64,000 nucleotides of DNA, taken from the NCBI GenBank assembly GCA_035500505.1, contig DATJXE010000003.1, positions 70,921 to 134,920 of the forward strand, in the 5' to 3' direction. The translations under genes were made by a program, and so were the position numbers. The notes below the pieces were generated by a model. The model was not told the origin of the DNA and did not search any database. It saw nothing but the letters and a program-made list of their open reading frames with translations. Source of the stretch: Minisyncoccota bacterium. Lineage in GTDB: Bacteria; Patescibacteriota; Minisyncoccia; Phycocordibacterales; UBA2100. Positions 1 through 64,000 of the stretch are shown here, one piece after another; the first letter of the stretch is position 1; every line of letters starts with the position of its first letter.

Positions 1-260
1 GAGGCGGCGTATGGACGCTTCGAACGCAAGGATGGTCTCGGACTCCGCCGCGCGCATCTCATCACGGAGCTGCAGTATCTTACCGAACAGGGAAATAGTT
101 TCCATCCTGACCTGCGAGCGCAACGGCTCGCTTTCCGGAATATGCCTTGTGAGGAGGTAGAGTGCCGCGCCTATGCGCTCCGCTCGACGATAGAGACGCT
201 CCGCAGCGCGATTCCTGCCGAAGGGATCGGTCCGGACGTTCTGCGCGTCGACAAATCTTG
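1..260 (+). CDS. C-terminal fragment of unidentified protein (gene starts upstream of window)
   Basis: Open frame 1 from window edge to TGA at 258-260 with GC-rich third positions like neighbouring genes; no recognisable motif. Confidence 0.35.
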
Positions 261-316
261 AGAAATCATCACCTTTTGAGCTGTCTTTTATGTCGTCCAT
301 TTGCTGTTCGATAGAA

Positions 317-369
317 GTCCTTTATATCTAAAGGACGTCCGTGAGAACGCCTTTCAGTATATAAAGGAC
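317..369. promoter_or_regulatory. Two adjacent imperfect palindromes CCTTT-N6/8-AAAGG in AT-rich leader upstream of ftsK; candidate operator
   Basis: gtcctttatatctaaaggac (317-336) and cctttcagtatataaaggac (350-369); region 261-496 is markedly AT-richer than coding DNA. Confidence 0.3.
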
Positions 370-496
370 ATGTCGGATATACAAGCTCTTCCTTGAGGGT
401 TCCGCGGAGCAACGTCCAGCGCAGAAGCCGTTACAACCAATATCTAGGACGCTAGTTCGGCCAAAATATCGCCGCTTCGCGTGATACTATACGCGC

Positions 497-2728
497 ATGA
501 AAACAAAAAAACGCTCCAAAAACGGAAATGGAAAGAGGGGCGCGAACAGCGAAGTAAAGGTGGTCGAACGGAGTGTCAGCTCGGAAGCGCTCCGAGGCGT
601 TGCGGCCATCCTTTTTCTCGCCATAGCCGGTTTTCTCATCCTCGCTGAGATCGGCGGGGGTGGTTCCGTAGGCGTGACCCTCTTCGGATGGCTTTCGTGG
701 CTCCTTGGCATTGGCTACCTGCTCCTCCCCCTCTCGCTCGTCCTTCTCTCGGTGCTGGTCCTACGTTCGTTCGAGGGTCGCTTCGGGTGGGTGCATATCA
801 TGGGCCTTGCCGTCTTCCTCCTTTCCGCCCTCGGGCTCGTGAACCTCGCGTTCCCGGGCAAGGGCGGCGTATTGGGGGCAAGCGTCTCACAGCCCCTCAC
901 AGGAGCCATCGCAACGCCGGCAACGGTCATCTTCTTGATGGCGTTCATGGTAGCGGCGCTCATCATCGCTTTCGACGCGAATCTACCGGCGCTTTTTTCG
1001 AATATACGGAATTGGTTCCGCTCCTCGCCCGAGGATGAGTTCGATACCGGCCTTGAGGACGTGCCGGTGACCGGCATACACCAAGAGGAGATCGCCGAGA
1101 ACGAAGAGCTCCCGATCGAAGAGGGGTCGGAAGAGAGAGGGTCTCCGGAGCGAACACCCGCGGTGAGCACGTTTGCTGAAAAGTCGGAAGCGAGTGATGC
1201 GGGCTTCCCTATCATTGCCGCGACGGGTTCCGCGTATGAACCGCCTCCGGTCGCGCTCCTTTCCAAAAACAAAGGCAAACCGGAAGTGGGTGACGTGAAA
1301 GCGAACATGAACATCATCAAGCGCACGCTCCAGAATTTCGGCATCCAGGTCGAGATGGACGAGGCATCCATCGGCCCCACCGTGACGCGTTACGCCATGA
1401 AGCCCGCGGAGGGCGTGCGACTTTCGAAAATAGTCGCGCTCCAGTCCAACCTCGAGCTTGCGCTCGCTGCCGCGCCAGTGCGCATCGAGGCGCCGATACC
1501 TGGAAAGTCGTTGGTCGGGATCGAAGTTCCGAACATATCGCGCACGACACTCGGCCTCGCCCCCCTCGTTTCGGATGAGCAGTACACCGGGTCCGACAAG
1601 CCACTTCTGGTAGCACTTGGTCGCTCCATCACCGGGCAAGCACATTTTGCCGACCTCGCCCGCATGCCGCATCTTCTCGTCGCCGGAGCGACCGGTGCGG
1701 GCAAATCGGTCGCCATCCACGATTTCATCGTTTCCCTCCTCTACCGCTGCGGTCCCGAGCGTCTGCGGTTCATCATGGTCGACCCCAAACGGGTCGAGTT
1801 GACGGTCTACAATTCGATCCCTCACCTACTGACTCCCGTCATTACCGATGCAAAAAAGGCCATCCTTGCGATAAAGTGGCTCGCGAAGGAAATGGAAAGA
1901 CGCTACAACATCCTGGAAACTGAACGCGTGCGCGACATCGGCTCCTATCATCAGAACATCGTCACCCCGGCGCTCGAAAAGGGCGTAAAAGAAGGCGAAA
2001 CGCCACCGGAAGCGATGCCCTACATCGTGGTCGTCATCGACGAGTTGGCCGATATCATGTCGGCCTACCCGCGCGAGCTCGAAGCTGGCATCGTGCGCTT
2101 GGCGCAGATGAGCCGCGCGGTCGGTATCCACCTTATTCTCTCGACGCAGCGCCCGAGCGTGAAGGTCATCACCGGACTCATCAAGGCCAACATTCCCGCG
2201 CGGGTAGCGCTGCAGGTCGCCTCTCAGATAGACTCCCGAACGATACTGGACACGGGCGGGGCGGAAAAATTGCTCGGTGCGGGCGACATGCTCTTCCTTT
2301 CGGGTGAAATGTCCAAACCGCGACGTATCCAGGCCCCGTATCTCTCCGAAAGCGAAGTGAAGAAGGTCGTGGCATGGATAGCGAAGAATGCCGAGGGCAC
2401 GCTCCCGAGCGAGATAGACTTCACGGACTCCGGAAAGATCGGCGGCGGATTGGATACCGTATTCTCCTCAATGGCCGATGAAGAAGAGGAAGATGAATTG
2501 TATGGAGAAGCTAAGAAAACGGTCATCGAGGCGGGCAAGGCCTCGACCTCGTATTTGCAACGCAAGCTCGGTGTCGGCTACGCGCGCGCGGCGAAACTGA
2601 TAGACATGCTCGAAGAGCGCGGAGTCGTGGGACCTGCCGACGGGGCAAAGCCGCGCGACGTCGTCGGAGCGGGCAATGCGGACGAATTGGTGAAAGCCGC
2701 TGAAGAACCGGAAGAGGAAAATTTGTAG
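497..2728 (+). CDS. ftsK: DNA translocase FtsK/SpoIIIE
   Basis: N-terminal TM helices, linker, Walker A GATGAGKS, C-terminal gamma (winged-helix) domain; -10-like TGATACTAT 6 nt upstream of ATG. Confidence 0.9.
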   Translation: MKTKKRSKNGNGKRGANSEVKVVERSVSSEALRGVAAILFLAIAGFLILAEIGGGGSVGVTLFGWLSWLLGIGYLLLPLSLVLLSVLVLRSFEGRFGWVHIMGLAVFLLSALGLVNLAFPGKGGVLGASVSQPLTGAIATPATVIFLMAFMVAALIIAFDANLPALFSNIRNWFRSSPEDEFDTGLEDVPVTGIHQEEIAENEELPIEEGSEERGSPERTPAVSTFAEKSEASDAGFPIIAATGSAYEPPPVALLSKNKGKPEVGDVKANMNIIKRTLQNFGIQVEMDEASIGPTVTRYAMKPAEGVRLSKIVALQSNLELALAAAPVRIEAPIPGKSLVGIEVPNISRTTLGLAPLVSDEQYTGSDKPLLVALGRSITGQAHFADLARMPHLLVAGATGAGKSVAIHDFIVSLLYRCGPERLRFIMVDPKRVELTVYNSIPHLLTPVITDAKKAILAIKWLAKEMERRYNILETERVRDIGSYHQNIVTPALEKGVKEGETPPEAMPYIVVVIDELADIMSAYPRELEAGIVRLAQMSRAVGIHLILSTQRPSVKVITGLIKANIPARVALQVASQIDSRTILDTGGAEKLLGAGDMLFLSGEMSKPRRIQAPYLSESEVKKVVAWIAKNAEGTLPSEIDFTDSGKIGGGLDTVFSSMADEEEEDELYGEAKKTVIEAGKASTSYLQRKLGVGYARAAKLIDMLEERGVVGPADGAKPRDVVGAGNADELVKAAEEPEEENL

Positions 2729-2731
2729 CCC

Positions 2732-3145
2732 ATGCTTCCCTACCGCGACAGCGTCCTTACGAAGATCGCCCTCGTCCTTTTCTTCCTCATCATCATCGGC
2801 TACGCGTATTTCGAGGCGCGGGGCATCCTTTTTGGACCATCGATCCAGGTTTCGCAGACCATCGAAGAGGTCTCGAACCCGTACATTGAACTCACGGGCA
2901 CGACGACGCACATAGCCGAGCTCGACATGAACGGACAAGCCGTGCCCGTCACCGAAGCGGGGGTTTTTGACATTCCCTACGCGCTTTCGCCCGGGTACAA
3001 CCGAATCGTCCTGGACGCGAAGGACAAATACGGCAAATCCACCGAAAAAATAATCCAAATAGTCTATACGCCTGCCTCGACCACCCCCGCCCAAACGGCC
3101 GCAACCTCGACTCCGGCAGCCTCATCCACACCAACGACGCCCTGA
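2732..3145 (+). CDS. Small membrane-anchored protein with Thr/Pro/Ala-rich tail, unknown function
   Basis: Starts 4 nt after ftsK stop; N-terminal TM helix; coding-like composition. Confidence 0.5.
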
Positions 3146-3191
3146 TGTATACTGCCCTCTGACCCCAATAGCAGGTAATTCATTAATCACT

Positions 3192-4265
3192 ATGGCACTC
3201 GGAACAAAGAAAAAAGAGAAGGCTCCGCCGAAGGAAGTCGGCACTGGGTCGGACAAAGATATCGAACGCGCGCTCGCGCAGATAAAAACGAAGTTCGGCG
3301 ACGAATCCATCATGATGCTTGGCGCTTCGCCCAAGGTGGACGTCAACGCCATCCCCACGGGCTCTATCGGCGTCGATTGGGCACTCGGCATCGGTGGACT
3401 CCCGCGTGGCCGCATCATCGAAGTGTTCGGTCCGGAAAGTTCCGGCAAAACGACGCTCTCGCTCCATGTCATCGCCGAAGCGCAGAAAAAAGGCGGCATC
3501 TGTGCATTCATCGACGCCGAACACGCGCTCGACCCCGAATACGCCAAAAAGCTCGGCGTGAAGATCCAGGACCTTCTCGTATCGCAACCGGACACCGGCG
3601 AGCAGGCGCTCGAAATAGTTGAATCGCTCGTGCGCTCCGGCAAAATAGACGTCATCGTCGTCGACTCCGTCGCCGCGCTCACGCCCAAAGACGAGATCGA
3701 GGGCGACATGGGCCAATCGCACGTCGGCAAGCAGGCGCGCCTCATGTCGCAGGCGCTTCGCAAACTCACTGCCATCGTATCGAAAACGAAAACCGTCATC
3801 ATTTTCATCAACCAGATCCGCATGCAGATAGGGGTCATGTTCGGCAATCCAGAAACGACCCCGGGCGGCAAGGCGCTGAAATTCTACACATCGGTGCGCA
3901 TCGACATTCGCCGCATCGCGCAGATAAAGAAAGGCGACGAAGTGATGGGCGGCCGCCACCGCGTGAAGATAGTCAAAAACAAGGTCGCAGCTCCCTTTCG
4001 CCAAAGCGAATTCGACATGCTTTACGGAGAAGGCATTTCCAAAGAGGGCGAAGCGCTCGCGCTCGGCGAGAAGCTCGGCCTCGTCCAAAAATCGTCCGGC
4101 GGAGCCTACAGCATGGGCGAAACCAAAATGGGCCGCGGCTATGATGCGGCTCGCACGTATCTCAAAGAGAATAAGCCAGTACTCACCCAGTTATTGAAAG
4201 ACATCCGCAAAGGTCTTCAGGAAGGCGGCGGGGTTGTTGGAAAATCGAGTGGCGAGGAGGAGTAG
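3192..4265 (+). CDS. recA: Recombinase RecA
   Basis: GPESSGKTT Walker A and conserved RecA core including IIFINQIR...GGKALKFY. Confidence 0.95.
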
Positions 4266-4326
4266 CGAATCTTCCGGCCGTATGGTACGAATCTCCTAGC
4301 CGCAATTCTGCGGGAAAGGGTGACAC

Positions 4327-5664
4327 ATGTCAGCAACAGCTCTTGCCGAAAAATTGGCACGTCCGACGCTTCGCTGTATCGAGTGCGGTAATGTCCAAGA
4401 TCTCTATCGGGAACGCAAGTTCCGTTGCGTGTGCGGCGGCCTCTTCGAGGTCGTGCACAACCACGAAAATCTCTCACTGCTCCGGCAATTTCTGGAATCG
4501 CAGTTCCAGCGCCGCGCGGCGGGATTTATTGAAAGTCCTCCAGGTCGCTCCGGCGTATGGCGTTTCTACGAACTCATCATGCCCGAAATGCGGTCAGACG
4601 AGATGATCACGCTCGGCGAAGGTATTGTGCCAATCGTTCGCGCTGGACCGCACATCAGTCGGTGGGTGGGCGGCGATCTGGATCTCTGGCTCATTCTCGA
4701 AGGTCAGGGTCCGACCGGTTCATTCAAGGATTTCGGCGGCGCCGTGATGATGAGCGTGGCGAAGAAAGCGGGTGTATCGGCCGTCGCATGCGCATCTACC
4801 GGCGATACCTCTGCCATGACAGCCGCATACTCCGCTGTGGCAAACTTTCCCTGTGTAGTTCTTCTGCCACAGGGAAAGTACACGGCCGTGCAGCTGACAC
4901 AGGCAGTCGCCTATGGTGCGCGGGTCATCGATATCCCCGGCACCTTCGACGATTGCATGCGCGTGATGAGTGACCTCGTCGAGCATCACGGGGTTTATCC
5001 GGCGAACAGTCTGAATCCTTCACGCATCGAAGGACACCAGGCGACCGTATTTCTCATCGCGCAGGCGTTCAACTGGATACTACCGGAATGGTTCGCGGTT
5101 CCTGTCGGTAACGGCAGCAACTCATCCTCTATCGGCAAGGGCATGCGACTGCTCCTTGAGCACGGCTTCGTGCAAAAAGGCGCCCGCATCCTCGGCTGTC
5201 AGAGTGAGGCCGCAAACCCACTGGCAGCGTCATGGCAAAAGATCCGTGACATACCGAACGAGCAAAAGCTCTCCTGTTGGCGTAACGTCTACAGGCGGCG
5301 TATCGATCTCGGCGAAACGGTCGCCACGGCGGCACGCATCGGCGACCCAGTCTCGCGCGAGAAAGTCATGCGGGAAATCGTTGCGTCGAACGGGGCCGTT
5401 ACGCAAGCGGACGAAGGAAGCATCGTCCATGCGACCCAGCTCTCGGCTCGAGACGGCATCATGGTCTGTCCGCAAACTGGCATCGCACTTGCGGGACTCC
5501 GCGAGGCGGTTGCCCGCAATGTGGTAAAGAAGGGCGAACGAGTGGTTGTCGTGTCAACGGCTACCGGGCTGAAATTCCCTGAAGCCTATGGCGTGAATGC
5601 AAATGCCATCGAAAAGGCGGCTGATGTAAGCACGAAAACCGTCGCGAAAATGCTCGGTCTCTGA
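4327..5664 (+). CDS. thrC: Threonine synthase (PLP-dependent) with N-terminal zinc ribbon
   Basis: CxxC...CxC ribbon followed by PALP fold with GSFKD lysine motif. Confidence 0.8.
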   Translation: MSATALAEKLARPTLRCIECGNVQDLYRERKFRCVCGGLFEVVHNHENLSLLRQFLESQFQRRAAGFIESPPGRSGVWRFYELIMPEMRSDEMITLGEGIVPIVRAGPHISRWVGGDLDLWLILEGQGPTGSFKDFGGAVMMSVAKKAGVSAVACASTGDTSAMTAAYSAVANFPCVVLLPQGKYTAVQLTQAVAYGARVIDIPGTFDDCMRVMSDLVEHHGVYPANSLNPSRIEGHQATVFLIAQAFNWILPEWFAVPVGNGSNSSSIGKGMRLLLEHGFVQKGARILGCQSEAANPLAASWQKIRDIPNEQKLSCWRNVYRRRIDLGETVATAARIGDPVSREKVMREIVASNGAVTQADEGSIVHATQLSARDGIMVCPQTGIALAGLREAVARNVVKKGERVVVVSTATGLKFPEAYGVNANAIEKAADVSTKTVAKMLGL

Positions 5665-5684
5665 TCTTTCGGTATGAACAAAAA

Positions 5685-5720
5685 TCGGGCGCGGCAGTGA
5701 AGCTGCGCCCGAGTTTTTTA
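5685..5720 (+). terminator. Rho-independent terminator after thrC
   Basis: tcgggcgcggc / gctgcgcccga ~11-bp GC stem followed by TTTTTT. Confidence 0.55.
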
Positions 5721-5755
5721 TTGGACAAGAGAATTTTTTTGAATACAATACCGCG

Positions 5756-6322
5756 ATGGCAATGATCTCATACAATGAAGTGAAGCCGGGCGTCGCGGTC
5801 CTCATCGAGGGCGAGCCGTACGTCTGCACGTGGAACAACATAATGAAAAAACAGCAGCGCCGTCCGGTCAACCAGACGAAGATGCGCCATATCATCAAGG
5901 GCAACTCCATCGAATATTCCTTCCAGCAGTCCGACAAGGTGGAAGAGGCCGAGATCGAATCGCGTCCTGCGGTCTTTATCTACGAAAGGAATGGTGAATG
6001 GTTCTTCCACGATGCCAAAAACAAGTCCAACCGCTTCTCGGTGACGGACGAACAAATGGGCGAATCGGGCAAGTTCCTCAAATCCAATACGGAGGTCGAA
6101 ACTCTCTGGTTCCAGGGCAAGCTTTTCCGCGTGAAGCTTCCCATCAAGGTAGAACTCAAGGTGACCGAGGCGCCGCCGGACGTGCGCGGCAACACCGCGC
6201 AAGGCGGCTCAAAGGTAGTGGAACTCGAAACAGGGGCCTCGCTCGACGTCCCCATGTTCGTGAAGTTGGGCGATGTCATCCGCATCAATACTGAAACAGG
6301 CGAATACGTCGAACGAGTCTAA
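5756..6322 (+). CDS. efp: Elongation factor P
   Basis: KPGKG-type N-terminus and full EF-P length; TACAAT box 6 nt upstream of ATG. Confidence 0.9.
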   Translation: MAMISYNEVKPGVAVLIEGEPYVCTWNNIMKKQQRRPVNQTKMRHIIKGNSIEYSFQQSDKVEEAEIESRPAVFIYERNGEWFFHDAKNKSNRFSVTDEQMGESGKFLKSNTEVETLWFQGKLFRVKLPIKVELKVTEAPPDVRGNTAQGGSKVVELETGASLDVPMFVKLGDVIRINTETGEYVERV

Positions 6323-6356
6323 AGAAAAAGTCCCGCTCAGCGGGACTTTTTTTATT
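6321..6356. terminator. Bidirectional terminator between convergent efp and rpsR
   Basis: A-run, gtcccgc-tca-gcgggac stem, T-run. Confidence 0.65.
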
Positions 6357-6549
6357 TCTGTACGTAGGGCAAAAGGCCCATGAACCTCGCGCGCTTCACT
6401 GCCTGCTCGACGGCGCGCTGCTGCTTTGCGGTGAGGTTGGTGCGCGTGCGGGCCATGACGCGGCCGTGCGGGTTGATGAACTGCTTCAAAAGGTCGACGT
6501 CTTTGTAGTCGACGTGCTGGATATCATTTTGGGTAAGAATGTTGTTCAT
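6352..6549 (-). CDS. rpsR: 30S ribosomal protein S18
   Basis: 65 aa basic protein with S18 signature, in rpsF-ssb-rpsR order. Confidence 0.9.
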
Positions 6550-6553
6550 AGAA

Positions 6554-7009
6554 TTAGAAAGGGATATCGTCGGGGTTAATGTCGTCCTTCGGGTATTCGA
6601 TAGCGCTACCGCCTGAGGGCGCGCCCATATCCTCCGGCATCGATTGCTCGTCGTCGCTCTTGCGAGAACCTCCGCCGCCGGATGAACGCGGACCGAATTG
6701 GACGCGATCGGCGACTATCTCGGTGCGGTATTTCTTCTCGCCGTCCTTCCCTTCCCAGCTGCGCGTCTGCATGCGACCTTCCACGAATGCGGAAGAGCCC
6801 TTCTTGAGGTATTGCGCGACCGTATCGGCCTGACGGCCGAAGACGACGATATTGTGAAAATCCGTTTGCTCCTGCTTCTTGCCGTCGCGATCCTTGTAGA
6901 CGCGGTTGGTGGCGATGGAAAAGCTCGCGACGTTCATGCCGCTCGGGAGCGCGCGGAGTTCCGGATCGCGCGTGAGGTTGCCGAAAACCATTGCTTTGTT
7001 CAGATACAT
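6554..7009 (-). CDS. ssb: Single-stranded DNA-binding protein
   Basis: OB fold MYLNKA...[12 protein letters not shown], Gly-rich linker and acidic DDIPF tail. Confidence 0.9.
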
Positions 7010-7015
7010 AGAACG

Positions 7016-7570
7016 TTATTCCGCAGTAATGTCTTCGAGCGCCTTGTCGAGCTGCGCTTCCGAAACGGGAGCGGAGGGCTCTTCGACGCGCTTCGGCGTC
7101 GTTTTGATAGTATCGGTGCGACGCACTTCGCGCAGCTGCGGCGCGCGCAGGTGGGCGCGGGTCTCCTCGCGCACGGTGCGAAAGACGATGTGGCGAATAA
7201 CGGCGGCGTTCCGTTTCAATGTTTCGTCGAGCGCGAGCGCGGCGTGCGCGGGCGCCTCAAACTTGAGCCAGCCGAAAAAGGCACGGTCGAACTCGACGCG
7301 CTTGCCGCCGTCGGTGCCTGGAATGCCGTAGGAAAGTCTCGTCATCGAAGGGGCGCCTTCTGCGATGAAGGTGCCGCCCTCCTTCTCGATAGTTTTGCGG
7401 ATCTCGGCAACGACCTTCTCGACATCTTCTTCTTTCACGCTCGGAGAAATGTGGTAGCCGATCTCGTAGATACGGGAAATGCCCGACTCGATGTCGGTTT
7501 CATTCGTTTGCGCGACTGCAGCGTCTGCCATACGTTCGGAGACTTTAACACGAGGCTTTGGGCCGTGCAA
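7016..7570 (-). CDS. rpsF: 30S ribosomal protein S6 with extended acidic C-terminus
   Basis: RIYEIGYHISP core typical of S6; true start may be the internal Met near 7531. Confidence 0.8.
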   Translation of the reverse strand: MHGPKPRVKVSERMADAAVAQTNETDIESGISRIYEIGYHISPSVKEEDVEKVVAEIRKTIEKEGGTFIAEGAPSMTRLSYGIPGTDGGKRVEFDRAFFGWLKFEAPAHAALALDETLKRNAAVIRHIVFRTVREETRAHLRAPQLREVRRTDTIKTTPKRVEEPSAPVSEAQLDKALEDITAE

Positions 7571-7572
7571 AC

Positions 7573-8385
7573 CTAGCGCACGCCGAACACGCGCTCTGCG
7601 TTTTTGACGAGTTGCGCGCGGACTTTCTCAAAACCTTCGCCTCGAATTTCTGCTATTTTGCGGACCACGTGTTCGACGTATGCGGGCTCGTTGCGCTTCC
7701 CCCTGTTGGGCGCGGGCGTGACGTATGGAGCGTCCGTTTCGCTCAAGATCATGTCGAGCGGCGCATTCTTTATCACTTCGTCGTAATCGTGCGTAAAGGT
7801 GACGACGCCTGTGAACGATAGGGTAAATCCTAAATCCAGGAATTTCTTAGCGATTTCCCAGTTTCCTGCGAAAAAATGTACATCGCCTTTTACTTGCGCA
7901 TGGGCCTTCAAAACATCCAGAGCATCGTCGTACGCATTCCTTATGTGGAGCATCAGGGGCTTGTTCAAGTCGTTCGCGAGTTCTATTTGCTGAACAAAAT
8001 TCTTTACCTGCACATCTTTGGTGCTCTTATCGATACGGAAGTAATCAAGTCCACACTCGCCTATCGCAATCACACGCGGAGACTTCCCCAATTCCGCGTA
8101 TGCGGATATGTCGAATACTTCTCCGCGCGACGTAAACTCTTTTCCGCCTTCGCCGAGTTCCTTTTCGTCGTGATACGACTTCGAGGTGTGTATCGGGTGC
8201 AAGCCGATGGTTGCCCAGACATTGTCATATTTCTGCGCCAGTTCAACGGCCGCCTTGGACGTATCGAACTGCGTGCCGACAACATTCATCCCCACCTGCT
8301 GCTCCTTCGCACGCGCAATCGTTGCTTCCCTATCTTCGTTATACGCAACGAAGTTGACGTGCGTATGTGCATCGAAGAATTTCAT
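7573..8385 (-). CDS. tatD: TatD-family metal-dependent DNase/hydrolase
   Basis: MKFFDAHTHVN start and TIM-barrel His/Asp/Glu motifs. Confidence 0.85.
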   Translation of the reverse strand: MKFFDAHTHVNFVAYNEDREATIARAKEQQVGMNVVGTQFDTSKAAVELAQKYDNVWATIGLHPIHTSKSYHDEKELGEGGKEFTSRGEVFDISAYAELGKSPRVIAIGECGLDYFRIDKSTKDVQVKNFVQQIELANDLNKPLMLHIRNAYDDALDVLKAHAQVKGDVHFFAGNWEIAKKFLDLGFTLSFTGVVTFTHDYDEVIKNAPLDMILSETDAPYVTPAPNRGKRNEPAYVEHVVRKIAEIRGEGFEKVRAQLVKNAERVFGVR

Positions 8386-8386
8386 G

Positions 8387-9811
8387 CTACTCCTTACGCG
8401 GAAAAAGATTCGCCGGTTTTTTGTTCGCCATGATCGCTTCGATTATTTTCCCGCTCGTTTGCGGAATGATGGGCTCGAGCATTTCATCGATGAACGCAAG
8501 TTCCCGGACCATCGTTTCGATAAGCGCTTTGCCTTTCGCGGGGTCGGTTTTCACGACCTTGAACGGTTCGCTATGGTTGATGCTCTGATCGAGCGCTTGG
8601 ATCTTGCCCCACACGAATTCGAGAGCCCCATTGAATTCGAAACGCTCCAGTGCCTGCCTGAATTCGTTGGGGTACGGAACGAACTCGACCTTGACCGGTT
8701 CGGGAAGATTCGCTTCCGCAAGTGTCATAACGCGCGCCGCCAAATTGCCCAACCCATTCGCAAGGTCCGCGTTGTACGCCTCCTTGAACCGCTCCATCGT
8801 AAAATCAGAGTCTTCAAAAGGCGAGACATGCCGCGCGAGGAAGTAGCGCAGCGCATCGGCGCCGTATTCGTCCACAACAGCGATGGGGTCTATGACGTTG
8901 CCAATACTTTTCGACATTTTCTGCCCGCCACTCGTGATGAAGCCGTGGTAAAGCACCTTATCGGTCGTCTTGAGGCCGGCCGACATGAGCATCGCTTGCC
9001 ACATGACCGACTGGAACCGCACTTGATCCTTGCCCGCAAGCTGCAACGTTTCGCCGTCCACCCAGAATTTCTTGAAATCACCATTCTCATCCGGCCAGCC
9101 AAGCGTCGAGATGTAATTGATGAGCGCGTCGAACCACACGTACATGACCTGGGAATCGTCGTTCGGCACCGGTATGCCCCACGGCAGCCTGTCCTTTTGT
9201 CGTGAAATGGAAAAATCTTCGAGTCCGCCTTTCACAAAATTCAGCGCTTCCTGACGCCGCCATTCGGGAACGATGACGCCTTCTTGTGAGAGGTACGTTT
9301 CCAACTCTTTCTGGTATTTGCTCAAGGCGAAAAAATAATTCTCCTCCTCTATCTCTATCGGCTTCTGGCTAGGATGATTGGGGCACATACCGCCGACGAG
9401 GTCGCTTTCTTTGACGAACGCTTCATCGCCGACGCAGTAGAGACCCTTGTACTTCTTCTTGTAAATGTCTTTTTCGCACCGCTTCCAGAACTCCTGTGCC
9501 GCTTTCTTGTGACGAGAATCGGTCGTGCGGATGAAATGCAGGTCGGGAAAGAGCTCCAGCCTTTCCTTGAGCGAACGGAATTTCGCCGCGTACTCGTCGG
9601 TGTATTTCTGCGGGTCCTTCCCTTCCTCCTGCGCCTTGCGGAATATCTTGAGTCCGTGTTCATCGGTGCCTGTGTTGAAAAAAACATCGTTGCCCATCAA
9701 CTTGCGGTAGCGCGCGATGATATCCGCTTGCACCATTTCGAGCGCGAAGCCGATGTGCGGCTCTGCGTTGACGTACGGGAGGGTGGTAGTGAGATAAAAA
9801 GCCTTGCTCAT
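8387..9811 (-). CDS. metG: Methionyl-tRNA synthetase, short form lacking C-terminal tRNA-binding domain
   Basis: HIGF (HIGH-class) and KMSKS motifs; 474 aa. Confidence 0.9.
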   Translation of the reverse strand: MSKAFYLTTTLPYVNAEPHIGFALEMVQADIIARYRKLMGNDVFFNTGTDEHGLKIFRKAQEEGKDPQKYTDEYAAKFRSLKERLELFPDLHFIRTTDSRHKKAAQEFWKRCEKDIYKKKYKGLYCVGDEAFVKESDLVGGMCPNHPSQKPIEIEEENYFFALSKYQKELETYLSQEGVIVPEWRRQEALNFVKGGLEDFSISRQKDRLPWGIPVPNDDSQVMYVWFDALINYISTLGWPDENGDFKKFWVDGETLQLAGKDQVRFQSVMWQAMLMSAGLKTTDKVLYHGFITSGGQKMSKSIGNVIDPIAVVDEYGADALRYFLARHVSPFEDSDFTMERFKEAYNADLANGLGNLAARVMTLAEANLPEPVKVEFVPYPNEFRQALERFEFNGALEFVWGKIQALDQSINHSEPFKVVKTDPAKGKALIETMVRELAFIDEMLEPIIPQTSGKIIEAIMANKKPANLFPRKE

Positions 9812-10881
9812 GTCTTTTCGCTCTCTTCCTCGTGGTGCGCCAAGCGCCCGGTCTCAATGTCGCGCACGAGTTCCTGGATGGTCGCCGCGGCCGGTACCGA
9901 AAGGATGATGCCGAGGAACCCGGCGAGCTCGCCTCCGATGATGAGCGCGAGAATGACGAGCAAGGGCGGCACGCCGACAACGCGGGAGACGACGAGCGGA
10001 TAGATGAGCTGGCTCTCGAACTGCTGCGCGATGACATAGAGACCGACCGTGAGCAGCCCGAGCGTTGGGCCGCCGGAAACGAACGCGATCATGACCGCAG
10101 GGGCGGCGGCCATGATGGGCCCGAAAACGGGAATTATTTCGAAACATGCCGCGATAACGGCGAGGACGAGCGCGTTGGGCACGCCCAGAATGGTGAGTCC
10201 GAGGTAGACGAGGATGCCCATGATGACCGCGAGGAGAAGCTGGCCTTGCATCCAGAGCCCTATTTTGTGCTGCGACCGGCGCCAGAGGCCCTGCACGTAC
10301 CGTTGGTGCCGGTGCGGCGTCACGATCCGCAAAAAGTCGTCTACGCCGGTCTCGATGACCGCAAAGTAGAACGAGAACACGACGATGAGCACGAATGAGA
10401 ACACCCCGCCGAATATCGCGGTCGCCGCAGAAAGCGCGTTTCCGAAGAACGCGTCGAGGTTGAGCGCGCTCCTGATGCCGCTCAAGAGCGAGTCGGCCGA
10501 GAGCATCGTCGGTTGCGGAATTCCCAACAATTGGGCGTATTGGTCGAAAGCGCCGAAATGCGTGAACGTGTCGAAGTACCCCGGAAGAGCGACGAGGAAC
10601 GTGGCGAGGTCAGAGAGCAACGTCGGAACGAAAAAGTAGAAGAAGACGAATGCCGCTCCCGCGAAGCACAGGTAGACGAAGATAACGGCAATGACGCGCG
10701 GGACCCTTCGCTTCACGAGTCCGGTGACCCCCGGCTCGACCGCGGATGCGATGACGATGGCGGTGAGAACGATGAGAACGATGTCCCGTATGTCGAAGAG
10801 AAGCCATGCGAGCGCGAGAACGACGAGCGTTTTGACGACCGTTCCGGAGGTGATGGAGATGTTGACGTGGCGGTCTTCCAT
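9808..10881 (-). CDS. AI-2E family (PerM/UPF0118) membrane transporter
   Basis: Multi-TM protein with AI-2E family architecture; start set at internal Met to avoid overlap with glyQS. Confidence 0.7.
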   Translation of the reverse strand: MEDRHVNISITSGTVVKTLVVLALAWLLFDIRDIVLIVLTAIVIASAVEPGVTGLVKRRVPRVIAVIFVYLCFAGAAFVFFYFFVPTLLSDLATFLVALPGYFDTFTHFGAFDQYAQLLGIPQPTMLSADSLLSGIRSALNLDAFFGNALSAATAIFGGVFSFVLIVVFSFYFAVIETGVDDFLRIVTPHRHQRYVQGLWRRSQHKIGLWMQGQLLLAVIMGILVYLGLTILGVPNALVLAVIAACFEIIPVFGPIMAAAPAVMIAFVSGGPTLGLLTVGLYVIAQQFESQLIYPLVVSRVVGVPPLLVILALIIGGELAGFLGIILSVPAAATIQELVRDIETGRLAHHEEESEKT

Positions 10882-10915
10882 GGCTGCATCGTAGCACAAC
10901 GCTACCTTCTGACCA

Positions 10916-12124
10916 TCAGCCGAGGCGCGAGGAAAGTTCCGAAATGGCCACTCGCTCTTGCTCACCGGAGTCGCGGTCGCGGATGGTGACGGTGTCGTTC
11001 TCGAGCGTCTGAAAATCTATCGTGATGCACGAGGGGGTGCCGATCTCGTCCTGCCTGCGGTAGCGCTTGCCGATGTTGCCGTTGTCGTCCCACATGATGC
11101 GCGGCTCCGTTTTCTTGAGTGCGGCGTACACCTCGCGGGCTTTTTTGACGAGTTCCGGCTTGTTCTTGAGGAGCGGAAAAACAGCAGCTTTGATGGGCGC
11201 GACCTCCTTGTTGAATTTCAGATAGGTCCGGGGTTCGCCGCCGAGCTCGTCCTCCGTATACGCGGACGCGAGTATCGCAAGCACGGTGCGGTCGACCCCG
11301 AACGAGGGTTCGATGACGTGCGGAACGAACCGTTCGCCCGATCCTTCGTCGAGGTACGAAAGGTCCTGCCCCGATGCCTGCGCGTGCGCCGAAAGATCAA
11401 AATCGCCCCGGTATGCGAGGCCGGAAAGTTCTTTGCGACCGAACGGAAAGTCAAATTCGAAATCGATGGTCCGTTTCGAGTAATGTGCGCGGTCTTTGTC
11501 CGGCACGTCGAGTTCGTGAATGAGGTCCGGAGCGATACCGACACGCTCGAAGAAGCCCCACGTCTCTTTGCGCCAAAGTTCGAAGGCCGTCTCCCACTCT
11601 TCCGGTCGCACGAAGTATTCGACCTCCATTTGCTCCATCTCCCGAACGCGAAAAATAAAATCCCGTGGAGATATCTCGTTCCTGAACGCCTTGCCGATCT
11701 GCGCGATGCCAAAGGGAAGCTTCGGGTGGAACGCGTCGACGGTATTCTTGAAATTGAGGAAAATGCCCCCCGCGGTTTCCGGCCGCAAGTACGCCTCAGT
11801 CGCTTCCTCGGCCGCTCCCACGCTCGTTTTGAACATCGTATTGAACAGTTTGCCGGTCGCGAGCGGGTCGGCGAAACCGGCTACGTGCCCGCTCGCTTTC
11901 CACGCTTCAGGGTTCAGAATAATCGCGGAATCGAGGCCACAGACGTCCTCGCGGCCGTGAACGAACATCCGCCACCAAAGCTGTTTGACATTATTTTTCA
12001 GCTCGACGCCCAAGGCCCCGTAATCCCAAAAGCCGGCGAATCCCCCGTAGATCTCCGACCCCGGAAAAATGAAACCTCGCCGTTTCGCGAGGGATACTAT
12101 TTTTTCCATCAATTCATCGGCCAT
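10916..12124 (-). CDS. glyQS: Glycyl-tRNA synthetase, alpha2 dimeric type, compact
   Basis: Class II motifs; N-terminus FPGSEIYGGFAGFWDYG; TACACT box 7 nt upstream of ATG. Confidence 0.9.
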   Translation of the reverse strand: MADELMEKIVSLAKRRGFIFPGSEIYGGFAGFWDYGALGVELKNNVKQLWWRMFVHGREDVCGLDSAIILNPEAWKASGHVAGFADPLATGKLFNTMFKTSVGAAEEATEAYLRPETAGGIFLNFKNTVDAFHPKLPFGIAQIGKAFRNEISPRDFIFRVREMEQMEVEYFVRPEEWETAFELWRKETWGFFERVGIAPDLIHELDVPDKDRAHYSKRTIDFEFDFPFGRKELSGLAYRGDFDLSAHAQASGQDLSYLDEGSGERFVPHVIEPSFGVDRTVLAILASAYTEDELGGEPRTYLKFNKEVAPIKAAVFPLLKNKPELVKKAREVYAALKKTEPRIMWDDNGNIGKRYRRQDEIGTPSCITIDFQTLENDTVTIRDRDSGEQERVAISELSSRLG

Positions 12125-12145
12125 GTGAAGAGTGTAGCTTAAAAG

Positions 12146-14173
12146 CTACTGCGCGACCACGGTCGCGTTGGCAGCAGAAAAGCCCGGATCGGCGCCGACG
12201 ACCATGCCCGGAGAAGACTGCGCGACTTGCGCGAGATTCGTCGTAACATCCTTGACCGAAACACTTATCTTCGCGCTGGAGCTCGCGTTGGGGTCCGTCG
12301 GCGCGAGCGTCGCCGCTTCGGACTGATCGATACCCTGCAGCGTGATGCCCTGCAAGAGCGGCGGCTGCGAGCCTATCTGCGAGGTCGACGGCGTGAAGCC
12401 TATGGCGATAGCCGCCTGCCGCGGCTGGTTGCCGTCAACACCGACGTCCGGCTTGATGGTCCCGAGATCCCAGGTGAGCGTGCCGTCGTTGGGGTTCACG
12501 GAAATGTTCTCGCTGGGCGGTGAGTAGTTGCCGAGCCAGCGCACGTAGGGCGGCAGGTGCGCCGTGAGGGTCGCGTTGTCTATTTCATTGGTCGTGTTGG
12601 TGACGGTGAAGAGGAGCGCGTAGGTCGTCTCCGTTCCCGCTTTCGGCGGGATGGGGCCGGTCGAACCGAACGGGCTCGCATAGTAGAGGCCCTGCGCGGC
12701 AAGCTCGAGATCGCTCGTGATGCCTATCGTCTGCGAGATGGCGGCCTGCAAACTCTGCGGCACTCCCGACTGGTCGGTGCGCTGCCCTGCCGCGCTCAGA
12801 GAAATGACGATGTTGGGGTTGGTCGCGTTCTGAAGCATCGCGGAGGTGGGTGCGGTAAAGGAGAATTTGAGCGTGCCCGAGCCGCCGGGCGGAATGGAGG
12901 AAAGAACGCCGTCTGTCGTCGTCTTATCCCAATACATTGAGCCGTCGCTGGAGCGGTAGAAGCCGTTGGTGGAAATGACCGTGGCGCCGTTTATCTGCGC
13001 GCCGGTGAGCTTCGCGACGATGACCGCGTTCTGTATCGCGGTCGGCAGATTGTTGACGTAGCTGATGGAGACGGAGACGCTCTCGCCGGGCGAAACGGTC
13101 GTCGTCGATGACGCACCGTTGACCGAAACGCCCAAGCCAAGGAACGAATTGGAAATGTTCATCGCGTACGATTCGCTCGAAAGCGGCGTCGTGACCGTCG
13201 TGGAGCTTGCGGCCTGCCCCGTTCCGGCGACTATCTGGAAAGTGCGCTCGTCGCCCGGACTTCCACTCAATACCCCGTCGACCGTGACCGATCGCACCTG
13301 TCCCGGATTGAGGTCGCCCAAGTTCCACAATCCCGGCGCGCTCGAAGGCGGCGCAGCCGAGGTGAGCTTGAAGCCGAACGGGTAGGTTATGGAGAGAAGC
13401 GCGCCTTTGACGGGTTCGGTCGCGTTCGAGGACACGTTGACCGTGAATTCGACCGGCTGTCCCGAAACCGTCTCAGAATTCCCGGAAACCGCGATGGAAA
13501 GCGGCGACGAGCCGAAGGTTATCCCGTAATCGCTCGAAGCGACGAAGATCGAGTTCGAGCCGGAGAGGTGGTACTCAAGTTCGAATTTCACGTCCGCCTG
13601 CTGTCCGGCAATTCCCGAGAAGACGGCCGGTATCTCTCCCTGCACGCTCTGTCCGGGAGCGATGGTGCCCAAGTCCTGCCGCAGATTCGGTTCGTCGGTT
13701 GAGAGGTCGGCGGCCGAGCGCGTGCCCGACGGGAACGTCACGACCAGGCTCGAAAGCTCGAGCGGCGCCGCGTTGCGGTTCGTGACGACGACCTGCAGTT
13801 CGGTGATGCCGCCGCTTTGCACTTCCGGAGGCCCGGAGACCGCGATGTCGATATTGGAGGGCGATGCGGCGAGAGCGCCACCGCCGAGAGTGAAGTAATA
13901 GATGAAAAATGCGACGGCACACACGAAAAACAGGATGGCGGCGGCGAGCACCCACCACAGTGCGGAGCGGGCGAACCCTATGGTGCGCGGCGCGACGATC
14001 GTTGGTGAAAGCGGCTCTTCCTCATGCACGAAATCGTCGCCCACGATGGATCGCGGTTCCTGCAACGTCCGGCGCTCGCGTGCTTTTAGTTTTTCAGAAA
14101 GCGTCCGCGAGTACATCGCCTGCCGCAGGCGGTCGATCTTTTCCTCATCTTCCGAGGAACCGGGAGGGGGCAT
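12146..14173 (-). CDS. Large surface protein: N-terminal cytoplasmic segment, one TM helix, Ser/Thr/Gly-rich beta-repeat ectodomain
   Basis: 675 aa; hydrophobic helix near residue 85; repetitive T/S/G-rich domains. Confidence 0.6.
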   Translation of the reverse strand: MPPPGSSEDEEKIDRLRQAMYSRTLSEKLKARERRTLQEPRSIVGDDFVHEEEPLSPTIVAPRTIGFARSALWWVLAAAILFFVCAVAFFIYYFTLGGGALAASPSNIDIAVSGPPEVQSGGITELQVVVTNRNAAPLELSSLVVTFPSGTRSAADLSTDEPNLRQDLGTIAPGQSVQGEIPAVFSGIAGQQADVKFELEYHLSGSNSIFVASSDYGITFGSSPLSIAVSGNSETVSGQPVEFTVNVSSNATEPVKGALLSITYPFGFKLTSAAPPSSAPGLWNLGDLNPGQVRSVTVDGVLSGSPGDERTFQIVAGTGQAASSTTVTTPLSSESYAMNISNSFLGLGVSVNGASSTTTVSPGESVSVSISYVNNLPTAIQNAVIVAKLTGAQINGATVISTNGFYRSSDGSMYWDKTTTDGVLSSIPPGGSGTLKFSFTAPTSAMLQNATNPNIVISLSAAGQRTDQSGVPQSLQAAISQTIGITSDLELAAQGLYYASPFGSTGPIPPKAGTETTYALLFTVTNTTNEIDNATLTAHLPPYVRWLGNYSPPSENISVNPNDGTLTWDLGTIKPDVGVDGNQPRQAAIAIGFTPSTSQIGSQPPLLQGITLQGIDQSEAATLAPTDPNASSSAKISVSVKDVTTNLAQVAQSSPGMVVGADPGFSAANATVVAQ

Positions 14174-14185
14174 TCCAAAAGTATA

Positions 14186-15982
14186 TCACCGCCCTTTCCC
14201 CTTTGATTTCCGTACGTAGAGAAGCTCTTCGGGCAAACGGAAGAGTCCTTCGTCGTTCTTTTTCTGCTCCATGAAGTGCGCGATGAAGCCGACCGAGCGC
14301 GGGATGACGAAAAGCGCGTTGAAAAATTCGCATGCGGCAAGCTCGCGCAACTCTTCCGGAGAAAGTTTCTCGCACTCGGCGAGGATGTCGAGCGCAAGCG
14401 CGGCGATGACGCCGTCGACGTTGAGGATCAGATTGCCGCTTTTCTTGGTGGTTACCGCCTCTATCTCACGTGCGAAATCATAATGCGGATGCTCCTTGAG
14501 GAGTCCTGCGAACTGCGAAATGGCCGCGACGCGCGGGTCGGGGATGCCGACGCGATACTTGCGGTGCCCGATGCCCGCGAGCAACTTCCCGCCCTTGGTG
14601 CGCGCTTCGACGAAGTGTGTCGCAGCATCATCTTGTACGACGCCGGAGAGCCACTGTTCGGCGGCTGCATTGACCGCGCCGCCGAAACGAGGGCCGATCG
14701 TGAGGAGCCCGGCGGAGAGCGAAGAAACGAGATCTTTGCCCGCGCGCGCCGAGATCATCGTGTTGACCGCGCCGGAGACTTCGCCGCCATGGTCGATAAG
14801 CAATTGCAGAACGGCTTCGGCGAATGCGGCCGTTACGTCGGATCGCAACTTCTTGTCGAGCAAAGCCTCGAAGGCTGCTGCCGCGAAACCGCGCTTCTGC
14901 GGGATCAGTTTCTTGTTTTTGACGAACGTCGGCACCGCGTCAAGGTCCACGACCTCGCGTGTCGAAAGGACACTCGGGCGGCGGTTCTTCATCGAGTCCA
15001 TTGTCAAAACGGTAGCATGAAATGTCTCCCCCGGCAGCTTTTTGAGCTCCGCAAGGAATTCAGGGAATGTATCCGGCGCGATCGCGCCAGCCTTGCGGAG
15101 TGCGTCCCGTTTCGCTCGTGCGCTTTCGTCCTGGCGCGCAACGAGTGCTTTCGCGTGCCCGAACTGCATGTGCTCGTCGAACGCCTCATCGATTATGCCG
15201 GCGATATAGGCCACGACCGGTTTCGTGAGCTTCTTTTTTTCGAGCAGCCCCACGATCTCGTACTCATCAACGCCGCCAAGTTCCCCAAAATACACGACCG
15301 CGTTCGTTTTCGGGTCATGCTGCGCAAGCAGCAAGACGTCGGTGAGTGACGTGATCGGAAAACGGTCGCCGCCGATGCACATTGCGAACGAAAGATCCTT
15401 CCGCGCGCCCGCGACCGCGCGGATAAGCTCGTTGGTCATGCCGCCCGACGTCGAGACGACGGCGACGGAACCTTCAGTCGTGAGGTTGCCCGCTTCGATC
15501 TGGGCGATGTCGGTACCGCCGATCGCACCCAGCTTGAGGTGTCCAGCAACGAGCAATCCCACACCCGAGGGCCCTGCAATGAGTTTGTCGTTACCGAATC
15601 GGCGAAGAAGCTCGGTCGCATGTCGTTCGGGAATGTTTTCTGCGAACAGATGTCCGCCGAGCGCATTCGGGAACCTTTCGAAGAAGGCGATGCTCGAATC
15701 GAACGCGCGCCTGCCCGATCGCACGTTCAGCATCCAAGAGATCCTGCCATGAAAAGACCGAGGAATAGGGCCAATATCCGGGAAGCATGGAAGAAGCAGC
15801 TCGGACGGTCCGAAAAAGAATTTCTGCGCCTTACGGGCGCCGCCCACTATCGCAACGACCGATGGTCCTTTTTTGCCGCTCAGAAAATCGAAATCGAGTA
15901 TGGATTGCACGATGCCGGGATGGTTGCCGACCACGAGAATTCCCGTCGTCCCTTTTCGGACTAATTCGAGGACATTTTTCAT
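14186..15982 (-). CDS. aclA: ATP-citrate lyase large subunit-like (CoA-binding / CoA-ligase domains fused to citrate-synthase-like domain)
   Basis: SucD-like N-terminus with phosphohistidine loop QFGHAKA; C-terminal citrate-synthase motif IGHRKYRVGIPDPR. Confidence 0.7.
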   Translation of the reverse strand: MKNVLELVRKGTTGILVVGNHPGIVQSILDFDFLSGKKGPSVVAIVGGARKAQKFFFGPSELLLPCFPDIGPIPRSFHGRISWMLNVRSGRRAFDSSIAFFERFPNALGGHLFAENIPERHATELLRRFGNDKLIAGPSGVGLLVAGHLKLGAIGGTDIAQIEAGNLTTEGSVAVVSTSGGMTNELIRAVAGARKDLSFAMCIGGDRFPITSLTDVLLLAQHDPKTNAVVYFGELGGVDEYEIVGLLEKKKLTKPVVAYIAGIIDEAFDEHMQFGHAKALVARQDESARAKRDALRKAGAIAPDTFPEFLAELKKLPGETFHATVLTMDSMKNRRPSVLSTREVVDLDAVPTFVKNKKLIPQKRGFAAAAFEALLDKKLRSDVTAAFAEAVLQLLIDHGGEVSGAVNTMISARAGKDLVSSLSAGLLTIGPRFGGAVNAAAEQWLSGVVQDDAATHFVEARTKGGKLLAGIGHRKYRVGIPDPRVAAISQFAGLLKEHPHYDFAREIEAVTTKKSGNLILNVDGVIAALALDILAECEKLSPEELRELAACEFFNALFVIPRSVGFIAHFMEQKKNDEGLFRLPEELLYVRKSKGKGR

Positions 15983-17136
15983 ACGCCAGTGAAAGCGATC
16001 GCGTCTTCGACCGCTTTCGTAATGACGGTTTCCGAACCGTGGATGGAACCGAACAATTTCTCGCGCTCCAAAAACTCCTGCATAAGTTCCAGTCCCGCTT
16101 TTTCGTTCGGTCCGCCGCGCCGCACGAACACTTTTATTTTTTGTGCGCGAAGTTTCGGTGCGTATTCAGAAAGCGCGTCGATGATGCCGGTGAATGTTTT
16201 TTTCACGTCGGTGAAATTGGCGACGCCCCCGGCGATGACCAGCGCTTTCTTTTTCGCCTTGGATGCGAGCATGAGCTCGATGACCTCTTTCGCATAGAGA
16301 TAGGTCTCTTCGCGCGACGGTCCGCCACTGTATTCGCCATAGTTCCCTATGAACTTCCCCGCCCCTTCGAGCGCGGCTTCGTCGGCTATCACGATAGAAC
16401 CCCCGCCGCCGGAAAGTAAGAAGAAGAGCGCACCATTTTTATTGACGACGGAAAGCTTGAGCGACGCGGGCGTCGTTTTGGCGATCGCTTCGACGCGCGC
16501 TTCGGCCGGATGTTCCGAACCGGTCGTTACGATATCGTCTTCGCCCCACGAGTCGGTAAAGAAAGCTCCAGCGCTGTCGACAAGACACGCTGCGTCCAAC
16601 AGATACGTTTTACCCTTCTGAATAACGAGTGGATTTATCTCAAGGAACGCGAAAAAGTTCTTGTTGAACGTTCCGACGAGATGCTGCAAAAATCCCTCCG
16701 AGATTTTTGCAGCGTTCGCCACTTTCTTCACATCCGCATCAGTTGCAACAATGTACGTTTTCACCTTCTCCGGGTGCGCCTCGATGTCGATCCCGCCCTC
16801 GCCCGCGTGCAGTATCCGTATCCCTTCGCGCACGCGCTCGAGCGAAAGGTATTGTTCTTCGCTTGCTTCGTGCGGCACGAGTGGCTCGAGCAAGAATTGT
16901 GAGAAGCCTTTTTTCTTCCACTCCGCTATCTTTTTCAATGCCTGCGAGGGCGTTACGCCGACCGCAACAAGTCCTTGTTTAAAGCGCTTTTTTATACCTT
17001 GGTCGACCTTGACGACGAGAGTCCCCTTCGAAGCTTTAGCGGAGTAGGACTGCCCCGCATGAACAAAAATTCCTTTATATGCATCTCCAAGCAATATCTT
17101 TTTCGCGCGATACTCGCTGATCTTTACGCGAGCCAT
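15979..17136 (-). CDS. aclB: ATP-citrate lyase small subunit-like (SucC-like ATP-grasp)
   Basis: ISEYRAKKIL N-terminus, ATP-grasp fold; 4-nt overlap with aclA. Confidence 0.65.
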   Translation of the reverse strand: MARVKISEYRAKKILLGDAYKGIFVHAGQSYSAKASKGTLVVKVDQGIKKRFKQGLVAVGVTPSQALKKIAEWKKKGFSQFLLEPLVPHEASEEQYLSLERVREGIRILHAGEGGIDIEAHPEKVKTYIVATDADVKKVANAAKISEGFLQHLVGTFNKNFFAFLEINPLVIQKGKTYLLDAACLVDSAGAFFTDSWGEDDIVTTGSEHPAEARVEAIAKTTPASLKLSVVNKNGALFFLLSGGGGSIVIADEAALEGAGKFIGNYGEYSGGPSREETYLYAKEVIELMLASKAKKKALVIAGGVANFTDVKKTFTGIIDALSEYAPKLRAQKIKVFVRRGGPNEKAGLELMQEFLEREKLFGSIHGSETVITKAVEDAIAFTGV

Positions 17137-17137
17137 A

Positions 17138-17572
17138 TTAGAACTGCAATCTGAACACCTGCGTGTCTCGCTTCTTGAAGCCTACTTTTTCGTACAAATG
17201 TTGCGCCGCGATACGATCATTACCGCTCGTAAGATACAATTGGCTTGCTCCCGCCTGTTTCGCCTCTTGTATAGCTATCTCCATCATTTTCTGTCCAAGT
17301 TTCTGGCCTCTATATCCTTCATCGACTACGACATCCTCGACAAATCCGGTCCGCTTTCCAAATTTGGTCGCCAGATATACCGTGCACATCCCTATTACCT
17401 TTCCATCGTCCTTCGCGACAACGAATATGACATTTTTGTTTTCTAAAATCGCATCAAGGTCAGTCTGTGTTCCGAGCGGTTCGCCTGGATCGCGTCGAAG
17501 CTGCGGGAGAAGCTTATTGATCTCCTGGAGCGCGTTTTTCGAAGCAGTCGTCATCCTCTCCGTAACAATCAT
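17138..17572 (-). CDS. GNAT family N-acetyltransferase
   Basis: 144 aa with acetyl-CoA binding motif RGQKLGQKMM. Confidence 0.7.
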   Translation of the reverse strand: MIVTERMTTASKNALQEINKLLPQLRRDPGEPLGTQTDLDAILENKNVIFVVAKDDGKVIGMCTVYLATKFGKRTGFVEDVVVDEGYRGQKLGQKMMEIAIQEAKQAGASQLYLTSGNDRIAAQHLYEKVGFKKRDTQVFRLQF

Positions 17573-17675
17573 TGCAAAAGCCTATACCTACGGCCGCATC
17601 TCCGCAATACCGAAATAAAAATAGGGGGCCGCCGAGAAGCGACCCCCCCCCTAATCCGCGCTCGCCGGCGCAAGA

Positions 17676-17822
17676 TCACTGTTTTTTCTTGGCCTTCTTT
17701 TTCTTCTTCGCCGCCCTTGCTTGGCGCTTGTCACCCTCTTCGGAATGACGCTTGGTCATCCCCTCGCCCGCCGCGCGGACGATATCGAGATCGCCCGACG
17801 TAGAATGTTCTTTTCTATCCAT
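17676..17822 (-). CDS. Candidate 48-aa Lys-rich basic small protein, not in ORF track
   Basis: ATG preceded by GGAGA with 8-nt spacing; translates MDRKEHSTSGDLDIVRAAGEGMTKRHSEEGDKRQARAAKKKKKAKKKQ; weak GC hairpin plus T-run downstream. Confidence 0.35.
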   Translation of the reverse strand: MDRKEHSTSGDLDIVRAAGEGMTKRHSEEGDKRQARAAKKKKKAKKKQ

Positions 17823-17896
17823 CGCTATTCTCCTTCACCTCGTCTGGAAGGACCTCACGGTACACCCGTGCGGGGTTTAGTGTCAATCGCCAGTAC

Positions 17897-18469
17897 TCAA
17901 AGTTGTGTCTCCGCAATCGCTTTGTTGATGGAGGTAAGAAGCTTGTCTTTCATGGTCTCCGCTTCGAGAAGCGACTCGCCGGTGTAGGCGGTGTGGGTGA
18001 AAAGTGCAGTGGAGAGGGCTTCGCTTGAGATGTAGCCGAGAGCGAAGAGAACGCGTGCGACGCAGACTATCTCTATTGTTGCCCATGCGTCACATCGCTC
18101 TTGCATGAGTGCATCATGCGCCTCCGCAAGCGCCGCAAAAAGATATTCGTTGCGCTCTTCCCCGTGCACGAGGCGAAGCACCAATTCCGAAATTCGCGCG
18201 AACGTTGAGACGCCGCGCAGGTCTCCGGAAGCCGATTTGACGGCAGTCGCGCCAGCCACTCGCCACCCGCGTTTCCCCCTCACGAGCGACACGTGCGCAC
18301 GCGAGGATCTCTGGAGCGCGTAGCGCATCTTGGACTTCTCATTCCGCACGGCCGAAGCCCTCGCCCGGACCAATCCGAAATCGCGCGTGTAGAGCGCGAA
18401 TACTTTGTCCGCTTCACCATGCTCGCGACTCCCCAAAACCAGCGCCTCGGTGTGGTACTTCTGGTACAT
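17897..18469 (-). CDS. recO: DNA repair protein RecO, short form (190 aa)
   Basis: N-terminal OB-fold HTEALVLGSREHGEADKVFALYTRDFG typical of RecO; C-terminal zinc-binding region absent. Confidence 0.65.
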   Translation of the reverse strand: MYQKYHTEALVLGSREHGEADKVFALYTRDFGLVRARASAVRNEKSKMRYALQRSSRAHVSLVRGKRGWRVAGATAVKSASGDLRGVSTFARISELVLRLVHGEERNEYLFAALAEAHDALMQERCDAWATIEIVCVARVLFALGYISSEALSTALFTHTAYTGESLLEAETMKDKLLTSINKAIAETQL

Positions 18470-18471
18470 GC

Positions 18472-21324
18472 TTACTCGAATTCTACCGTGGTGTGGGTCG
18501 CTTTCTGTATGGCATCGAGGTTCTTTTCAACGATCTTTCGTTGCTCCGGCGAAAATGTGGCTCTATAGCTGGCTTGTTCGCCCGGTTTTAAGCCGCTTTC
18601 TTTGCGGAACGCCTGGATCTCCCGAATGCTATCGCGCACAACTCCCTCCTCTCGCAACTCATCCGTCAGATTCGTATCGAGCACAACTGAATTGCCTTCT
18701 TTCTTAACCTCCTTAACGTTCACCTCCCCCGCAATGACAGCAAAATATTCATCGGACAATACTGAACTCGTTGGAATGTTCAAACTCGGGAGCGGTTGCC
18801 TGACCTTGATGCCCGCCTTATCGCGCTGCTCTAGTGCTTGAGTAACAAAGGTACGCGCTTCATTCATTTTTTCAATCGTTGAGTCTCGCTTCCCTATAAC
18901 AAAACGGCGAATGATATTCACTTTTTGTATTTCGGGCCATGCTGAAAGATGAACACTCTCCTCGTCACTATTTTCTTTTACTGCCTGGAAAAGATACTCT
19001 GCAAAGAAGGGCATCGAGGGTGCCATCAGTTTTGAAACTGTGTAGAGAACGAATCGAAAGGTCGCAAGCGCGGCGTTCTTGTCGTTGCCGTCTTCTTTGA
19101 ACCTGTCACGCGAACGTCGCAGGTACCAGACCGACAGATCGTCGATGAATCCTGCGATGGGGCGAGTGGCCGCATCTATTTTGTAATTCTCGAACCCGCT
19201 GGTCGCCTCTCCGACGAGCTGGTTCAAACGCGCCAGTATCCATCGATCGAGCACGTGTGTGCTCTCGTTTCCGCGCGCAGTGCCATTCTCGTAGAGTTTG
19301 TAGAACGCGAGCACGTTCCCGAGGCGTCCCAGGTTTTTCTTCACGATCTCATCCACTATCTTCTCGTCGAAATTCTTCGAATCCCCCGGCGCATTCACGG
19401 TGAACATGAAAAAGCGCAACGCGTCGACGCCATACTTGTCTATCACGCTCCACGGTTCGACGACATTGCCGACCGACTTCGACATTTTCTTTCCCTTTGC
19501 ATCCAGGATGTGTCCGAGGCAAATAACGTTCTTGTACGCCGCGCCGCGGTCCATGATGCCGGCACCGACCGCGTGCAACGTGTAGAACCACCCGCGCGTC
19601 TGGTCTATCGCTTCGCAGATGTAATCTGCCGGATACAAAATATCTTTTGTGGCGAACGGATAGTGATCCTGCGCGAAAGGCATCGCGCCGGAGTCGAACC
19701 ACACGTCCAAGACTTCCGGGACCCGCTTCATGCTCCCTCCGCATTCCGAACAAATGTATGAGGGTTCGTCGATGAATGGGCGGTGCAAGTCATTCGGCAC
19801 GTTCCCAGTCTTTTGTTTCAGCTCTGCGATGGAGCCAATGACTTCGAAATGTTTGCACTTCCCGCATTCCCAGATCGGGAGCGGTGTTCCCCAGAAACGC
19901 GAGCGCGAAATGGCCCAATCCTTCAAGTCTTTAAGCCATTCTCCGAACCTCCCCTCGCGGATGTGTTCGGGTTCCCAATGTATCTTTTCGTTCTCTCTGA
20001 TGAGGGTTTGTTTGGTCTTCGACATCGCGATGTACCACGAATCGTCGGCGTAATACATGAGTGGCGTTTTGCAGCGCCAGCAAAAGGGGTACGTGTGCAG
20101 AATGGTTTCCTTTTTGAACAAGAGCCCGCGTTTTTCGAGGTCGTCCATCACCCAGTCGTCCGCCTTCTTGAAGAATTGTCCGACGAGGGGCCCAGCATCG
20201 GTGGTGAATTTTCCGTCCTCGCCGACCAAGTGATGTTTCGGCAAACCAACTTTGGTTCCCAATTCAAAGTCGTCGGTGCCGTACATCACAGCCGTGTGCA
20301 CGATGCCCGTACCATCAGTCGTTGAAACAAAATCCGCCGCATACACTTTGTATGCGTTCGGCAACTTTTCTTTTTCTTTTGGCGGCAAAGAATTGGCGAG
20401 GTACGGGAAGAGCGGTTCGTATTCGAGGCCAACAAGCTCCTTGCCCATGAACTGATGCCTCATTTTTGTATCTTCGAGGCCGATCGGTTCTCCACGGTCG
20501 AGTGCAGCAATAATGTGGGCACCACCAACATCGAACACTCGATAAATCGTCCCGAGGTTGACCGCAAGCGCGACGTTTCCCGGCAACGTCCAGGGGGTGG
20601 TCGTCCATGCAAGCAGGAAAACATCACCCTTTAATCCGAGCTTTTCAGGATTCCTCACTTTGAACTTCACGTACACGCTCGGGTCTTTTGTGTCGTCCTG
20701 ATATCCTTGCGCGACTTCGTGCGAAGAAAGCGCGGTGCCGCAGCGCGGGCACCACGGGACGACTTTGTAATCTTTGTAGAGAAGTTTGCGCTCGTGTGCC
20801 GTTTTCAAAATGTTCCAAACGGATTCGATATAAGAATTATCGAACGTGAAGTAAGTGTGTTCGTAATCCTGCCAAAAAGCGATCCGGTCGCTGAATTTTT
20901 CCCATTCGTCTATGTACTGCAGGACGCTTTCTTTGCACAACGCGTTGAACTTGGCGATGCCGAATGCTTCGATGTCTTTTTTATTTTTCGAGCCGATCTT
21001 CTTTTCTACTTCGAGTTCGACCGGAAGCCCGTGCGTGTCCCAGCCGGCTTTGCGACGCACGTGGTAGCCCTGCATCGTGCGGAAACGCGGAATGGCATCC
21101 TTGAAGGCGCGACTTTCGAGGTGGTGGATGCCGGGGCGGCCGTTGGCCGTTGGCGGACCTTCATAAAATACGAACTCCTTTTTGCCAGCTGTTTTAGCAA
21201 GTGTTTTCTTGAAAATATCGCGTTCCTCCCAGAGCGCGAGGATTTCCTCCTCGCGTCTGGCGACCTCGCTCTTTGCCTCGCCAGAGCCCCTGGCGACGGC
21301 GGGTTTTGGTTGATTTTCAGGCAT
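18472..21324 (-). CDS. ileS: Isoleucyl-tRNA synthetase
   Basis: HIGH/KMSKS class I core with editing domain; start placed at MPENQ because the longer in-frame ORF would overlap the upstream gene. Confidence 0.9.
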   Translation of the reverse strand: MPENQPKPAVARGSGEAKSEVARREEEILALWEERDIFKKTLAKTAGKKEFVFYEGPPTANGRPGIHHLESRAFKDAIPRFRTMQGYHVRRKAGWDTHGLPVELEVEKKIGSKNKKDIEAFGIAKFNALCKESVLQYIDEWEKFSDRIAFWQDYEHTYFTFDNSYIESVWNILKTAHERKLLYKDYKVVPWCPRCGTALSSHEVAQGYQDDTKDPSVYVKFKVRNPEKLGLKGDVFLLAWTTTPWTLPGNVALAVNLGTIYRVFDVGGAHIIAALDRGEPIGLEDTKMRHQFMGKELVGLEYEPLFPYLANSLPPKEKEKLPNAYKVYAADFVSTTDGTGIVHTAVMYGTDDFELGTKVGLPKHHLVGEDGKFTTDAGPLVGQFFKKADDWVMDDLEKRGLLFKKETILHTYPFCWRCKTPLMYYADDSWYIAMSKTKQTLIRENEKIHWEPEHIREGRFGEWLKDLKDWAISRSRFWGTPLPIWECGKCKHFEVIGSIAELKQKTGNVPNDLHRPFIDEPSYICSECGGSMKRVPEVLDVWFDSGAMPFAQDHYPFATKDILYPADYICEAIDQTRGWFYTLHAVGAGIMDRGAAYKNVICLGHILDAKGKKMSKSVGNVVEPWSVIDKYGVDALRFFMFTVNAPGDSKNFDEKIVDEIVKKNLGRLGNVLAFYKLYENGTARGNESTHVLDRWILARLNQLVGEATSGFENYKIDAATRPIAGFIDDLSVWYLRRSRDRFKEDGNDKNAALATFRFVLYTVSKLMAPSMPFFAEYLFQAVKENSDEESVHLSAWPEIQKVNIIRRFVIGKRDSTIEKMNEARTFVTQALEQRDKAGIKVRQPLPSLNIPTSSVLSDEYFAVIAGEVNVKEVKKEGNSVVLDTNLTDELREEGVVRDSIREIQAFRKESGLKPGEQASYRATFSPEQRKIVEKNLDAIQKATHTTVEFE

Positions 21325-21345
21325 TTCAAGTATCGTACCAAACGA

Positions 21346-21371
21346 AAAGCCCGGCAGCGAGGCCGGGCTTT
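21346..21371 (-). terminator. GC hairpin plus T-run between the small ORF and ileS
   Basis: aaagcccggc-agcgag-gccgggcttt; on minus strand followed by TTTTCGTTTGG, then a TACGATACT-like box and the ileS ATG within ~20 nt. Confidence 0.45.
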
Positions 21372-21395
21372 GTCTTTCGCGATTGGAGACCAACT

Positions 21396-21665
21396 TCAGG
21401 ATGCGCCGAGCATATCCGCACCGGGCTCCTCGGTTCCAGCCCAAATTTGAACCGCGTCGCCACGCTTAGGATCGAACCCTCGCTTGATGAACAGTTCTTC
21501 CAGTTCGCTCGCCGCGTGGATGTACGTTTGTTCCGAATCTATTCGGTGATTGATGGTCAGCAAGCAGCGGATTCCCTTACGTTCGCCGACAGCGCTGAGC
21601 GCGACTTCCGCGTCGGTAAACGTCTGCCCCGAAAGCGCGGCATGGTTTCGTGGTGTGATGCTCAT
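21396..21665 (-). CDS. Hypothetical 89-aa protein
   Basis: Start chosen at Met preceded by GGAGGG SD (8-nt spacing); the longer ORF would overlap the helicase gene. Confidence 0.5.
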   Translation of the reverse strand: MSITPRNHAALSGQTFTDAEVALSAVGERKGIRCLLTINHRIDSEQTYIHAASELEELFIKRGFDPKRGDAVQIWAGTEEPGADMLGAS

Positions 21666-21721
21666 GATATTTCCCTCCGAGAGGAGATTGTACTCAGGAT
21701 GCTTCCTTGAGCAACGGTTCC

Positions 21722-23281
21722 TCACTTCCTATGCGGCACCCACTTTTCGATGAGCCCGAGGTGGCCAAGTCGAGAACGGATCGCGCTCGGCTTACGGCCG
21801 AAATGTTTTGCCATCTCCGTATTCGGCCTTTTTGACTTGAACATTTCCGTGAGCAATGCATCGTCGTCCTTGCTCCACGGCTTTCCGACATTCGGATACT
21901 TCTCGCGAAGCTCATGCATCGAACTCGACTGTACTACCCTTTCCCGTATCGCACCTGGTTCCTGAGCGCCGATGGCGCGGAGAAAGTTGGTTTCCAACTT
22001 TTCTTTCTCCTTCTGCGGGAGCGCTGCGAACTTTTTGCGCGCGGCGTCGGAGTAGCCGCGGAAATGTCTGTCTGCCGCAGCGACTTTTGGGTGGAGTTGC
22101 AACGCTCGTTCGTTGAATCCTTCGAGAAAAAGTCCTCCCAGCGAGCGCACACGCGAGATGGCTACGTAGCCTTGTCCGAACTCGAATGCCTGCGAGAGGT
22201 CGATAACAGCCGCATCGAGCGACATCCCCTGCGATTTGTGTACCGTGATCGCCCAGGCAAGCCGCAGCGGCACCTGCGTGATGCGCGCGAGTATCTTGTT
22301 GCCGTCCTGCACGACCCACTCGACCGGCTCGACCGTGATGGTGTCGTTCTTCGTCCTCACGATGGGCGCGCCGAGATTGCTGAATCCGATGACCTCGCCA
22401 AGCGTGCCGTTCACGTACCCCATATCGAAATTATTCCGCGTAAAAAGGACTTTTGCGCCCTCTTTGAGTTCCAGGGTTTCGGGAGAAAGGCATTGGTTTT
22501 TTAGGGATTCTACGAGTGCGGCCGGGCCGCGCGAGGTCATGCGGAACACATGGGAATTTCCGGGAATTTTCCCGAGCGATTCCTGGTTGATGCGATCGAC
22601 GTTCTCATTATGCGTATAGAGACGCGTCGCGACGGTTTGTCCCGAGAGAATGCCCGAACGCGCCCGGAGCCGCGTTCGGTGCGCCGGGCTTAAATTTCCG
22701 ATGCGAAACGCTCCGAGCAGTTCCAAAAAGTCTCCATCTTCTTGTCGATGCTGCTCGTTCAAATAGCAAATGATCGGATTCGCCTCCTTCCATGCGTTGG
22801 ACTCAAAAGCGAATTTTGCCTCCTCCTTTTTAGAAATGGGAGGAAGTTGGAAAAAATCGCCGACGAATACGACCTGAAGCCCACCAAAGGGCTCTTCTGG
22901 TTGCAGCGGTTTGCGATGCAGCGTCCGCAGCACGCGGTCGACGCTATCCAGCGTCGCCGCGTCGAGCATTGATATCTCATCGATGATGAGGACTTTCGCG
23001 GTTACGATGCGTCTCGCAGTTTTTTCGCGACTTTGTATCATTTCTATTTCATAATCGCTTACATTTGATTTGATACCGATGCCGCTCCACGAATGGATGG
23101 TCATACCATTGATATGCGTGGCCGCAATGCCGGTGGAGGCCGTGACCGCCGGCTCTACACCGCGCTCGCGAAGCCACTGTACGTAGCGATTTATCGTGTG
23201 CGTCTTCCCAGAACCCGGTTCCCCGGTCAGAAAGACGTTTAGTCCTGTCTTCAAAATGGCGAGAGCTTCATCCTGCGTCAT
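21722..23281 (-). CDS. PIF1/RecD-like SF1B helicase with C-terminal helix-turn-helix tail
   Basis: Walker A GEPGSGKTH, AAA_30 plus UvrD_C_2-like core; start at internal Met 14 nt after argS stop. Confidence 0.8.
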   Translation of the reverse strand: MTQDEALAILKTGLNVFLTGEPGSGKTHTINRYVQWLRERGVEPAVTASTGIAATHINGMTIHSWSGIGIKSNVSDYEIEMIQSREKTARRIVTAKVLIIDEISMLDAATLDSVDRVLRTLHRKPLQPEEPFGGLQVVFVGDFFQLPPISKKEEAKFAFESNAWKEANPIICYLNEQHRQEDGDFLELLGAFRIGNLSPAHRTRLRARSGILSGQTVATRLYTHNENVDRINQESLGKIPGNSHVFRMTSRGPAALVESLKNQCLSPETLELKEGAKVLFTRNNFDMGYVNGTLGEVIGFSNLGAPIVRTKNDTITVEPVEWVVQDGNKILARITQVPLRLAWAITVHKSQGMSLDAAVIDLSQAFEFGQGYVAISRVRSLGGLFLEGFNERALQLHPKVAAADRHFRGYSDAARKKFAALPQKEKEKLETNFLRAIGAQEPGAIRERVVQSSSMHELREKYPNVGKPWSKDDDALLTEMFKSKRPNTEMAKHFGRKPSAIRSRLGHLGLIEKWVPHRK

Positions 23282-23295
23282 CGACGCATCATACC

Positions 23296-24942
23296 TTACA
23301 TCTTTTCGGGGGTCGGAATACCTAAGAGCCACGAACCGTTCTTGAGCGTTCGAGCGACGGCGGCCGTAATCGCCACTTTGTGTGCGGCGGCCGGAGTGCC
23401 GTCGAGTATCTGCTCTTTGGCGTACCAACTATTGAACTCGCTCGCTATCTGCAAGAGATAATTTGTCACCATATGCGGTTCATATTCGCGTGCCGCGCGC
23501 TCGACGACCTCGGGGAAACGATGCAGCAGGCGCGAAAGTTCGCCCGGTGTTGCGTCGGCATCGAGCTTGGCGACGATATTCTGTTCCTTGGCCTTTGCGA
23601 GTATCGCCTGCGTTCGAGCATGCGCGTACTGTAAGTACGGTCCCGAATCGCCTTCGAGCGAAAGCGCCCGCTCACGGTCGAAGGTTATGTCTTTTCCGGA
23701 AGCTTGCTTGAGGATCTGATACTTTATCGCTGCAACCGCGACATCTTGAGCTAATTTATCCTTATTTTCAGACCTGCTTTCGGCAGCTCGAACTTTTGCT
23801 TGTACGATGAGGTCGTTCAAAAGCGACTCCCCTGTTATCACGTCGCCCGTGCGCGACGACATCTTCCCCGTGGTCAACCGCATCATGCCGTGTGATACGT
23901 GTTTTATCTTGGGCGCAATTTTCGGTAATACCTTTTTCATCGCCGCGAGTACGACTGCAAAATAGTCCGCCTGCTCCTGCGCGGTTACCGTTATTGAACT
24001 ATCGAACGGCCACTTCTCAGATTTTAGCTGGGCGAGACCGAGATCTTTCGTTTCGTAGGTCGGCAACCCCTTCGACGTGATAAAAACACGCGTATGCAAA
24101 CCATCTTGCTCCCCTTTGTACACGATCGCCCCGTCACTTTCCACAAAAACATCCGGATGCGCCTTCACGAGAGCGACACCGATGGGCGCGGTCTCGCTTT
24201 CGAAAAAACAAAAGTCGAACTTTGTGCCGAGGATTTTGTACAATTCTTCAAAATGCTCAAGGGACTCTTTTCTTCCTACGTCATAGAGCGTATTTAATTT
24301 CCCGTCGCTTCGGTCGTAGATCTTCGCATTGAGCGAATCTATCCCGTCTTTGTTCGCTTCATAGTTCTTAGTCCCGTATGCATACGCTTCACCCCAAGAA
24401 AGCTCCGGCTTTTGCATCTTTCCCCAGATCGCCTTCGCAACATGCGGACCGACGTCGCCCTGATAGTTCGCGCGCTTCACCTCAGCACTGGAAAACTGCA
24501 ACAAGCGTGATAAGGATTCTCCGATCGCGTTACTCATCAGGTGTCCGATATGAAATTCTTTGAACGGATTCGGGTCGGTGTATTCGACCATTATTTTCTT
24601 CTTCGAAAGATCGCTGTTCGCGCCCCACATATCTGTTTCGCCGGCCGCCTCAACAGACTCGGCGATCGCTGACGGCGCAAGATGGAAATTGATGAACCCC
24701 GGGTCCGCAATTTCTATTTTTGAAACACCATCAACGGTTCCGATTGCGGCAACCAATTTTTCCGCAAGTGCACGCGGCTTCATGCCCGCACTTTTTGCCT
24801 CTTTCAGTGCCACTCCCGTCGCGTAATCACCATTCGAAAGTTCTGCCGGAAATTCGAGTGGAACGTCCTGCGGTGCGACGGAAATGCCGCAGGGTTTGAG
24901 CGCCTCAGAAAGCGCTTGTTTTATAGCCCCTTTTACGTCCAT
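23296..24942 (-). CDS. argS: Arginyl-tRNA synthetase
   Basis: Class I motifs and anticodon-binding C-terminus; start at MDVKGAIKQ with TACAAT 6 nt upstream. Confidence 0.9.
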   Translation of the reverse strand: MDVKGAIKQALSEALKPCGISVAPQDVPLEFPAELSNGDYATGVALKEAKSAGMKPRALAEKLVAAIGTVDGVSKIEIADPGFINFHLAPSAIAESVEAAGETDMWGANSDLSKKKIMVEYTDPNPFKEFHIGHLMSNAIGESLSRLLQFSSAEVKRANYQGDVGPHVAKAIWGKMQKPELSWGEAYAYGTKNYEANKDGIDSLNAKIYDRSDGKLNTLYDVGRKESLEHFEELYKILGTKFDFCFFESETAPIGVALVKAHPDVFVESDGAIVYKGEQDGLHTRVFITSKGLPTYETKDLGLAQLKSEKWPFDSSITVTAQEQADYFAVVLAAMKKVLPKIAPKIKHVSHGMMRLTTGKMSSRTGDVITGESLLNDLIVQAKVRAAESRSENKDKLAQDVAVAAIKYQILKQASGKDITFDRERALSLEGDSGPYLQYAHARTQAILAKAKEQNIVAKLDADATPGELSRLLHRFPEVVERAAREYEPHMVTNYLLQIASEFNSWYAKEQILDGTPAAAHKVAITAAVARTLKNGSWLLGIPTPEKM

Positions 24943-24959
24943 TACGTTATTGTACCGCG

Positions 24960-25595
24960 TCAGACGCGGTGTACCGCCTTCCAAACCAATTCGTGAACCT
25001 CGCGGCGCGAGAGTAGTTTGCCTTTGGGGGCGCAGCGGATGGTGCACCAATTCGTGCCGCGAGCCATCTTTTGGTAGACCGCAGCGACTTTTTTCTGGTA
25101 CGCGTTGTCGCGCTCGTGTTGGTCGCGCGTGCGCGTGCTCATGAGCTTGCGCGAAATTGCTTGCGGAACATCAAGATAGATGACCTTGTCCGGCTTCGGA
25201 AGCTTTATCTCCTTGAACGCGATGCCTTCGAACTGCCGCAAGAACGCAGCCTGTTTTTTGCCTGAAAGTTTCGCCGCGTGGTACGCGAACGTACTTTGCA
25301 CGTATCGGTCGAATATGACGTCTCCTTTCTTCAGAGCCGCAACGAAGCTCTCGCGGGCGAGCGCGTAATCCATGAGGTACGGGATGGCCGAAAGATGCGG
25401 GTCGAGATGGCGAAAATCGCCGTACTCGCCATGGAGTGCGGCTTTGATGAGTTTGCCGACGGGAGTGCCATAGCGCGGAACGCTGAACACTGCCACCTTC
25501 TTCCCCTTCTGCCGCAAACGCTTCGCGAGAAGCGCAACCTGCGTCGCTTTGCCGGAACTATCGATACCCTCGAAAACGATGAGCTTATTCCGCAT
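24960..25595 (-). CDS. tmk: Thymidylate kinase
   Basis: P-loop [12 protein letters not shown] motif. Confidence 0.85.
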
Positions 25596-26004
25596 CGATG
25601 CCCATCGAACGCGCGGTGCCCGCGATTATCTTTTTCGCCTGGTCAATATCGGGTGCGTTGAGGTCTTCCATTTTCTCGGCGGCTATCTCTTCGAGCTGCT
25701 TTTGGGTGAGTTTGCCGACCTTGTTCTGCGGTTTCTGCGAACCTTTCTCGAGCCCGAGCTTTTTCAAAATGAGGCGCGAGGCCGGCGGCTTCTTGATGAT
25801 GAAGGTGAACGAGCGGTCCTTGTACACCGTCATGAGGACGGGAAGGATGTTGCCCATCTGGTCGCGCGTTTGGTTGTTGAACTGGTTGACGAACTCGCCG
25901 ATGTTGACTCCCGCGGGACCGAGTACGGTGCCGACGGGCGGCGCAGGAGTAGCCTTGCCGGCCTCAAGCTGCAGTTTGATCATTTTGGTGATTTCTTTTG
26001 CCAT
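25585..26004 (-). CDS. rplK: 50S ribosomal protein L11
   Basis: PPVGPALG-type conserved L11 core. Confidence 0.9.
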
Positions 26005-26008
26005 AGAT

Positions 26009-26554
26009 TTAGACGCGTTGGACCTGATCGGCTTCGAGCTCTACCGGAGTCTCGCGACCGAACATGGGAACCAATACTTTAACTTTTCCGCGCTCTTCGT
26101 CAATCTCGCCCACCTTGCCTTCGAGGTCCTTAAAGGGGCCATCGATGATGGTGACGGCGTCGCCGGTCGAGAGATCGATGGTGTGCCGCACGTGCTCGCC
26201 CGAAGAACGCTTCAAGATCTTCTCGACTTCTTCCGGTTCGAGCGGGACGGCCTGGTTGGCAGTGCCGACGAAGCCGGTCACCTGCGGCGTGTTGCGCACG
26301 ACCGACCATGCCTCGTCGGTCGCTATCATGTCCACCAAGACGTAGCCTGGGAATATTTTCTCGCGCGCCTCGGTCTTGCGGCCATTCTTTATCTTTATCT
26401 TCTTTTCGGTCGGCACGACGACGCCGAATATCTTGTCGCTCATACCGAAAGACTCGATGCGCTGCTTGAGGTTGCGCGCAACGGCATCTTCATAGCCCGA
26501 GTAGGTGTGTACTGCGTACCACTGTCTGTCCGTTCCGTGCGTCTGCTTTGCCAT
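26009..26554 (-). CDS. nusG: Transcription antitermination factor NusG
   Basis: NGN domain [11 protein letters not shown] and KOW domain. Confidence 0.9.
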
Positions 26555-26555
26555 A

Positions 26556-26882
26556 CTATTGTGTTGAACCGCTCGAAGGGGTCGCGCCGGGGATGCCGAA
26601 TGTCGGACCGGATGCGGCCGGAGCTTGCGTTGTCGTTGGAGCCGCGTTCGACGTGGGTTGCTGCGTTACCTGAATGCCGCTCGACGTGCTCCCCTGCGCA
26701 CCGACAACTCTCGCGAGGGCGGCGGTGAATGCTTCATCGAACGCGCCGAGGTAGGCTGCGATGAAAAGAGAGATGAGTGCGACAAGCGTCGTGTAGATGA
26801 CCGTCTGGCGCTGCGTGGGCCAGGCGACGTGGTTGAGCTCGCTCCTCGTGTCCTTGAAGTATTGAATGATGGGGTTGGCCAT
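26556..26882 (-). CDS. secE: Preprotein translocase subunit SecE
   Basis: Single C-terminal TM helix; canonical secE-nusG-rplK order; AGGAG SD 7 nt upstream. Confidence 0.8.
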   Translation of the reverse strand: MANPIIQYFKDTRSELNHVAWPTQRQTVIYTTLVALISLFIAAYLGAFDEAFTAALARVVGAQGSTSSGIQVTQQPTSNAAPTTTQAPAASGPTFGIPGATPSSGSTQ

Positions 26883-26891
26883 AGTTCTCCT

Positions 26892-26913
26892 AAGTTAAAA
26901 CCCCCGGCGGGGG
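26892..26913 (-). terminator. Short GC hairpin (CCCCC-GCC-GGGGG) plus U-run between hairpin element E1 and secE
   Basis: On minus strand CCCCCGCCGGGGG followed by TTTTAACTT; may also lie at the 5' end of the secE transcript. Confidence 0.4.
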
Positions 26914-26923
26914 TTATGGAAGC

Positions 26924-26951
26924 ATCATATTCTTCCTAAAATCTAAGTCAA
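26924..26951 (-). promoter_or_regulatory. Candidate sigma70 promoter for secE-nusG-rplK: TTGACT, 16 nt spacer, TATGAT
   Basis: Minus-strand TTGACT at 26951-26946 and TATGAT at 26929-26924; the -35 hexamer abuts the end of hairpin element E1. Confidence 0.5.
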
Positions 26952-27086
26952 GCGGACGGGAACGAAACCCGTTTTTTGTTGCACATCTAGGGAACAGCTT
27001 TACCATTCTCTGTGCCGGACCCTCGCAAAAGAATTCTCAGCATACATAACAGAGGGGAAACAAAAACGGGTTTCGTTCCCGTCCGC
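26952..27086. repeat. Hairpin element E1: 28-bp terminal inverted repeat (25 bp perfect) around a 77-bp conserved core
   Basis: Left arm gcggacgggaacgaaacccgtttttt and right arm aaaaacgggtttcgttcccgtccgc are exact reverse complements; core shares an ATGTAT motif and a gagggtccggcRcagagaatg block with E2. Confidence 0.75.
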
Positions 27087-27089
27087 TAT

Positions 27090-27938
27090 CTATCTGATCT
27101 CGTAGGTCAGCGTCACGTCGTCCGTAATGGTGTTCTGGCCGGTCTGGATCTCGGGCGCCGGTGCGGCAAGATCTTTGGTCGAAGCGCCGCTCGCGTACAT
27201 GACCGGATAAATACCCTGGTTGTTGTTCTCGTTGAAGCCAACCACGCCGACGAGCTGCACGCCGAGCGATTTGGCGAGGTTCTGCGCCTTGCCTTGCGCC
27301 TGCGCGATAGCCTTGTCGCGCGCTTGAGCTTGAAGTGTATCCTCATCCGAAACCGTGAATGAAAGTCCGCTCACGCTGGAGGCTCCCTTGGAGCCAACTC
27401 CGGAGAGGAGTGCACCGGCCTTGGTCGTGTCCTTCACTTTTACCGTGAGCGTCTCCGAAACCTGGTAGCCCGTGAGCGTTTGTTTCCCAGGCGGGCAGTA
27501 GATGCCCGAGCTCGCCGCGCCCGAGTCCGTGCTGTACACAACAGGTTGCGGACACACCGACTGACTATAGGAATACTGCGGGGTAATCTCGTAGTCGGTC
27601 GTTTGAATATCGGTGTCGGCGATTCCTTGGCTCTTTAGGTAATCGGTTATCGTGTTGCCGTCGTTGGTCGCTTTGGTCTGCGCGGTCTGCACGTCCGCCG
27701 CAGTATCCTGGACGGTCACGCTGAACGTGGCCGTATCGGGCACCGCGAACACCTTGCCCTCGCCGCTCACCTGAATGGTGTTAGTCGGAGAAATGCCCGT
27801 GCCGATGTAGTGGTAGCTCTTGAGTGCGCTCACGGTGAGCACGAGAAGAAAGAGTGCGAGCATGCCGAGCGCGGTCGCGGCCATGAGGCGCGGCCAGTGC
27901 GTCGCGGCGATTATTTTGTCGACAGCTCCTTCTTCCAT
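27090..27938 (-). CDS. SIMPL-domain (DUF541, BP26/OMP28-like) periplasmic protein
   Basis: N-terminal TM anchor and SIMPL-like repeats; ATG at 27938 preferred over the TTG at 27944; TGATATACT box 9 nt upstream. Confidence 0.7.
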   Translation of the reverse strand: MEEGAVDKIIAATHWPRLMAATALGMLALFLLVLTVSALKSYHYIGTGISPTNTIQVSGEGKVFAVPDTATFSVTVQDTAADVQTAQTKATNDGNTITDYLKSQGIADTDIQTTDYEITPQYSYSQSVCPQPVVYSTDSGAASSGIYCPPGKQTLTGYQVSETLTVKVKDTTKAGALLSGVGSKGASSVSGLSFTVSDEDTLQAQARDKAIAQAQGKAQNLAKSLGVQLVGVVGFNENNNQGIYPVMYASGASTKDLAAPAPEIQTGQNTITDDVTLTYEIR

Positions 27939-27951
27939 GGTCAACAGTATA

Positions 27952-28155
27952 TCATTGAATATTGCCGATGGTAGCGTAGGTGTTGATGAGACTCGGTATC
28001 TCGAACAGAAGTCCGATCAAAGGGACAACGAACAGGATGACGGACACGATAACGGTCCAGAGAATGATGCGATACAGCCTGCGCGCCATCGCGTATACCT
28101 CGGCCATCTGTTGCTCCATACGCTCCAGCCGCTGCTTCGTCTCCTCGTCCATCAT
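27952..28155 (-). CDS. 67-aa small membrane protein
   Basis: Amphipathic N-terminus plus one TM helix; TAAACT-like box 5 nt upstream; no SD. Confidence 0.45.
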   Translation of the reverse strand: MMDEETKQRLERMEQQMAEVYAMARRLYRIILWTVIVSVILFVVPLIGLLFEIPSLINTYATIGNIQ

Positions 28156-28166
28156 GGGTAGTTTAA

Positions 28167-28302
28167 CACGAGAAAGGCTGGTGCTCTGTTTTGTTTTCCG
28201 TCCCGATGTATGTTGGTAGTTACCTCGTGAGGGTCCGGCGCAGAGAATGATTACAGCTGTAGCTTAGACGTTCAACAAAACAGAGCACCAGCCTTTCTCG
28301 TG
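28167..28302. repeat. Hairpin element E2: perfect 29-bp terminal inverted repeat around a 78-bp core, inverted relative to E1
   Basis: cacgagaaaggctggtgctctgttttgtt ... aacaaaacagagcaccagcctttctcgtg; core is ~70-75 percent identical to the reverse complement of the E1 core. Confidence 0.75.
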
Positions 28303-28308
28303 CACATC

Positions 28309-28788
28309 TTACGTTCGATGCGGCCATTTCTTATACTCGTGCCAGACAAGCCAGAACATGCCGATGTCGAAGAACGTGAGCAGTATGAGCGGGATCGAAC
28401 CGGTCACCGAAATGCGGATTATCTGAAAGAGAATGAACAACCCCAGGAACGCCATTGCCGCCGGATACGCCCACGTGTAGTTGCGCCAGAGCGACACCGA
28501 GAGGAACGTCTTCACGAGCCCGTGCGCGATCAAATAAAGACCGCCCAGAACGAATGCTTCGTGTGATTGCGACGCGAGCGCGCGCAGGTGTGTGGCGAAG
28601 AAGCTGTCCGGGTCCTCAACGATCTCGTTGCGGGTAAGGAAAAAGGCCGCGCTGGCCAGCGTGGTGGTGAAGGGCGTAAACGTGAGAAGGGCGCCGAGTG
28701 CGACCTCGAGAACCCCATCAAGACCTTTGATAACGACGGTGAGGAGGAAGGCGTCATGAATGCGCTTTTCCTTGAAGTTCGAAGGCAT
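28309..28788 (-). CDS. Membrane protein, 4-5 TM helices, unknown function
   Basis: Hydrophobic helices; start at internal Met adjacent to the upstream gene's stop. Confidence 0.55.
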   Translation of the reverse strand: MPSNFKEKRIHDAFLLTVVIKGLDGVLEVALGALLTFTPFTTTLASAAFFLTRNEIVEDPDSFFATHLRALASQSHEAFVLGGLYLIAHGLVKTFLSVSLWRNYTWAYPAAMAFLGLFILFQIIRISVTGSIPLILLTFFDIGMFWLVWHEYKKWPHRT

Positions 28789-28789
28789 A

Positions 28790-29485
28790 TCAGGGCAGAG
28801 GAACCGGGTCGGCATGGAACACCGCGAACGATTTCGGGAACCACTTTACGCAGAGGACGTAGATGGTGTAGGTGATGAAATACGCCGAAGCGACGTCTAT
28901 CGAATAGTGGTAATGTCCGACGAGAACGACGGCGGACATGTACAGCGACCACGCGAGAAATACATAGCGAAGAACTTTATCGCGCCAGAAAATGAGCGCC
29001 ATCAAAAAGCACACGCCGACGTGCCCCGAAAAGAACAGGTCGCCTCCGAAAAGAAAGTGCCCTATCAAAACGCCCCAATCGCCGTTGGGCGGCATAGACG
29101 GGAATGGCGCCAAGTGCGTGAGCGACGTGAAAGCGGAGCGGATGAAGTAGAACGTCCCGAGGGCAAACACCGTAAAAGGGACGCGTTTGGGATGCGCAAG
29201 AAGGAGGAGCGTGATGAACGCGACGAGGAGGAGCGTGCCATAGGCGAAAAGAGCGTCTACGTCGAACGCGCGAACATTAGAAAGCACGATGTCAGTCACC
29301 GAATTGCTCGCACTTTCGGTCGCGTAGTTGATGGCGTAAAAGGAAACGACCACGCTCGCCGCGAAATACAGGAGGGACAGGAGAACGGACATGCGGAATT
29401 CGCTTCGTGAATAATGCGTTCGATACCGGCGCATAAGTTCCCGATGCGGGGCACTGTGACGGTGAAGCGCGGTTTCGGAGGCCAT
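28790..29485 (-). CDS. PAP2-superfamily membrane phosphatase/transferase (PAP2_C-like)
   Basis: SGH and H-x3-D motifs (SGHVGVCF, GHYHYSIDV) in a multi-TM protein. Confidence 0.6.
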   Translation of the reverse strand: MASETALHRHSAPHRELMRRYRTHYSRSEFRMSVLLSLLYFAASVVVSFYAINYATESASNSVTDIVLSNVRAFDVDALFAYGTLLLVAFITLLLLAHPKRVPFTVFALGTFYFIRSAFTSLTHLAPFPSMPPNGDWGVLIGHFLFGGDLFFSGHVGVCFLMALIFWRDKVLRYVFLAWSLYMSAVVLVGHYHYSIDVASAYFITYTIYVLCVKWFPKSFAVFHADPVPLP

Positions 29486-29497
29486 AGGAAGACTTAT

Positions 29498-29509
29498 TTA
29501 GTATACTAA
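29498..29509. promoter_or_regulatory. Perfect 12-bp palindrome TTAGTATACTAA between divergent genes; likely shared face-to-face -10 boxes
   Basis: TATACT reads identically on both strands; 13 nt from the PAP2-gene ATG and ~26 nt from the plus-strand membrane gene ATG. Confidence 0.4.
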
Positions 29510-29534
29510 GCCTCAAGTCAGGAATAGCAATGAT

Positions 29535-30044
29535 ATGCAGGACGCAACCTTACGGGCAATCATGGCATGCGCAGTGTTCGCTGTGGCTGGGATCGTTGCA
29601 TTTCTTTACTTCCCGCGCGCGAACGAAAGCCTCCTTTTGGCGGGATATTACGCGGTACTTGTTCTAAATACATTCCTTTCGATCAAGGCGTTCGCCGCCA
29701 TAACGCCGAAAAATATCGTTCAGTCGCTCTTTGACGCCGCCCTCGTACTTACCTACATCGCGCTCGCGTTCTCGCTCGGCTCCGTGTTGCAGTTTTCCGT
29801 CGTTTCGTGGATTCTTTTTGTTCTTGCCAATGCCAAGTATGCGCATCTTGAACGCCTCGTTCCCCAAAAAGAGTTCCTGCGGCACAAGATGCGTATCAAC
29901 TGGCTCGGGGCGCTGTTGTCGGCAGGGGCTTTCGTTATAGCCGCATTCGGCTTCCCTATCCCGGCCGCGTGGGCGCTCTTCTGTCTCTATGGGCTCGCCA
30001 ATATCTATCTCCTCGGCATCGACCCGATGTACCGGATCAGGTAA
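29535..30044 (+). CDS. Membrane protein, ~5 TM helices, unknown function
   Basis: Hydrophobic profile; ORF-track coordinates. Confidence 0.55.
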   Translation: MQDATLRAIMACAVFAVAGIVAFLYFPRANESLLLAGYYAVLVLNTFLSIKAFAAITPKNIVQSLFDAALVLTYIALAFSLGSVLQFSVVSWILFVLANAKYAHLERLVPQKEFLRHKMRINWLGALLSAGAFVIAAFGFPIPAAWALFCLYGLANIYLLGIDPMYRIR

Positions 30045-31077
30045 TTCGCGAACCTTGCGACTCGAGTACCGAAAGAAAACGTTCCGCCGACGTACGCCAA
30101 TTGAAATGGCGGACGGAATCGCGGCACACTTCTTTTGAAAGACCGAGACATTTCACTGCAGCTCGCGAGAGGTCTTCGTCGAGATACCCATTGACGCCGT
30201 CTCGGATCATTTCCCTGGGTCCGATCACGTCGTGCGCCGCGACGGGGATGCCGAGCGCGAGGCACTCCGCAGTGGCAAGTCCGAACGTCTCGGTGCGCGA
30301 GGGCATGACCATCACATCCGCGCATGAGCACCAGTCTACGAGGGCACTGTTCTTTTTATATCCGACGAATTTCGCGGACGGATAGAGCGTTTCTAGTTTC
30401 TTGCGCTCCGGACCATCGCCGACGATAAGTTTCGTCCCTGGCAAGTCGAGTGCGAGGAATTCCTCGATGCTCTTTTCCGACGAGACCCGGCCCATGTAGA
30501 GGAATACGGGCTTCTCGAGTTCCGAAGGGCATGTGCCGCGACCGAAAAACATCTCATTGACGCCGAGCGGGCGCACGAAGATACGCTTGAGTCCGAACTG
30601 AAGCAACTCCTCGCGCATTACTTCCGTCGAGACGAGCGTGCACACCGCTTTGCTGTGGAACCACACGATGATGCGGATCAAAATACTTACCATGAAATCG
30701 CCGACCCATTTTTGCGCATAGAGATGATGCTGGCCATGGAGCGATGTCGTGAACGGAATGCCGAATTTCAGGCATGTGCGGCGGGCGTAAAGCCCAAGAA
30801 ACGCTTCCGTTTCGATATGGATATAGTCGTAGTTGCCTGTGAGAATTTTTCTTCGAATGGACCCGCCCGCGAATATGGCGAGGCGCATTTCGGGATAGAA
30901 CGGCAAGAACGGAATGGTAAAAAATTGGCTTGGCTCGAACACGTCTACTGTGTGCCCCATCTGCTCGAGCTCTTTTTTGAGGTTGGAGACGACCGTCGCG
31001 ACCCCGTTGGGATGCGTGAACCACAAGTCGGTGACGAAGAGTATCCGAAGTGGCCGTCCACCCATACGAGTGTCCAT
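30037..31077 (-). CDS. GT4-family glycosyltransferase
   Basis: GT-B fold, C-terminal PSRTETFGLATAECLALGIPV...DGVNGYL; start at internal Met (MDTRMGG); the longer ORF extension is poorly coding-like. Confidence 0.7.
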   Translation of the reverse strand: MDTRMGGRPLRILFVTDLWFTHPNGVATVVSNLKKELEQMGHTVDVFEPSQFFTIPFLPFYPEMRLAIFAGGSIRRKILTGNYDYIHIETEAFLGLYARRTCLKFGIPFTTSLHGQHHLYAQKWVGDFMVSILIRIIVWFHSKAVCTLVSTEVMREELLQFGLKRIFVRPLGVNEMFFGRGTCPSELEKPVFLYMGRVSSEKSIEEFLALDLPGTKLIVGDGPERKKLETLYPSAKFVGYKKNSALVDWCSCADVMVMPSRTETFGLATAECLALGIPVAAHDVIGPREMIRDGVNGYLDEDLSRAAVKCLGLSKEVCRDSVRHFNWRTSAERFLSVLESQGSRIT

Positions 31078-31105
31078 GCTACCACGATGTGTATACTCTA
31101 GGGAT

Positions 31106-31690
31106 ATGACGGTCGCGATCGTATTGCAGTTCGTCCAGCAGTACGGATACTTCATCATCACGCCAGCCGCATTTTTGCTGGGGCCGGTGGTCGGTTTGGT
31201 ATGCGGATTTTTGCTCAAAACAGGTACGCTTTCGCTCATTCCGACCTGCATCGCGCTCGTCATCGGCGAACTTGGGGGCGACGCTTTTTGGTATTGGCTT
31301 GGGTTGTACTATGGCGAAGCTGTCGTTCACGGTCCAGGAAAGTATGTTGGCATAACGCCAGAAGGAGTCGAACGCGCGAAAGCCCTATTTCGGCACAACC
31401 ACGACCGCATCGTGTTCATTTCCAAAATAACCGGAGGCTTCGGATTTTCGACGGCGATATTCTTTACGGCAGGGCTCTCTCGCATCGCCTTCGCGCGGTA
31501 TATTTGGATCAATGCAACAGGCCAGGCGGTGTGGATGGCCGGGCTTTTGGGGGTCGGATATTTTTTCGGTCAGTGGATCACCTCCGTCAATAATGTGTTC
31601 GACGCGCTTACCGCCTTTGGAACGCTTATTATGGTTATTCTGTGCTTCTGGGGATTCGGAAGGTACTTGCGGCGGCGAATGAGCGAATAG
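31106..31690 (+). CDS. dedA: DedA/VTT-family membrane protein
   Basis: VTT domain GELGGDAFWYWLG...RIVFISKITGGFG; start at internal Met with TGTGTATACT box 8 nt upstream. Confidence 0.7.
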   Translation: MTVAIVLQFVQQYGYFIITPAAFLLGPVVGLVCGFLLKTGTLSLIPTCIALVIGELGGDAFWYWLGLYYGEAVVHGPGKYVGITPEGVERAKALFRHNHDRIVFISKITGGFGFSTAIFFTAGLSRIAFARYIWINATGQAVWMAGLLGVGYFFGQWITSVNNVFDALTAFGTLIMVILCFWGFGRYLRRRMSE

Positions 31691-31692
31691 CT

Positions 31693-32715
31693 ATGATACG
31701 CAAACTGGCCATCGTCACCGACGGTTGGTACCCGGTCGTTGATGGCGTGGTGCGTACGATCGAAGCGAGGAAAAAAGAGCTCGAGAAACGAGGCATCGAG
31801 GTGACCGTCATCAATCCGAATCTTTTTCAGAACATTCGGATGCCGTTCGACCACCAGGTGCGCATGGCGCTGTTCCCACGAGCGCGGATGCGAACTTTGC
31901 TTGCGTCAGGAAATTTCGACGCGATACACATCGAGACAGAGGGGCCTCTTGGCTCTGCGGCGCGAGCTGCATGTCGCAAGCTTAAATTTCCTTACACAAC
32001 AGCGCACCACACCAACCTCGCGCTCTATATACGCATCAAGATAATGCCCGGACTCGACTGGCTCGTCTACGCATATCTTAGCAGGTTCCACAGGAACGCT
32101 ACCCGGATGATGGTCTCGACGGAAACCTTGCGACAAAACCTCATATCGCACGGGTTCAAAAACGACATTGTTGTTGTGCCGCTCGGCGTCGACACGGAAC
32201 TTTTCAGGCCACGCCCGGAAGAGCCGTCGCTTCCCTATCCAAAGCCCATCTTCACCTACATGGGGCGGGTGGCGCCGGAGAAGAGCGTCCGGGAATTTCT
32301 CGAGCTCGACTTGGCCGGAACAAAACTCGTCATCGGTGACGGTGAGGACAAAGAGAGGTTCGAAAAGGAATTCCCAGATGCGGTATTCACGGGGCTCAAA
32401 GAGGGGGAAGAACTCGCGAAACTTCTGGCCGGCTCGGACGTTTTCGTCTTCCCCTCCCGCACCGAGACCTTCGGTCTCACCATACTCGAAGCCCTTGCCT
32501 GCGGCGTACCTGCCGCAGTCTACGATTGCATGGGCTCCCGCGACGTAGTCACGAATGGGGTCGACGGCTACCTCTCTGAAGATCTCAAAGACGCGGCACA
32601 AAAAGCCCTCAAACTCTCGCGTGAAAAATGCCGCGAAAAAGCACTGCAATATACGTGGCCAAAATCTGTCGACATATTTCTTGAAAACCTCGCGCCGATC
32701 TCGCGCCAAAACTAA
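31693..32715 (+). CDS. GT4-family glycosyltransferase, paralog of the 30037-31077 gene
   Basis: C-terminal PSRTETFGLTILEALACGVP...DGVDGYL aligns with the divergent paralog; start at MIRKLAIVTDGW 3 nt after dedA stop. Confidence 0.7.
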   Translation: MIRKLAIVTDGWYPVVDGVVRTIEARKKELEKRGIEVTVINPNLFQNIRMPFDHQVRMALFPRARMRTLLASGNFDAIHIETEGPLGSAARAACRKLKFPYTTAHHTNLALYIRIKIMPGLDWLVYAYLSRFHRNATRMMVSTETLRQNLISHGFKNDIVVVPLGVDTELFRPRPEEPSLPYPKPIFTYMGRVAPEKSVREFLELDLAGTKLVIGDGEDKERFEKEFPDAVFTGLKEGEELAKLLAGSDVFVFPSRTETFGLTILEALACGVPAAVYDCMGSRDVVTNGVDGYLSEDLKDAAQKALKLSREKCREKALQYTWPKSVDIFLENLAPISRQN

Positions 32716-33776
32716 AACTCTCCTTTCTTTGCTGCAAGGGCCGTCAACGCCCCGTCGATGAGTTGTGTGTACTCCTTGGGCTGGTCATAAAATCGCGTAT
32801 GGTGGCCTTTTACGGAATAGAAACCGTCGACGACCTTTGTTATGTCTTCGTCGGGCGATAACTTCTGCGACGCGAGGCTTCCTTGTTTTTCCATCAGCAC
32901 CTTTCCGTTTTCCCCGGCCAGCACCTCCCCTGCTTCGTTCTTTGAGACTTCTCCGGTCATGACTTCCGCACGGAACATTTCGTCTTCCGGGCTTTGCACA
33001 ATCACAATTCCAATGCCTTTTTCCTTGACCTTTCGCAAAAGATCGATAACTCTCACGTTCGCTATCGAATATAACTCCTTCACGACCTGTATCGGATGCT
33101 GCGTGATCTCTTTGCTTAGATCAAGGATGACAGAATCTTCCGGGTGAATGTCCCATTGATATCCAGGGTCGCCGCGCTTGTATGCTTCGTGCGCTTTGTT
33201 CATCGAGGGAACATCCTTGAGCTGATTCCGCCAAATTACCTGCACGAGAGATTCATTCGGATTCATTCCTGCCGGTTCTATAAGAACGATATTCCTGAAG
33301 CGTTCGGGGTATGCGTACGCCGCCAAAACGAGGTCGATGCAACCCTTCGAGTGCGCAACCGCGTCGGCTTTTTCGACGTGGGCCCCGTCGAGTGCGGCGG
33401 ACATTGCAGCGACCTTCCGATACTCCGGGTCCATCGCCCGTTTGTCCAGGTTCGTTTCGTTCGGGTCATAATCGACCCCATGAGAACCGTCGACAACAAG
33501 TGTCCGCCTTCCGAGCGTGTAAAGCTCGCGCATATTTTTCTTCCACAATTCTGCCGTTCCCGTAAACCCGCTCACCAAAAGCGTCGGCACCGGAGTTTTC
33601 TCATGTTCCGGACGCATGTCGTACAAGTCGATCTTCTCGCCAAGCGGCGTGGTTATCTCTTGCGGGTGCTTCCACTGCTCGCTGAATTTTGCATCTTCTG
33701 GCGCGCGTTCGTCCGCCCTTTTTTGCTCTTCTTCAGGCGTTCGTTTCGGGTACAGCTGCTCAAAGCGCATGACCAA
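32712..33776 (-). CDS. Alpha/beta-hydrolase fold protein (esterase/lipase-like)
   Basis: Nucleophile elbow AHSKG and alpha/beta-hydrolase length. Confidence 0.6.
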   Translation of the reverse strand: MVMRFEQLYPKRTPEEEQKRADERAPEDAKFSEQWKHPQEITTPLGEKIDLYDMRPEHEKTPVPTLLVSGFTGTAELWKKNMRELYTLGRRTLVVDGSHGVDYDPNETNLDKRAMDPEYRKVAAMSAALDGAHVEKADAVAHSKGCIDLVLAAYAYPERFRNIVLIEPAGMNPNESLVQVIWRNQLKDVPSMNKAHEAYKRGDPGYQWDIHPEDSVILDLSKEITQHPIQVVKELYSIANVRVIDLLRKVKEKGIGIVIVQSPEDEMFRAEVMTGEVSKNEAGEVLAGENGKVLMEKQGSLASQKLSPDEDITKVVDGFYSVKGHHTRFYDQPKEYTQLIDGALTALAAKKGEF

Positions 33777-33884
33777 AGTCTAGCATCGTTTTCAACCTCA
33801 ACGTTCATTTGACTCTCACGTCATTACAGATAGTCTTACAGAAGCTTCACAGAAATACCTAACCATTGGCAACAGGAGGGCCCG

Positions 33885-34091
33885 ATGACAGTGAAATCTT
33901 GGCATGATGCCCAGCACGCTGCGGCCATACGTTTTTTTCTCGTTTCAGTTGTGATTGCGATCGCGCTCAGCCTTGCGGCGTACGTTGTCGCGGGTACCGA
34001 AATTGCCCGTGGGATCTTTTTGCTCATCTTTACAGCAATCGTGGGAATCACGATGATCTGGCTCTTCATCACCACGCCAAGTCCGCGCTAA
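33885..34091 (+). CDS. 68-aa two-TM small membrane protein
   Basis: AGGAGGG SD 5 nt upstream of ATG; terminator directly downstream. Confidence 0.5.
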   Translation: MTVKSWHDAQHAAAIRFFLVSVVIAIALSLAAYVVAGTEIARGIFLLIFTAIVGITMIWLFITTPSPR

Positions 34092-34101
34092 CCGCTTCAC
34101 T

Positions 34102-34159
34102 GAAGAAGAACCGACCTTGTCGGAAAACCTCTTCGGCGGGGCGGTTCTTCTTTTAATTT
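34102..34159. terminator. Bidirectional terminator between convergent genes
   Basis: aagaagaaccg ... cggttcttctt 11-bp stem with internal GC pairing, followed by TTTTAATTT on the plus strand. Confidence 0.5.
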
Positions 34160-34965
34160 GGCAAATCCTTCAAAAAAGAATTCATTATTCCCGCGATCTC
34201 GTCCGGGTAGTTGAGTGGCATGACGTGACTGCCGTGCGGGAGGACGACGAGCTTTGCGTTGGGCAGCGTGCTCGCGAGTCGGCGGATCTGCGCGACAGGC
34301 GAGATGATGTCATGCTCGCCATGGATGAGGAGGATGGGGACTTTCACGTCCTGCCACCATGCATCGAAATCGCGCTTGTAGAGATTGTCGAGGCAGAAAA
34401 GATACACATGGAGCGTCGTGTTCGGAATTTCGCGCAACATAAGTTTCGGGCTCAAGTCCCACACGCGCCCGAGGCTCTTGTAGTCGGTATGTTTGCCGGG
34501 TTTATTCGAGTAACTGAACAAACCGGCGATTTTGGCGCATCCCGCGACGAATGCTTCTGAAATGCGCGTGAGTAATATTTTCTTCGTGCCGTAGAGCGGA
34601 TTGAGAAAGATCGCTGCCACCGCGCCTGGGCGCTCCTTCAAGAGGATGAGCATGATGAGGCAACTCAACGAACTTGAAACTGGAATGTATTTTTCGACGC
34701 CGAGGTGCGTGAGAAGCGCATCGATATCTCCTGTCATCTCCTCGATGCGGTAATCTTCGTAGCGGCCGGGCTTGCGTGATCTGCCGTGCCCGCGCAGATC
34801 AGGCGAGACGATGTTGTAGGCGCCTTCGAAATGCGGCTCATACGGCAGCCACACCGCCGAGCTCGGCGTGAGGCCGTGAACAAATACGAGGGTTGTCCTA
34901 TCCGACCGTATCTCGCTCGAGCGATAGTAGATGCCGCGTTCCTCGAAAAAATGTTCCTGCAGCAT
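34153..34965 (-). CDS. Alpha/beta-hydrolase family protein
   Basis: VFVHGL oxyanion region and alpha/beta-hydrolase length; ATG lies 9 nt after the tRNA-His 3' end. Confidence 0.65.
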   Translation of the reverse strand: MLQEHFFEERGIYYRSSEIRSDRTTLVFVHGLTPSSAVWLPYEPHFEGAYNIVSPDLRGHGRSRKPGRYEDYRIEEMTGDIDALLTHLGVEKYIPVSSSLSCLIMLILLKERPGAVAAIFLNPLYGTKKILLTRISEAFVAGCAKIAGLFSYSNKPGKHTDYKSLGRVWDLSPKLMLREIPNTTLHVYLFCLDNLYKRDFDAWWQDVKVPILLIHGEHDIISPVAQIRRLASTLPNAKLVVLPHGSHVMPLNYPDEIAGIMNSFLKDLPN

Positions 34966-34973
34966 ATTCTTCT

Positions 34974-35049
34974 TGGGGCGATCGTCGGGAATCGAACCCG
35001 AATTGAGAGCTCCACAAGCTCCAGTGTTGACCGTTACACCACGATCGCC
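34974..35049 (-). tRNA. tRNA-His (anticodon GTG)
   Basis: Cloverleaf GCGATCG acceptor, TTCGATT T-loop, anticodon loop TTGTGGA, encoded G-1, discriminator C and encoded CCA. Confidence 0.85.
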
Positions 35050-35096
35050 ATCACAGTAGGGGCGAGTGTAGCACGTTTGGAACGCGATTACATTCC

Positions 35097-35462
35097 CTAC
35101 ATCGAGGCCAATTCCCTCGAACCAAACCCCGCCCAGAGCGCGACAAGCGCGACCAAAAGGTTGAGCAGATTGTCGGCGAAATTCACCACCATAAGCCCGA
35201 GAACGGAACTCCCCTCGATGAATCCCAAGACGGTGATGAGCGCATACACGATACCGAACACCTTGAAGTAGAGCCGCATGCGGGATTCGTCTTGTCTTGC
35301 CGCCAGTATGGCGAGCGCGCCGGTCGCGATGTAGACGACACTACTCATCGTATCCACGGCGAACACGCCGAATAAAAATCCGCCCGACGTGTCGAGCGGG
35401 ATGAGTCCCAGCACCCCTATAACGAGGAGAACAACGCCGAATATCCATGCCATTCTTTTCAT
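35097..35462 (-). CDS. Small multi-TM membrane protein (DUF4383-like)
   Basis: Four hydrophobic helices; start at internal Met. Confidence 0.5.
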   Translation of the reverse strand: MKRMAWIFGVVLLVIGVLGLIPLDTSGGFLFGVFAVDTMSSVVYIATGALAILAARQDESRMRLYFKVFGIVYALITVLGFIEGSSVLGLMVVNFADNLLNLLVALVALWAGFGSRELASM

Positions 35463-35553
35463 AAGATTTTTGGGAGTGAAGTGAGCGTCTAAATCTGGCC
35501 GTTCACACCATTGTGCTGCGCGCATCCGATGCGTCAAGCGCTCACGGTGGATT

Positions 35554-36657
35554 CTACTTGACTATCGTGGTCGAGGGCGATGAGGTGGCGACGTCCACGA
35601 CCGTGAACGAAACGCGTCCTATTAGAGCCCCGTATTGGGTTACCACGTCGACACGCCACTTGCCGGGTGCGGGATCGAGGAGTTGCGAGTAGCCCTCGTA
35701 GCCGCCATCGCGTCCTCCCTGGATCGGATATTCGATGGTCGCTCTCGTCACCCACGTTCCGCTGGAAGCATCGTAGTAGCGCCACTCGTGCAATATCTGT
35801 GTCGAAAGTCCCGAGGGTGCGAATACCGACGTGTACACGTACACCCTTCCTCCAGGCGTCTCATGGAACACGCTCGGCAGAGGAAGGATGGCGTCGTACC
35901 AAGGTTCTTCTTCCCCGACGAGCGTATACGTGCCCGCGGACGCATCGCGCACGACGCTGTGGTAGACGCCCGCGTCCTTGAGCGAGAGTGGCAGAGGCGG
36001 GATCGCGTTGGTGAAGTAGAGGACGTTGAACAGGACGTAGATGACGGCTATCGCGCGAGCCGTCACGGTCAGCTGCCCCTTCGTTTCGGGGACCACGCGG
36101 GTAAGGAGCGCGATGAAAAGCGCGACGAGCGCGAGCGCGCAGGCACCGCTCGCGGCGAACATCCACGGACCGATGGCGTGGAAGACGACCGGCAAGAAGA
36201 AAATGAAGAACGAGAAGAGCGTCGTGAAGAGAATGGACAGCTGCACCGGCACGCGCACGTAGAAACGCAGAAAACGCTCGTTGCCTAAGAGAAGCGCTGC
36301 GACGAGTATCACAAATATCCAGCTCGCGGCATAATCGGCGCTCCGTGAGTAGAGCGAGAGGAATCCGCTGAAAAGCCCACCGAAGGCGAATTGCACGACC
36401 ACAGGAATGATAGGCGCAGCATCGACCCAGAACTTTTGCCGCAAGCGCCCCGTTTCGATGAGGTTGATAAGAATGATGCCGGCGCTCGAAACGACGAGAT
36501 AAAAAATGAAAAGCGCGTCGGTTGTCCAAAGGTCGACTCGGCGCAAAAGGATTAGGTTGTCGGAAACGAAACCGGCAACGAGCGAAAGCGGCGAGACATA
36601 CCGCTCGTACCAATGCACGAGTTCTTTCACATTTTTGGGAAGATACTGGCGTATCAT
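35554..36657 (-). CDS. Membrane protein with C-terminal beta-rich extracytoplasmic domain (DUF2914-like)
   Basis: ~8 TM helices then a soluble domain; start at MIRQYLPKN, because the longer ORF would run through the att-like repeat and the tRNA. Confidence 0.55.
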   Translation of the reverse strand: MIRQYLPKNVKELVHWYERYVSPLSLVAGFVSDNLILLRRVDLWTTDALFIFYLVVSSAGIILINLIETGRLRQKFWVDAAPIIPVVVQFAFGGLFSGFLSLYSRSADYAASWIFVILVAALLLGNERFLRFYVRVPVQLSILFTTLFSFFIFFLPVVFHAIGPWMFAASGACALALVALFIALLTRVVPETKGQLTVTARAIAVIYVLFNVLYFTNAIPPLPLSLKDAGVYHSVVRDASAGTYTLVGEEEPWYDAILPLPSVFHETPGGRVYVYTSVFAPSGLSTQILHEWRYYDASSGTWVTRATIEYPIQGGRDGGYEGYSQLLDPAPGKWRVDVVTQYGALIGRVSFTVVDVATSSPSTTIVK

Positions 36658-36680
36658 CCGCGCATCATAACAAACTTCGC

Positions 36681-36837
36681 TGTGCGCAGGGGGAGACTCG
36701 GTCACGCGTCGTTTTCTGCTGAAAACGCGCGCGGCCCCGACTCGCGCCGTCGCGCTCCGTCTTTCGAGTCTCTGCTCCCAACGCAAAACGTGTCCGCAAG
36801 GGACACGTTTTGCGTTGGGTGCGCAGGGGGAGACTCG
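36681..36837. repeat. 19-nt exact direct repeat (gtgcgcagggggagactcg) at 36681-36699 and 36819-36837; second copy is the 3' end of tRNA-Leu
   Basis: A duplicated tRNA 3' end is the classic signature of site-specific integration into a tRNA gene; only 119 bp lie between the copies. Confidence 0.6.
36777..36819. other. Perfect 19-bp hairpin with GCAAG loop, abutting the tRNA-Leu 3' end
   Basis: cccaacgcaaaacgtgtcc-gcaag-ggacacgttttgcgttggg; the last three nucleotides are the tRNA's 3' CCC. Confidence 0.6.
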
Positions 36838-36903
36838 AACTCCCATGCCCTTGCGGGCGCTACCACCTCAAGGTAGTACGTCTACCAATTTCGCCACCTG
36901 CGC
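36817..36903 (-). tRNA. tRNA-Leu (anticodon GAG), long variable arm
   Basis: GCGCAGGTGGCGAAATTGGTAGACG... closely resembles E. coli tRNA-Leu; anticodon loop TTGAGGT; T-loop TTCGAGT. Confidence 0.85.
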
Positions 36904-36937
36904 GTTCGATAAATATACGGCGAGGCGCAAAGAAAAG

Positions 36938-37411
36938 CTACTCGCTTTTCTCCACGGCCTTCTCGTCCGTCGGTGCGGTCATCTCCTCGACGATCATCTC
37001 TTTCTCCGCTTCCGTTTCCTTGGCAAAATCTGCGGGGACGCCTTCCGCTTCGGTGGCTCCGACCATGCGCGTGCGGCGCAACTGACGACGCGCTTCGCGC
37101 GCGACTTTTTCGCGGATGTAGTAGAGCTTGGCGCGGCGGACGCTCGAGCGCTTCACCACTTCTATTTTGTCTATCATCGGCGAGTAGAGCGGGAACACTT
37201 TTTCGACGCCAACGCCGGAGAGCGTGCGGCGCACGGTGAATGTGCCGCCCGCTTCGGTGCCGTGCTTGCGAGCCAAGACGAGCCCTTCGAATATTTGGAT
37301 GCGGTACTTCCCTTTTTCCTCGATCTTTTGGTGCACACGCACCGTGTCCCCCGGCCGAAGGTCGAGGTTCTTTCGCATGTCCATGTCTATCGGTGATATC
37401 GTGATCGCCAT
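36938..37411 (-). CDS. rplS: 50S ribosomal protein L19 with acidic C-terminal extension
   Basis: Conserved L19 core [15 protein letters not shown]...; TGCTATAGT box 17 nt upstream. Confidence 0.9.
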
Positions 37412-37483
37412 ACTTTTGTCGCGGCACTATAGCACTCTCATGCCGCAAATTCAACTCTTCGCACGCGTCGCTCGCCCATTTTG

Positions 37484-37555
37484 TGCACCCTGAGAGATTT
37501 GAACTCCCGACCTTCGCTGTGTAAAAGCGCTGCTCTACCACTGAGCTAAGGGTGC
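37484..37555 (-). tRNA. tRNA-Val (anticodon TAC)
   Basis: GCACCCT acceptor, GCTC/GAGC D-stem, anticodon loop TTTACAC, T-loop TTCAAAT. Confidence 0.8.
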
Positions 37556-37557
37556 CC

Positions 37558-37629
37558 TCCCCTCGGTTGGAATCGAACCAACATCAACGGCTTAGAAGTC
37601 CGCCGCACTATCCATTGTGCTACGAGGGG
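37558..37629 (-). tRNA. tRNA-Arg (anticodon TCT)
   Basis: Anticodon loop CTTCTAA as in argU-type tRNAs, TTCGATT T-loop, 2 nt from tRNA-Val; position 31-39 is an A-G mismatch. Confidence 0.7.
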
Positions 37630-37661
37630 ACACTAAATGTAACCCGAAACCGAGGCCCTTT

Positions 37662-37991
37662 CTACTTCGACGGGTCCGCGACCTGCGGCGCGGGCGACTG
37701 CAGGATGGACTGGTACTGTGCCTGTCGCGCGGATAACGTGCCGAGTTCGCTTCGCAGTTTTGCGGGATCCAACGGCGGCGGTGCAGAAGTGGGCGCTTGG
37801 ACCGAATTCTCTGCCTGGGTCACTGCCGACATTTCATGCACTCCCAGAAGCACCGAGGAGAGAAGTGCAAGAAACGCGATGACGAGAAGGGTGCGCCAGA
37901 GCAGTTCGCCGAGCGCGTGGATATTCTCCGGCTCGCTCCGATAGCTCCAGACCTCCTTGACGCGCGACAATGAGAAAAAGTCGAAGGTCAT
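37662..37991 (-). CDS. Small membrane protein downstream of the pilMNO-like genes
   Basis: One TM helix; overlaps the pilO-like stop. Confidence 0.4.
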   Translation of the reverse strand: MTFDFFSLSRVKEVWSYRSEPENIHALGELLWRTLLVIAFLALLSSVLLGVHEMSAVTQAENSVQAPTSAPPPLDPAKLRSELGTLSARQAQYQSILQSPAPQVADPSK

Positions 37992-38533
37992 GATGAGACG
38001 TGGGCGCTTGTAAGAACGCTGATACGCGCGGTGAGTTGCCAAGAGCTGCCTTGACCAGGACCAGAGCTTGGAAGCTGTTCAAAGTCGAGTTCTTCGACGT
38101 TCGAAGGAAGCGGCAGGGACCCAAAAAGTTGCGCCGCTCTCCACACTTGCGCGAACGTGCCGGTAGATTGCACGACGAACTCGAGCTGGCTCACGCCCGA
38201 CGTCGGATTTTGGTGGGTCGCGGCCGTCGCGGACCCGATGGTCGTCTTCGTGCCGGCCGCCTGCCCGGCACTCTGTATCGCATTGGCGATGCCAACGACG
38301 TCCGTCCCGACGAATCCGTCGAGTGTCGCGCGGTCGGATGCGGTATCCACCACGATCGCATGCAGTTCTATCGCGTTCACCTGCTGCGCGTTCTGAATGC
38401 TCGAAGAGGAAAGCGCTTCGGCGCGCGCGGCGAGGCGCGCAGAGGTGTCGGAAAAAAAGAACCACGCTGCGCCCCACATGGACAACGAAAGTGCGAGTGC
38501 GGCGAACGAACCGTATGTGAGAGAGGTTCGCAT
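37988..38533 (-). CDS. pilO: PilO-like type IV pilus assembly protein
   Basis: N-terminal TM then periplasmic domain; positional with pilM and pilN. Confidence 0.55.
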   Translation of the reverse strand: MRTSLTYGSFAALALSLSMWGAAWFFFSDTSARLAARAEALSSSSIQNAQQVNAIELHAIVVDTASDRATLDGFVGTDVVGIANAIQSAGQAAGTKTTIGSATAATHQNPTSGVSQLEFVVQSTGTFAQVWRAAQLFGSLPLPSNVEELDFEQLPSSGPGQGSSWQLTARISVLTSAHVSS

Positions 38534-38534
38534 A

Positions 38535-39047
38535 TTAGGGGTTGATCTTCATCGTGATAGTAAAACCGCCGCCTTGGGAACCCAAAAGCGCGGAGACCGG
38601 CACCGAAACGTTGCTGAACCGCAGGTCGCTTTGGAGCGCTTGTTGGAACGTGTTCACGTCTCCCGGCGTATCGGCGTGGCCTGCGATCGCAATGGACTGT
38701 TGCGTGACCGAGTAGGAAATATTGTCTACATGGACGCCTTCTCCCCGCTGCGAGAGCGCCGCAAGCAAGGCGTCCAACGATGATGTGGCCGAGACGGGTT
38801 GCAGCGACGTGAGGAGCGCCTTGGTGTGCGCGACCGCCGCACTATCGGCCTTGGCATCGCCGCTTTGTGGAGAGAGGTCCTGCGACGCGGCGGGAGCGAA
38901 TGAGGCGATCGCCAGCGCGGCGGGCGTGAGTGCGATGATAAAAAATGACGCGGATACGAACAGGACCAGCGCCGTCGCAAGCAAAAAACGGCTGCGGAAT
39001 TCCGCTTTCATTCTCTTCTGTGCCGGTGGTGGAAGAAGGTTGGACAT
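38535..39047 (-). CDS. pilN: PilN-like type IV pilus assembly protein
   Basis: Short cytoplasmic N-terminus, TM, periplasmic domain; ATGA overlap with pilM. Confidence 0.55.
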   Translation of the reverse strand: MSNLLPPPAQKRMKAEFRSRFLLATALVLFVSASFFIIALTPAALAIASFAPAASQDLSPQSGDAKADSAAVAHTKALLTSLQPVSATSSLDALLAALSQRGEGVHVDNISYSVTQQSIAIAGHADTPGDVNTFQQALQSDLRFSNVSVPVSALLGSQGGGFTITMKINP

Positions 39048-39049
39048 GG

Positions 39050-40114
39050 TCAATCGCGCAGTGCGAGCCCTATCGCGGTCGCATACTGGAGGGAGTTGCG
39101 CCGTTCGATGGGCGGGATGTATTCGTCGAAGGAACACACGTTGTTCCAGACGTTCGGGCGCTCGACGGGCGCCTGTACCCGTCCCGCGATGTAATCCGCG
39201 AGGCCTTTCATGTTGGCACTGCCGCCAAGGAGAAGCACGTGAGAAACCGGAGAGACGCGTTCGCCGCGATCGTTCCTGCGCGTATCCCAGTAGTTGAAAT
39301 GCCGCGCAACTTCGCTTCCGAGCGCGCTCGCGGCGCCGGAAACGGCCTCGAGGCCGGGCGATTTCACACCGCCTTCGGGAAGAAGGCCCTGTTCATTCTT
39401 CCACAATTGCACTTGTTCTTGCGAAAGATGCATTTTCTCCTTCAGCGCGCGGTCGACGGCTTCGCCGCCGATCTCGACGGTCGACGTAAAAATGGGAATA
39501 CCGGATTTGAGGACCGCGAATCCGGTGCGTTTGAAACCGAAATCGACCAAAAGCGCGATATTCCCCGGTGACATGCGTGGGACCGCGGCGCGGGCTATGG
39601 AGCGCGCCTCTATCTCGAGCGACAGGAGCGAAAATCCCGCGTCCGCGAAGGAGTCCGCATAGCTCTCCGCGAGCTCGCGCGGAAACACGACGACGCCGAT
39701 CTCCTGGGCGTCGCCTTCTTGCCCCGGAATGAGGTCGAAATCGTAGACCGCGGCGGTGGGCGGGATCGGCACGCGCGCCTCGAACTCGAACTCGATCATG
39801 CTGAGTATCTGTTCGCGAGATGAACCCGCGGGCGCGCTCAAGCTGAAGACGAACGCGGATTCTTCCGGAAGCGCGGCATGCACGGCCGTTACACGCGGCA
39901 TCTTCCTTTTTATCGCGCGGAGTGCTTCCGTGAGGCGTGCGGGGTCCTGGATGACGCCCGCAGATACTATTCCTCCGGGAAGCGGCTCCTGCCCCCATGC
40001 TTCCACCTTTCGGCTCCCGCGCCCCGGGCGGCTCAAGGCGATCCACTTGATCGACGCGTCGGAAATGTCTATCCCTGCACAGCGAGGAGAGAGAAAATTC
40101 GGAGCGGGGAACAT
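39050..40114 (-). CDS. pilM: Type IV pilus assembly ATPase-like actin-fold protein PilM
   Basis: Actin-like fold GIDISDASIKW...LVDFGFKRT; internal Met start. Confidence 0.75.
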   Translation of the reverse strand: MFPAPNFLSPRCAGIDISDASIKWIALSRPGRGSRKVEAWGQEPLPGGIVSAGVIQDPARLTEALRAIKRKMPRVTAVHAALPEESAFVFSLSAPAGSSREQILSMIEFEFEARVPIPPTAAVYDFDLIPGQEGDAQEIGVVVFPRELAESYADSFADAGFSLLSLEIEARSIARAAVPRMSPGNIALLVDFGFKRTGFAVLKSGIPIFTSTVEIGGEAVDRALKEKMHLSQEQVQLWKNEQGLLPEGGVKSPGLEAVSGAASALGSEVARHFNYWDTRRNDRGERVSPVSHVLLLGGSANMKGLADYIAGRVQAPVERPNVWNNVCSFDEYIPPIERRNSLQYATAIGLALRD

Positions 40115-40200
40115 GCGCGAGAACAATCCCCCGCGCTTCCCGGCACTCCCAGAAGGACCGGCGCGTTGCATTGTGAAATTATATCATTGCCAGCGACGCA

Positions 40201-40533
40201 TCACTTCAACTTCGTCCCCGGCAAAACATCGCGTTCCGGAAATAAAAGTGCGACACCATTCTCGTCCGATGCCGCAAGCAACATTCCTTGGCTTTCCACA
40301 CCGCGCAGCATCTTCGGCGCGAGGTTCACGATGTAGGGTAGGCGCTTGCCGACGAGCTCTTCTGGCTTTTTCCACTGCGCGATTCCCGAGACGATGGTTC
40401 GTTCCCCTAATTCGCCCAGGTCGACGGTGCATTTGATCAGTTTGTCGGTATCCGGCACGAGCTCGGCGGCAACGATCTTCCCGATGCGGATGTCGAGTTT
40501 GGCAAAATCGTCGTAGGAGATCTCTTCGGCCAT
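40201..40533 (-). CDS. Stand-alone tRNA-binding domain protein (Trbp111/CsaA/EMAP-like; homolog of the MetRS C-terminal domain)
   Basis: OB-fold FAKLDIRIGKIVAAE...LVGKRLPYIVNLAP typical of the Myf/tRNA_bind domain. Confidence 0.75.
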   Translation of the reverse strand: MAEEISYDDFAKLDIRIGKIVAAELVPDTDKLIKCTVDLGELGERTIVSGIAQWKKPEELVGKRLPYIVNLAPKMLRGVESQGMLLAASDENGVALLFPERDVLPGTKLK

Positions 40534-40542
40534 ATTGCAATT

Positions 40543-40932
40543 CTAACGCGAAGCGTTCATATCCAAAAATCGCTGCAGAATGAGCGCCGCGGCCGCAGCA
40601 TCGTCGTGTTCTTTCCCCTTGGGCGCGTGACGCGAGGCCTCTATCGAAGAGAAAACCTCGAAGCCTCTGGAAAGGGGCAGCCCGGTTTCGCGCGCCAGCA
40701 CCTCCATGAACCTTTCGGCCTCCGGTGTTACGGGATTCTCGCCACCTCCGTGAGAGCGGGTATCACCGACGACGATGGCTTCGACACGTTCTTCCTGAGC
40801 GGTGCGCACAAGCCGCGTCAAAAGCTCTTTGTCGTTAGCGAGCGTCGCCCGTGGGAATGCGATCGTCCCGCGCTCGTCGGAAACCGCGACGCCCACGCGT
40901 TTCGAACCATAATCAACGCCCAAGTACTTCAT
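40543..40932 (-). CDS. ruvX: Holliday-junction resolvase-like YqgF/RuvX
   Basis: MKYLGVDYGSKRVGVAVSD start; TGTATACT box 8 nt upstream of ATG; the longer upstream ORF extension is non-coding-like. Confidence 0.8.
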   Translation of the reverse strand: MKYLGVDYGSKRVGVAVSDERGTIAFPRATLANDKELLTRLVRTAQEERVEAIVVGDTRSHGGGENPVTPEAERFMEVLARETGLPLSRGFEVFSSIEASRHAPKGKEHDDAAAAALILQRFLDMNASR

Positions 40933-41225
40933 TAAGCCAAGTATACAGAACGCGAAACGCCTCGTCGCCCTGGCGGGGCGAAAGGGGTCGGGAAAACTGT
41001 AGTTTTCCCGTGGAGGAGAGCAGCGACCCGTCTTTGGCGGGGAGTGTTGAGACCTGCGGGTTCTCAAAAGGCATTTCGTGTTCATGATGAACGCGAAACG
41101 CCTGTCTCGGGGTCAAGAGACAGGCGCTCGCTTGAGGCTTTTGAACCCCAATTCGCTGGGCCCTCTGCGCTAGAGGCGCGAGGGAATGCCAGCTACAGGT
41201 AGTACATCCTTTCGAAACTCTTATT

Positions 41226-41933
41226 TCAGTCCCCCACTTCCCGTACGCCGAAGGCGTGCACGGTGCCGGAGGCTTGGTCGCCGAACACGACCACCGTGTC
41301 TCCGACGTCGAATCCGCCGCCAAGCGGAAGTCTCGTTGAGGGCCCGAGGATGACCGTCGTGGTTCCGGCCTCGTTCTCATCGGCGAGCAAGAAACCCCCC
41401 GGGATCATGGATACGATCGTGCCGTGGTAGATGCCGGGCACGTGTTCTGCCCCCACGCGGTAAATGACGTCGAGGGGTGGCGGCAATCCTCCAGGAAGTC
41501 GCGCATCGTGCAGAAGTCCAGCGTGGATGCGGGTGCGTTCGAGCGCATACCCGCCGCAGACAACGATGACGAGGATGGCGAGCACGGAAACGAGGAGCGG
41601 CGTCCGATAGCCGACGCGGTAGCGGCGCACCAGTATTTCAAGTATCACGAGGAATAGGACCAAAAGCGTGATGAGGATGAGCGGTAACGCCGCGAAGAAC
41701 GCGAAGAGTCCTCGCATGCCGAAGACAGGGACGAAAAGTGCGCCGTCCTGCCGGAGCGTGAAGATGGCAAAGCTCGTGATAAAAAGGAGTGTGAGCGCGA
41801 GGATGATGACACCCAGCGCTGCGAGCGCGCCGGAGAGGACGAATTTCCACCGCGGGCGCATATGCACGCGCCCCGAATGGATCGCGTCCATGACGTTCTT
41901 TTCGAGCGAAGGCTGTTTGTTCGGTTCAACCAT
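41226..41933 (-). CDS. Multi-TM membrane protein, positional candidate anti-sigma factor
   Basis: Overlaps the stop of the ECF sigma gene by 8 nt; four TM helices and a C-terminal soluble region. Confidence 0.45.
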   Translation of the reverse strand: MVEPNKQPSLEKNVMDAIHSGRVHMRPRWKFVLSGALAALGVIILALTLLFITSFAIFTLRQDGALFVPVFGMRGLFAFFAALPLILITLLVLFLVILEILVRRYRVGYRTPLLVSVLAILVIVVCGGYALERTRIHAGLLHDARLPGGLPPPLDVIYRVGAEHVPGIYHGTIVSMIPGGFLLADENEAGTTTVILGPSTRLPLGGGFDVGDTVVVFGDQASGTVHAFGVREVGD

Positions 41934-42486
41934 ATAAATTCTTTTTCGCGGCTATCCGCTTCAGGCTCGCTTTGCCGCGGGCGAGCCTGACCCCGACCGT
42001 CGACATCGGTATGCGAAGCACGTCCGCCATGTCTTTATAGCTTAACCCCTCGAAGTAGTACAAAACCAGAGGCTCGCGATATTTCGGGTCGAGTTCGTCG
42101 AGACACTGCTCGAGTATCTCCTTGGTATCGCGCTCGAGCGCCTGATCGTCGGCCGTTTCCCCCGCGGCGAGATGCGGAAAAACGACGTCGAGATCGATGC
42201 CGAAAACGGGTCCGCGGGCACGTTTTTTGATGGCATTGACGAATTCGTTGTGCGCGATGCGATAAATCCAAGGCGAAAAGCGCCGTGTCGCATCGAAGCT
42301 CTGGATGTTCTCGTATGCCTTGATGAACACTTCTTGCACGATGTCTTTCGCATCGTCCGGATCGCGCAGGAATTTGCGCGCGTAGCGCATAAGTTTGTCC
42401 TCATACCGTTCGACGAGTTCGCCGAAAGCCTCGCTGTCGCCTTGTTGCACGCGCGTTGCCACTATTTCGTCAGTTTCATTCGCCAT
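41926..42486 (-). CDS. ECF-type RNA polymerase sigma factor
   Basis: Sigma-70 region 2 and region 4 ([26 protein letters not shown]). Confidence 0.8.
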
Positions 42487-42889
42487 TGAGTTTGGAGGTT
42501 TTGAGCCGCTCCGGCTCCAGAGCCTTCAATCTCACCACCTTGACGCTAAGCCCCGCCTTAGTCAAATCATTCTCCAAACGGTCTACGTAGTCGCCGTGTT
42601 GGTCGTATCCGAGCGCGATGATATCTGGTTTTGCGGCAATGATGTGGTCGAGATATCCTTCTTCGTCACCAAGCACGACCTCATCAACGAGCGGATGCGC
42701 GGCGAGAAGAGCTCGCCGTTCGTCGGCCGTGTTGCGAGGCTTCTTGCCCTTTATCCGAACCACGTTCTCGTCGCGAGCGACGGAAACGATCAGGTGCGGC
42801 TCCTTCGCGAGCGCTCGTGCTTGTGCAAAAAAATCCTCATGTCCCGCGTGGACCATGTCGAACGTGCCAAAGACCATGATGCGGGTCAT
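42476..42889 (-). CDS. Cytidylyltransferase-like nucleotidyltransferase domain, likely FMN adenylyltransferase
   Basis: [11 protein letters not shown] motif; start at internal Met forming an ATGA overlap with the EamA gene. Confidence 0.6.
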
Positions 42890-43839
42890 GCCACGACCGT
42901 CTCCTCCTGATTCACTCGCGAGAGCATGAACATTGCAAAGAGAAGAAGTGCGGTGCCGGCCCACTGGCCGAGGAAAAGGCCCAGGAACGTCCCCGCCGCC
43001 CAGTTGCCGGGAATGAAGTACGCGTTGACGAATACGGCGGCGAGCGGAAAACCAAGTTCTGCGATGGTCGCGATGGAAGCGCGCGTGTACTGAAGTCCAT
43101 AGTAGTAGAGGAAGAGCGAGAATACGCCGGATGCGAAGGCAATGATGACGATGAACAATACGTCGGTGCCGGTCAGGACACCCGGAGCGGGGAACGTTCC
43201 CTGCACCGCGTTCAACGCGATGAGAAAGAGAAGCCCGACGACGAACCGGAGCGACGTGAGGGTCTGGAACGCCGCCGTGCGGAGTACGTATTTGCCGAAA
43301 ACGGTAGAAGCGCCCCACAAGAGCGCTGCGAGAAGTGCGAGCGATGCCCCTATCACGTTGGGATTAAACGTTTCTCCCACATACGTTTGCGGGATGAGGT
43401 TCGGAAAACTGACGAGGTATGCGCCGAAAAGCGCCACACAGGTCCACAGCCAGAATCGTTCGTGCAACTTCTCACCCAAGAGAAACCATGCCAGCCCGAT
43501 CGCTATCAACGGCTGTACCTTTTGCAATACGATGGAGACCGAAGGGTTCACGTAGTGGAACGATTCGGTGAACGCGACGGAGGCGAGCGCTGAACCGCAC
43601 ACGCCGATGAACACGATGGCGAGCCATTCGCGACCGGATATCTTTTTGAGGTTGCCCCAGTTGAAAAGCAGGATGGGTATCGCGACGAGACACGAGACCG
43701 CGTGCTCGCCGAGTACGATGAAATTTGAGGCGAGCGCTTGCGTGAGGTGTAAGCGGAATGGCGCATCGGAGGCCCAGAGCATCGCCGCGGCGAACACGAT
43801 GGCGGGTCCCCATATCGCGAGTTTGCGGGCGTTGCTCAT
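42886..43839 (-). CDS. EamA/DMT-family 10-TM transporter (RibN-like by context)
   Basis: Two EamA repeats; lies between the riboflavin kinase and FMN adenylyltransferase genes with 4-nt overlaps. Confidence 0.7.
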
Positions 43840-44174
43840 AGACCGAAGTATTGTCGCACGCCTTTGATGTCTTCCGCAATCGCTTTCTTGAGTTCGGCGG
43901 TGTGTTCAAATCGCTTGTCATCGCGCATCTTCTTCAAGAGGTGTATCTCGACTTCCTTGTCGTAGAGGTCGTCGGAGAAATCCAAAAGGTGTGCTTCGAG
44001 TATCTTGCGCGACGTATTGGCGTAGGCGACTGCAAGATACCCTTCTCCGTCGACGAACACCTCGGCGGCGAAGATCCCCTCTGGCCTGTCGCCCTCGAAC
44101 GGGATATTGATCGTCGGGAACCCCAACGCCGTTCCTCGCCTATCCCCCTTCTGAACGACTCCCTTGTACCGCAT
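43836..44174 (-). CDS. Riboflavin kinase domain protein
   Basis: GFPTINI motif of the RibF C-terminal flavokinase domain, as a stand-alone 112-aa protein. Confidence 0.75.
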   Translation of the reverse strand: MRYKGVVQKGDRRGTALGFPTINIPFEGDRPEGIFAAEVFVDGEGYLAVAYANTSRKILEAHLLDFSDDLYDKEVEIHLLKKMRDDKRFEHTAELKKAIAEDIKGVRQYFGL

Positions 44175-44260
44175 GGCGGCATCGTACCATTGCGAAAAAG
44201 GCCTCGCGAGGTAGTATCCGCAACAGGACCGATATCGGTCAGAATAGAGAGGGTTAGGTT

Positions 44261-45283
44261 ATGAGCGAACTCTTGCACCACCCAGCACTCCGGCGCTTCC
44301 ACCCAAGCAGTCGCGGACTGGTTCGCATGGCGTCCCCTCTTTCGAGCGCCATCAATCCGTTCGCAGAAGACAGGGTGCGCATTACTCCGGCGGTCTTGTA
44401 TGACGATACCTTTAACTCAAAAGCCCCGGTCGCGTACGAATTGATCTACGCCGCGATCAACTCGGGAAAAATAACCTCGAAGACGAAGGTCGTTGCTGCG
44501 TCGAGTGGTAACACGGGGCTCGGCATCGCGCAGATCTGCAAGGCTGTCGGCTTGTTGCGCTGCGAGATTGTCATGCAGAACGATACGCCCGGTTCAAAGG
44601 TCGGCACCATCTCGGCTCTCGGGCATCCGATCGATACGGTGCTCCTCAGCTCGGGAACCGTCCAATATGCGCGCGAGAAAGGCCAGCAGCCCGGCTGGTA
44701 CAACGTCGATCAATACGCCGACCGTGCGAACCTGCTGGCGCAATTCAATTACATGGCGCCGCAATTGTGGGGCATCTACGGGAACCGGATCGATCTGATC
44801 GTCGTTCCCGGCGGAACGCTCGGCACTGCGGGCGGTCTGCAGAAATATGCGCAGAATGCGGGCTTTAAGACAAAGATCGTCCTCGCTCTGTGCGCAGACG
44901 GCCAAGAGGTCCCCGGCGCTCGGGACGAGGCGCGCATCCGTCGCGACGTGAAGATCGCTTCAGTGGACAACTTCGAGTACCGCATGACGGCGACGAGGTA
45001 CCAATCCTTTCTCGCGAGCTATGCGATGTTCTCCGAGATCGACTGGACGCCGGGCGGGCCAACCTCGGGACTCGCGTTGTCAGTCGCGTTGCGCTTCCTG
45101 CAAAGACACAAAGATGCGAAGACTCTCGATCAATTTCGGGGGCCTGACGAGAATCTCAACGTCGTTTTTTTGTGTCCTGACGACTACCGCTTGTACGGCG
45201 ATCTGTATCGAAGCACCTTGAACAAAGACCGGGATTTTTCCTTCTCGTCGATCCCGTTCTCGCGTCTTCTCGAAGACGCATGA
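44261..45283 (+). CDS. PLP-dependent cysteine-synthase / Trp-synthase-beta superfamily enzyme
   Basis: SSGNTGLG glycine loop and PALP fold. Confidence 0.65.
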   Translation: MSELLHHPALRRFHPSSRGLVRMASPLSSAINPFAEDRVRITPAVLYDDTFNSKAPVAYELIYAAINSGKITSKTKVVAASSGNTGLGIAQICKAVGLLRCEIVMQNDTPGSKVGTISALGHPIDTVLLSSGTVQYAREKGQQPGWYNVDQYADRANLLAQFNYMAPQLWGIYGNRIDLIVVPGGTLGTAGGLQKYAQNAGFKTKIVLALCADGQEVPGARDEARIRRDVKIASVDNFEYRMTATRYQSFLASYAMFSEIDWTPGGPTSGLALSVALRFLQRHKDAKTLDQFRGPDENLNVVFLCPDDYRLYGDLYRSTLNKDRDFSFSSIPFSRLLEDA

Positions 45284-45297
45284 ACTTCAACGCGAAA

Positions 45298-45336
45298 ACG
45301 GGCACTGGAAATAAACCCCCCAGTGCCCGTTTTTTA
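45298..45336 (+). terminator. Rho-independent terminator
   Basis: acgggcactgg ... ccagtgcccgt 11-bp stem followed by TTTTT. Confidence 0.55.
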
Positions 45337-45356
45337 TGCGTTGTTATACTCATTTG

Positions 45357-46157
45357 ATGAGCTCATTCGAGGGGGCGCTTGTACGTACAAGCGATGTGTT
45401 AGAACCGAAATTGCAACAAGTCCTCTTGGGCGAAGGGCGCTTGAACGAAGCGATGCGGTACGCGGTTTTGGGCGGCGGGAAACGGTTCCGTCCTTTTTTG
45501 GTTCTGGAGAGCGCCAAGCTTTTTGATGTTCATCAGGAGAACGCGCTGAATGTGGCTGTCGCCGTGGAGCTCGTACACTGTTACTCACTTGTACACGACG
45601 ACCTGCCCGCAATGGACAACGATGACATGCGTCGCGGAAAGCCCTCGGTGCACAAACAATTCGGCGAAGCGACGGCGATACTTGCGGGCGATGCGCTCCA
45701 GAGTCTCGCGTTCGAGATGTTGGCTGGCGAAAAAACGGAACTGACACTGGAACTCGCGCGAGCAATCGGCCGCTCTGGCATGGCGGGAGGCCAGCAACTA
45801 GATTTGGATGCGACCGCGGATATCGAACGCGTGGCAGCGCTGAAAACAGGCGCGCTCATTCACTTTTCTGTCTTGAGTGGCGCGATACTTTCCGGCGCGG
45901 AACCCGAGGACAGACATGCGCTCGATGTATACGCGCAGCACCTGGGGCTCGCCTTTCAACTATCAGACGACATTCTCGATGCAGCCAAAGATGCTGCGGC
46001 CGGCAAACGAACGCTCGTAACGACGCTAGGCATTCCCGGAGCAAAAGATCGGCTCGAGCAAGAGGCGCGGGATGGCGGCAAGGCGCTGGAGAGATTCGGG
46101 GCTCGCGCTAGGACGCTGCAAGATGCCGCCGCATTCATGGCGCGTCGTGCGGCGTAG
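45357..46157 (+). CDS. ispA: Polyprenyl diphosphate synthase (FPP/GGPP synthase)
   Basis: First DDxxD motif LVHDDLPAMDNDD; start at internal Met with TGTTATACT box 6 nt upstream. Confidence 0.8.
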   Translation: MSSFEGALVRTSDVLEPKLQQVLLGEGRLNEAMRYAVLGGGKRFRPFLVLESAKLFDVHQENALNVAVAVELVHCYSLVHDDLPAMDNDDMRRGKPSVHKQFGEATAILAGDALQSLAFEMLAGEKTELTLELARAIGRSGMAGGQQLDLDATADIERVAALKTGALIHFSVLSGAILSGAEPEDRHALDVYAQHLGLAFQLSDDILDAAKDAAAGKRTLVTTLGIPGAKDRLEQEARDGGKALERFGARARTLQDAAAFMARRAA

Positions 46158-46159
46158 CG

Positions 46160-47014
46160 CTACGGCAAGACCGAAGCGAAAGAGAGTGCGACAGAGAACA
46201 CGAGCAGGACGGCGAGCGAAATAAAAAAGAGTTTCCGCGCCCACGCATCCTCATTTTCTGCCGTGAATCCCTGCGTCGCGAAGCCGAACCAAACGAGTGC
46301 CGCAAGTTCGACGACAAGTACGTACGCATATCCCGCATACCCAAGGAATGTCAGGAGCGATGCGGCGAGCGCGAAGCCGATGATATAGAGAAGAATCTGC
46401 CGCTTGGTCTCATGCGTCCCCTTCCGGAGCGGCAAGACGGGGATCCCGGCAGCCGCATATTCCCGGGAGCGGTACGTGGCGATCGAAAAGAAGTGTGGCA
46501 TCTGCCACAGCGCGAGTATCAGAAAAAGGATGAGTGCGACTAAGTCGAGCCTGTCCGCGACCGCGACATAGCCGACGACGATGGGCACTGCGCCGGCAAG
46601 GCTGCCTATCTCGGTCGCCCAGTGCGTCGTTCGTTTGGAAAAGCTGTACACGAACACGTAGATGAGGAATCCGGCGAGCGCGACCAGCGCCGCCAACACG
46701 TTGACAAAAACGAGGAGGAGCGCGAAGCCGACGACGCCAAGCACGCCGGCGAACACGAACGCGTTCGTATTGGAAATAGCGCCCGTTGCAAGTGCCCTGT
46801 CCTTAGTGCGCTCCATGTTCTTATCGATGTCTCGATCGAGGTAGTTGTTGATCACGCATGCGGAGGCGATGACGAATCCGAGCCCGAAGACGGTACCCAA
46901 AAAATTCTCCGCATTGACCTGCCAGCGCGAGGCAAAGAAATATGCTGCAACGGTCGTGATCAAATTCCCGTAGATGATGCCCGGCTTCGCGAGGTTGTAG
47001 TAGGTTTTGAACAT
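46160..47014 (-). CDS. cyoE: Protoheme IX farnesyltransferase (heme O synthase)
   Basis: UbiA fold, 284 aa, terminal gene of the cyo operon. Confidence 0.85.
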   Translation of the reverse strand: MFKTYYNLAKPGIIYGNLITTVAAYFFASRWQVNAENFLGTVFGLGFVIASACVINNYLDRDIDKNMERTKDRALATGAISNTNAFVFAGVLGVVGFALLLVFVNVLAALVALAGFLIYVFVYSFSKRTTHWATEIGSLAGAVPIVVGYVAVADRLDLVALILFLILALWQMPHFFSIATYRSREYAAAGIPVLPLRKGTHETKRQILLYIIGFALAASLLTFLGYAGYAYVLVVELAALVWFGFATQGFTAENEDAWARKLFFISLAVLLVFSVALSFASVLP

Positions 47015-47017
47015 AGA

Positions 47018-47527
47018 TTAAAAATCCAATTCCATTCTGACCCAGTTATCTTCTCGCCCTGTCTCTCTGAACCCCCAGCGCTCATATATTTCCTGAGCCT
47101 CTTCATTGTCTTGGTCGGTCAGGAGGTACATCCCTTTGGGAGAGTGGGGGGAGTGTTGCGCGCGCTCTTTCGCGTTGCGGAAAAGTTGCCCGCCTATTTT
47201 CTTCTTTTGTAACTCCGTGCGCACATAGAATCGCCTGAATTGAAAACGCTCATGCTCCGGCCTCCAGAACATTCCGCACATCCCCACCACTTGGCCCTGT
47301 CTCTTGGCAACGAGAAAGTACTCATCCTCGCCCGCTTTTTCGATTACCGGTATTAATTCCTTTATCCCTTCTTCGGGAATTATCGAACCCACATTTTCTT
47401 CTGGAAGTTTACCGGCATCCATGCGGGCCACAATGTTTTCGTACCGAAGTTGTGCCATTGCTGGCAGATCTTCCGCTCGCGCCACCTCGATGATGACCGG
47501 TATGCGCTCCAGCTTGGAATCGTCCAT
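47018..47527 (-). CDS. GNAT acetyltransferase embedded in the cyo operon
   Basis: Acetyl-CoA binding motif QVVGMCGM...RRFYV; internal Met start. Confidence 0.55.
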   Translation of the reverse strand: MDDSKLERIPVIIEVARAEDLPAMAQLRYENIVARMDAGKLPEENVGSIIPEEGIKELIPVIEKAGEDEYFLVAKRQGQVVGMCGMFWRPEHERFQFRRFYVRTELQKKKIGGQLFRNAKERAQHSPHSPKGMYLLTDQDNEEAQEIYERWGFRETGREDNWVRMELDF

Positions 47528-47529
47528 AT

Positions 47530-47910
47530 TCAAAATCCGCCCTGGCTTTGCATATACTGCTCCATCTGCGACGCATCCGGCATCATGCGCAAATTCAGAC
47601 TGAACATGATCCATAGCGAACCGGAGACCAGGATGCCAACGACGAGAATCGCGAACCCAAAAATGACAAGCCGTTTACGCGAAGCGCTTCCTCGCCCGAG
47701 GTGGAGAAAACACACGACCTGCACGATGAACTGCACGAGCGCGGCCGCGACAATGGCTGCGACGAGCCTCACTTGCGGAAGCGCGTGTTGTGCGACGAGA
47801 ACGTAGGCGCCGAGCGTGAGCGCAAGCGAGAGAACGAAGCCCGCGACATAGGCGCGTGCAATCCCGTGCGAATGAGGCCACGCGCCGATCTCCTCGAAAT
47901 AGTTTTTCAT
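47530..47910 (-). CDS. cyoD: Cytochrome bo3 oxidase subunit IV-like small membrane protein
   Basis: Three TM helices; position after cyoC. Confidence 0.6.
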   Translation of the reverse strand: MKNYFEEIGAWPHSHGIARAYVAGFVLSLALTLGAYVLVAQHALPQVRLVAAIVAAALVQFIVQVVCFLHLGRGSASRKRLVIFGFAILVVGILVSGSLWIMFSLNLRMMPDASQMEQYMQSQGGF

Positions 47911-48515
47911 AGCGCTCCCATCAAATATACGATGGTAAATATGAATATCCATACGATGTCGAGAAAGTGCCAAAAAAGGCTAAACAGAGCCAATTTTCGC
48001 ATATTGCCCCTCGAGAATCCGCGCTTGAGGATGGCGATCGTGAGCGAGAGCAGCCACAGGAGGCCAACGGCGACGTGAAGCCCGTGCGTGCCGACCAGCG
48101 TGAAGTACGCCGAGAGGAATCCGCTGTGCGAGGGACCGTATCCTTGCGCGACGAGGCGCGTGAACTCCGAAACTTCCATCCCGACGAATGCCGCTCCGAG
48201 AACGAATGTCGTCGAAAGCAACAGAATCGCCGCTTGCACTTTGTCAGCGCGCGCGGCAAGGAGCGCGAGGCCGCAGGTGAAACTGCTCGTAAGGAGTGCG
48301 ATCGTTTCGATGAGCACGTACGGCAAGTTGAAGATGTTGCCCATCGAGGACCCTCCGAATGCGGGGCCGCGCAAGACGGCGAACACGGCGAACAGGCTCG
48401 CGAAGAGCACCAAGTCGGTCATGAGGTACGCCCAGAATCCGAAAACGGCGGTAGAATCCGCCGCGCGTTCTTCGGGAGAAAGGGTGTCGCTCGCGTGGGC
48501 TTGGGTTTCCATCAT
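47907..48515 (-). CDS. cyoC: Cytochrome bo3 ubiquinol oxidase subunit III
   Basis: Five-TM COX3 fold. Confidence 0.85.
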   Translation of the reverse strand: MMETQAHASDTLSPEERAADSTAVFGFWAYLMTDLVLFASLFAVFAVLRGPAFGGSSMGNIFNLPYVLIETIALLTSSFTCGLALLAARADKVQAAILLLSTTFVLGAAFVGMEVSEFTRLVAQGYGPSHSGFLSAYFTLVGTHGLHVAVGLLWLLSLTIAILKRGFSRGNMRKLALFSLFWHFLDIVWIFIFTIVYLMGAL

Positions 48516-50497
48516 ACGGTTATCGCTTCGTCTCGTCGCAATCCGGCCTCACGGTGCACGATCTCGGACGCGGTGACGACATATTCCGCGTCCTCGTCGA
48601 ACGTGCGCGCGAGCGCGGTCACGATAGCGCCGAGCGCGCCGAATATCACGAGCCACCAGATGTGCCAGACCGCGCCGAACCCGAACGCGAAGACGAACGT
48701 TGCAATGATGAGCCCTGCAGCACTCTCTTTGGGCATATGGAAGTCTTCCGCCTGCATGTCGTGGTGTATCTTCGTGTGTTTGTATGCCCAAAACTGATCG
48801 CGCGCATGGACGAGCGGAAGTGCCGCGAAATTGTACGCGGGCGGGGGCGAAGCGACCGACCACTCGAGCGTGCGGCCGCGCCACGGATCGCTGCCGACCT
48901 TGTTTGCGTGCCGCTTCCTGATGCTCGCGATGAGCTGCGCGACCTGGCAACAAAAACCGAGTGCTATCAGAACGGCGCCGACTCCCGCAACCGCAAAAAG
49001 CGGCTGCCAGCCCAGCGCGGCGGAATAATGGTCGAGCCGCCTCGTCGCGCCCTCGAGACCAAGGAGGTAGAGCGGGCCGAACGCAAGGATGAATCCGGTG
49101 AGCCACAACCAGAACGCGCGCCTTCCCCACTTTTCATCGAACGTAAAGCCGAAGAATTTCGGGAACCAGTACGTGAGTCCCGCAAAGTAGCCGAAAAGCA
49201 CGCCGGAAACTATCATCGTGTGAAAGTGCGCGACGAGAAAGAGCGAGTTGTGCAATTCGTAGTCGGCCGGTGGTTCCGCCATGACGACGCCCGCGACCCC
49301 ACCCAGCGTGAAGAGCACGACGAACCCGATGAACCACAGCATCGGTGTGGTGAAGCGGATGCGTCCACGGTACATCGTGAAGAGCCAGTTGAATATCTTG
49401 ACGCCCGTCGGCACCGCGATGACCGCCGTCATGATGCCGAAGAACGCGTTCACATCCGCCTCCGCGCCCATCGTGAAAAAGTGGTGCAGCCATACGATGA
49501 ACGACAGCACAACAATGGCCCAAATGGAGAGCACCATCGACGTGTACCCGGCAAGTTTCTTGCTCGAAAAAACGGGCACGATCTCGGAAAACACCCCGAA
49601 CGCCGGCAAAATGAGGATGTAGACCTCCGGATGTCCCCACGCCCATATCAAATTGACGTACATCATCATGTTGCCGCCTCCGCCTGCGGTGAAAAAATGC
49701 ATGCCCGCGGTGCGGTCGAGCCACAAAAGCGCGAGGGTCACAGTGAGGATCGGGAACGCGAACACGACGAGCGACATCGAACCGAGCGTCGTCCAGGTGA
49801 ACATCGGAAGGCGCATCCAGGTCATGCCCTTCGCGCGCTTCTTCACGATGGTCGCGATGAAATTCACCCCCGAGAGGAGGCTTCCCAAGCCCCCGATCTG
49901 CAGTCCCCATATCCAATAATCAACCCCAACGGTCGGCGAATATTGAAGTTCCGAAAGCGGCGGATACGCGAGCCAGCCTGCGGTCGAGAAGTCGCCCAAC
50001 AAAAGCGAACAGTTGATGAGCGCCGCACCGGCAAAAAAGAGCCAGAAGCTCAAGGAATTCAAGAATGGGAACGCAACGTCGCGCGTCCCTATCTGGAGTG
50101 GCACAACGAGGTTGATGAGCCCGAACATGAGTCCCATCGCGACGAAAAAGATCATGATAGAACCGTGCGCGGAGAATATTTGTTGGAAATGGTTCGCGCT
50201 CACGATGCCGAACGAATCGCCCACCGAGGTCGCCTGCTGCGCGCGAAGGAGGAGCGCGTCGACGCCGCCGCGCACGAGCATGATGCCCGCGACCGTGATG
50301 TACATGATGCCGATCTTTTTTGGGTCGAGCGATGTAAACCACTCCTTCCACAGCCATCGCCATGAACCGGAGAAGGTGACGAAGGCGAGTACGGCCAGTA
50401 TGCAGGCCACCATATAGATGGCGCCGCCCCACGCGATCGGATTCTGCGGGAGAACCGACCACGAAAGCTTGCCGAATATGAGTTCCTGCCAGTTCAT
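48512..50497 (-). CDS. cyoB: Cytochrome bo3 ubiquinol oxidase subunit I (heme-copper oxidase)
   Basis: 661 aa with conserved His ligands and the WAHHMF region. Confidence 0.9.
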   Translation of the reverse strand: MNWQELIFGKLSWSVLPQNPIAWGGAIYMVACILAVLAFVTFSGSWRWLWKEWFTSLDPKKIGIMYITVAGIMLVRGGVDALLLRAQQATSVGDSFGIVSANHFQQIFSAHGSIMIFFVAMGLMFGLINLVVPLQIGTRDVAFPFLNSLSFWLFFAGAALINCSLLLGDFSTAGWLAYPPLSELQYSPTVGVDYWIWGLQIGGLGSLLSGVNFIATIVKKRAKGMTWMRLPMFTWTTLGSMSLVVFAFPILTVTLALLWLDRTAGMHFFTAGGGGNMMMYVNLIWAWGHPEVYILILPAFGVFSEIVPVFSSKKLAGYTSMVLSIWAIVVLSFIVWLHHFFTMGAEADVNAFFGIMTAVIAVPTGVKIFNWLFTMYRGRIRFTTPMLWFIGFVVLFTLGGVAGVVMAEPPADYELHNSLFLVAHFHTMIVSGVLFGYFAGLTYWFPKFFGFTFDEKWGRRAFWLWLTGFILAFGPLYLLGLEGATRRLDHYSAALGWQPLFAVAGVGAVLIALGFCCQVAQLIASIRKRHANKVGSDPWRGRTLEWSVASPPPAYNFAALPLVHARDQFWAYKHTKIHHDMQAEDFHMPKESAAGLIIATFVFAFGFGAVWHIWWLVIFGALGAIVTALARTFDEDAEYVVTASEIVHREAGLRRDEAITV

Positions 50498-51423
50498 GGT
50501 GTCATGTTCATTCCCTGCATTCCATCCGCCGTCGAGGCGGGATCCATCATCATGCCACTGCCGGGAGTCATGTATTTATTTTCTACGGAACCAAACAGGT
50601 CCACGGAAACCGGCCAGTAGTACGAGACAGGATTATACTCGGTCGGCTGGGCGAGCGACGCGTATGAACTCTCTGTAAGTGGCGCAAGTCCGGTCTTGGC
50701 GGCGGTCACCCATTGATCGAACTGCGTTTGCGGAACGGCTCGCGCAGTGAACGCCATGCCCGAGAAGCCGTCGCCGCTTATGTTGCCGGAGAAGCCGTTG
50801 AAGTCTCCCGTGCGGCTTGCCATGAGATTGAGTTGCGTGGTCATGCCGGGCATCGCCATGATCTGACCCCCGAGTTGCGGTATCCAAAAGGAATTCATCG
50901 GTGCATCGGCAGTGAGATAAAAATGGACCGGTGTCCCAACGGGAAATTCGACGAGGTTCACGCTCGCGATGCCTTGTTCGGGATAAATGAAGAGCCACTT
51001 CCAGTCGAGAGCGACGACGTCGATGGTCATCGAAGGAGTGTTCGCTTGGAGCGGTTTGTAGGGATCGAGTGCGTGGGAACTTTGCCAGGCGATGATACCG
51101 AGGATGAAAATGATGATGGCGGGGACGACCCACCAGACAACCTCGGCGACCCAGTTGTAGTGGTCCCATTCGGAATGATGCTCGTGCAGGGCCGCGTGGC
51201 CGCCTTCGCGGTAGCGCCACGAGAACGCGAAAAGCATTACGAAAACCGGCACGACAACAAGTGCGCACAAAAGGAGTGTAGTGAATATGATGTTCCTCTC
51301 CGCGAGCGCGACGGGCCCGGCAGGGTCGAGGATGGCGATGTTGGCGTGCTGTGCATAGATGACGGTCGCGACCACAAGCAAAGCAACGCCGGCGCACAGC
51401 AGGAATACCGAGAAGCGGCTCAT
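50494..51423 (-). CDS. cyoA: Cytochrome bo3 ubiquinol oxidase subunit II (quinol-type, no CuA site)
   Basis: Close match to E. coli CyoA around NSFWIPQLGGQIMAMPGMTTQLNL; TGCTACACT box 8 nt upstream. Confidence 0.85.
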   Translation of the reverse strand: MSRFSVFLLCAGVALLVVATVIYAQHANIAILDPAGPVALAERNIIFTTLLLCALVVVPVFVMLFAFSWRYREGGHAALHEHHSEWDHYNWVAEVVWWVVPAIIIFILGIIAWQSSHALDPYKPLQANTPSMTIDVVALDWKWLFIYPEQGIASVNLVEFPVGTPVHFYLTADAPMNSFWIPQLGGQIMAMPGMTTQLNLMASRTGDFNGFSGNISGDGFSGMAFTARAVPQTQFDQWVTAAKTGLAPLTESSYASLAQPTEYNPVSYYWPVSVDLFGSVENKYMTPGSGMMMDPASTADGMQGMNMTP

Positions 51424-51484
51424 TCTCTCAAGTGTAGCACCGCGAAATCGGGCGCGGCGCGATGCGAAACGCCAAGGCAAGACC

Positions 51485-52054
51485 TCACATTTGCGACGAC
51501 GTGGCGGTATCGAGTAACCGATCGGGTATCAATTCTTCTCCGTACGTTGTTGGCTGGAGCGGCGGCACCGTCCCCGGCAGGATCACCGTCGCGTTTATCC
51601 TCACGTCCGTGCCGATATCGGCGGAAGTGCCGCCTGCGGGTATCGCTCGCACAAAGGGCACCTTCTCAAGGAGCAATTTGTTCCCGGCACCATCCACGAG
51701 GGTTATATCAGCATTCTTGTTACACAGGAGCTGCAGTGCCTGCTGGTTGACCTCAAAACTATCCCGGTCGTCCGGATACGCATTCTGGTCCTCGAGGTGC
51801 TCCTTTATGTCGTGCAAGACGGCGATCAGTACTGGTTGCAATTCTTCGCAATTGCTCTCGACGCCGCCGGACGAATCTTCGTTCAATACCGTGGTGAAAG
51901 GTCCTATCTCGAGGCTTTGTCCGAGGCTTTGGTCGAATCCCGGCCCGTTATTCTTCCCTTCCGGGTGTTCCGTGAATTCATGGTAGGAAAAAAGGAGCAT
52001 GACGACGAGCAGGACACCGATAGCGACTGCGCTGATCTTTTCGAAGGTACTCAT
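51485..52054 (-). CDS. Secreted/membrane-anchored protein upstream of cyoA, unknown function
   Basis: N-terminal TM anchor; acidic soluble domain. Confidence 0.45.
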   Translation of the reverse strand: MSTFEKISAVAIGVLLVVMLLFSYHEFTEHPEGKNNGPGFDQSLGQSLEIGPFTTVLNEDSSGGVESNCEELQPVLIAVLHDIKEHLEDQNAYPDDRDSFEVNQQALQLLCNKNADITLVDGAGNKLLLEKVPFVRAIPAGGTSADIGTDVRINATVILPGTVPPLQPTTYGEELIPDRLLDTATSSQM

Positions 52055-52057
52055 AGG

Positions 52058-52348
52058 TCAATCGTCGTCTCGCTCCCCATCATACCCCCGGATGCGCGGT
52101 TGTGCGGGCACGGCTGGCTGGGTCGAGGTCGGGATCGTCGGAGCCGTCACCTGGACGTCGTTGGTCACACTCGTCGGGGGAGCGGGTGCCGGAGCGACCT
52201 GCGATGTTTCCGTTTCCGCGGCGGGAGCGGCTGAAGGTTGTGCCTGTTCAAGTCGCTCCTGTCCTTGTAAATACGATGCGCCGTACACAAGGCCCGACAA
52301 AAGTACGAGGCCCCAGGCGAATTGCATATGTTCTTTGAAGAAGTTCAT
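52058..52348 (-). CDS. Small membrane-anchored Pro/Ala/Thr-rich protein
   Basis: One TM helix; 4-nt overlap with upstream gene. Confidence 0.4.
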   Translation of the reverse strand: MNFFKEHMQFAWGLVLLSGLVYGASYLQGQERLEQAQPSAAPAAETETSQVAPAPAPPTSVTNDVQVTAPTIPTSTQPAVPAQPRIRGYDGERDDD

Positions 52349-53829
52349 GCGAAGCCAGGGAAGAAATCGCTCTTGATCCTGAAGCGTGAGATACCCATTG
52401 CGTGCAAGGTTTTCTTGAACGATTCCACCATGCCGTGCGGGCCGGATATGTAGAACATGCGCTCGTGGAAATCCGGAACTTCCTTCGCGATGAGCGGCAT
52501 GTCTATCGTGTTGCCGGTCGCATAGACCGTCTTGATGCCGAGTTCCGCCTGCGCGCGGTCCAAGAGCGGTTTGTATGCGATGTCGGCGGGCGTTCTGTTC
52601 GCGTATAAGAGGACGATGTCGCGTTTCTCCTTGGTGCCGAGCAGATATTCGATCATGCTGCGGAACGGCGTGATGCCGATACCTCCGGCGATGAACACCA
52701 ATTTTTTATCCCTATTGCGGGGCAAAACGAACCCGCCTGCCAGATGGGAAACGGATATCGTGCCGCCGACTTTCATCGCGCCGAGGGTGCGCTTGAACGT
52801 GCTCGCGGGCGCGTAAAATTTCACGCCCAAGCGCACGTGCGGCTCGGTGGGGGCCGACGCGAGCGTGAAATAACGCCTGTTCCCGCGGTCGTCTGGATAC
52901 CGGTGAGAAAGCGTCCACTCCATGTACTGCCCCGGCTTGAACGAGAACGGGCGATCCGACGTGAAGATGAAATCGTATGCGTCTTTTGCCGCCTGCTCGA
53001 TCCGAACGAGGGTGAGCGTAAAGCGACCCTTCGGGCTTACGACGTAGGAGAATACGTTGCCGGCGAGGAGCGCGAGTTCCGGCGTCATGTAGAAGCTCCC
53101 GATGTGGATGTTGGGCGCAAAAAAGAAGCCGACCAGTGCGCCATAGCACACGCGCAGCAGTCTGTTCGGAGGAGTGGTCAGAGGCTCGGTGAGCATGACG
53201 AATCCCAAGAAGAAAAACGAGGAGTGCAGGAGTGTCTGCGTGATTGGTGTCAGGTAATCGCCGGTCGAGGTCGTGGCCAATGTGGTCGCGAGGGCAACGA
53301 TGGCGAACGAGCCCACAAGGTCGAAGCGTTGTATCTTGCGAACGACAAGGAGTCCGCCGATCACTACGATTGGCATGAGCCACGCATTGCCGCCGACCCA
53401 CCACGTTGCCGGTTCATTGATGACCAGCGCGGAGAGCGCGACGGCGAACGCTGCGGGGTTGAAGACGTGTTTTTTCCCTATCGCGAAGATGTACTTCGAG
53501 GCCATCGCCCACACGGAAGCGAACACGAGGAAGCCGACCCCGGCGTGATCGCTTGCCGTGACCGGAGAAATGATAAGAACGAGTATGAGCGCGGTGATGT
53601 AGACGGATTCGATGTTGGTCTCGGCCTTGAACGTCCGCGCGAAAACCCAGTTCGTCGCCATGCACACGAGCGTGATAAGAATGGCGGAAAACGCCAGCGA
53701 GGCCGGGTCGTACTGGAGCAATCCGAAAAAACCGAGTGCGAACGCGGTCAGCACGAGGACCACCAAGTAGTACAGCACCAGGCGGTACATCGTGATGCGG
53801 TTGAGTATGTCGTCGATGAACGTGATCAT
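52345..53829 (-). CDS. Membrane flavoprotein: polytopic N-terminal domain fused to a ferredoxin-NADP(H)-reductase-like FAD/NAD(P)-binding domain
   Basis: ~7 TM helices, then RRYFTLASAP (RxYS FAD motif) and VFIAGGIGITP NAD(P) motif; no Cys cluster for an Fe-S centre. Confidence 0.65.
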   Translation of the reverse strand: MITFIDDILNRITMYRLVLYYLVVLVLTAFALGFFGLLQYDPASLAFSAILITLVCMATNWVFARTFKAETNIESVYITALILVLIISPVTASDHAGVGFLVFASVWAMASKYIFAIGKKHVFNPAAFAVALSALVINEPATWWVGGNAWLMPIVVIGGLLVVRKIQRFDLVGSFAIVALATTLATTSTGDYLTPITQTLLHSSFFFLGFVMLTEPLTTPPNRLLRVCYGALVGFFFAPNIHIGSFYMTPELALLAGNVFSYVVSPKGRFTLTLVRIEQAAKDAYDFIFTSDRPFSFKPGQYMEWTLSHRYPDDRGNRRYFTLASAPTEPHVRLGVKFYAPASTFKRTLGAMKVGGTISVSHLAGGFVLPRNRDKKLVFIAGGIGITPFRSMIEYLLGTKEKRDIVLLYANRTPADIAYKPLLDRAQAELGIKTVYATGNTIDMPLIAKEVPDFHERMFYISGPHGMVESFKKTLHAMGISRFRIKSDFFPGFA

Positions 53830-54566
53830 GCGAGGTGGGAGCCAAGGCCGCTCGTCAGGGTCGCGATGCCGGCGCTGTCTATCGAGTACCCTTCGAAGCC
53901 TTCGAGTTTTTCTATGAAGTCGATGCCGCTTCGTCCCATCGCAAAGGCAGCCGTCGCGAAACGGTCTGCTTCGCAAACGTCCGGACCGACGACGGTGAGG
54001 CTCACGATGTCGGTGATCGGTACGCGCGGATCATGCGGATTGTAAATGTGATTGCCTCGCGCGGCGGTGCCCGATGTGGCGACGCCCGCGCCGCGCGGGT
54101 AGAGAACTTTTACTATCTGCTCGCGGTTGAAAGGGTTCCGGATGCCGATCGTCCACTCCTTCCCTTCGGCATTGTGTCCGTTCGTTTGTATGTCACCGCC
54201 TATCTCCAGGTAATAAGAATCGAATCCCGAAGCTTTGGCGAGGTCCGCGGCTTTCCGTATCGCCCAGCCCTTGACGATGCCAGAGGGGTCGAAGGTCCCG
54301 TCAGGACGACGGACGTTGAAGTATCCTGCCGTTTCCCTCATGGTCTTCTCGGCAAGTGATAGCACCTCCTGCATCTCTCGACTGTGGTTGGATGGTGCGA
54401 TGTTGCCGCGGTTGATATGCGCTACCTCGCTGTCGTCTCTGTACGTACTGAAACGCGCGTTGATCTCGTCCCACAGATCAAAAATGTGTTCGATCGGTTG
54501 AATATCGTCGCTCCCTACCAGTTCGACGGAAGCGGGCATGCCCATGATGATCCTGTGGTGTCGCAT
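53826..54566 (-). CDS. apbE: FAD:protein FMN transferase ApbE
   Basis: ApbE-family conserved core. Confidence 0.75.
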   Translation of the reverse strand: MRHHRIIMGMPASVELVGSDDIQPIEHIFDLWDEINARFSTYRDDSEVAHINRGNIAPSNHSREMQEVLSLAEKTMRETAGYFNVRRPDGTFDPSGIVKGWAIRKAADLAKASGFDSYYLEIGGDIQTNGHNAEGKEWTIGIRNPFNREQIVKVLYPRGAGVATSGTAARGNHIYNPHDPRVPITDIVSLTVVGPDVCEADRFATAAFAMGRSGIDFIEKLEGFEGYSIDSAGIATLTSGLGSHLA

Positions 54567-54568
54567 GG

Positions 54569-55126
54569 TCAGGTTTTTGCTTGAGCGAGCGCAGCGCCGA
54601 GCGACTGCCGGAACGCCGCACTGGTGTCGCTCGCGCCGGAAACTCCGCTGACATTCGCGCTTTGCGCTTGGATGGCTTCTTGGACGAGAAGTGGCATCGC
54701 CTGCCCGTTGATGTAACGCGACGTCCCGCGGTCGTTCGGATACTGCAGGAACGTGACGTCGATCAACTTTCCGCCGCTGACGGTCGCCTGAACCTGCACA
54801 TTCCCGTAGTAAGCATCCGCGACGCTCCCTGTGTAGCTGCCATCAATGTACTGCCCTTGCGGCTTGGGTGTCGGAGTGGGCGTTGGAGTCGGTGCCTGGG
54901 TCTGTGTTTGAGGAGGTGGTTGAGTCTGGACCTGAGATGGCTGCTGAGACGTGGTTTGTTGTGGGGGAACTGTGGGGCTGGGGATGGAAGACGTCAGCAC
55001 AACGGAGGTCGGGGGAGTTGTTTGGGACGATGTCGGTTGCGCTGCTGAGCCCCCCGAAAGGTATTGATATGCAACGTAGCCTCCGGAGGCCAGAAATACG
55101 AAAAGTGATAGGAAAAATTTCTTCAT
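54569..55126 (-). CDS. Extracytoplasmic FMN-binding domain protein (NqrC/RnfG-like), likely ApbE substrate
   Basis: Signal/TM anchor, Pro/Thr/Gln linker, FMN_bind domain with SGAS-DTS flavinylation-type motif. Confidence 0.65.
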   Translation of the reverse strand: MKKFFLSLFVFLASGGYVAYQYLSGGSAAQPTSSQTTPPTSVVLTSSIPSPTVPPQQTTSQQPSQVQTQPPPQTQTQAPTPTPTPTPKPQGQYIDGSYTGSVADAYYGNVQVQATVSGGKLIDVTFLQYPNDRGTSRYINGQAMPLLVQEAIQAQSANVSGVSGASDTSAAFRQSLGAALAQAKT

Positions 55127-55290
55127 ATACACAAGCATTATACGTTCTTCGTGCTTCCAATATTGCACTCGGCCCACCGATGCAAAATGCATCCTGCGAC
55201 GTGGCCCGGTCTCGGAATGACCGCCTCAAAACTGTGTAAAGGTTTCTTGGTGAGTTGATAGTTAGACGGATTCAAGAGGAGCAGTCTAGC

Positions 55291-56505
55291 TTACTGTACG
55301 AACTTGAAAGTCTGTGCAATATCATCAAGTTTGCCGAGTAAAGCTGTTTCTGTCTGCACTGACCATTGACGATTATCACAGCCGCTATTTACACAAGCAC
55401 TTGGAAACGAAGAAAGGCGAATATCTACGCATACACCATTATGAACTGCGGAATACTGCCGTTCAGCGCCTTCAAATGAATCGTGCGAGGTTACGTCGTA
55501 CTGAAGGAAAGTGAGGCTGTTGATAATCGTGTTCTTAGCGTTTCCTGAGAGGACCTCTCGATATTGCGCCGGTATATTCGGATCGTTATCTACCCAAACG
55601 AATGCTCCGGGAGATGTGCATTTTGCAACATCGGACGAATCCGCGCTGACGCTAACGGTCATGTAGCCTTCTGTTTGATAGTTGTCGGTAAGTTGTACAT
55701 ACGCTATCGGGCTACTGGAGAATGTTTTGATTGAGCCGTAGTCAGTTGTTCCAAAATATGCAGCGCTTGGATACTGAAAACTGAATCCATACTGTGCATT
55801 GCTATATATCTTTGTATCCGAAGAAGTGACGGCTGGCTGTGTAAAGTGAAAGGATTGAACTATCGACTCAAGGTCATTTTGTGACTGACTGGGTTGCTCA
55901 ACCCCACCTTGATAATTGCTGAACTCATCGTCGAGAATGGCGTAACACAAACCATTATGCGATGTGTAATACGCAGTAAAGGCCTCTTGAGTTCCGGCTG
56001 CAGCGTCTCCACCTGAGCTGGTCGTGAATTGAACGCCATGTATGGTCGCGGTACCGTATTTGGTGCTATTTCCTTCTCCTCCAGTTGGAGTATTGCACCA
56101 AGAATTGGTGCTGGTCGAAACGATAGGCACAACATACCCGTAGGCAAAGCCGTTTATCGGTTGCGGACTTTTTTCATAGAACACGACGAGGGGGTTGCCT
56201 CTGCATACGGAGAAACCTTCGGCGCAATCCGGATTTACTTGTGCCGTACTAGGATACTGCATAGTAAATCCATACTGAGTATTGTTGTATGTCTTTGTAT
56301 CCGAAGCATCGGATGTGGGATTTGCTTGAGCGGACTGTGACGGTTTATTATTCACCGCTGTCGCTGGAAGTTCGGGCAAATTCTGCTGTGTCTGGAATGC
56401 GGCATTTTGATCCATGACGTAATATGCCCCGCCACCAACGGCGATGAGTCCGAGGATGATAGCGATCAAGACCCCGAGGCCGATAAAACCCCTTTGAGTT
56501 TCCAT
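55291..56505 (-). CDS. Secreted protein with an internally duplicated ~110-aa domain, unknown function
   Basis: N-terminal TM; repeats DTKTYNNTQYGFTMQYP and DTKIYSNAQYGFSFQYP; visibly AT-richer than flanks. Confidence 0.55.
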   Translation of the reverse strand: METQRGFIGLGVLIAIILGLIAVGGGAYYVMDQNAAFQTQQNLPELPATAVNNKPSQSAQANPTSDASDTKTYNNTQYGFTMQYPSTAQVNPDCAEGFSVCRGNPLVVFYEKSPQPINGFAYGYVVPIVSTSTNSWCNTPTGGEGNSTKYGTATIHGVQFTTSSGGDAAAGTQEAFTAYYTSHNGLCYAILDDEFSNYQGGVEQPSQSQNDLESIVQSFHFTQPAVTSSDTKIYSNAQYGFSFQYPSAAYFGTTDYGSIKTFSSSPIAYVQLTDNYQTEGYMTVSVSADSSDVAKCTSPGAFVWVDNDPNIPAQYREVLSGNAKNTIINSLTFLQYDVTSHDSFEGAERQYSAVHNGVCVDIRLSSFPSACVNSGCDNRQWSVQTETALLGKLDDIAQTFKFVQ

Positions 56506-56625
56506 GATGCTTTAATTCTATAATGCGTGGCCCGAAAGTAAATCAGCTGTCAACTTGTTTCGAACAACCCCTGGGGTCGCACCTTTGCCTCAGACCTCAG
56601 AGTTGTCCGATAAAAAACTCTTGAG

Positions 56626-56710
56626 CGGAGGGGGTGAGATTCGAACTCACGGTGCCTTTCGGCACATCTGTTTTCAAGACAGACGCACTAGACCACTATG
56701 CGACCCCTCC
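56626..56710 (-). tRNA. tRNA-Ser (anticodon TGA), type II
   Basis: GGAGGGG acceptor, anticodon loop CTTGAAA, long variable arm TGTGCCGAAAGGCACC, T-loop TTCGAAT, discriminator G. Confidence 0.85.
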
Positions 56711-56734
56711 GGGAATTACCACTATACAATTCTT

Positions 56735-56766
56735 TTGAGCTACAACACCAGACGCGGTGCTACAAT
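56735..56766 (+). promoter_or_regulatory. Sigma70-like promoter TTGAGC, 17 nt spacer, TGCTACAAT; start codon 8 nt downstream
   Basis: Extended -10 consensus match; implies a leaderless transcript for the 56775 gene. Confidence 0.5.
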
Positions 56767-56774
56767 AAATACTC

Positions 56775-57248
56775 ATGCCTCCGCAAAGACGGGTGCTCCG
56801 CTGGAGCGCGTACGAACATGAGTTCACCGAGCGCGGCGCCGATTGGTTCTGGGCGCTCGGCATCATCGCGTTGTGCGGAGCGGTCTTGTGCGTACTTTTC
56901 CACGATGTTCTGTTCGGGCTCCTCATCCTCGTCGCAGCCGTCGCCTTCGGGTTGCTCGCCAACACCGCGCCGGAGCTGGCGACCTTTGAGGTCTCCGACC
57001 GCGGCATCCGCATCAACGGCATATTGCATCAGTACCACGACATCATTTCGTTCTGGGTAGAAGAAGAGCATCACCACGGCCGTCCACTCCTTCTTGTCGA
57101 TACCACAAAGTTCCTGGCGCCGAACTTCATCATTCCGCTCGAAGGCATCGACCCGCATCTCGTGCGCACGTTCCTCAAGCGACACGCCAAAGAAGTCCAC
57201 ATGAAAGAACCTCTCTCGCACAGAGTCGTGGAATTCTTCGGGCTCTAA
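56775..57248 (+). CDS. Two-TM membrane protein, unknown function
   Basis: ORF with TM pair and His-rich patch. Confidence 0.5.
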   Translation: MPPQRRVLRWSAYEHEFTERGADWFWALGIIALCGAVLCVLFHDVLFGLLILVAAVAFGLLANTAPELATFEVSDRGIRINGILHQYHDIISFWVEEEHHHGRPLLLVDTTKFLAPNFIIPLEGIDPHLVRTFLKRHAKEVHMKEPLSHRVVEFFGL

Positions 57249-57251
57249 GGA

Positions 57252-59552
57252 TCACTGTGCAGCGGCTGTTGATGATGCCGTGCCGACCGATACGGTCGTC
57301 GAGGCGATCCTGGTCTGTCCGCCGAGCGTCGTGCAGGTGAGATCGAATTCGGTTGGGCCGGTAATGCCGTCCGTTTGAGCGACGCCGTTGACGCTTTGGT
57401 TGTTCGCGTTCGACGCGGTGAATGCCGCGTCCTGCGGACTTGAGATGACGCACGCTTGCATGCCGGCCGTGACCCAGCCGATGGACGAGGGTTGTCCGTT
57501 CGGAACCGTCTTGGGGTTGGAGACGAGGACGATCGCAGGCTGGTTTATCTGCACGCTGCACTGCGCCCCCGTTGCTTGCGAACCGTTCGTGCAGGTGAGC
57601 CCGAAATTCGCGGTGTTCGTTCCCGAAGGCGGGGTCGTTATCACCGTCGTCGTCGAACCCGACGTTTGGTTACCCGTGGAGAAGCCCGCGCCGGAAGAAC
57701 CGGTCGCGTTCCCGCAGGAGTACGACATGGCGACCGTCATGCCGACATCGGCGGTCTGCGGCGAGCACGAAAGCTGCGCGGTCGGCGTTCCCGCAGTTTG
57801 TCCTCCGCACTGATAGCTCGTGATGCACCCGTTGCTCGCGGCCGAAACGGGTTGCCACGAACCGGTCGTGCATGAGGAAGCGGCAGGCTGCGGAGGCGGT
57901 TGCGAGCATGCCTGCCCGTTGGTGCCGACGCCGTAGGGCGTTTGCGACGATGTGCAGGAATTTGTTCCGGTGCACCCGGCGAGTGAAGTGCCGTTGAGCG
58001 TGGTGTTGCAGGAGGCGGTGCCACTGTTGTTCTGTCCGTATACGATCATGGTGTAGTTCGCGGCACCGTTCGGGTAGACGGTGTAGGACCCCGAAGGTCC
58101 GACATTGCCGACGCCGGAGATCTGGGCTTGATATACGTTGCCACTCGATGTCCAGGTGAGGTTCGCCGGCATGCCTGGTTGTGGCGGATTCGGGGATATC
58201 GAGAGTTGGCACGAGAGGCTATTATTGCATCCGAAGAGCGACGAAAGAACGGTGCAAGTATTGTTGGGGTTTCCGCCCTGGTATTGCGGGTTGCCGAATG
58301 TTGACTGCTTTAACCCTCTGAGGAATGAGCTCAGTGGATTTCCAGTGTTGTTTTGATTATTTGCTGGCGGTTGTTGCTGTTGCTTGCCCGGAGGACTGCA
58401 ATCTCCGCCAGGACACAACTGGTTAGCAGTGCTCGACCGGCAATAAAACGACAATCCGTCGTCAGTATACCCACCGGAGCTTCCGCTTGGGCATATGTTG
58501 CAAGCGGGAGGGTTGTTTGCGCCATTGGTACAGGTACCGCCTTGTGTTCCCGGAGAACTGGACAGTCCCTGGCAAATCGTTTGCCCCGTATCGGTGTACC
58601 CGGCAATTATTCCATTCGGACATGCATCACAGGTCGGAGGATTGGTGGCGCCGTTACCACAGGAGTTCGTGTTCGGAGTTTCAGGTGTGGGTTGGGTTGA
58701 TGTATTTGCACAAATGGTCTGCCCATCATCCGTGTATCCCTGAACCCCGCCCGGGCATGCATCACAGGTTGGAGGATTGGTGGCGCCGTTACCACACAAG
58801 CCATTGTTCGGAGTGATGATCGGATTTCCGTTGGCTCCATTGTCAGAGCCAGAATTGGAGGGTGGCAGATTTGCGGGTGCGGTATCGTTGACGCCATTCC
58901 CAAGAGGGACGTCCTTGTCCCAACACGCAGGCGTCCCGCCTGCAAAATAAAAGTTGACGTGACATGTCCACGGACCGCTTTGGACGGCACTTTGAACTTG
59001 GTAGGTACTGCCAGACAAAACATATTTACACACCACTTTCTTCGTGGCGGTTGGCTGACTGTCTGGATTGGTGCATTGGGTTCGATTTGCTTGGGGTTGT
59101 ACAGTCTTCGCTAATGCGGAGGGAAGGTTGGTCTGGTCGGAGGAAATGGTTTGCGGGAGGGTTCCCTTAACGGTTCCGTCAGTCGACGTATACTGGTACG
59201 CCGACTTTGCAGCTGCGTACACTTGATTACCCGATGTACAGATCCGAATTGCTTGATCTGAAAGTTGCGACGATCCGTTTTCGTATGAGGGTGTTCCATA
59301 GGCAGGGACTAACGAATACGACGGCACAACGGCAAGATTATAGTCCATCCCCTCTTGGCATGATTGATCGACCGAGGCCGCTGGAGCCGAAGCCTGTGCG
59401 GGAAGCGCGACGTTGTTCGCCGAGCCTGGTTGAAAGGCATGAAGTCCGAGCGCAACGGCCCCCAGCAGAGCCGCGAATACCAGCGCGGCGATGACGGAGG
59501 TTCCCGCCTGCGCGGCTGGCAGGCCGCGACGAGGACGCGGGCGAGAGGACAT
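57252..59552 (-). CDS. Giant Cys-rich secreted repeat protein
   Basis: N-terminal TM/signal; three tandem CGNGATNPPTCDACP modules; many paired Cys. Confidence 0.6.
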   Translation of the reverse strand: MSSRPRPRRGLPAAQAGTSVIAALVFAALLGAVALGLHAFQPGSANNVALPAQASAPAASVDQSCQEGMDYNLAVVPSYSLVPAYGTPSYENGSSQLSDQAIRICTSGNQVYAAAKSAYQYTSTDGTVKGTLPQTISSDQTNLPSALAKTVQPQANRTQCTNPDSQPTATKKVVCKYVLSGSTYQVQSAVQSGPWTCHVNFYFAGGTPACWDKDVPLGNGVNDTAPANLPPSNSGSDNGANGNPIITPNNGLCGNGATNPPTCDACPGGVQGYTDDGQTICANTSTQPTPETPNTNSCGNGATNPPTCDACPNGIIAGYTDTGQTICQGLSSSPGTQGGTCTNGANNPPACNICPSGSSGGYTDDGLSFYCRSSTANQLCPGGDCSPPGKQQQQPPANNQNNTGNPLSSFLRGLKQSTFGNPQYQGGNPNNTCTVLSSLFGCNNSLSCQLSISPNPPQPGMPANLTWTSSGNVYQAQISGVGNVGPSGSYTVYPNGAANYTMIVYGQNNSGTASCNTTLNGTSLAGCTGTNSCTSSQTPYGVGTNGQACSQPPPQPAASSCTTGSWQPVSAASNGCITSYQCGGQTAGTPTAQLSCSPQTADVGMTVAMSYSCGNATGSSGAGFSTGNQTSGSTTTVITTPPSGTNTANFGLTCTNGSQATGAQCSVQINQPAIVLVSNPKTVPNGQPSSIGWVTAGMQACVISSPQDAAFTASNANNQSVNGVAQTDGITGPTEFDLTCTTLGGQTRIASTTVSVGTASSTAAAQ
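58457..58817. repeat. Intragenic tandem DNA repeats (~120 bp units) encoding the CGNGATNPPTCDACP modules
   Basis: Repeated nucleotide blocks visible on both strands. Confidence 0.55.
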
Positions 59553-59619
59553 GCCATCATGATACCGCGTTTGAAACGAGGGTTTTTGTTGAGGTTTGAC
59601 CCGTGTGGAAAAAGAATAT

Positions 59620-59694
59620 TGGTGCTCCCGCCAGGAATCGAACCTGGATTACAAGCTCCGCAAGCTTGCGTTCTATCCGTTGAACTACGGGAGC
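59620..59694 (-). tRNA. tRNA-Arg (anticodon GCG as read)
   Basis: GCTCCCG acceptor, perfect CAAGC/GCTTG anticodon stem, loop TTGCGGA, T-loop TTCGATT, encoded CCA. Confidence 0.75.
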
Positions 59695-59706
59695 AAACGT
59701 AAACAA

Positions 59707-59737
59707 AGAGAGAATACTACGGATTCTCTCTTTTTTC
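59707..59737. terminator. Bidirectional hairpin terminator downstream of rpsT
   Basis: agagagaat-actacgg-attctctct followed by TTTTTT on plus strand and TTTGTTT on minus strand. Confidence 0.6.
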
Positions 59738-59768
59738 GAGTTTTATTTTAAGCGAGGTTGAACTTCGC

Positions 59769-60026
59769 TTATTTAGCGGCGATCATCTTGGAGAGTTTCG
59801 ACTTCATGCGGGCGGCGGTGCCTTTGTGGATGACGCCTCGCTTGGCCGCCTTGTCGATAGCTTGGAAAACATCGGCGAGTTTCGCCGTCGCGTCTTTCGA
59901 GGACCCTGCCACGAGCTTTTTGAAGTCCTTGACGCCGGATCTCATCGCGCGCTTGCGGCGCTCGTTGAAAACCCTCCGACGGAGGGCGGCTCGGGCTGCC
60001 TTTTTGGCCGAACTCGTGTTTGCCAT
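59769..60026 (-). CDS. rpsT: 30S ribosomal protein S20
   Basis: MANTSSAKKAARA... basic S20 signature; TAGTAT box 7 nt upstream. Confidence 0.9.
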   Translation of the reverse strand: MANTSSAKKAARAALRRRVFNERRKRAMRSGVKDFKKLVAGSSKDATAKLADVFQAIDKAAKRGVIHKGTAARMKSKLSKMIAAK

Positions 60027-60140
60027 GGCGCGATACTAGCCGAAATGCGCCCGGTGCGCAATAGAGGCATGCCCCGTCGCAAACGCTGCACTATCGAACC
60101 CTCAACGGATGCTGTAGCGGAAGTTTTGCTGCGGGGTATC

Positions 60141-60725
60141 ATGGAGCGCATGATCGGGCACATCGAAGGAGGAGTGGTGAAGGTTGGGGCTACTTTCGTT
60201 ATCGTTTCCTGTGGCGGCGTCGGGTACAAGATCGCCACGACCAAAGAGTTGGTCGCGCGACTCAAGACGGGCGAGCGGGTAGCCCTCTGGACGCACCTCG
60301 CCGTGCGCGAAGACTCGCTCGACCTCTACGGATTTCCGAACGAAGAAACACTGCGGTTCTTCGAACTGCTTCTCACGGTTTCGGGCATCGGTCCTAAATC
60401 CGCGCTCGCCATCCTCGATATCGCTTCCGTTGAGGTCCTGCGCTCCGCTATCGCCGCGGGCAACGCGAGCTACCTAACGAAAGTTTCCGGCATCGGAAGA
60501 AAGACCGCCGAGAAGATAGTGGTCGAGTTGCGCGACAAAGTGGGCGCGGCGAGCGAGTCGAGCAATTCGGCGCTCTCGGGCGACGAAGAAGCGATGGAGG
60601 CGATGCGAAGTTTGGGGTACTCGGCGCAAGAAGCACGCGACGCGCTCCGAAAAGTCCCGGCGGACATAGAAAAGCCCAGTGAGCGCGTGCGTGCAGCACT
60701 GAAGGCTGCCGGCCCGAAGACATGA
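60141..60725 (+). CDS. ruvA: Holliday junction branch-migration protein RuvA
   Basis: MIGHIEGG N-terminus, two HhH motifs, C-terminal RuvB-interaction domain; start could equally be 60150. Confidence 0.85.
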   Translation: MERMIGHIEGGVVKVGATFVIVSCGGVGYKIATTKELVARLKTGERVALWTHLAVREDSLDLYGFPNEETLRFFELLLTVSGIGPKSALAILDIASVEVLRSAIAAGNASYLTKVSGIGRKTAEKIVVELRDKVGAASESSNSALSGDEEAMEAMRSLGYSAQEARDALRKVPADIEKPSERVRAALKAAGPKT

Positions 60726-61969
60726 GCACTATCAGGGCTATCGCCCCCGCACAACTCGTCTCTCTCTATCACCTCTCGCTCGCCTACTTGGGCGCGTTGC
60801 TGCACGGCTTCCCTTCCAAAAAACTGCGCGTGATCGCGGTCACCGGAACCAAGGGAAAATCCTCGACCACGGAACTCATCGACGCGATCTTCGAAGAGAG
60901 CGGAGAGAAGACGGCGCTTCTCAACTCCATCCGGTTCAAGATAGACAACGTGTCAGAATCGAACCTGTTGCGCATGTCCATGCCGGGACGGTTCTTCATC
61001 CAGAAATTCTTGTCCGATGCCGTGAAAGCAGGGTGCACGACGGCCATTCTCGAGATGACCTCGGAAGGCGCGCGGCAATTCAGGCATCGCGCCATCGAAC
61101 TCGACGCGCTGGTGTTCACCAATCTCGCGCCCGAACACATCGAATCGCACGGTTCATACGAAGCGTATGCGGACGCGAAGTTCGAAATAGCGAAACAACT
61201 GCTTCGTTCCCATAAGCGCCCGCGCATTCTGGTTGCCAACGCCGACGATCCGGCATCGGAGCGATACCTCAAAGTGCCCGTCGAGTTCAATCTTCCCTTC
61301 TCGCTCTCGGAGGGCGGCCCACACGAAGCGGGCGAACATGGCGGCTTCTTCACCTTCAAAGGCGTGAGAATGGTCGTCGACCTCCCCGGAACCTTCTCGC
61401 TCCAGAATTCACTCGCGGCGGCGACCGTCGCAAGCGCGTTCAAGGTCCAGGAAGGGGTCATTTCGCGGGCGCTCCAAAAAGTATCGACCATCCCCGGCCG
61501 CGCCGAGCGTATCGAAGGAGGCCAGGATTTCACGGTTATCGTCGATTACGCGCACACGCCGGAATCTCTGCAGGCGCTTTACGACGCCTTCGGTGCGCGG
61601 CGCAAGATCTGCGTGCTCGGTTCGACCGGCGGCGGACGCGACCATTGGAAACGCCCCGTCATGGGCGCAATAGCCGAAAAAGAATGCGCCGAGGTCATTT
61701 TGACCAACGAGGATCCGTACGACGAGGATCCCGTGCAAATAGTTGAGGCGATGAAAAAAGGCATGAAAAAACTTCCCAGCGTCATCATGGACCGGCGAGA
61801 AGCCATCGCGACGGCCTTGCAAAAGGCGGGCTCGGGCGACGCCGTCCTGATAACCGGCAAGGGGACCGACCCGTGCATCTGTGGGCCGCGGGGAGAGAAA
61901 ATCCCCTGGAGCGACGCGGCAGTGGCTCGGGAAGAACTTGAAAAGTTGCTCGCGAGCGAGCACGTATAA
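60722..61969 (+). CDS. Mur-ligase-family protein (central ATP-binding and C-terminal domains; MurE/MurF/FolC/MurT-like)
   Basis: VTGTKGKSST P-loop; ATGA overlap with ruvA; exact family member not resolvable by eye. Confidence 0.65.
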   Translation: MSTIRAIAPAQLVSLYHLSLAYLGALLHGFPSKKLRVIAVTGTKGKSSTTELIDAIFEESGEKTALLNSIRFKIDNVSESNLLRMSMPGRFFIQKFLSDAVKAGCTTAILEMTSEGARQFRHRAIELDALVFTNLAPEHIESHGSYEAYADAKFEIAKQLLRSHKRPRILVANADDPASERYLKVPVEFNLPFSLSEGGPHEAGEHGGFFTFKGVRMVVDLPGTFSLQNSLAAATVASAFKVQEGVISRALQKVSTIPGRAERIEGGQDFTVIVDYAHTPESLQALYDAFGARRKICVLGSTGGGRDHWKRPVMGAIAEKECAEVILTNEDPYDEDPVQIVEAMKKGMKKLPSVIMDRREAIATALQKAGSGDAVLITGKGTDPCICGPRGEKIPWSDAAVAREELEKLLASEHV

Positions 61970-61976
61970 TGGTGCC

Positions 61977-62882
61977 ATGGTCAGAAAAGTCCTCTGGTAC
62001 ATCTTCATCGGGCTCGTGGTTATCCTCATCCTTGTCTGGCTCTTCACGGGCGGCATCGACAAGATCAAAGCGGCTGCGACATCGTTCTCGAACCCCTTTG
62101 GCTCAGGAGGTCTTTTTGGTGGCGGCGCCATACAGCTGCCATGGGCCATACCGATACCGCAAGGACCTGACATCTCGAATCTCACCGGGGACTATCAAGG
62201 CGGTTCGCAAGCCCAAACGCTCGGCAACCCTTCCGCCTATGGCAATCAGATAACGATATCGGCGGACGGCGCGAGCGCGAACGATCCGCAGCAAGAATAC
62301 GTCGTCATCCAAAATAACGGCGCGGCTGCGATCGATGTTACCGGCTGGTCGCTCCAGAGCGCGTTGAGCGGCGCAAGGGCTTACATACCTCGCGGCGCGA
62401 ACTCCTTCGAGGTCGGGGCGCTCAACGAACAGACCGACATAAACCTGGCGCCCGGCGCGAGCGCAGTGGTAACGTCGGGCCTCTCTCCGGTCGGAACGTC
62501 GTTCCGCGAGAACGAATGCAGCGGCTATCTTGAGGGGTTGCAGAGTTACACGCCGCCCATCCAAACGCTCTGCCCGCTGCCGAACGCGAACCTTTCGCAG
62601 GCCGCCCAGTACGGACAAACGTGCGCTGATTTCGTCTCCTCGATCCCCTACTGCACGTTCCCCAAACAATTCCCCTCGAACATTTCTCCTGCCTGCCAAA
62701 GCTACGTGCAGAACACCTTCTCCTATAACGGCTGCGTGCAGACCCATCAGGGCGAGGCGTCGTTCCCGCTCACGACCTGGCGTATCTACCTCGGCGCCTC
62801 AAGAGAACTTTGGGGCAACAGCCGCGATACCATCAGGCTCCTGGATTCGCAGGGGCAGGTCGTTGCCGTGACGTCGTATTAA
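61977..62882 (+). CDS. Secreted lamin-tail-domain protein
   Basis: N-terminal TM anchor; EYVVIQNNGAAAIDVTGWSL LTD signature; TATAAT box 7 nt upstream of ATG. Confidence 0.6.
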   Translation: MVRKVLWYIFIGLVVILILVWLFTGGIDKIKAAATSFSNPFGSGGLFGGGAIQLPWAIPIPQGPDISNLTGDYQGGSQAQTLGNPSAYGNQITISADGASANDPQQEYVVIQNNGAAAIDVTGWSLQSALSGARAYIPRGANSFEVGALNEQTDINLAPGASAVVTSGLSPVGTSFRENECSGYLEGLQSYTPPIQTLCPLPNANLSQAAQYGQTCADFVSSIPYCTFPKQFPSNISPACQSYVQNTFSYNGCVQTHQGEASFPLTTWRIYLGASRELWGNSRDTIRLLDSQGQVVAVTSY

Positions 62883-62889
62883 TTAGCGT

Positions 62890-63029
62890 GGGCGGGGGAA
62901 CCGAGGGCTGTTTTTTCGAACTCCGTACTCATCTCGGCTCCGATGTATATCACCATTGCGGAAATACCCCGGGGAACTTGAACGTGTCGCGCGCAATGTT
63001 CGCTAAAACAGCCCTCGGTTCCCCCGCCC
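62890..63029. repeat. Hairpin element E3: perfect 25-bp terminal inverted repeat around a 90-bp core, diverged member of the E1/E2 family
   Basis: gggcgggggaaccgagggctgtttt ... aaaacagccctcggttcccccgccc; core carries ccgATGTAT and ends gttcgct before the aaaaca arm, as in E2. Confidence 0.65.
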
Positions 63030-63036
63030 GACCGCC

Positions 63037-63750
63037 CTATTTCTTCACGGCCGCAAGCTGTTGATCAATGACCGTTTTAACCTGCGCATAGCTCTCAGCT
63101 CCCGCGACCATCTGGCTTCCGATGAGCATCGCCGGAGTGCCTTGCACGCCGTCTTGTTCGCCCTCCTGCTTGTCGGCATCCATTGCGCTTTGGTACTTGG
63201 TCGCGTTGGTCTGTGCAAGTTGCATGACCTGTGCGGTCTGTGCCGCGGTGAGGACCCCCGCCGTTATTTTTTGTATCTCGGCGGTCGTCGCCCATCCCGT
63301 GTTTTCTTCTCCCTGGTTCGCGTAGATGGCGTGGTGCCAATCCGCAAATTTATCCGGCGCGACCGCCCACACCGCGCGAGCGACATGTCCGAGCGTGTCG
63401 GAGTCGGCCCCGAGGAAAGAGAAGTCTTTGTAAACGATCTTCACTTTGCCCGTGTTCACGTAATCTTGAATGAGCTGCGGCATGACCGTAAGTTCGTTCT
63501 GTTTGCAAAATGGGCACTGGTAATCGAACCAGTACGCGATGGTGAGCGGCGCGTTGGCACTTCCGATGGTCGGGTTGCCCGACGAACTTACTTGTGAGGC
63601 ACTTACCGCCGCGACTTGCTGGGTGCCGGTTGCGAGAGGAGTGGCGCCCGAACCGGTGCGCCCGACCACGAAGATGGCTCCGGCGATGATTATTCCCGCG
63701 ATGACTATCGCGATGGGCGTGTAAAAGTTTGGGTTGATGCTTTGAGGCAT
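63037..63750 (-). CDS. DsbA-like thioredoxin-fold thiol:disulfide oxidoreductase, membrane-anchored
   Basis: CPFC active-site motif and N-terminal TM helix. Confidence 0.7.
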   Translation of the reverse strand: MPQSINPNFYTPIAIVIAGIIIAGAIFVVGRTGSGATPLATGTQQVAAVSASQVSSSGNPTIGSANAPLTIAYWFDYQCPFCKQNELTVMPQLIQDYVNTGKVKIVYKDFSFLGADSDTLGHVARAVWAVAPDKFADWHHAIYANQGEENTGWATTAEIQKITAGVLTAAQTAQVMQLAQTNATKYQSAMDADKQEGEQDGVQGTPAMLIGSQMVAGAESYAQVKTVIDQQLAAVKK

Positions 63751-63843
63751 GGTTGGGGTTTCAATGTGTATAAAAGTTTTTGCAGTATAGCAGATTTATA
63801 AAAACAATCTCAAAGGGGCCTGTTATGTGCTACAGTGCACGAT

Positions 63844-63984
63844 ATGGCAAAACGAGCGGATCAGGATATCAGGAATAAGAAGTCGCGTTCCCGCAAAACA
63901 GCGAAGCGACTCGCGGCGAAACACATACGGCTTGCCGCCAAGGGAATCCGGCGCAATTCGGTGAAATTCAGGAAGCGGAGGTAG
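63844..63984 (+). CDS. Candidate 46-aa highly basic small protein (ribosomal-protein-like), not in ORF track
   Basis: ATG to TAG; translates MAKRADQDIRNKKSRSRKTAKRLAAKHIRLAAKGIRRNSVKFRKRR; placed divergent from the dsbA-like gene. Confidence 0.35.
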   Translation: MAKRADQDIRNKKSRSRKTAKRLAAKHIRLAAKGIRRNSVKFRKRR

Positions 63985-64000
63985 TTTGTGAACACGAGTC

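What the first reader, a model, noticed from the sequence alone, without database searches (positions are those of the whole stretch)
26952..28302. Two related hairpin elements with copy-specific perfect arms bracket a SIMPL-gene cassette next to secE
E1 (26952-27086) and E2 (28167-28302) each have a flawless 25-29 bp terminal inverted repeat. The arm sequences differ completely between the two copies except for an inner gttttgtt/aacaaaac end. Their ~78-bp cores are ~70-75 percent identical, sharing an ATGTAT motif, gagggtccggcRcagagaatg, acagct and catacat blocks, and lie in opposite orientation. Each copy starts 3-6 nt after a stop codon, and E1 ends 1 nt before a near-consensus secE promoter. 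Together they delimit a 1.2-kb unit made of a 67-aa membrane protein gene and the SIMPL/DUF541 gene. Classical MITEs and Correia-like elements share terminal inverted repeats between copies, and integron attC sites conserve their outer ends rather than their centre. This is the opposite pattern: a conserved core closed by variable but perfect stems. That fits either a structured RNA with a covarying closing helix or a DNA-level foldback mechanism. Possible roles are terminator or insulator modules, RNase III targets, or cassette boundaries.
Basis: seen in the sequence. Interest (0 to 1): 0.8.

Follow-up and report, generated by a model that had tools for sequence, protein, structure and literature searches.

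The report
Palindromic hairpin insertions beside secE
Two ~137-bp DNA palindromes that share a middle section but have unrelated, flawless stems were inserted just after two stop codons in one lineage of a tiny (Paceibacterota/CPR) bacterium; they are not gene-cassette borders but belong to a little-known kind of hairpin element whose stems change between copies while staying perfectly paired.

Summary
E1 (26951-27087) has 26-bp perfect arms and E2 (28167-28302) has 29-bp perfect arms. Their loops are 74% identical in inverted orientation, and their outer arms are unrelated. Both lie 2-6 nt after a stop codon. The cassette reading fails. PAP2-DUF2127-small TM protein-SIMPL-SecE-NusG is conserved synteny in five related Paceibacterota lineages. 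The E1 site is empty in all five. The E2 site is empty in four and holds an unrelated hairpin in the fifth. E1 and E2 are therefore lineage-specific insertions into an ancestral operon. No Rfam family, transposase, integrase, target duplication or further copy was found in the window or in the viral, genome and metagenome scans. Same-architecture hairpins occur in the window (E3) and in relatives. One second family sits in-frame in the PIF1 helicase linker of about a third of 121 homologues. There the core is conserved at nucleotide level across reading frames and both orientations, while the arms differ and co-vary. About 175 arm pairs contain no G-U pair or mismatch, and decayed copies are absent. 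This favours DNA-level maintenance by template switching or recombination between the arms over RNA covariation. The likely effect is a strong 3'-end hairpin or insulator. Mechanism and function remain inferred.

The parts
26951..27087 (.). E1: palindromic hairpin element. Arms 26951-26976 and 27062-27087, loop 26977-27061. Sits between the SIMPL stop codon and the secE -35 hexamer.
   Evidence: 26/26 Watson-Crick pairs; z -8.2/-7.3 on the two strands; the blastn alignment to relatives breaks exactly at 27097|26952
28167..28302 (.). E2: palindromic hairpin element. Arms 28167-28195 and 28274-28302, loop 28196-28273. Sits between the DUF2127 stop codon and the start of the 67-aa gene. Its loop is inverted relative to E1.
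   Evidence: 29/29 Watson-Crick pairs; site empty in L005, L008, L003 and the P0003 contig
27004..27024 (-). Most conserved block of the shared core in E1 (GAGGGTCCGGCACAGAGAATG).
28229..28249 (+). Most conserved block of the shared core in E2 (GAGGGTCCGGCGCAGAGAATG).
62890..63029 (.). E3: third hairpin of the same architecture (25-bp perfect arms ending in CTGTTTT / AAAACAG, loop about 90 nt). Lies between the convergent LTD-domain and DsbA-like genes, 7 nt from each stop codon. Loop not significantly related to E1/E2.
26924..26951 (-). secE promoter TTGACT-16-TATGAT, abutting E1. In relatives the same promoter follows the SIMPL stop codon directly.
27090..27944 (-). SIMPL/DUF541 gene. Ancestral, not cargo.
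   Evidence: PF04402, 4.8e-51; conserved synteny
27952..28155 (-). 67-aa membrane protein gene. Apparently leaderless, with an extended -10 (TGTTAAACT) starting at the last bases of E2.
   Evidence: homologous 66-70-aa genes at the same place in L005, L008, L034; the promoter reading is inference from sequence
28309..28815 (-). DUF2127 membrane protein gene, upstream neighbour of E2.
26556..26882 (-). secE, downstream neighbour of E1.

Best explanation
E1 and E2 are two diverged copies of a small, non-coding, non-autonomous palindromic insertion. Each entered the only neutral slot of two very short intergenic regions, between a stop codon and the next promoter, in the lineage of this Paceibacterota genome.

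They belong to a class of long-stem, large-loop hairpin elements found in this clade. In this class the loop (core) with a short A/T-rich inner inverted repeat (GTTTTGTT...AACAAAAC) is the inherited unit. The long outer arms are secondary and copy-specific.

The arms are made and kept perfectly complementary at the DNA level. One arm is re-copied from the other by replication template switching (quasi-palindrome correction and inverted-repeat expansion) and/or by recombination between the arms. That recombination can also flip the loop.

Once present, the element places a 26-29-bp hairpin at the 3' end of the upstream mRNA. In E1 each arm is also a small intrinsic terminator facing outward. 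The element would thus act as a terminator, 3'-end stabiliser, RNase III site or insulator between SIMPL and the secE promoter, and between DUF2127 and the 67-aa gene.

Shown: insertion status, architecture, absence of mobile-element hallmarks, and the core/arm behaviour in a second family. Inferred: the template-switch or recombination mechanism, and any RNA-level role.
For: 1. Insertion status. Synteny is conserved, the E1 site is empty in all five relative lineages, and the E2 site is empty in four. The SIMPL stop is followed directly by CTTGAC(T) in L003 and L005. The DUF2127-to-next-gene gap is 12-56 nt in L005 and L008.

2. Arm age. If the arms had decayed at the rate seen in the loops (26% between copies), about 6-7 pairs per element would be hit. 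P(all pairs intact) = 6.5e-4 for E1 and 2.8e-4 for E2. The arms are therefore renewed or actively maintained.

3. Arm chemistry. No G-U pair and no mismatch occurs in about 175 arm pairs of 7 elements: E1, E2, E3, X8, X25, X4, X33. No degenerate big-loop hairpins occur in about 200 kb, and none in shuffles. Imperfections lie only at the loop-proximal end. This fits outward growth of the arms and repeated re-copying.

4. Independent family with the same rule. X4 (L004) and X33 (L033) sit at the same point of the PIF1 linker. Their loops are 91.5% identical while the hosts are 74% identical in protein. The arms are unrelated, and the core is read in different frames.

5. Spread of that family. 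About 34-38 of 121 PIF1 homologues carry it, in two frames and, in P0270 and P0316, inverted. Arms compatible with reverse complementarity over at least 21 nt were found in 17 proteins, against 1 of 113 shuffled controls. They show compensatory changes such as T..V to A..A.

6. Published mechanism. Template switching creates perfect stems in one event and maintains them (PMC8794818). It also expands inverted-repeat arms (PMC13100816, abstract).

7. Terminator-like arms. The E1 arms are flagged as terminator-like on both strands. The X25 arm contains CCGCA-GCCTG-TGCGG followed by TTTT.
Against: - No direct evidence for template switching or arm recombination here. There are no close strains (the nearest relative is about 78% nt identical), no reads, and no filled-versus-empty pair at high identity.
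- The arms are not copies of the present-day flanks, nor of anything else in the window or loci. The source of the first arm is therefore unexplained.
- In X4 the net insertion (about 60 nt) exceeds one arm. Template switching alone cannot create the elements; something delivers the loop.
- Under neutral conversion the arms should not evolve faster than the loops. The loops must therefore be constrained, or the arms must turn over by replacement. Neither is shown.
- Only two copies of the E core are known, and the rest of the 366-kb source contig could not be read.
- How the core was copied from one site to the other is unknown. The two copies are 1.2 kb apart and inverted. That also fits a single local inverted duplication.
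Confidence: 0.5

Rival explanations
1. True mobile element of a new type. The loop is the recognition module of an unknown trans-acting enzyme, and the insertion mechanism itself generates a fresh perfect inverted repeat at each new site. The element has no conserved terminal inverted repeat and no target-site duplication, and it can re-enter the same sites in different lineages.
For: - The core is conserved while the arms are unrelated, both for E1/E2 and for X4/X33.
- The PIF1 element is very patchy: about 22 presence/absence changes on a 121-taxon tree, with different frames and orientations inside one clade.
- Its core is far better conserved (91.5%) than the host gene.
- Sites recur: the DUF2127 3' end is occupied by E2 and by the unrelated X25.
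- The boundary between conserved and copy-specific sequence is abrupt.
Against: - No transposase, integrase, reverse transcriptase or HUH gene was found among about 45 of the larger ORFs scanned across the window or in the Pfam tables of the related loci.
- No further copy of the E core exists in the window, the loci, one-per-species genomes, JGI metagenome contigs or viral contigs.
- Within sub-clades the PIF1 arms look homologous and change by compensatory steps. That points to vertical descent rather than re-insertion.
Confidence: 0.17
2. Invertible DNA switches (invertons). The arms are the inverted repeats of a flip-flop segment. The E core carries a weak outward promoter, TTGCAC-16-TACCAT in E1(+) and TTGAAC-17-AATCAT in E2(-). 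Its orientation would switch expression of the 67-aa/SIMPL genes or of secE. The PIF1 element would be an intragenic inverton that recodes the linker.
For: - E1 and E2 loops lie in opposite orientation.
- The PIF1 core occurs in both orientations, in frame, with the arm-encoded peptides unchanged.
- Intragenic invertons are documented (PMC10028968).
- Frequent flipping by recombination would homogenise the arms.
- RecA and RecO are encoded in the window.
Against: - The promoter-like hexamers score only 7-8 of 12 and were not reported by the scan.
- A 78-85-bp segment is very short for inversion.
- No invertase gene was found nearby.
- The arms of invertons served by one recombinase normally share a motif; here only an A/T-run is shared.
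- Orientation differences are seen only between lineages or copies, not within a population.
Confidence: 0.12
3. Functional RNA elements. Either each is a structured RNA with a covarying closing helix, or the two loops are complementary on the same polycistronic transcript because they are inverted. In the second case they would pair loop-to-loop and bracket the 67-aa/SIMPL cistrons for processing or stability.
For: - The 21-nt block gives 20 of 21 complementarity between the two loops on the minus-strand transcript.
- A 3-bp internal hairpin shows two compensatory changes and one G-U in the E1rc/E2(+) orientation.
- Only two copies exist, inverted and 1.2 kb apart in one operon. That is what a pairing partnership predicts.
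- Long perfect stems are RNase III substrates (general knowledge).
Against: - No G-U pairs in 55 arm pairs.
- Both strands fold equally well.
- The consensus loop structure is weak (-7.0 and -2.7 kcal/mol).
- No Rfam match other than generic miRNA-precursor hairpins far below threshold.
- A run of 20 of 21 matches is not unusual at 74% overall identity (own estimate).
- E3, X8 and X25 have no partner within 10 kb.
Confidence: 0.12
4. Cassette or recombination boundaries (attC-like or composite-transposon-like) that delimit a mobile 67-aa + SIMPL unit.
For: The two elements physically bracket the 1.2-kb unit in inverted orientation.
Against: - The same two genes sit in the same order between DUF2127 and secE in five other lineages that lack this bracketing pair. 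None has an E1-site hairpin, and only one has an unrelated E2-site hairpin.
- No integrase was found.
- The outer ends lack the attC R boxes and the stems have no extrahelical bases.
Confidence: 0.03

Closest known systems
Rickettsia palindromic elements (RPE) and similar in-frame palindromic selfish DNA (from my own knowledge; no paper on them retrieved)
   Same: About 100-150-bp hairpin-forming insertions. They occur in intergenic regions and in frame inside protein-coding genes, are patchy among orthologues, encode no enzyme of their own, and show no obvious target duplication. The PIF1-linker family (X4/X33) behaves in this way.
   Different: RPE families are defined by a consensus that includes the stems. 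Here the stems are unrelated between copies and only the loop is conserved. No sequence relationship was tested or is expected, because the phylum is different.
MITEs such as Neisseria Correia elements (general knowledge; MITE review PMC10969869 listed)
   Same: Size, intergenic position next to promoters, and the potential to supply terminators, promoters and RNase III-cleavable hairpins in transcripts.
   Different: MITEs share terminal inverted repeats between copies and make target-site duplications (TA for Correia elements). E1, E2 and E3 share no termini and have no duplication.
REP / REPIN elements mobilised by RAYT transposases (GTAG/CGTC-tagged palindromes, PMC3733652 listed)
   Same: Extragenic palindromes placed after stop codons. 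A REPIN is two inverted REPs around a spacer that form a long hairpin. Each E1 arm is itself a small hairpin.
   Different: REP sequences are conserved within a genome and the spacer is the variable part, which is the reverse of E1/E2. No GTAG/CGTC tag is evident at the arm ends of E1-E3, read by eye. No Y1-transposase gene was seen.
Template-switch (quasi-palindrome) generated and maintained hairpins (PMC8794818; inverted-repeat expansion PMC13100816; de novo miRNA hairpins PMC10710096)
   Same: Perfect reverse-complement arms created in one step, multibase compensatory change, arm expansion and homogenisation, and no need for an enzyme specific to the element.
   Different: Described events copy 10-30 nt next to existing sequence. 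They do not deliver an 80-nt loop to a new site, and they do not explain a loop that is better conserved than its host gene.
Invertons, including intragenic invertons (PMC10028968)
   Same: Inverted repeats flanking a short segment that is found in both orientations. The intragenic case keeps the reading frame open in both orientations.
   Different: Invertons are flipped by dedicated recombinases acting on conserved inverted-repeat motifs, and they are usually longer. No recombinase was found, no within-population flipping was shown, and the arms are not conserved.
Integron attC sites
   Same: Imperfectly conserved palindromes directly after the stop codon of a gene, recognised by structure rather than sequence, and of similar size range.
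   Different: attC sites conserve the outer R''/R' boxes (RYYYAAC/GTTRRRY), carry extrahelical bases, and occur in arrays with an integrase. E1 and E2 conserve the centre, are perfect duplexes, and flank ancestral genes.

Membership tests
MITE (classical, IS-derived) | Terminal inverted repeats shared between copies of a family | tested here: not met
   Outer arms of E1 and E2 match at 3 of 17 positions. Only the inner 8-9 bp are shared.
MITE (classical, IS-derived) | Target-site duplication flanking the element | tested here: not met
   No direct repeat flanks E1, E2, E3, X8 or X25. Comparison with the empty sites shows none.
MITE (classical, IS-derived) | Multiple dispersed copies, with a related autonomous IS in the genome | tested here: inconclusive
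   Two copies in 64 kb. No transposase among about 45 of the larger ORFs scanned.
REP/REPIN | Conserved REP palindrome (GTAG/CGTC-tagged) repeated in the genome, with a RAYT gene | tested here: not met
   Arm sequences are unique in the window and loci. No PF01797-type protein was seen.
Integron attC | R''/R' core sites (RYYYAAC...GTTRRRY) at the outer ends, with extrahelical bases in the stem | tested here: not met
   Outer ends are AGCGGAC.../CACGAGA.... The stems are perfect duplexes without bulges.
Integron attC | Delimits mobile cassettes next to an integrase or in an attC array | tested here: not met
   The bracketed genes are syntenic in relatives that lack this hairpin pair. No integrase was found in the ORFs scanned.
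Known RNA family (Rfam 15) | Covariance-model match at or above the gathering score | tested here: not met
   Only tRNAs pass in the window. E2 and E3 hit plant or animal miRNA-precursor models at 52 versus 180 bits and 22 versus 100 bits.
Structured RNA with covarying closing helix | Strand-specific fold, G-U intermediates in the stems, and a conserved structured core | tested here: not met
   Equal z-scores on both strands. No G-U in 55 pairs. Weak consensus loop fold. With only two sequences the power is low.
Intrinsic (Rho-independent) terminator | G+C-rich stem followed directly by a U-tract | tested here: inconclusive
   The E1 arms each qualify on their own strand, and so does the X25 arm. 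The E2 and E3 arms do not, and the full hairpins are not followed by U-tracts.
Inverton | Inverted-repeat-flanked segment present in both orientations within a population, with a recombinase | not testable with these tools
   Both orientations are seen only between copies (E1 versus E2) and between lineages (PIF1 core in P0270 and P0316). No reads were available and no recombinase was found.
RPE-like in-frame palindromic element | Hairpin-forming insertion translated in frame, with patchy presence among orthologues | tested here: met
   Met for the sister family X4/X33 in PIF1. E1, E2 and E3 themselves are intergenic.
Template-switch-maintained hairpin | Perfect reverse-complement arms, multibase compensatory change, and one arm templated on the other | tested here: inconclusive
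   Perfection and paired changes are met. The templating event itself cannot be reconstructed without close relatives.

The most novel reading that the evidence does not exclude
Paceibacterota/Kaiserbacteria may harbour an undescribed kind of selfish or regulatory DNA hairpin. Its loop would be a conserved, sequence-specific module, preserved at nucleotide level irrespective of reading frame, orientation or host context. Its 20-31-bp arms would be generated anew and kept flawless by the propagation or maintenance mechanism. That would make it a mobile or invertible element with no conserved termini and no target duplication. It would be able to occupy the same sites repeatedly (PIF1 linker, DUF2127 3' end). 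E1 and E2 would be two members that now shape transcription around secE.
Probability: 0.2. Interest if true: 0.85.

Novelty: new variant of a known kind. Interest (0 to 1): 0.6.

Why it matters
If the pattern holds genome-wide, it describes small palindromic elements that reverse the usual rule: conserved middle, free but perfect stems. That gives a natural system in which DNA-level template switching or arm recombination visibly creates and polices long hairpins. The setting is ultra-small CPR genomes with minimal repair machinery.

It would bear on three questions. How do terminators, insulators and RNase III sites arise de novo in compact operons? How do perfect stems evolve without G-U intermediates? 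How can coding regions such as the PIF1 linker tolerate or exploit invertible palindromes?

Practically, the result also shows that bracketing repeats around a gene pair should not be read as cassette ends without checking synteny in relatives.

Tried and rejected
1. Known RNA. Rfam gathering and E-value scans of the window, the E1-E2 region, E3 and five related loci found nothing beyond tRNAs and sub-threshold miRNA-like hairpin hits.

2. More copies of the E core.
- Motif search in the window with up to 3 mismatches found only the two copies.
- nhmmer and blastn against all loci found none.
- Exact-motif scans of genome, viral and metagenome collections gave only chance hits inside unrelated high-GC coding sequence.
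- Phage and plasmid blastn gave no match.

3. Arms as guides or spacers against phages. The 20-mers of all three arms are absent from the viral contigs.

4. Arms or loops templated from nearby sequence. There were no significant matches in the window or the loci. The 16-nt similarity of the core to the 67-aa gene (D8) is at chance level (nhmmer E=26).

5. Insertion into pre-existing terminator hairpins. Empty sites have no hairpin, and ordinary terminators in this clade have 14-19-bp arms with the A-run and T-run on the outside, which is the opposite polarity.

6. Mini-ORF starting at ATGTAT (14-15 aa). All differences are non-synonymous and there is no Shine-Dalgarno sequence, so it is not coding.

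7. Retrieving the source contig beyond the window. NusG, FtsK, the DsbA-like protein and P0001 were all 'not on record'. That cost four look-ups.

8. Strain-level polymorphism in a groundwater population (L026-L032). The only length difference was a scaffold N-run.

9. E3 as a diverged member of the E family. Not supported statistically.

10. Assembly artefact. Unlikely: X8 is identical in two independent assemblies (L008 and L009), and the E core recurs at 74% identity.
Full report
**1. What is there**

The region was read directly.

- E1 spans 26951-27087. Its arms are 26951-26976 and 27062-27087, with 26 of 26 Watson-Crick pairs.
- E2 spans 28167-28302. Its arms are 28167-28195 and 28274-28302, with 29 of 29 pairs, extending to 36 nt at 92%.
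- With E1 reverse-complemented, the loops plus the inner 9 bp of the stems align at 73.7% identity. Local alignment gives z=15 against shuffles.
- The outer arms match at 3 of 17 positions, which is random.
- The block GAGGGTCCGGCRCAGAGAATG occurs exactly twice in the window, against 0.01 expected.
- A score-based scan for hairpins with 25-140-nt loops finds three in the window and none in shuffles.
- The third is E3 (62890-63029), between two convergent genes and 7 nt from each stop codon. It has the same architecture and the same inner CTGTTTT/AAAACAG ends, but its loop is not significantly similar.
- Both strands of E1 and E2 fold equally well, z = -7.3 to -9.4.

**2. Context**

All neighbouring genes are on the minus strand: DUF2127 (28309-28815), a 67-aa membrane protein (27952-28155), SIMPL/DUF541 (27090-27944), secE (26556-26882), then nusG and rplK.

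E1 begins 2 nt after the SIMPL stop codon. Its last base is the first T of the only strong promoter in the region, TTGACT-16-TATGAT for secE. E2 begins 6 nt after the DUF2127 stop codon. It ends at what looks like an extended -10 (TGTTAAACT) just upstream of the 67-aa gene's ATG. That promoter reading is inference from sequence.

The organism is a Candidatus Paceibacterota MAG. The 100%-identical SIMPL and the PIF1 proteins are named so and lie on a 366,717-bp contig.

**3. The cassette reading fails**

Orthologous loci were fetched from five related lineages. Their SIMPL identity to the window is 73-86%. The closest of them is about 78% identical at nucleotide level, the rest about 65-78%. 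All show the same order: PAP2 - DUF2127 - small TM protein - SIMPL - SecE - NusG - L11.

- In L003/L004 and L005 the SIMPL stop codon is followed directly by the secE -35 hexamer: TGA-A-CTTGACT and TAG-CTTGAC. The gap is only 70-76 nt.
- The blastn alignment of the window to L003 breaks exactly at 27097|26952.
- The E2 site is 12 nt long in L005, 31 nt in the P0003 contig and 56 nt in L008.

E1 and E2 are therefore insertions specific to the window's lineage, placed into an ancestral and vertically inherited operon.

**4. What they are not**

- No Rfam family matches. The only hits are generic long-hairpin matches to miRNA-precursor models far below their gathering scores.
- There are no target-site duplications and no shared termini.
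- No transposase, integrase, reverse transcriptase or Y1/HUH gene was found among about 45 of the larger ORFs scanned across the window. These are housekeeping genes such as FtsK, RecA, aminoacyl-tRNA synthetases, ATP-citrate lyase, haem-copper oxidase and RuvA.
- No further copy of the core was found in the window, in about 200 kb of related loci, in one-genome-per-species contigs, in JGI metagenome contigs, in viral contigs, or in phage and plasmid records. All exact 18-19-mer hits lie inside unrelated coding sequence and are expected by chance.
- The arms are absent from viral contigs. They are not copies of anything nearby.
- The ATGTAT mini-ORF differs only by non-synonymous changes, so it is not coding.

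**5. The same architecture elsewhere in the clade**

Big-loop, perfect-arm hairpins occur in relatives, and each is lineage-specific.

- X8 (L008/L009 1237-1356) has 31-bp arms and lies 2 nt after the DUF2914 stop codon. It is absent in L003, L005, L025 and the window.
- X25 (L025 9427-9547) has 24-bp arms and overlaps the DUF2127 stop codon. That is the same intergenic site as E2, but with an unrelated loop.
- X4 (L004 6721-6826) has 20-bp arms.
- X33 (L033 16560-16648) has 21-bp arms.

No decayed versions were found anywhere, and none appear in shuffles. In six of the seven elements the left arm ends in a T-run and the right arm starts with an A-run. Where a stem has imperfections, they lie at the loop-proximal end.

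**6. A second family shows the same core/arm rule**

X4 and X33 lie at the same point of the PIF1 helicase gene, in the linker between FLRAIGA and ELREK, and they are translated in frame.

- Their loops are 91.5% identical over 47 nt, although the host proteins are only 74% identical.
- Their arms are unrelated.
- The shared core is read in different reading frames: ALRNSP... versus RPAELAS.... The conservation is therefore at nucleotide level.

Among 120 PIF1 homologues plus L033, about 34-38 carry the element:

- frame a, 'ALRNS...SPRSK', in at least 24;
- frame b, in 8;
- the inverted core, 'DRGL(S)EP...FRRA', in P0270 and P0316. This matches the reverse-complement translation of X4.

A codon-level test for reverse-complement compatibility finds arms of at least 21 nt in 17 proteins, against 1 of 113 shuffled controls. 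In 14-15 of those the arms bracket the core exactly. The arms differ between lineages by paired changes, for example EPAGTADF...SKSAVPAGS versus EPAGAADF...SKSAAPAGS.

On a neighbour-joining tree, presence or absence changes about 22 times. One small clade contains frame a, frame b and the inverted form together. L004, which carries the element, is sister to the window, which lacks it.

**7. Inference on mechanism**

If the E1 and E2 arms had decayed at the rate seen in the loops, 6-7 pairs per element would be disrupted. The probability that all pairs are intact is 6.5e-4 for E1 and 2.8e-4 for E2. The arms are thus either much younger than the split of the two cores or actively maintained.

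Several observations argue against RNA-level compensatory evolution and for a DNA-level process in which one arm is copied from the other:

- about 175 arm pairs in seven elements contain no G-U pair;
- the two strands are equivalent;
- the loop occurs in both orientations relative to the host gene;
- the imperfections sit at the inner end of the stem.

Replication template switching is documented to create perfect stems in one event, to fix mismatches as multibase compensatory changes (PMC8794818), and to expand and homogenise inverted-repeat arms (PMC13100816). Recombination between the arms would additionally flip the loop. RecA and RecO are encoded in the window.

This does not explain how the loop reaches a new site. 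In X4 the net insertion is about 60 nt, more than one arm, and the E1 site had no room for a pre-existing loop. A delivery step remains unknown. E1 and E2 are inverted and only 1.2 kb apart, so a single local inverted duplication of the core is as plausible as transposition.

**8. Likely effect**

Each element puts a very stable 26-29-bp hairpin directly after a stop codon. In E1 each arm on its own is a small stem followed by a T-run, facing incoming transcription from either side. The X25 arm looks the same. The E2 and E3 arms do not.

Plausible effects are a role as terminator, 3'-exonuclease barrier, RNase III site or insulator between SIMPL and the secE promoter. None of these is tested. 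The promoter-like hexamers inside the core are weak, 7-8 of 12, and were not reported by the scan.

**9. Verdict**

The cassette interpretation is refuted. The structured-RNA reading is not supported.

The best reading is a lineage-specific palindromic insertion of a class closest to RPE-, MITE- and REPIN-like elements. It differs from them in having a conserved loop and free but flawless arms, maintained at DNA level.

The class appears undescribed for these bacteria in the literature I could search. Evidence for E1/E2 themselves rests on two copies in one assembly. I rate it a new variant of a known kind, with interest 0.6.

Noticed in passing
L004 6721-6826; L033 16560-16648; proteins P0241-P0360: A hairpin element is inserted in frame in the linker of PIF1 helicase in about a third of 121 Kaiserbacteria/Paceibacterota homologues. 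The same nucleotide core is read in two frames and, in P0270 and P0316, inverted. The arms are lineage-specific and co-vary. It is a candidate intragenic invertible or selfish palindrome.
   Followed up: partly
window 62890-63029: E3 is a third long-stem, large-loop hairpin (25 bp perfect, 32 nt at 94%). It lies between convergent LTD-domain and DsbA-like genes, 7 nt from each stop codon. Its loop is unrelated to E1/E2.
   Followed up: partly
window 26898-26915 (minus strand); L003 about 10893-10915; L005 about 10871-10893; L008 about 11032-11054; L025 about 11053-11074: A small G+C hairpin followed by TTTTAA (AACCCCCGCCGGGGGTTTTAA) sits between the secE promoter and the secE start codon. It is conserved in every relative examined. 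It may be a leader or attenuator of the secE-nusG operon.
   Followed up: no
L025 9427-9547 and L008 9745-9772: The DUF2127 3' end, which is the E2 site, is repeatedly occupied by different palindromes in different lineages. L025 has a 24-bp-arm, 73-nt-loop hairpin. L008 has a 14-bp loop-less palindrome. L003 has a tandem GATTGAGATGA repeat (9510-9550).
   Followed up: partly
window 28150-28170 (minus strand); L005 9762-9776; L008 9770-9787; L025 9548-9568: The small membrane-protein gene downstream of DUF2127 appears leaderless. An extended -10 (TGnTAnACT) lies 4-7 nt before the ATG. In L005 it overlaps the stop codon of the upstream gene.
   Followed up: no
window 36818-36903: ARAGORN calls a tRNA-Leu(GAG) here that the Rfam gathering scan did not list. 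It is followed by a 22-bp-arm palindrome (36774-36822) that is conserved in L003.
   Followed up: partly
window 48512-51480 and 14186-17136: This Paceibacterota genome encodes haem-copper oxidase subunits I and II (COX1 at 2.5e-143) and an ATP-citrate-lyase-like pair. This is an unusually rich energy metabolism for a CPR bacterium.
   Followed up: no
L008 10880-11000: The enlarged SIMPL-secE spacer of L008 (217 nt) and that of L025 (231 nt) hold extra small hairpins. In L008 there are also three direct copies of (A/G)CCTTTTCG. These may be remnants of another insertion or a binding-site array.
   Followed up: no

What the first reader, a model, noticed from the sequence alone, without database searches (positions are those of the whole stretch)
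36681..36903. tRNA-Leu 3' end duplicated 138 bp downstream with an intervening 19-bp hairpin: att-like scar
The last 19 nt of tRNA-Leu(GAG), from the T-loop through C74, recur exactly at 36681-36699. The 119 bp between the copies contain a perfect 19-bp stem-loop that uses the tRNA's own CCC. A direct repeat of a tRNA 3' end is the standard footprint of tyrosine-integrase-mediated insertion. Here the insert is far too small to carry genes. This suggests a remnant left after loss of an island, or a miniature integrative element. The distal copy lies 24 nt upstream of a membrane-protein gene start.
Basis: partly seen in the sequence, partly recalled or inferred. Interest (0 to 1): 0.55.

Follow-up and report, generated by a model that had tools for sequence, protein, structure and literature searches.

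The report
Structured tRNA-mimic module behind tRNA-Leu
The repeat is real, but it is not a one-off integration scar: it is one compact copy of a widespread, folded, conserved module that candidate-phyla (Paceibacterota) bacteria carry directly behind many tRNA genes, which copies pieces of the neighbouring tRNA and which I could not find described.

Summary
tRNA-Leu(GAG) lies at 36818-36903 on the minus strand. Its last 19 nt (C56-C74) recur exactly at 36682-36700, with a perfect 19-bp hairpin in between.

It is not an isolated scar. A covariance model built from this copy and 19 relatives finds 69 copies in 80 related Paceibacterota loci, and 60 of them lie just 3' of a same-strand tRNA. A metagenome scan found at least 120 more, behind tRNAs with at least 36 different anticodons and behind tmRNA.

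Each copy has these parts:
- one or more hairpins;
- a segment complementary to the neighbour's T-loop and T-stem;
- a covarying three-way-junction domain with an invariant G.U pair, so the fold is specific to the sense strand;
- a copy of the neighbour's C56-N73.

About 40% of copies also carry the neighbour's acceptor 5' strand, which makes them tRNA-like. An att duplication cannot produce that.

The closest relative (83% protein identity) has the orthologous module. It is about 95% identical, while synonymous sites are only 49-56% identical, which points to purifying selection.

Best reading: a compact member of an undescribed family of tRNA-end-mimicking structured modules that arose by insertion or duplication. 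What it does biochemically is unknown. Rfam has no match.

The parts
36818..36903 (-). tRNA-Leu(GAG). G1 is at 36903, discriminator A73 at 36820 and C74 at 36819. CCA is not encoded.
   Evidence: ARAGORN; Rfam tRNA at 51 bits; sequence.
36819..36837 (-). A1, the proximal copy of the 19-nt repeat. It covers tRNA positions C56-C74: the 3' part of the T-loop, the T-stem 3' strand, the acceptor 3' strand, A73 and C74.
36777..36819 (-). H, a perfect 19-bp hairpin with a 5-nt loop. The inner GC-rich 8-bp stem is followed by UUUGCGUU, which looks like an intrinsic terminator. Its ACGCAAA...UUUGCGU core resembles the P0 hairpin that precedes the domain in other family members.
   Evidence: The simple terminator scan did not call it.
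36773..36776 (-). AGCA linker. Together with the first base of A' it reads AGCAG, which is conserved in the compact subfamily (window, L007, L014).
36763..36772 (-). A' (GAGACUCGAA), the reverse complement of the T-loop plus the first 3 nt of the T-stem 3' strand. It can pair with A2 (helix P1) or with A1.
   Evidence: In L055, A' follows a change in A2 rather than in A1.
36701..36762 (-). D, the conserved domain. It has a J 'AAG' junction. Helix P2 (36739-36761) contains GAC/GUC, a tandem-GA internal loop and a GCGACGGCGC hairpin. Helix P3 (36700-36736) has a UUUUC-AGCA-GAAAA tip and an invariant G.U pair. This window's copy has one C.A mismatch in P3.
   Evidence: Alignment and RNAalifold; covariation counts; covariance-model hit 36682-36775 at 93.6 bits.
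36682..36700 (-). A2, the distal exact copy of C56-C74.
   Evidence: Across the family the copy is usually exactly 18 nt (C56-N73) plus C74.
36658..36681 (-). The 24-nt spacer before the ATG. It contains an extended -10-like TGTTATGAT (36664-36672) about 6 nt before the start codon, which suggests a leaderless-type promoter of the DUF2914 gene. It is not part of the module.
   Evidence: My own reading of the sequence. 23 of 24 nt are conserved in L303, and a similar motif is present in L004.
35554..36657 (-). DUF2914 membrane-protein gene, the downstream neighbour and synteny anchor.
36938..37411 (-). rplS (ribosomal protein L19), the upstream neighbour and synteny anchor.

Best explanation
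The 36682-36819 stretch is a compact member of a large, apparently undescribed family of structured modules. Paceibacterota (CPR bacteria) carry these modules on the sense strand immediately 3' of tRNA and tmRNA genes.

A full module reads: terminator hairpin; copy of the neighbour's acceptor 5' strand; hairpin P0; a segment A' complementary to the neighbour's T-loop and T-stem 3' strand; a conserved three-way-junction domain D; and an exact copy (A2) of the neighbour's C56-N73(+C74). The full unit therefore folds as a tRNA-like RNA. It has the neighbour's acceptor stem, discriminator and T-stem, but its T-loop is replaced by an extended helix plus domain D. The window's copy lacks the acceptor 5' strand and has only one hairpin.

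Shown here: the architecture, the covariation, the strand specificity, the linkage to tRNA genes, and the conservation of the orthologous copy well above the neutral rate.

Inferred, step 1: the unit first arrived by insertion or duplication at the tRNA 3' end, with the junction at U55|C56. It arrived in the common ancestor of this genome, L303 and L301, and it spreads between tRNA loci within genomes.

Inferred, step 2: it is transcribed on the tRNA strand and is kept because the folded RNA is used. The most likely use is as a mimic of the tRNA's 3'-terminal half that is read by enzymes acting on tRNA ends, such as RNase Z, RNase P and the CCA-adding enzyme, and possibly the cognate synthetase for full-length copies. 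The biochemical role itself is not established.
For: Recurrence:
- 43 of 326 tRNA genes in 80 related loci have a copy (2 or fewer mismatches) of their own last 15 nt within 60-420 nt downstream. My estimate of the chance expectation is about 0.1.
- Covariance model R1 gives 69 hits, of which 60 lie within 450 nt 3' of a same-strand tRNA.
- The metagenome scan gave at least 120 loci. 97 of 121 matches lie behind tRNAs with at least 36 anticodons, and others lie behind tmRNA.

Structure:
- 92% of alignment cells are paired, against 75% in shuffles and at most 44% when the pairing is slid.
- 104 cells show double changes, against 34 in shuffles (0 of 500 shuffles reach the observed value).
- One G.U pair is invariant in 20 of 20 sequences, so the fold is strand-specific.

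Precise copy: in 36 of 46 cases A2 is exactly C56-N73.

tRNA-likeness: the neighbour's acceptor 5' strand is present in 36 of 88 modules. 18 are exact, against 1.0 expected from shuffled pairings. In the GTDB set the figure is 9 of 43.

Constraint:
- Between the window and L303, the trailer plus spacer (162 nt) differs by 8 substitutions and 1 indel.
- Four-fold sites of the flanking genes are 49% and 56% identical, and the L19-tRNA spacer is about 60% identical.
- Family-II trailers at tRNA-Leu are 58-78% identical where four-fold sites are 31-47% identical.
- L033 and L034 keep P1 through WC-to-G.U changes.

Insertion-like behaviour:
- The module is absent at tRNA-Leu in L004, L006, L017, L304 and L305.
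- L004 has a module at tRNA-Val instead.
- Several domain families occupy the same tRNA-Leu locus in different lineages.
- Tandem arrays occur.
- Some copies within one genome share variable stems.

No Rfam family matches.
Against: - There are no expression data, so a transcribed RNA is inferred only from strand-specific G.U pairs and sense orientation. Folded single-stranded DNA would also tolerate G.T.
- The window's copy lacks the acceptor 5' strand, so by itself it cannot form an acceptor helix. It also has a C.A mismatch in P3 and a short A'.
- In some vertically inherited copies (L008, L013, L022, L030, L301) the acceptor part of A2 has decayed while D persists. A2 may therefore be an insertion footprint rather than a functional part.
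- A hairpin that looks like a terminator usually separates the tRNA from the module, so co-transcription is uncertain.
- The constraint estimate for this particular copy rests on one close pair (window and L303).
- No mechanism is known that would copy three separate pieces of a neighbouring tRNA into a conserved scaffold.
Confidence: 0.5

Rival explanations
1. It is a purely selfish, gene-less miniature integrative element (MITE- or CIME-like) acting at the DNA level. A recombinase encoded elsewhere inserts it at the T-loop (U55|C56) of tRNA and tmRNA genes. The element supplies a replacement 3' end and terminator, or makes an 18-19-bp target duplication. The folded domain together with A' would then be its recombination site, for example a folded single strand comparable to integron attC or CTX phage attP, rather than a useful RNA.
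For: - The repeat geometry equals that of T-loop-class att sites.
- Dehalococcoides ssrA islands provide a precedent: a serine recombinase, a 20-bp repeat starting in mid T-loop, a conserved motif just upstream of the repeat, and tandem arrays.
- The family shows patchy distribution, family turnover, arrays and spread within genomes.
- In L062 a 6.4-kb island with a large serine recombinase and a DGR lies between two near-identical modules.
- Serine-recombinase genes lie 0.5-3 kb downstream of tRNAs in L011, L048, L069, L070, L072, L196, L216 and L276.
- A2's acceptor part decays in old copies.
Against: - The orthologous copy is about 95% identical where neutral sites are about 50% identical. 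An immobile selfish insert should decay.
- Copies of the acceptor 5' strand cannot arise by att duplication or target-site duplication.
- One domain family sits behind at least 36 anticodons, whereas tRNA integrases are target-specific.
- Recombinase islands next to tRNA-Leu have no flanking A copies or modules.
- No recombinase homologue was found in the window by tblastn.
- No copies were found in viral contigs with the specific pattern.
- D cores also sit after rplK with unrelated P1 arms.
Confidence: 0.27
2. It is a host tRNA trailer that evolved in place as a terminator or processing structure of the tRNA-Leu transcript. The repeat would be a by-product of selection for pairing with the tRNA 3' end, and no insertion was involved.
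For: - The hairpin starts at C74 and looks like an intrinsic terminator.
- L303 and L301 share the trailer.
- The trailer is strongly conserved.
- In L006 the tRNA end abuts the next gene's ATG, so tRNA 3' processing probably defines downstream RNA ends in these genomes.
Against: - The same domain, with near-identical sequence, occurs behind dozens of unrelated tRNAs and behind tmRNA. That requires copying between loci.
- It is absent from most relatives at this locus.
- Different domain families occupy the same locus.
- Exact 18-nt copies with a fixed C56 boundary are not expected from convergent pairing selection.
Confidence: 0.12
3. It is a decayed scar: the two att ends left after internal deletion of a gene-carrying island.
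For: - There is a direct repeat of the tRNA 3' end.
- The pduO-like gene that normally lies between tRNA-Leu and the DUF2914 gene is missing here.
Against: - The interior is a conserved unit supported by covariation, shared with hundreds of loci.
- There are no gene fragments inside it.
- It is conserved in L303.
- pduO is also missing in L004, which has no module at tRNA-Leu.
Confidence: 0.04
4. It is a chance repeat or an assembly artefact.
For: None beyond the fact that all the genomes are metagenome-assembled.
Against: - None of 100 shuffles gave a second match.
- The same architecture appears in many independent assemblies.
Confidence: 0.01

Closest known systems
attL/attR repeats of integrative elements in tRNA and tmRNA genes, T-loop sublocation. 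Examples are the Dehalococcoides ssrA genomic islands (PMC3146451) and tycheposons (bioRxiv 10.1101/2020.12.28.424599).
   Same: - The direct repeat runs from mid T-loop to the 3' end of the gene (18-20 nt).
- A conserved sequence lies directly upstream of the distal repeat.
- Tandem arrays occur behind the tRNA or tmRNA.
- The tRNA stays intact.
   Different: - There is no recombinase or any gene inside the unit.
- One domain family serves at least 36 tRNA species plus tmRNA, instead of one integrase per tRNA.
- There is an internal segment complementary to the T-arm.
- Many copies also duplicate the acceptor 5' strand.
- The interior is a structure supported by covariation and is conserved well above the neutral rate.
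Repeated extragenic structured elements: REP/BIME elements, and MITEs such as Correia elements (from my own knowledge).
   Same: - They are short, non-coding, multicopy and lie 3' of genes.
- They form hairpins on the sense strand.
- Some have been co-opted as terminators or RNA-processing sites.
- Presence is patchy and arrays occur.
   Different: - The arms of the closing helix differ from copy to copy and match the neighbouring gene's sequence.
- The modules are tied to tRNA 3' ends (87% of covariance-model hits).
- No partner transposase has been identified.
tRNA-like RNAs that borrow tRNA-end recognition: the tmRNA tRNA-like domain, viral 3' tRNA-like structures, and mascRNA or plant t-elements (from my own knowledge).
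   Same: Full-length modules combine an acceptor stem, a discriminator and a T-stem with a non-tRNA body.
   Different: - Each module copies the specific tRNA next to it.
- The T-loop is replaced by an extended helix and a three-way junction.
- There is no anticodon arm.
- The window's copy lacks the acceptor 5' strand.
Functional tRNA trailers such as 3'ETS-leuZ of E. coli (from my own knowledge).
   Same: A conserved sequence lies directly 3' of a tRNA-Leu gene and may have a role of its own.
   Different: 3'ETS-leuZ is a short, unstructured sponge specific to one operon. It is not a multi-locus structured family that copies tRNA segments.
Folded single-strand recombination sites: integron attC and CTX phage attP (from my own knowledge).
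   Same: - Two inverted arms close a variable structured region.
- The fold is strand-specific.
- Units form arrays, with an older cargo-bearing unit lying further from the entry site (L062).
   Different: - There are no R/L core boxes (GTTRRRY).
- No integron integrase is nearby.
- The orthologous copy is conserved.
- Copies of the acceptor 5' strand are present.

Membership tests
Integrative-element att scar in a tRNA gene (T-loop class) | A direct repeat equal to the tRNA segment from the T-loop to the 3' end | tested here: met
   C56-C74 is repeated exactly. Across the family the copy is usually exactly C56-N73.
Integrative-element att scar in a tRNA gene (T-loop class) | A recombinase gene, or its remnant, between or next to the repeats | tested here: not met
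   Only 118 bp lie between the repeats and they contain no gene fragment. tblastn with the L062 serine recombinase finds nothing in the window. Tyrosine recombinases in the window were not screened.
Integrative-element att scar in a tRNA gene (T-loop class) | Element lineage specific for one tRNA target | tested here: not met
   The same domain family lies behind at least 36 anticodons and behind tmRNA. Compare 'each tRNA its specific integrase'.
Integrative-element att scar in a tRNA gene (T-loop class) | Only the 3' portion of the tRNA is duplicated | tested here: not met
   This holds for the window's own copy, but 36 of 88 and 9 of 43 family members also copy the acceptor 5' strand.
MITE | Terminal inverted repeats that are constant among copies | tested here: not met
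   The closing arms (A' and A2) are inverted repeats, but they differ between copies and match the neighbouring tRNA.
MITE | Short target-site duplication of fixed length | tested here: inconclusive
   The 18-19-nt repeat has a fixed C56 boundary in family Ia but measures 13-21 nt in other families. This is much longer than usual duplications.
MITE | Multicopy, plus an autonomous partner that shares the ends | tested here: inconclusive
   The window has one copy and the relatives have 69 copies in 1.19 Mb. The only gene-carrying unit (L062) may be an island dropped into a tandem array.
Intrinsic (rho-independent) terminator | A GC-rich hairpin followed by a U-tract | tested here: inconclusive
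   The inner 8-bp stem is followed by UUUGCGUU, but the simple scan did not report it. 78 of 86 relatives have hairpins at this position and 26 have a UUUU run.
Any Rfam 15 RNA family | A covariance-model match | tested here: not met
   Only tRNA and sub-threshold chance hits appear in the window, and in L020, L022, L028, L030, L034, L052, L054 and L065.
tRNA-like RNA (acceptor stem plus T-stem mimic) | Paired acceptor 5' and 3' strands ending in the discriminator | tested here: not met
   The window's copy has only a 5-of-7 match (GAGCAGA) to GCGCAGG. The feature is met in about 40% of family-Ia copies and in L028.
tRNA-like RNA (acceptor stem plus T-stem mimic) | Processing by RNase P or RNase Z, or CCA addition | not testable with these tools
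   This needs transcript-end mapping or enzyme assays.
REP/BIME | Association with a RAYT (TnpA-REP) gene in the genome | not tested
   Only a 64-kb window and flanks of 20 kb or less were available.
Integron attC | R''/L'' and L'/R' boxes with a GTTRRRY core | tested here: not met
   By reading the sequence, the junctions are ...UCGAA|AG and GUGAC|CGA. No GTTRRRY core is present.

The most novel reading that the evidence does not exclude
The modules are retargetable tRNA mimics: a conserved scaffold (P0 plus the three-way junction) that acquires the acceptor strands, discriminator and T-stem of whichever tRNA or tmRNA it sits behind. Two novel readings remain open.

(a) They give rise to a parallel set of processed, possibly aminoacylatable, anticodon-less RNAs. 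These could serve outside translation or act as decoys for enzymes or toxins that attack tRNA ends.

(b) The T-arm-complementary segment A' acts as a base-pairing guide, in RNA or in folded single-stranded DNA. That guide would direct insertion into the T-loop of any tRNA-like gene, which would make this a guide-programmed, gene-less insertion system.
Probability: 0.2. Interest if true: 0.9.

Novelty: new variant of a known kind. Interest (0 to 1): 0.75.

Why it matters
If this is right, roughly one in six to eight tRNA genes in a major CPR lineage carries a conserved companion element that copies the tRNA's own ends. In the sampled loci, 43 of 326 tRNAs have an exact-type copy and there are 60 tRNA-linked covariance-model hits.

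That would be a new family of structured non-coding elements in organisms with very small genomes. It would also be a new way in which tRNA 3' ends are used, whether for processing, mimicry or insertion targeting.

There are practical consequences too. A repeat of a tRNA 3' end in these genomes cannot be read as evidence of an integrated island. Island and prophage finders that rely on partial-tRNA repeats would give false positives here.

The family is large, supported by covariation and easy to model (covariance model R1), so it can be tested directly with metatranscriptomes and simple enzyme assays.

Tried and rejected
- Exact-protein look-ups of the window's L19 and DUF2914 proteins returned nothing. 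Close relatives came only later, through the homologue search.
- Short-pattern scans of viral contigs were almost all chance matches. 11 of 12 hits were coding GC-rich DNA. I did not inspect the 88 hits of the 16-mer, and their number is about what I expect by chance. Only L082 was genuine. The specific two-part pattern found nothing in viral contigs.
- I first read the L062 island (serine recombinase plus DGR between two modules) as an 'autonomous' version. I then down-weighted this. Recombinase islands beside tRNA-Leu in five other loci have no A copies or modules, and identical tandem modules exist without cargo.
- I considered and dropped several motifs recalled from memory because the sequence does not fit or Rfam is silent: hammerhead and other small ribozymes, kink-turn, C/D-box guides, a retroviral-type primer-binding site (no complement to A73/CCA), retron a1/a2 repeats, casposon TIR/TSD, and integron attC.
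- The ORF that runs through the module in frame with the DUF2914 gene (430 aa here, annotated as 420 aa in L303) is not coding. The two genomes differ there by a 1-nt indel.
- Five successful full-text literature searches found no description of such modules.
Full report
**1. The observation**

tRNA-Leu(GAG) lies at 36818-36903 on the minus strand. A local Rfam scan gives tRNA at 51 bits; the whole-window gathering scan did not list it.

On the tRNA strand the last 19 nt, C56 through A73 and C74, recur exactly at 36700->36682. On the plus strand the two copies are 36819-36837 and 36682-36700, with 137 nt start to start. None of 100 shuffles gave a second match, even with 3 mismatches allowed.

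Between the copies lies a perfect 19-bp hairpin with a 5-nt loop (36777-36795 with 36801-36819). It begins with C74. An outer 10-bp helix extends it: GAGACUCGAA (36772->36763) is the reverse complement of the T-loop plus the first three T-stem bases.

The distal copy ends 24 nt before the ATG (36657) of a DUF2914 membrane-protein gene.

**2. The organism and the locus**

L19 relatives place the window in Candidatus Paceibacterota/Kaiserbacteria, a CPR lineage. The source is a 367-kb MAG contig (P0001).

The gene order tRNA-Arg, tRNA-Val, rplS, tRNA-Leu(GAG), [pduO-like], DUF2914, tRNA-His is widely conserved. The pduO-like gene is missing from the whole 64-kb window. It is also missing from this locus in L004 and, going by the called genes, in L301 and L303. 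In L006 the tRNA's C74 directly abuts the pduO ATG.

**3. It is not a one-off**

At the same tRNA-Leu locus, many other species carry the same layout: hairpin, inverted copy of the T-arm half, an 80-110-nt domain, and a direct copy of the tRNA's own 3' end. The repeat sequence changes together with each genome's tRNA.

The layout is not specific to tRNA-Leu. tRNA-Val, His, Arg, Ser, Lys and Leu(CAG) show it too. In all, 43 of 326 tRNA genes have a copy (2 or fewer mismatches) of their last 15 nt within 60-420 nt downstream. My estimate of the chance expectation is about 0.1.

The internal domains fall into several families that recur behind different tRNAs. The window's copy belongs to family Ia. 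Its domain is nearly the same as those behind tRNA-Val in L007 and L059.

**4. Breadth**

I scanned metagenomes with a family-Ia pattern of two conserved blocks. Of 121 matches, 97 have a same-strand tRNA within 400 nt upstream. These tRNAs cover at least 36 anticodons. Several of the remaining matches follow tmRNA 3' ends, or tRNAs cut off at contig edges.

Among the 46 copies with an exact distal repeat, 36 repeat exactly C56-N73 (18 nt), usually plus C74. The specific pattern found nothing in viral contigs. One genuine copy, in a tandem array, sits at the end of a viral-predicted contig (L082).

**5. Structure**

I aligned twenty compact family-Ia members, including the window's copy. The consensus has:
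- P1, formed by A' and the 5' part of A2;
- a short helix G[C/A]C:G[G/U]C that covaries;
- a tandem-GA internal loop;
- hairpin P2b;
- a long hairpin P3 with a G.U pair that is invariant in 20 of 20 sequences.

The covariation counts are as follows:

| measure | observed | control |
|---|---|---|
| cells paired | 92% | 75% in shuffles; at most 44% when slid |
| cells with double changes | 104 | 34 in shuffles |
| predicted pairs with compensatory changes | 20 of 28 | 13.6 in shuffles |

For the three measures tabulated above, and for the covariation score, none of 500 shuffles reached the observed value. The invariant G.U and further G.U pairs make the fold specific to the tRNA-sense strand. 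In L055, A' follows a substitution in A2 and not in the tRNA, so P1 is the A':A2 helix.

The covariance model R1 finds one copy in the window (36682-36775, 93.6 bits). It finds 69 in the 80 GTDB loci. Of those, 60 lie within 450 nt 3' of a same-strand tRNA, and the hits include members of the other domain families. No Rfam 15 family matches any of them.

**6. Many copies are tRNA-like**

Between the tRNA and A' there is usually a terminator-like hairpin and then a second hairpin, P0. In 36 of 88 family-Ia modules the 7-nt acceptor 5' strand of the neighbouring tRNA sits between those two hairpins. 18 of these are exact, against 1.0 expected from shuffled pairings; with up to one mismatch the count is 36 against 8.1. 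In the GTDB set the figure is 9 of 43, across several families.

A full module therefore reads: acceptor 5' strand, 2 nt, P0, about 3 nt, T-stem 5' strand, then an extended helix plus three-way junction in place of the T-loop, then T-stem 3' strand, acceptor 3' strand and discriminator. L028, whose tRNA-Leu is identical to the window's, has this full form.

The window's copy is a compact variant. It has no acceptor 5' strand (only GAGCAGA, 5 of 7), a single hairpin fused to C74, a short A', and one C.A mismatch in P3.

A copy of the 5' strand cannot come from an att or target-site duplication.

**7. Conservation**

Closer relatives were reached through the DUF2914 protein.

L303 (83% protein identity) has the orthologous arrangement: L19, tRNA-Leu, hairpin, module, A2, 24 nt, ATG. 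R1 scores its module at 88 bits.

| region compared (window vs L303) | identity |
|---|---|
| tRNA start to ATG (246 nt) | 9 substitutions + 1 indel |
| trailer plus spacer (162 nt) | about 94.5% |
| four-fold sites, DUF2914 gene | 49% (90 of 183) |
| four-fold sites, L19 gene | 56% (40 of 71) |
| L19-tRNA spacer | about 60%, with a 24-nt indel |

L303 has U:A where the window has C.A in P3.

L301 (also 83%) keeps the D core behind tRNA-Leu but lacks A' and A2. L304, L305 and L004 have no module there, although L004 has one behind tRNA-Val. This pattern fits one gain in the ancestor of the window's genome, L303 and L301, followed by constraint.

In a second clade, family-II trailers at tRNA-Leu are 58-78% identical where four-fold sites are 31-47% identical. 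Yet the acceptor part of A2 has decayed in several of those genomes.

**8. Other contexts**

R1 also hits D cores directly after the rplK stop codon, on the sense strand, at an orthologous position in L033, L034 and L078. There the closing helix is made of unrelated sequence, and L033 and L034 keep it through WC-to-G.U changes. The D core is therefore a general structured element found 3' of genes, with tRNA ends as its main home.

**9. Links to recombinases**

In L062, two near-identical family-III modules flank a 6.4-kb island. The island carries a large serine recombinase and a DGR (variable repeat, template repeat, and a reverse transcriptase with the GxxxSQ motif). A homologous reverse transcriptase precedes modules in L288.

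Serine-recombinase genes lie 0.5-3 kb downstream of tRNAs in eight further loci. However, the five that sit beside tRNA-Leu have no flanking A copies or modules. The link to a recombinase therefore remains weak.

The closest published parallel is the Dehalococcoides ssrA islands. They have a serine recombinase, a 20-bp repeat starting in mid T-loop, a conserved motif upstream of the repeat, and arrays. Tycheposons illustrate the usual rule of one integrase per tRNA, which this family breaks.

**10. Interpretation**

The direct repeat and its T-loop boundary look like an attachment site, and the family behaves as if it spreads by insertion or duplication. But several features argue that the unit is a retained, structured element, most simply a transcribed RNA that mimics the 3'-terminal half of its neighbour tRNA (and, in full copies, the acceptor/T-stem minihelix):
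- the strand-specific fold supported by covariation;
- the T-arm-complementary segment;
- the acceptor 5'-strand copies;
- the use of essentially every tRNA and of tmRNA;
- conservation well above the neutral rate.

I could not establish what that RNA does, or how three separate pieces of a neighbouring tRNA come to be copied into a constant scaffold. The DNA-level alternative, a gene-less insertion element whose fold is its recombination site, is not excluded. I give it about a quarter of the weight.

The 24-nt spacer after A2 carries an extended -10-like TGTTATGAT just before the ATG. It is conserved in L303, and a similar motif is present in L004. I read it as the DUF2914 gene's own leaderless-type promoter, not as part of the module.

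**11. Limits**

- All comparison genomes are MAGs or metagenome contigs.
- There are no expression data.
- The constraint estimate for this copy rests on one close pair.
- The literature check was limited to the held library.

Noticed in passing
L034 16684-16771; L033 16169-16262; L078 16025-16118: A D-core structured element sits directly after the rplK (L11) stop codon on the sense strand, at an orthologous position where no rplA follows. Its closing helix is unrelated to tRNA and is kept through WC-to-G.U changes. No Rfam family matches.
   Followed up: partly
L062 533-7170: A 6.4-kb island lies between two near-identical modules behind tRNA-Ser(GCT). It carries a large serine recombinase (2732-4057, minus strand), HTH regulators and a complete DGR. 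The DGR has a variable repeat at 4818-4939, a template repeat at 5322-5443, and a reverse transcriptase at 5842-6849 with the GxxxSQ motif. A 63%-identical reverse transcriptase also precedes modules in L288.
   Followed up: partly
L011, L048, L069, L070, L072 (0.5-1.3 kb downstream of tRNA-Leu); L196, L216, L276: Large-serine-recombinase genes lie repeatedly just downstream of tRNA genes and are oriented against them. No repeat of the tRNA 3' end was detected within the available flanks.
   Followed up: partly
L008, L009, L010, L013, L019, L020, L022, L023, L025, L026, L029, L030, L065, L072, L073: tRNA-Leu(GAG) is inverted relative to rplS in about 15 of 67 loci. This points to an old inversion at this junction. 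All family-II modules are in this group.
   Followed up: no
window 36658-36903 versus L006 621-1270 and L028 8201-9070: The pduO-like ATP:cob(I)alamin adenosyltransferase gene normally lies between tRNA-Leu and the DUF2914 gene. It has no tblastn match anywhere in the 64-kb window, and it is also missing from the L004 locus. In L006 the tRNA's C74 directly abuts the pduO start codon.
   Followed up: partly
window 36664-36672 (minus strand): An extended -10-like TGTTATGAT lies about 6 nt before the DUF2914 ATG. A similar TGCTATAGT is present in L004. This suggests leaderless mRNAs.
   Followed up: no
window 36818-36903: The whole-window Rfam scan at gathering threshold listed five tRNAs but not tRNA-Leu. 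The local scan found it at 51 bits. This is probably a filter effect on a class-II tRNA.
   Followed up: yes
window 36938-37411: Ribosomal protein L19 has a roughly 40-residue Glu/Ala/Lys-rich C-terminal extension. Close relatives share it (matches reach residues 151-157).
   Followed up: no
window 37988-40171: A cluster of type IV pilus assembly-like genes (a PilM-like gene at 39050-40171, plus small membrane proteins) lies downstream of the tRNA-Arg/Val pair. I identified them only by reading the ORF translations.
   Followed up: no
L245, L261, L272, L273: Family-Ia modules also follow tmRNA (ssrA) 3' ends (…GGUUCGAUUCCCGCCAUCUCCAC). Their A' matches the tmRNA T-arm.
   Followed up: partly
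L041_His, L073_His: In the tRNA-His modules the acceptor 5'-strand copy is preceded by a G. The copy may therefore include the G-1 identity nucleotide.
   Followed up: no

What the first reader, a model, noticed from the sequence alone, without database searches (positions are those of the whole stretch)
52345..55126. Compact flavin module (FMN-binding protein, ApbE, membrane FNR-like flavoprotein) directly upstream of the cyo oxidase operon
Three overlapping or abutting genes encode an extracytoplasmic FMN_bind-domain protein with a Ser/Thr flavinylation-type motif, the flavin transferase ApbE, and a polytopic membrane protein fused to an FAD/NAD(P)-binding reductase domain. The reductase domain lacks the Fe-S ferredoxin module of NqrF. 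There are no recognisable Nqr or Rnf core subunits. The module therefore looks like a minimal transmembrane NAD(P)H-to-extracytoplasmic-flavoprotein electron route. It is not a textbook NQR, RNF or Listeria-type EET locus. Its position next to cyoABCDE and two small secreted proteins suggests a link to respiration or redox homeostasis.
Basis: partly seen in the sequence, partly recalled or inferred. Interest (0 to 1): 0.55.

Follow-up and report, generated by a model that had tools for sequence, protein, structure and literature searches.

The report
Known Nqr/Rnf-like flavin electron module
The three genes are real, but they are one more copy of the already published "NQR/RNF-like" flavin system, thought to pass electrons from NAD(P)H across the membrane to an outside flavoprotein, and their position beside the cyo oxidase genes is a local quirk rather than a conserved link.

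Summary
The three minus-strand genes exist and are tightly packed:
- FMN_bind protein, 54569-55126.
- ApbE, 53826-54566.
- Membrane-FNR fusion, 52345-53829. It is 494 aa, not 543.

That is wrong. The membrane domain hits Pfam NQR2_RnfD_RnfE above its cut-off, and its 15 best structural matches are all RnfD or NqrB chains.

A PF03116+PF00175 fusion beside ApbE and an FMN_bind gene is the operational definition of the "NQR/RNF-like system" (Meheust 2021, modelled by Huang 2024). That system was reported mainly in Actinobacteria and the candidate phyla radiation (CPR). The host here is a Candidatus Paceibacterota (CPR) bacterium.

The proposed NAD(P)H -> FAD -> membrane domain -> outside FMN route therefore matches the published, still untested, model.

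The cyo link is weak:
- 0 of 82 related loci have cyo within 10 kb.
- 0 of 3 closest relatives (80% identity) have it.
- Only 1 of the 80 closest CyoB loci carries the module nearby.

New details:
- The ApbE has no export signal, here and in nearly all of about 70 related loci.
- Two small clade-specific membrane-anchored proteins (p96, p189) are coupled downstream.

Verdict: new member of a known kind, modest interest.

The parts
54569..55126 (-). FMN_bind subunit, 185 aa plus stop. N-terminal MKK + hydrophobic signal-anchor (about 55058-55126). Pro/Thr/Gln-rich tether of about 70 aa (about 54851-55057). Compact FMN_bind domain (54572-54850).
   Evidence: ORF and sequence. Pfam PF04205 E=1.9e-5. 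Match to solved FMN-binding domain 8p2a, E=2.8e-13. Homologue directly upstream on the same strand in 73 of 82 related loci.
54629..54631 (-). Codon of Ser166, the predicted ApbE flavinylation site (last residue of SGAS).
   Evidence: Position. It aligns with the SGAT of 8p2a. A [STA]G[AS][ST] motif is at the same place in 74 of 76 homologues: SGAT 39, SGAS 15, TGAT 8, SGSS 7, AGAS 3, TGAS 2. That this residue carries FMN is inferred, not shown.
53826..54566 (-). ApbE-type FAD:protein FMN transferase, 246 aa. Compact and leaderless: it starts MRHHRIIMGMP with no signal peptide, lipobox or TM segment. His173 codon is at 54048-54050.
   Evidence: Pfam PF02424 E=3.9e-38. NCBIfam ApbE. PDB ApbE hits with the His aligned. 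The leaderless N-terminus is conserved in nearly all of about 70 loci. Start lies 2 nt after the FMN_bind stop; the stop overlaps the next ATG.
52345..53829 (-). NqrB/RnfD-like membrane domain fused to an FNR-like reductase, 494 aa plus stop. Membrane domain about 53035-53829. FAD-binding beta-barrel about 52735-53022. NAD(P)-binding domain about 52348-52704.
   Evidence: Pfam PF03116 (29.4 bits, cut-off 27.7) plus PF00175. NCBIfam FNR-family hits. Exact match to NCBI VMH91_00765, Candidatus Paceibacterota. AlphaFold models. Foldseek: reductase domain matches flavohemoglobin, SpNOX and NqrF FAD domains; membrane domain matches RnfD/NqrB in the top 15. hhalign to E. coli RsxD, residues 158-260 vs 231-334, E=4e-5.
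52058..52348 (-). p96: small membrane-anchored protein with a low-complexity Pro/Ala/Thr linker and a basic-then-acidic C-terminal tail. Its start overlaps the stop of the fusion gene (ATGA).
   Evidence: Positional and sequence-pattern equivalents (xFFKE + TM + SY[LAM]Q ... DD[DEN] tail) in L001, L164 and L166. No Pfam or NCBIfam family. Clade-specific accessory; function unknown.
51485..52054 (-). p189: membrane-anchored protein of unknown family with 2 Cys, 3 nt after p96.
   Evidence: Only 49 homologues, all Patescibacteria, many on contigs of the same length as those carrying NqrB-FNR homologues. Found directly downstream of the fusion gene in L001, L003, L012 and L164-L166. No Pfam or NCBIfam family.
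46160..51423 (-). Neighbouring context, not part of the conserved module. cyoA 50494-51423, cyoB 48512-50497, cyoC 47907-48515, cyoD 47530-47910, GNAT 47018-47614, heme o synthase cyoE 46160-47014.
   Evidence: Pfam. NCBIfam CyoA/B/C/D and heme o synthase. CyoA has no Cys in its cupredoxin domain, so no CuA, which is the quinol-oxidase type (sequence). Not adjacent to the module in 82 + 3 relatives.

Best explanation
This is a member of the published 'NQR/RNF-like' flavinylation-associated transmembrane electron-transfer system, carried by a Candidatus Paceibacterota (CPR) bacterium.

Proposed working, shown versus inferred:
1. Domains shown, chemistry inferred: the cytoplasmic C-terminal FNR-like domain of the 494-aa protein oxidises NAD(P)H at a bound FAD.
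2. Inferred from Na+-NQR and Rnf structures: electrons cross the membrane through the NqrB/RnfD-like domain. The carrier is probably a non-covalent flavin. That leg runs FMN to riboflavin in NqrB/RnfD and would run in reverse here.
3. Motif shown, modification inferred: electrons reach an FMN that ApbE has attached by phosphoester to Ser166 of the tethered FMN_bind protein outside the membrane.
4. Unknown: the tethered flavin domain passes electrons to an extracytoplasmic acceptor not yet identified.

In this Paceibacterota clade two extra small membrane-anchored proteins, p96 and p189, are translationally coupled to the module. They are candidate adaptors or acceptors. The cyo operon next door is most likely a lineage-specific juxtaposition, not a partner of the module.
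For: - The domain architecture equals the operational definition. PF03116 and PF00175 sit in one protein, with ApbE and FMN_bind genes abutting it (definition in PMC8238504).
- The fold of the membrane domain is RnfD/NqrB. The fold of the C-terminal half is an FNR-type FAD/NAD domain.
- FNR cofactor motifs are invariant across 80 homologues.
- FMN_bind-ApbE-fusion order and spacing are conserved. FMN_bind is present in 73 and ApbE in 70 of 82 loci from Patescibacteria, Chloroflexota/Ktedonobacteria and Alphaproteobacteria.
- The flavinylation motif is conserved. The ApbE His is present.
- No other Rnf/Nqr subunit lies in the window or near the related loci.
- The published AlphaFold-multimer model of the Ktedonobacter homologue puts the FMN_bind flavinylation site next to the flavin pocket of the NqrB/RnfD-like subunit. 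Ktedonobacteria homologues are in my locus set (L041, L046).
- The family is 344 clusters at E<=1e-30, mostly about 480-515 aa, so the fusion is the norm.
Against: - No member of this system has been characterised experimentally. I found only the two bioinformatic/modelling papers. Donor, direction, cofactors and acceptor are all inferred.
- The ApbE has no export signal, here and in nearly all relatives. The positive-inside rule puts the FMN_bind domain outside. The model does not explain how flavinylation happens.
- Sequence similarity of the membrane domain to NqrB/RnfD is marginal. Pfam is only 1.7 bits above cut-off. The PDB profile search gives RnfD at E=0.11. The claim rests largely on a model of moderate confidence, pLDDT 71.5.
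- The FMN_bind protein shows no pairwise similarity to E. coli RsxG. It is closest to a small free-standing FMN-binding domain.
- Tight operon-like packing with cyoABCD in this genome, and a second nearby co-occurrence in L085, leave a respiratory role open.
Confidence: 0.72

Rival explanations
1. Electron-input module for the adjacent cytochrome bo3 quinol oxidase. The NqrB-like/FNR fusion, with its flavoprotein, acts as a minimal NAD(P)H:quinone reductase feeding scavenged quinone. With cyoABCD this would give a two-enzyme respiratory or O2-scavenging chain in a CPR bacterium that lacks complex I.
For: - In the window, FMN_bind, ApbE, the fusion, p96, p189 and cyoA-D are all co-directional. 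They overlap or are only a few nt apart up to cyoA, and no terminator-like signal above chance lies between them.
- A second contig, L085 (CyoB 76% identical, the closest found), has the module 1.8 kb upstream of cyoA, although its module belongs to a different clade.
- In Na+-NQR the quinone site is on NqrB (textbook knowledge of the NQR structures, not tested here).
- Nicolas et al. 2021 note an unexplained 'oxidoreductase' in some CPR cyo loci and no quinone biosynthesis genes (PMC8407418).
Against: - No CyoA/B/C lies within 10 kb of the fusion gene in 0/82 species-level loci, nor in the three closest relatives at 80% identity.
- 79 of the 80 closest CyoB loci lack the module.
- In L085 a DoxX-like gene and the housekeeping GTPase engB separate the two.
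- In close relative L166 the S20/RuvA/Mur block flanks the module on the other side, so the region is rearranged.
- Near-universal retention of the outside FMN_bind protein and ApbE argues for an extracytoplasmic acceptor rather than a cytoplasmic-side quinone site.
- CyoA lacks CuA, so a flavoprotein cannot donate directly to the oxidase.
Confidence: 0.1
2. A remnant or partial Rnf/Nqr complex. RnfD/NqrB-like and RnfG/NqrC-like parts work with canonical A/E (D/E), B and C (A, F) subunits encoded elsewhere in the genome.
For: - The membrane domain is an NqrB/RnfD homologue.
- The FMN_bind domain family also includes NqrC/RnfG.
- Only 64 kb of a contig of at least 367 kb was available.
Against: - tblastn with E. 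coli RsxA, B, C, G and E finds nothing better than E=0.2 in the window, and nothing at E<=1e-3 within 10 kb of 82 related loci.
- The FNR fusion replaces the NADH module.
- The RnfD periplasmic stretch that carries the flavinylated Thr (E. coli RsxD T187, about 75 residues) has no counterpart, judged by manual alignment of the sequences.
- The three-gene unit is self-contained and conserved across four or more phyla.
- The published analysis reaches the same conclusion.
Confidence: 0.04
3. An assimilatory ferric or other metal reductase. The outside flavin reduces Fe(III) or chelates for uptake, as Meheust et al. suggested for the six clusters that contain a VIT1 transporter.
For: - Published suggestion.
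- Close relative L164 has FUR, ZnuA and an ABC ATPase 8-10 kb downstream.
- Two-component regulators are the commonest other neighbours (27-28 of 82 loci), which suggests environmental regulation.
Against: - No iron transporter or VIT1 gene lies next to the module in the window.
- No iron-related family was among the recurrent neighbour clusters.
- VIT1 was reported in only 6 of 127 published clusters.
Confidence: 0.12

Closest known systems
NQR/RNF-like flavinylation-associated system (Meheust et al. 2021 eLife, PMC8238504; Ktedonobacter racemifer complex modelled in Huang et al. 2024, PMC10979944)
   Same: - PF03116 + PF00175 fusion protein with adjacent ApbE and a membrane-anchored FMN_bind protein.
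- No other Nqr/Rnf subunits.
- The taxa match: CPR here; Ktedonobacteria and other phyla in my survey.
- The proposed one-way NAD(P)H-to-outside-FMN route is the same.
   Different: - Nothing essential differs.
- Local extras: p96 and p189 are coupled downstream, in the Paceibacterota clade only.
- A cyo operon lies immediately downstream.
- The leaderless ApbE does not appear in the passages I retrieved from the two papers. I did not read them in full.
Rnf complex (RnfABCDGE), specifically the RnfC-RnfD-RnfG leg
   Same: - RnfD-type membrane fold: top Foldseek hits 9eri_D, 8ahx_D, 8rbq_D and 7zc6_D.
- Conserved FNPA and TEP.T motifs shared with E. coli RsxD.
- An extracytoplasmic covalently flavinylated FMN_bind partner.
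- An NAD(H) site on the cytoplasmic side.
   Different: - No RnfA/E, RnfB or RnfC.
- The NAD(P)H module is an FNR domain fused in cis rather than the FMN/Fe-S protein RnfC.
- The stretch of RnfD carrying the flavinylated Thr is missing.
- There is no return path, so no ferredoxin coupling is expected.
- The FMN_bind protein is not detectably similar to RsxG pairwise.
Na+-NQR (NqrABCDEF), the NqrF-NqrB-NqrC parts
   Same: - NqrB chains are Foldseek hits 3 and 5-13 and 15, TM 0.55-0.61.
- The FNR domain matches NqrF FAD/NAD domains: 7qu3, 7qty, 8a1t_F.
- The partner is flavinylated by ApbE.
   Different: - No 2Fe-2S ferredoxin domain or TM helix of NqrF.
- No NqrA, NqrD or NqrE.
- Whether a quinone site is retained is unknown.
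Other membrane domains fused to an NAD-binding domain: MsrQ-like and PepSY-like flavinylation systems, and bacterial NOX (SpNOX)
   Same: - Same logic: a cytoplasmic FNR-type dehydrogenase domain is fused to a membrane electron conduit that delivers electrons outside.
- SpNOX appears among the fold hits through its dehydrogenase domain.
- These systems are described in PMC8238504.
   Different: - Their conduits are di-heme ferric-reductase-type domains.
- The conduit here is an NqrB/RnfD fold with no heme-domain Pfam hit.

Membership tests
NQR/RNF-like system (Meheust 2021 operational definition) | [quoted passage not shown] | tested here: met
   PF03116 at 29.4 bits (cut-off 27.7), residues 203-311 of the 543-aa ORF. 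PF00175 at 46.4 bits (cut-off 22). Fold confirmed.
NQR/RNF-like system (Meheust 2021 operational definition) | Located in a flavinylation-associated gene cluster: ApbE and/or an FMN_bind gene within five genes | tested here: met
   ApbE and FMN_bind are the two genes immediately upstream, overlapping or abutting.
NQR/RNF-like system (Meheust 2021 operational definition) | [quoted passage not shown] | tested here: inconclusive
   FMN_bind starts MKK + FFLSLFVFLASGGYVAY, which looks like a signal peptide or anchor. My simple 19-residue hydropathy window did not reach its TM threshold, and SignalP was not available. ApbE clearly has none.
NQR/RNF-like system (Huang 2024 description) | Only two structural subunits; no other Nqr/Rnf subunits in the cluster | tested here: met
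   tblastn with RsxA/B/C/G/E is negative in the window and in 82 loci. The Pfam content of the neighbours is unrelated.
NQR/RNF-like system (Huang 2024 description) | [quoted passage not shown] | tested here: inconclusive
   About 75 residues of E. coli RsxD between the FNPA helix and the GG..K helix, including T187 in SQATPL, have no counterpart (manual alignment of the sequences; hhalign covers only the C-terminal half). A conserved A-[S/T]-W-W motif (S/T in 69/80) sits in the shortened segment, and its equivalence could not be settled.
Rnf complex | RnfB (the defining gene in Meheust 2021) plus RnfA, C and E encoded together with D and G | tested here: not met
   No hits in the window (best E=0.2) or near related loci. 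The rest of the genome was not available.
Na+-NQR | NqrF with a 2Fe-2S ferredoxin domain, plus NqrA, D and E | tested here: not met
   No Fer2 domain. Only two Cys in the fusion protein. The NCBIfam nqrF hit covers only residues 398-478, at 31.8 bits against a cut-off of 295.
Listeria-type flavin-based EET locus | Membrane NDH-2 (Ndh2) with EetA/EetB, PplA and DmkA/B beside FmnB | tested here: not met
   None of the genes from 46 to 59.5 kb has a matching Pfam family. The reductase here is FNR-type, not NDH-2.
NOX/ferric-reductase (FRD) type NAD(P)H oxidoreductases | Di-heme ferric-reductase transmembrane domain (PF01794) in front of the FNR domain | tested here: not met
   No PF01794 hit. The membrane domain folds as RnfD/NqrB. 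SpNOX and DUOX match only through the dehydrogenase half.

The most novel reading that the evidence does not exclude
Two readings are not excluded.

(a) In this cyo-bearing Paceibacterota lineage the NQR/RNF-like module has been recruited as the missing NAD(P)H-side electron input of a minimal aerobic chain ending in cytochrome bo3. It would work through scavenged quinone or through the coupled p96/p189 proteins. This would explain how CPR bacteria without complex I or quinone synthesis use their cyo operons.

(b) The conserved leaderless ApbE means that flavinylation in the whole family happens in the cytoplasm before export, or that the accepted topology is wrong. Either would be new for ApbE biology.

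The probability given below is for (a) or (b) together.
Probability: 0.15. Interest if true: 0.7.

Novelty: new member of a known kind. Interest (0 to 1): 0.3.

Why it matters
As it stands this is a re-discovery. The system was defined in 2021 and modelled in 2024, and its acceptor and physiology are still unknown.

It matters modestly for three reasons:
- It is a clean CPR example in which the module is packed into one apparent operon with a complete cyoABCD/cyoE set. That offers a concrete test of whether such modules can feed an oxidase in organisms thought to lack electron-transport inputs.
- The survey shows that the ApbE of this family is systematically leaderless. This bears on where and how the flavoprotein is modified.
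- It identifies two clade-specific coupled proteins, p96 and p189, as candidate partners or acceptors for a system whose terminal step is unknown.

Tried and rejected
- A profile search of the whole fusion against PDB sequences returned only FNR-domain proteins. The membrane domain alone gave RnfD only at E=0.11, below spurious SecG hits. Sequence alone is therefore not convincing, and I relied on fold search.
- Foldseek with the full-length model was dominated by the FNR half. It had to be repeated with a membrane-domain-only model.
- A global pairwise alignment to E. coli RsxD misaligned the N-terminal half. hhalign aligned only residues 158-260. The position equivalent to the flavinylated Thr therefore rests on manual, spacing-based reasoning and stays uncertain.
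- I considered an in-frame stop-codon read-through or a FMN_bind-ApbE fusion. I rejected it because the two ORFs are in different frames, separated by TGA + 2 nt, and the gaps differ between loci.
- The promoter and terminator scan gave counts no better than shuffled sequence, so it is uninformative on co-transcription.
- The look-up of encoding contigs had no record for the window's own protein.
- The NQR/RNF-like sheet of the eLife supplementary table was truncated in the held copy. I could not check how the authors scored ApbE signal peptides.
- BLASTP of the FMN_bind protein against E. coli RsxG found nothing significant.
- p96, p189 and p404 have no informative Pfam or NCBIfam hits, except a weak PsbP_2 match for p404.


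Full report
**1. What is in the sequence**

A run of co-directional genes lies on the minus strand between about 51.5 and 55.1 kb.

- **FMN_bind protein.** It most likely starts at the ATG at 55126 (MKKFF...), as its homologues do, and ends at the TGA at 54569-54571.
- **ApbE.** Two nucleotides after that stop the ApbE gene starts (54566). It ends at 53826.
- **Fusion gene.** The ApbE TGA overlaps the ATG at 53829 (ATGA) of the membrane/reductase gene, which runs to 52345.
- **Length correction.** Three things show the product is 494 aa: the ATGA overlap, the lengths of homologues (481-511 aa), and an identical 494-aa NCBI protein, VMH91_00765 from a 'Candidatus Paceibacterota bacterium' on a 366,717-bp contig.
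- **Downstream genes.** The stop of the fusion gene overlaps the start of a 96-aa ORF (p96, 52058-52348), again by ATGA. A 189-aa ORF follows after 3 nt (p189, 51485-52054). Then come cyoA, cyoB, cyoC, cyoD, a GNAT gene and the heme o synthase gene.
- **Upstream.** A tRNA-Ser gene (56625-56710) and a 404-aa secreted-looking protein lie upstream.

**2. Identity of the three proteins**

*FMN_bind protein (185 aa).*
- It has an MKK + hydrophobic N-terminus and a Pro/Thr/Gln-rich tether of about 70 residues, followed by a compact FMN_bind domain (PF04205).
- The closest solved relative is the small FMN-binding domain 8p2a (E=2.8e-13). In that alignment the window's SGAS lies on the SGAT of 8p2a.
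- Ser166 is therefore the predicted flavinylated residue.
- A matching [STA]G[AS][ST] motif is present in 74 of 76 homologues next to related fusion genes.

*ApbE (246 aa).*
- It matches PF02424 at E=3.9e-38 and solved ApbE structures.
- His173 aligns with the His of V. cholerae ApbE (6nxi) at the one position where the sequence variant 6nxj has no His.
- The protein is compact and has no signal peptide, lipobox or hydrophobic N-terminus. The conserved MG motif is already at residues 8-9.

*Fusion protein.*
- The C-terminal half is a clear FNR-type module. Evidence is PF00175, many NCBIfam FNR-family alignments over residues about 316-539 of the long ORF, and PDB profile hits to flavohemoglobin, T4moF and NqrF FAD domains. 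Foldseek gives the same picture.
- The motifs RRYFT, GGIGITP and ISGP are invariant or nearly so in 80 homologues.
- There is no ferredoxin domain, and the protein has only two Cys.

**3. The membrane domain is NqrB/RnfD-like**

- Pfam places residues 203-311 of the long ORF in NQR2_RnfD_RnfE, at 29.4 bits against a gathering score of 27.7. Most close homologues carry the same precomputed annotation.
- Sequence evidence alone is thin. A PDB profile search gives RnfD at only E=0.11. hhalign to E. coli RsxD aligns residues 158-260 with 231-334 at E=4e-5 and 70% probability.
- An AlphaFold model of residues 1-268 (pLDDT 71.5, pTM 0.70) gives RnfD chains (9eri_D, 8ahx_D, 8rbq_D, 7zc6_D) and NqrB chains as its 15 best Foldseek matches. 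TM scores normalised to the query are 0.55-0.68. After these hits comes a sharp drop to urea transporters and noise.
- By eye, the window's ...ASKYIFAIGKKHVFNPAAFAVAL... lines up with RsxD's ...[24 protein letters not shown]....
- About 75 RsxD residues between that helix and the GG..K helix have no counterpart. This stretch includes the flavinylated Thr187 in SQATPL. That agrees with the published statement that the NqrB/RnfD flavinylation site is not conserved in these proteins.
- A conserved A-[S/T]-W-W motif (S/T in 69 of 80, WW in 80 of 80) sits in the shortened segment. I could not decide what it corresponds to.

**4. It is a published system**

- Meheust et al. 2021 define an 'NQR/RNF-like system' as a flavinylation-associated cluster that encodes a PF03116 + PF00175 fusion. 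[quoted passage not shown] - Huang et al. 2024 modelled the Ktedonobacter racemifer two-subunit complex with AlphaFold-multimer. [quoted passage not shown]
- A full-text search found no experimental characterisation.
- The window's locus meets the definition (see the membership table).

**5. Is it a fragment of a larger complex?**

- tblastn with E. coli RsxA, B, C, G and E against the whole 64-kb window gives nothing better than E=0.2. Against 82 related loci with 10-kb flanks only RsxD hits appear, and they fall on the fusion gene itself.
- The rest of the window is ordinary CPR housekeeping: FtsK, RecA, EF-P, several aminoacyl-tRNA synthetases, PilM/N and an ECF sigma factor.
- The remainder of the genome could not be examined.

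**6. Conservation and neighbourhood**

- A scan of one genome per GTDB species returned 80 loci. They come from Patescibacteria (Paceibacterota, Saccharibacteria, Nomura-, Magasanik-, Adler- and Levybacteria), Chloroflexota including Ktedonobacteria, Alphaproteobacteria (Mesorhizobium, Kaistia, Phyllobacterium, Methylocapsa) and others.
- By all-against-all clustering, FMN_bind is directly upstream in 73 loci and ApbE in 70 of 82 loci, on the same strand and with the same spacing.
- The commonest other neighbours are an OmpR-type response regulator (28 loci) and a histidine kinase (27 loci).
- The membrane domain alone finds 344 clusters (50% identity) at E<=1e-30. Most are about 480-515 aa long, so the fusion is the rule.

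**7. The cyo neighbourhood**

*From the module side.*
- CyoA, CyoB and CyoC were detected within 10 kb in 0 of 82 loci.
- The three closest relatives (80% identity; L164, L165, L166) have the module with p189, and sometimes a p96-like ORF, but no cyo genes.
- L166 has the S20/RuvA/Mur-ligase block on the opposite side of the module compared with the window. This shows local rearrangement.

*From the cyo side.*
- Among the 80 closest CyoB loci in metagenomes, only L085 carries the module. L085 has the closest CyoB, at 76% identity.
- In L085 the module lies 1.8 kb upstream of cyoA, separated from it by a DoxX-like gene and engB.
- The L085 fusion protein is only 53% identical to the window's and sits in a different clade of a neighbour-joining tree.
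- The next closest locus, L084, has too little upstream sequence to judge.

*Other constraints.*
- CyoA has no Cys in its cupredoxin domain, and the subunits score as CyoA-D. The oxidase therefore needs quinol and cannot take electrons directly from a flavoprotein.
- Nicolas et al. 2021 already reported cyo operons in soil CPR bacteria. They noted missing quinone biosynthesis and an unexplained 'oxidoreductase' ORF in some loci.

*Conclusion.* The adjacency is not a property of the system. A lineage-restricted functional link is possible, with two occurrences seen, but it is unproven. I give it about 10%.

**8. Things that are new or unexplained**

(a) *Leaderless ApbE.*
- Nearly all of the about 70 ApbE genes next to these fusions encode proteins of about 245-250 aa that begin M-K/R-x-T-R-h-h-M-G-M-P, with no hydrophobic leader.
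- The FMN_bind partner has positive charges before its hydrophobic segment and acidic or polar residues after it. That predicts an outside location.
- Cytoplasmic ApbEs are known for cytoplasmic targets, for example the K. pneumoniae fumarate reductase.
- So either flavinylation precedes export, or ApbE reaches the outside by an unknown route, or the topology is not as assumed.

(b) *p96 and p189.*
- p189 has only 49 homologues, all from Patescibacteria. Many are on contigs of the same length as those carrying fusion homologues. It sits directly downstream in L001, L003, L012 and L164-L166.
- p96-like ORFs with the same N-terminal xFFKE + TM + SY[LAM]Q and the same acidic C-terminal tail occur in L001, L164 and L166.
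- Both are membrane-anchored and of unknown fold. They are the best local candidates for partners or acceptors.

(c) *Long tether.* The flexible tether of the FMN_bind protein fits a flavin domain that swings between the membrane site and a distal acceptor. This is inference only.

**9. Verdict**

- The mechanistic interpretation coincides with the published, untested model.
- The suggested link to respiration is not supported by conservation.
- Novelty: new member of a known kind.
- Interest: about 0.3. It is raised slightly by the operon-like fusion with a complete cyo set in a CPR genome, and by the leaderless-ApbE puzzle.

Noticed in passing
window 53826-54566 (-); ApbE genes in L001-L082: The ApbE of this module has no signal peptide, lipobox or TM anchor. 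The same holds for nearly all of about 70 ApbE genes next to NqrB/RnfD-FNR fusions in at least four phyla. Their FMN_bind target nevertheless looks exported (MKK + hydrophobic segment). Where flavinylation takes place is unexplained.
   Followed up: partly
window 52058-52348 (-) and 51485-52054 (-); L001, L003, L012, L164-L166: Two small membrane-anchored proteins, p96 and p189, are translationally coupled to the fusion gene. They recur downstream of it only in the close Paceibacterota clade. p189 has just 49 homologues and no known domain. p96 keeps conserved termini around a low-complexity linker.
   Followed up: partly
L085 1-9719 (metagenome contig VFSW01011594.1): This is the only other place found where the module and a cyo operon are close. 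The gene order is FMN_bind-ApbE-fusion, a DoxX-like membrane protein, engB, then cyoABCDE. CyoB is 76% identical to the window's, but the fusion protein is only 53% identical and sits in a different tree clade.
   Followed up: partly
window 53398-53409 (-), residues 141-144 of the fusion protein: A conserved A-[S/T]-W-W motif (S/T in 69 of 80 homologues, WW invariant) lies in the shortened segment that replaces the flavinylated loop of RnfD. Whether it lines a flavin pocket or is itself modified is unknown. The AlphaFold model is of low confidence here.
   Followed up: partly
L005-L017, L023-L025, L042 against the window clade (NJ tree): Fusion proteins from Alphaproteobacteria (Mesorhizobium, Kaistia, Phyllobacterium, Methylocapsa) are 52-61% identical to the window's. 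They form the sister group of the window's Paceibacterota clade, nested among CPR sequences. This suggests horizontal transfer between CPR bacteria and Alphaproteobacteria.
   Followed up: no
window 14186-17136 (-): Two adjacent genes carry ATP-citrate-lyase-type domains. One has Citrate_bind and an ATP-grasp domain. The other has CoA-ligase and a citrate synthase C-terminal domain. This is an unusual carbon-metabolism feature for a Paceibacterota genome.
   Followed up: no
window 45336-47614: The cyo operon has a GNAT acetyltransferase gene (47018-47614) between cyoD and the heme o synthase gene. A divergently oriented farnesyl-diphosphate-synthase-like gene (45336-46157, +) lies next to it and could supply the heme O side chain. 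No quinone biosynthesis gene is in the window.
   Followed up: partly
window 55291-59552 (-) and 56625-56710 (-): Upstream of the module lie a 404-aa Cys-rich secreted-looking protein with a weak PsbP_2 match, a tRNA-Ser gene, and a 766-aa low-complexity Cys/Gly/Thr/Pro-rich secreted protein with no family. None of them is conserved next to the module in relatives. In L166 the S20/RuvA/Mur-ligase block is on the other side of the module, so the region is rearranged.
   Followed up: partly
L001-L082, within about 1.5-2.5 kb of the fusion gene: An OmpR-type response regulator (28 loci) and a histidine kinase (27 loci) are the most frequent non-module neighbours across phyla. This hints at environmentally regulated expression. 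No such pair is next to the module in the window.
   Followed up: no
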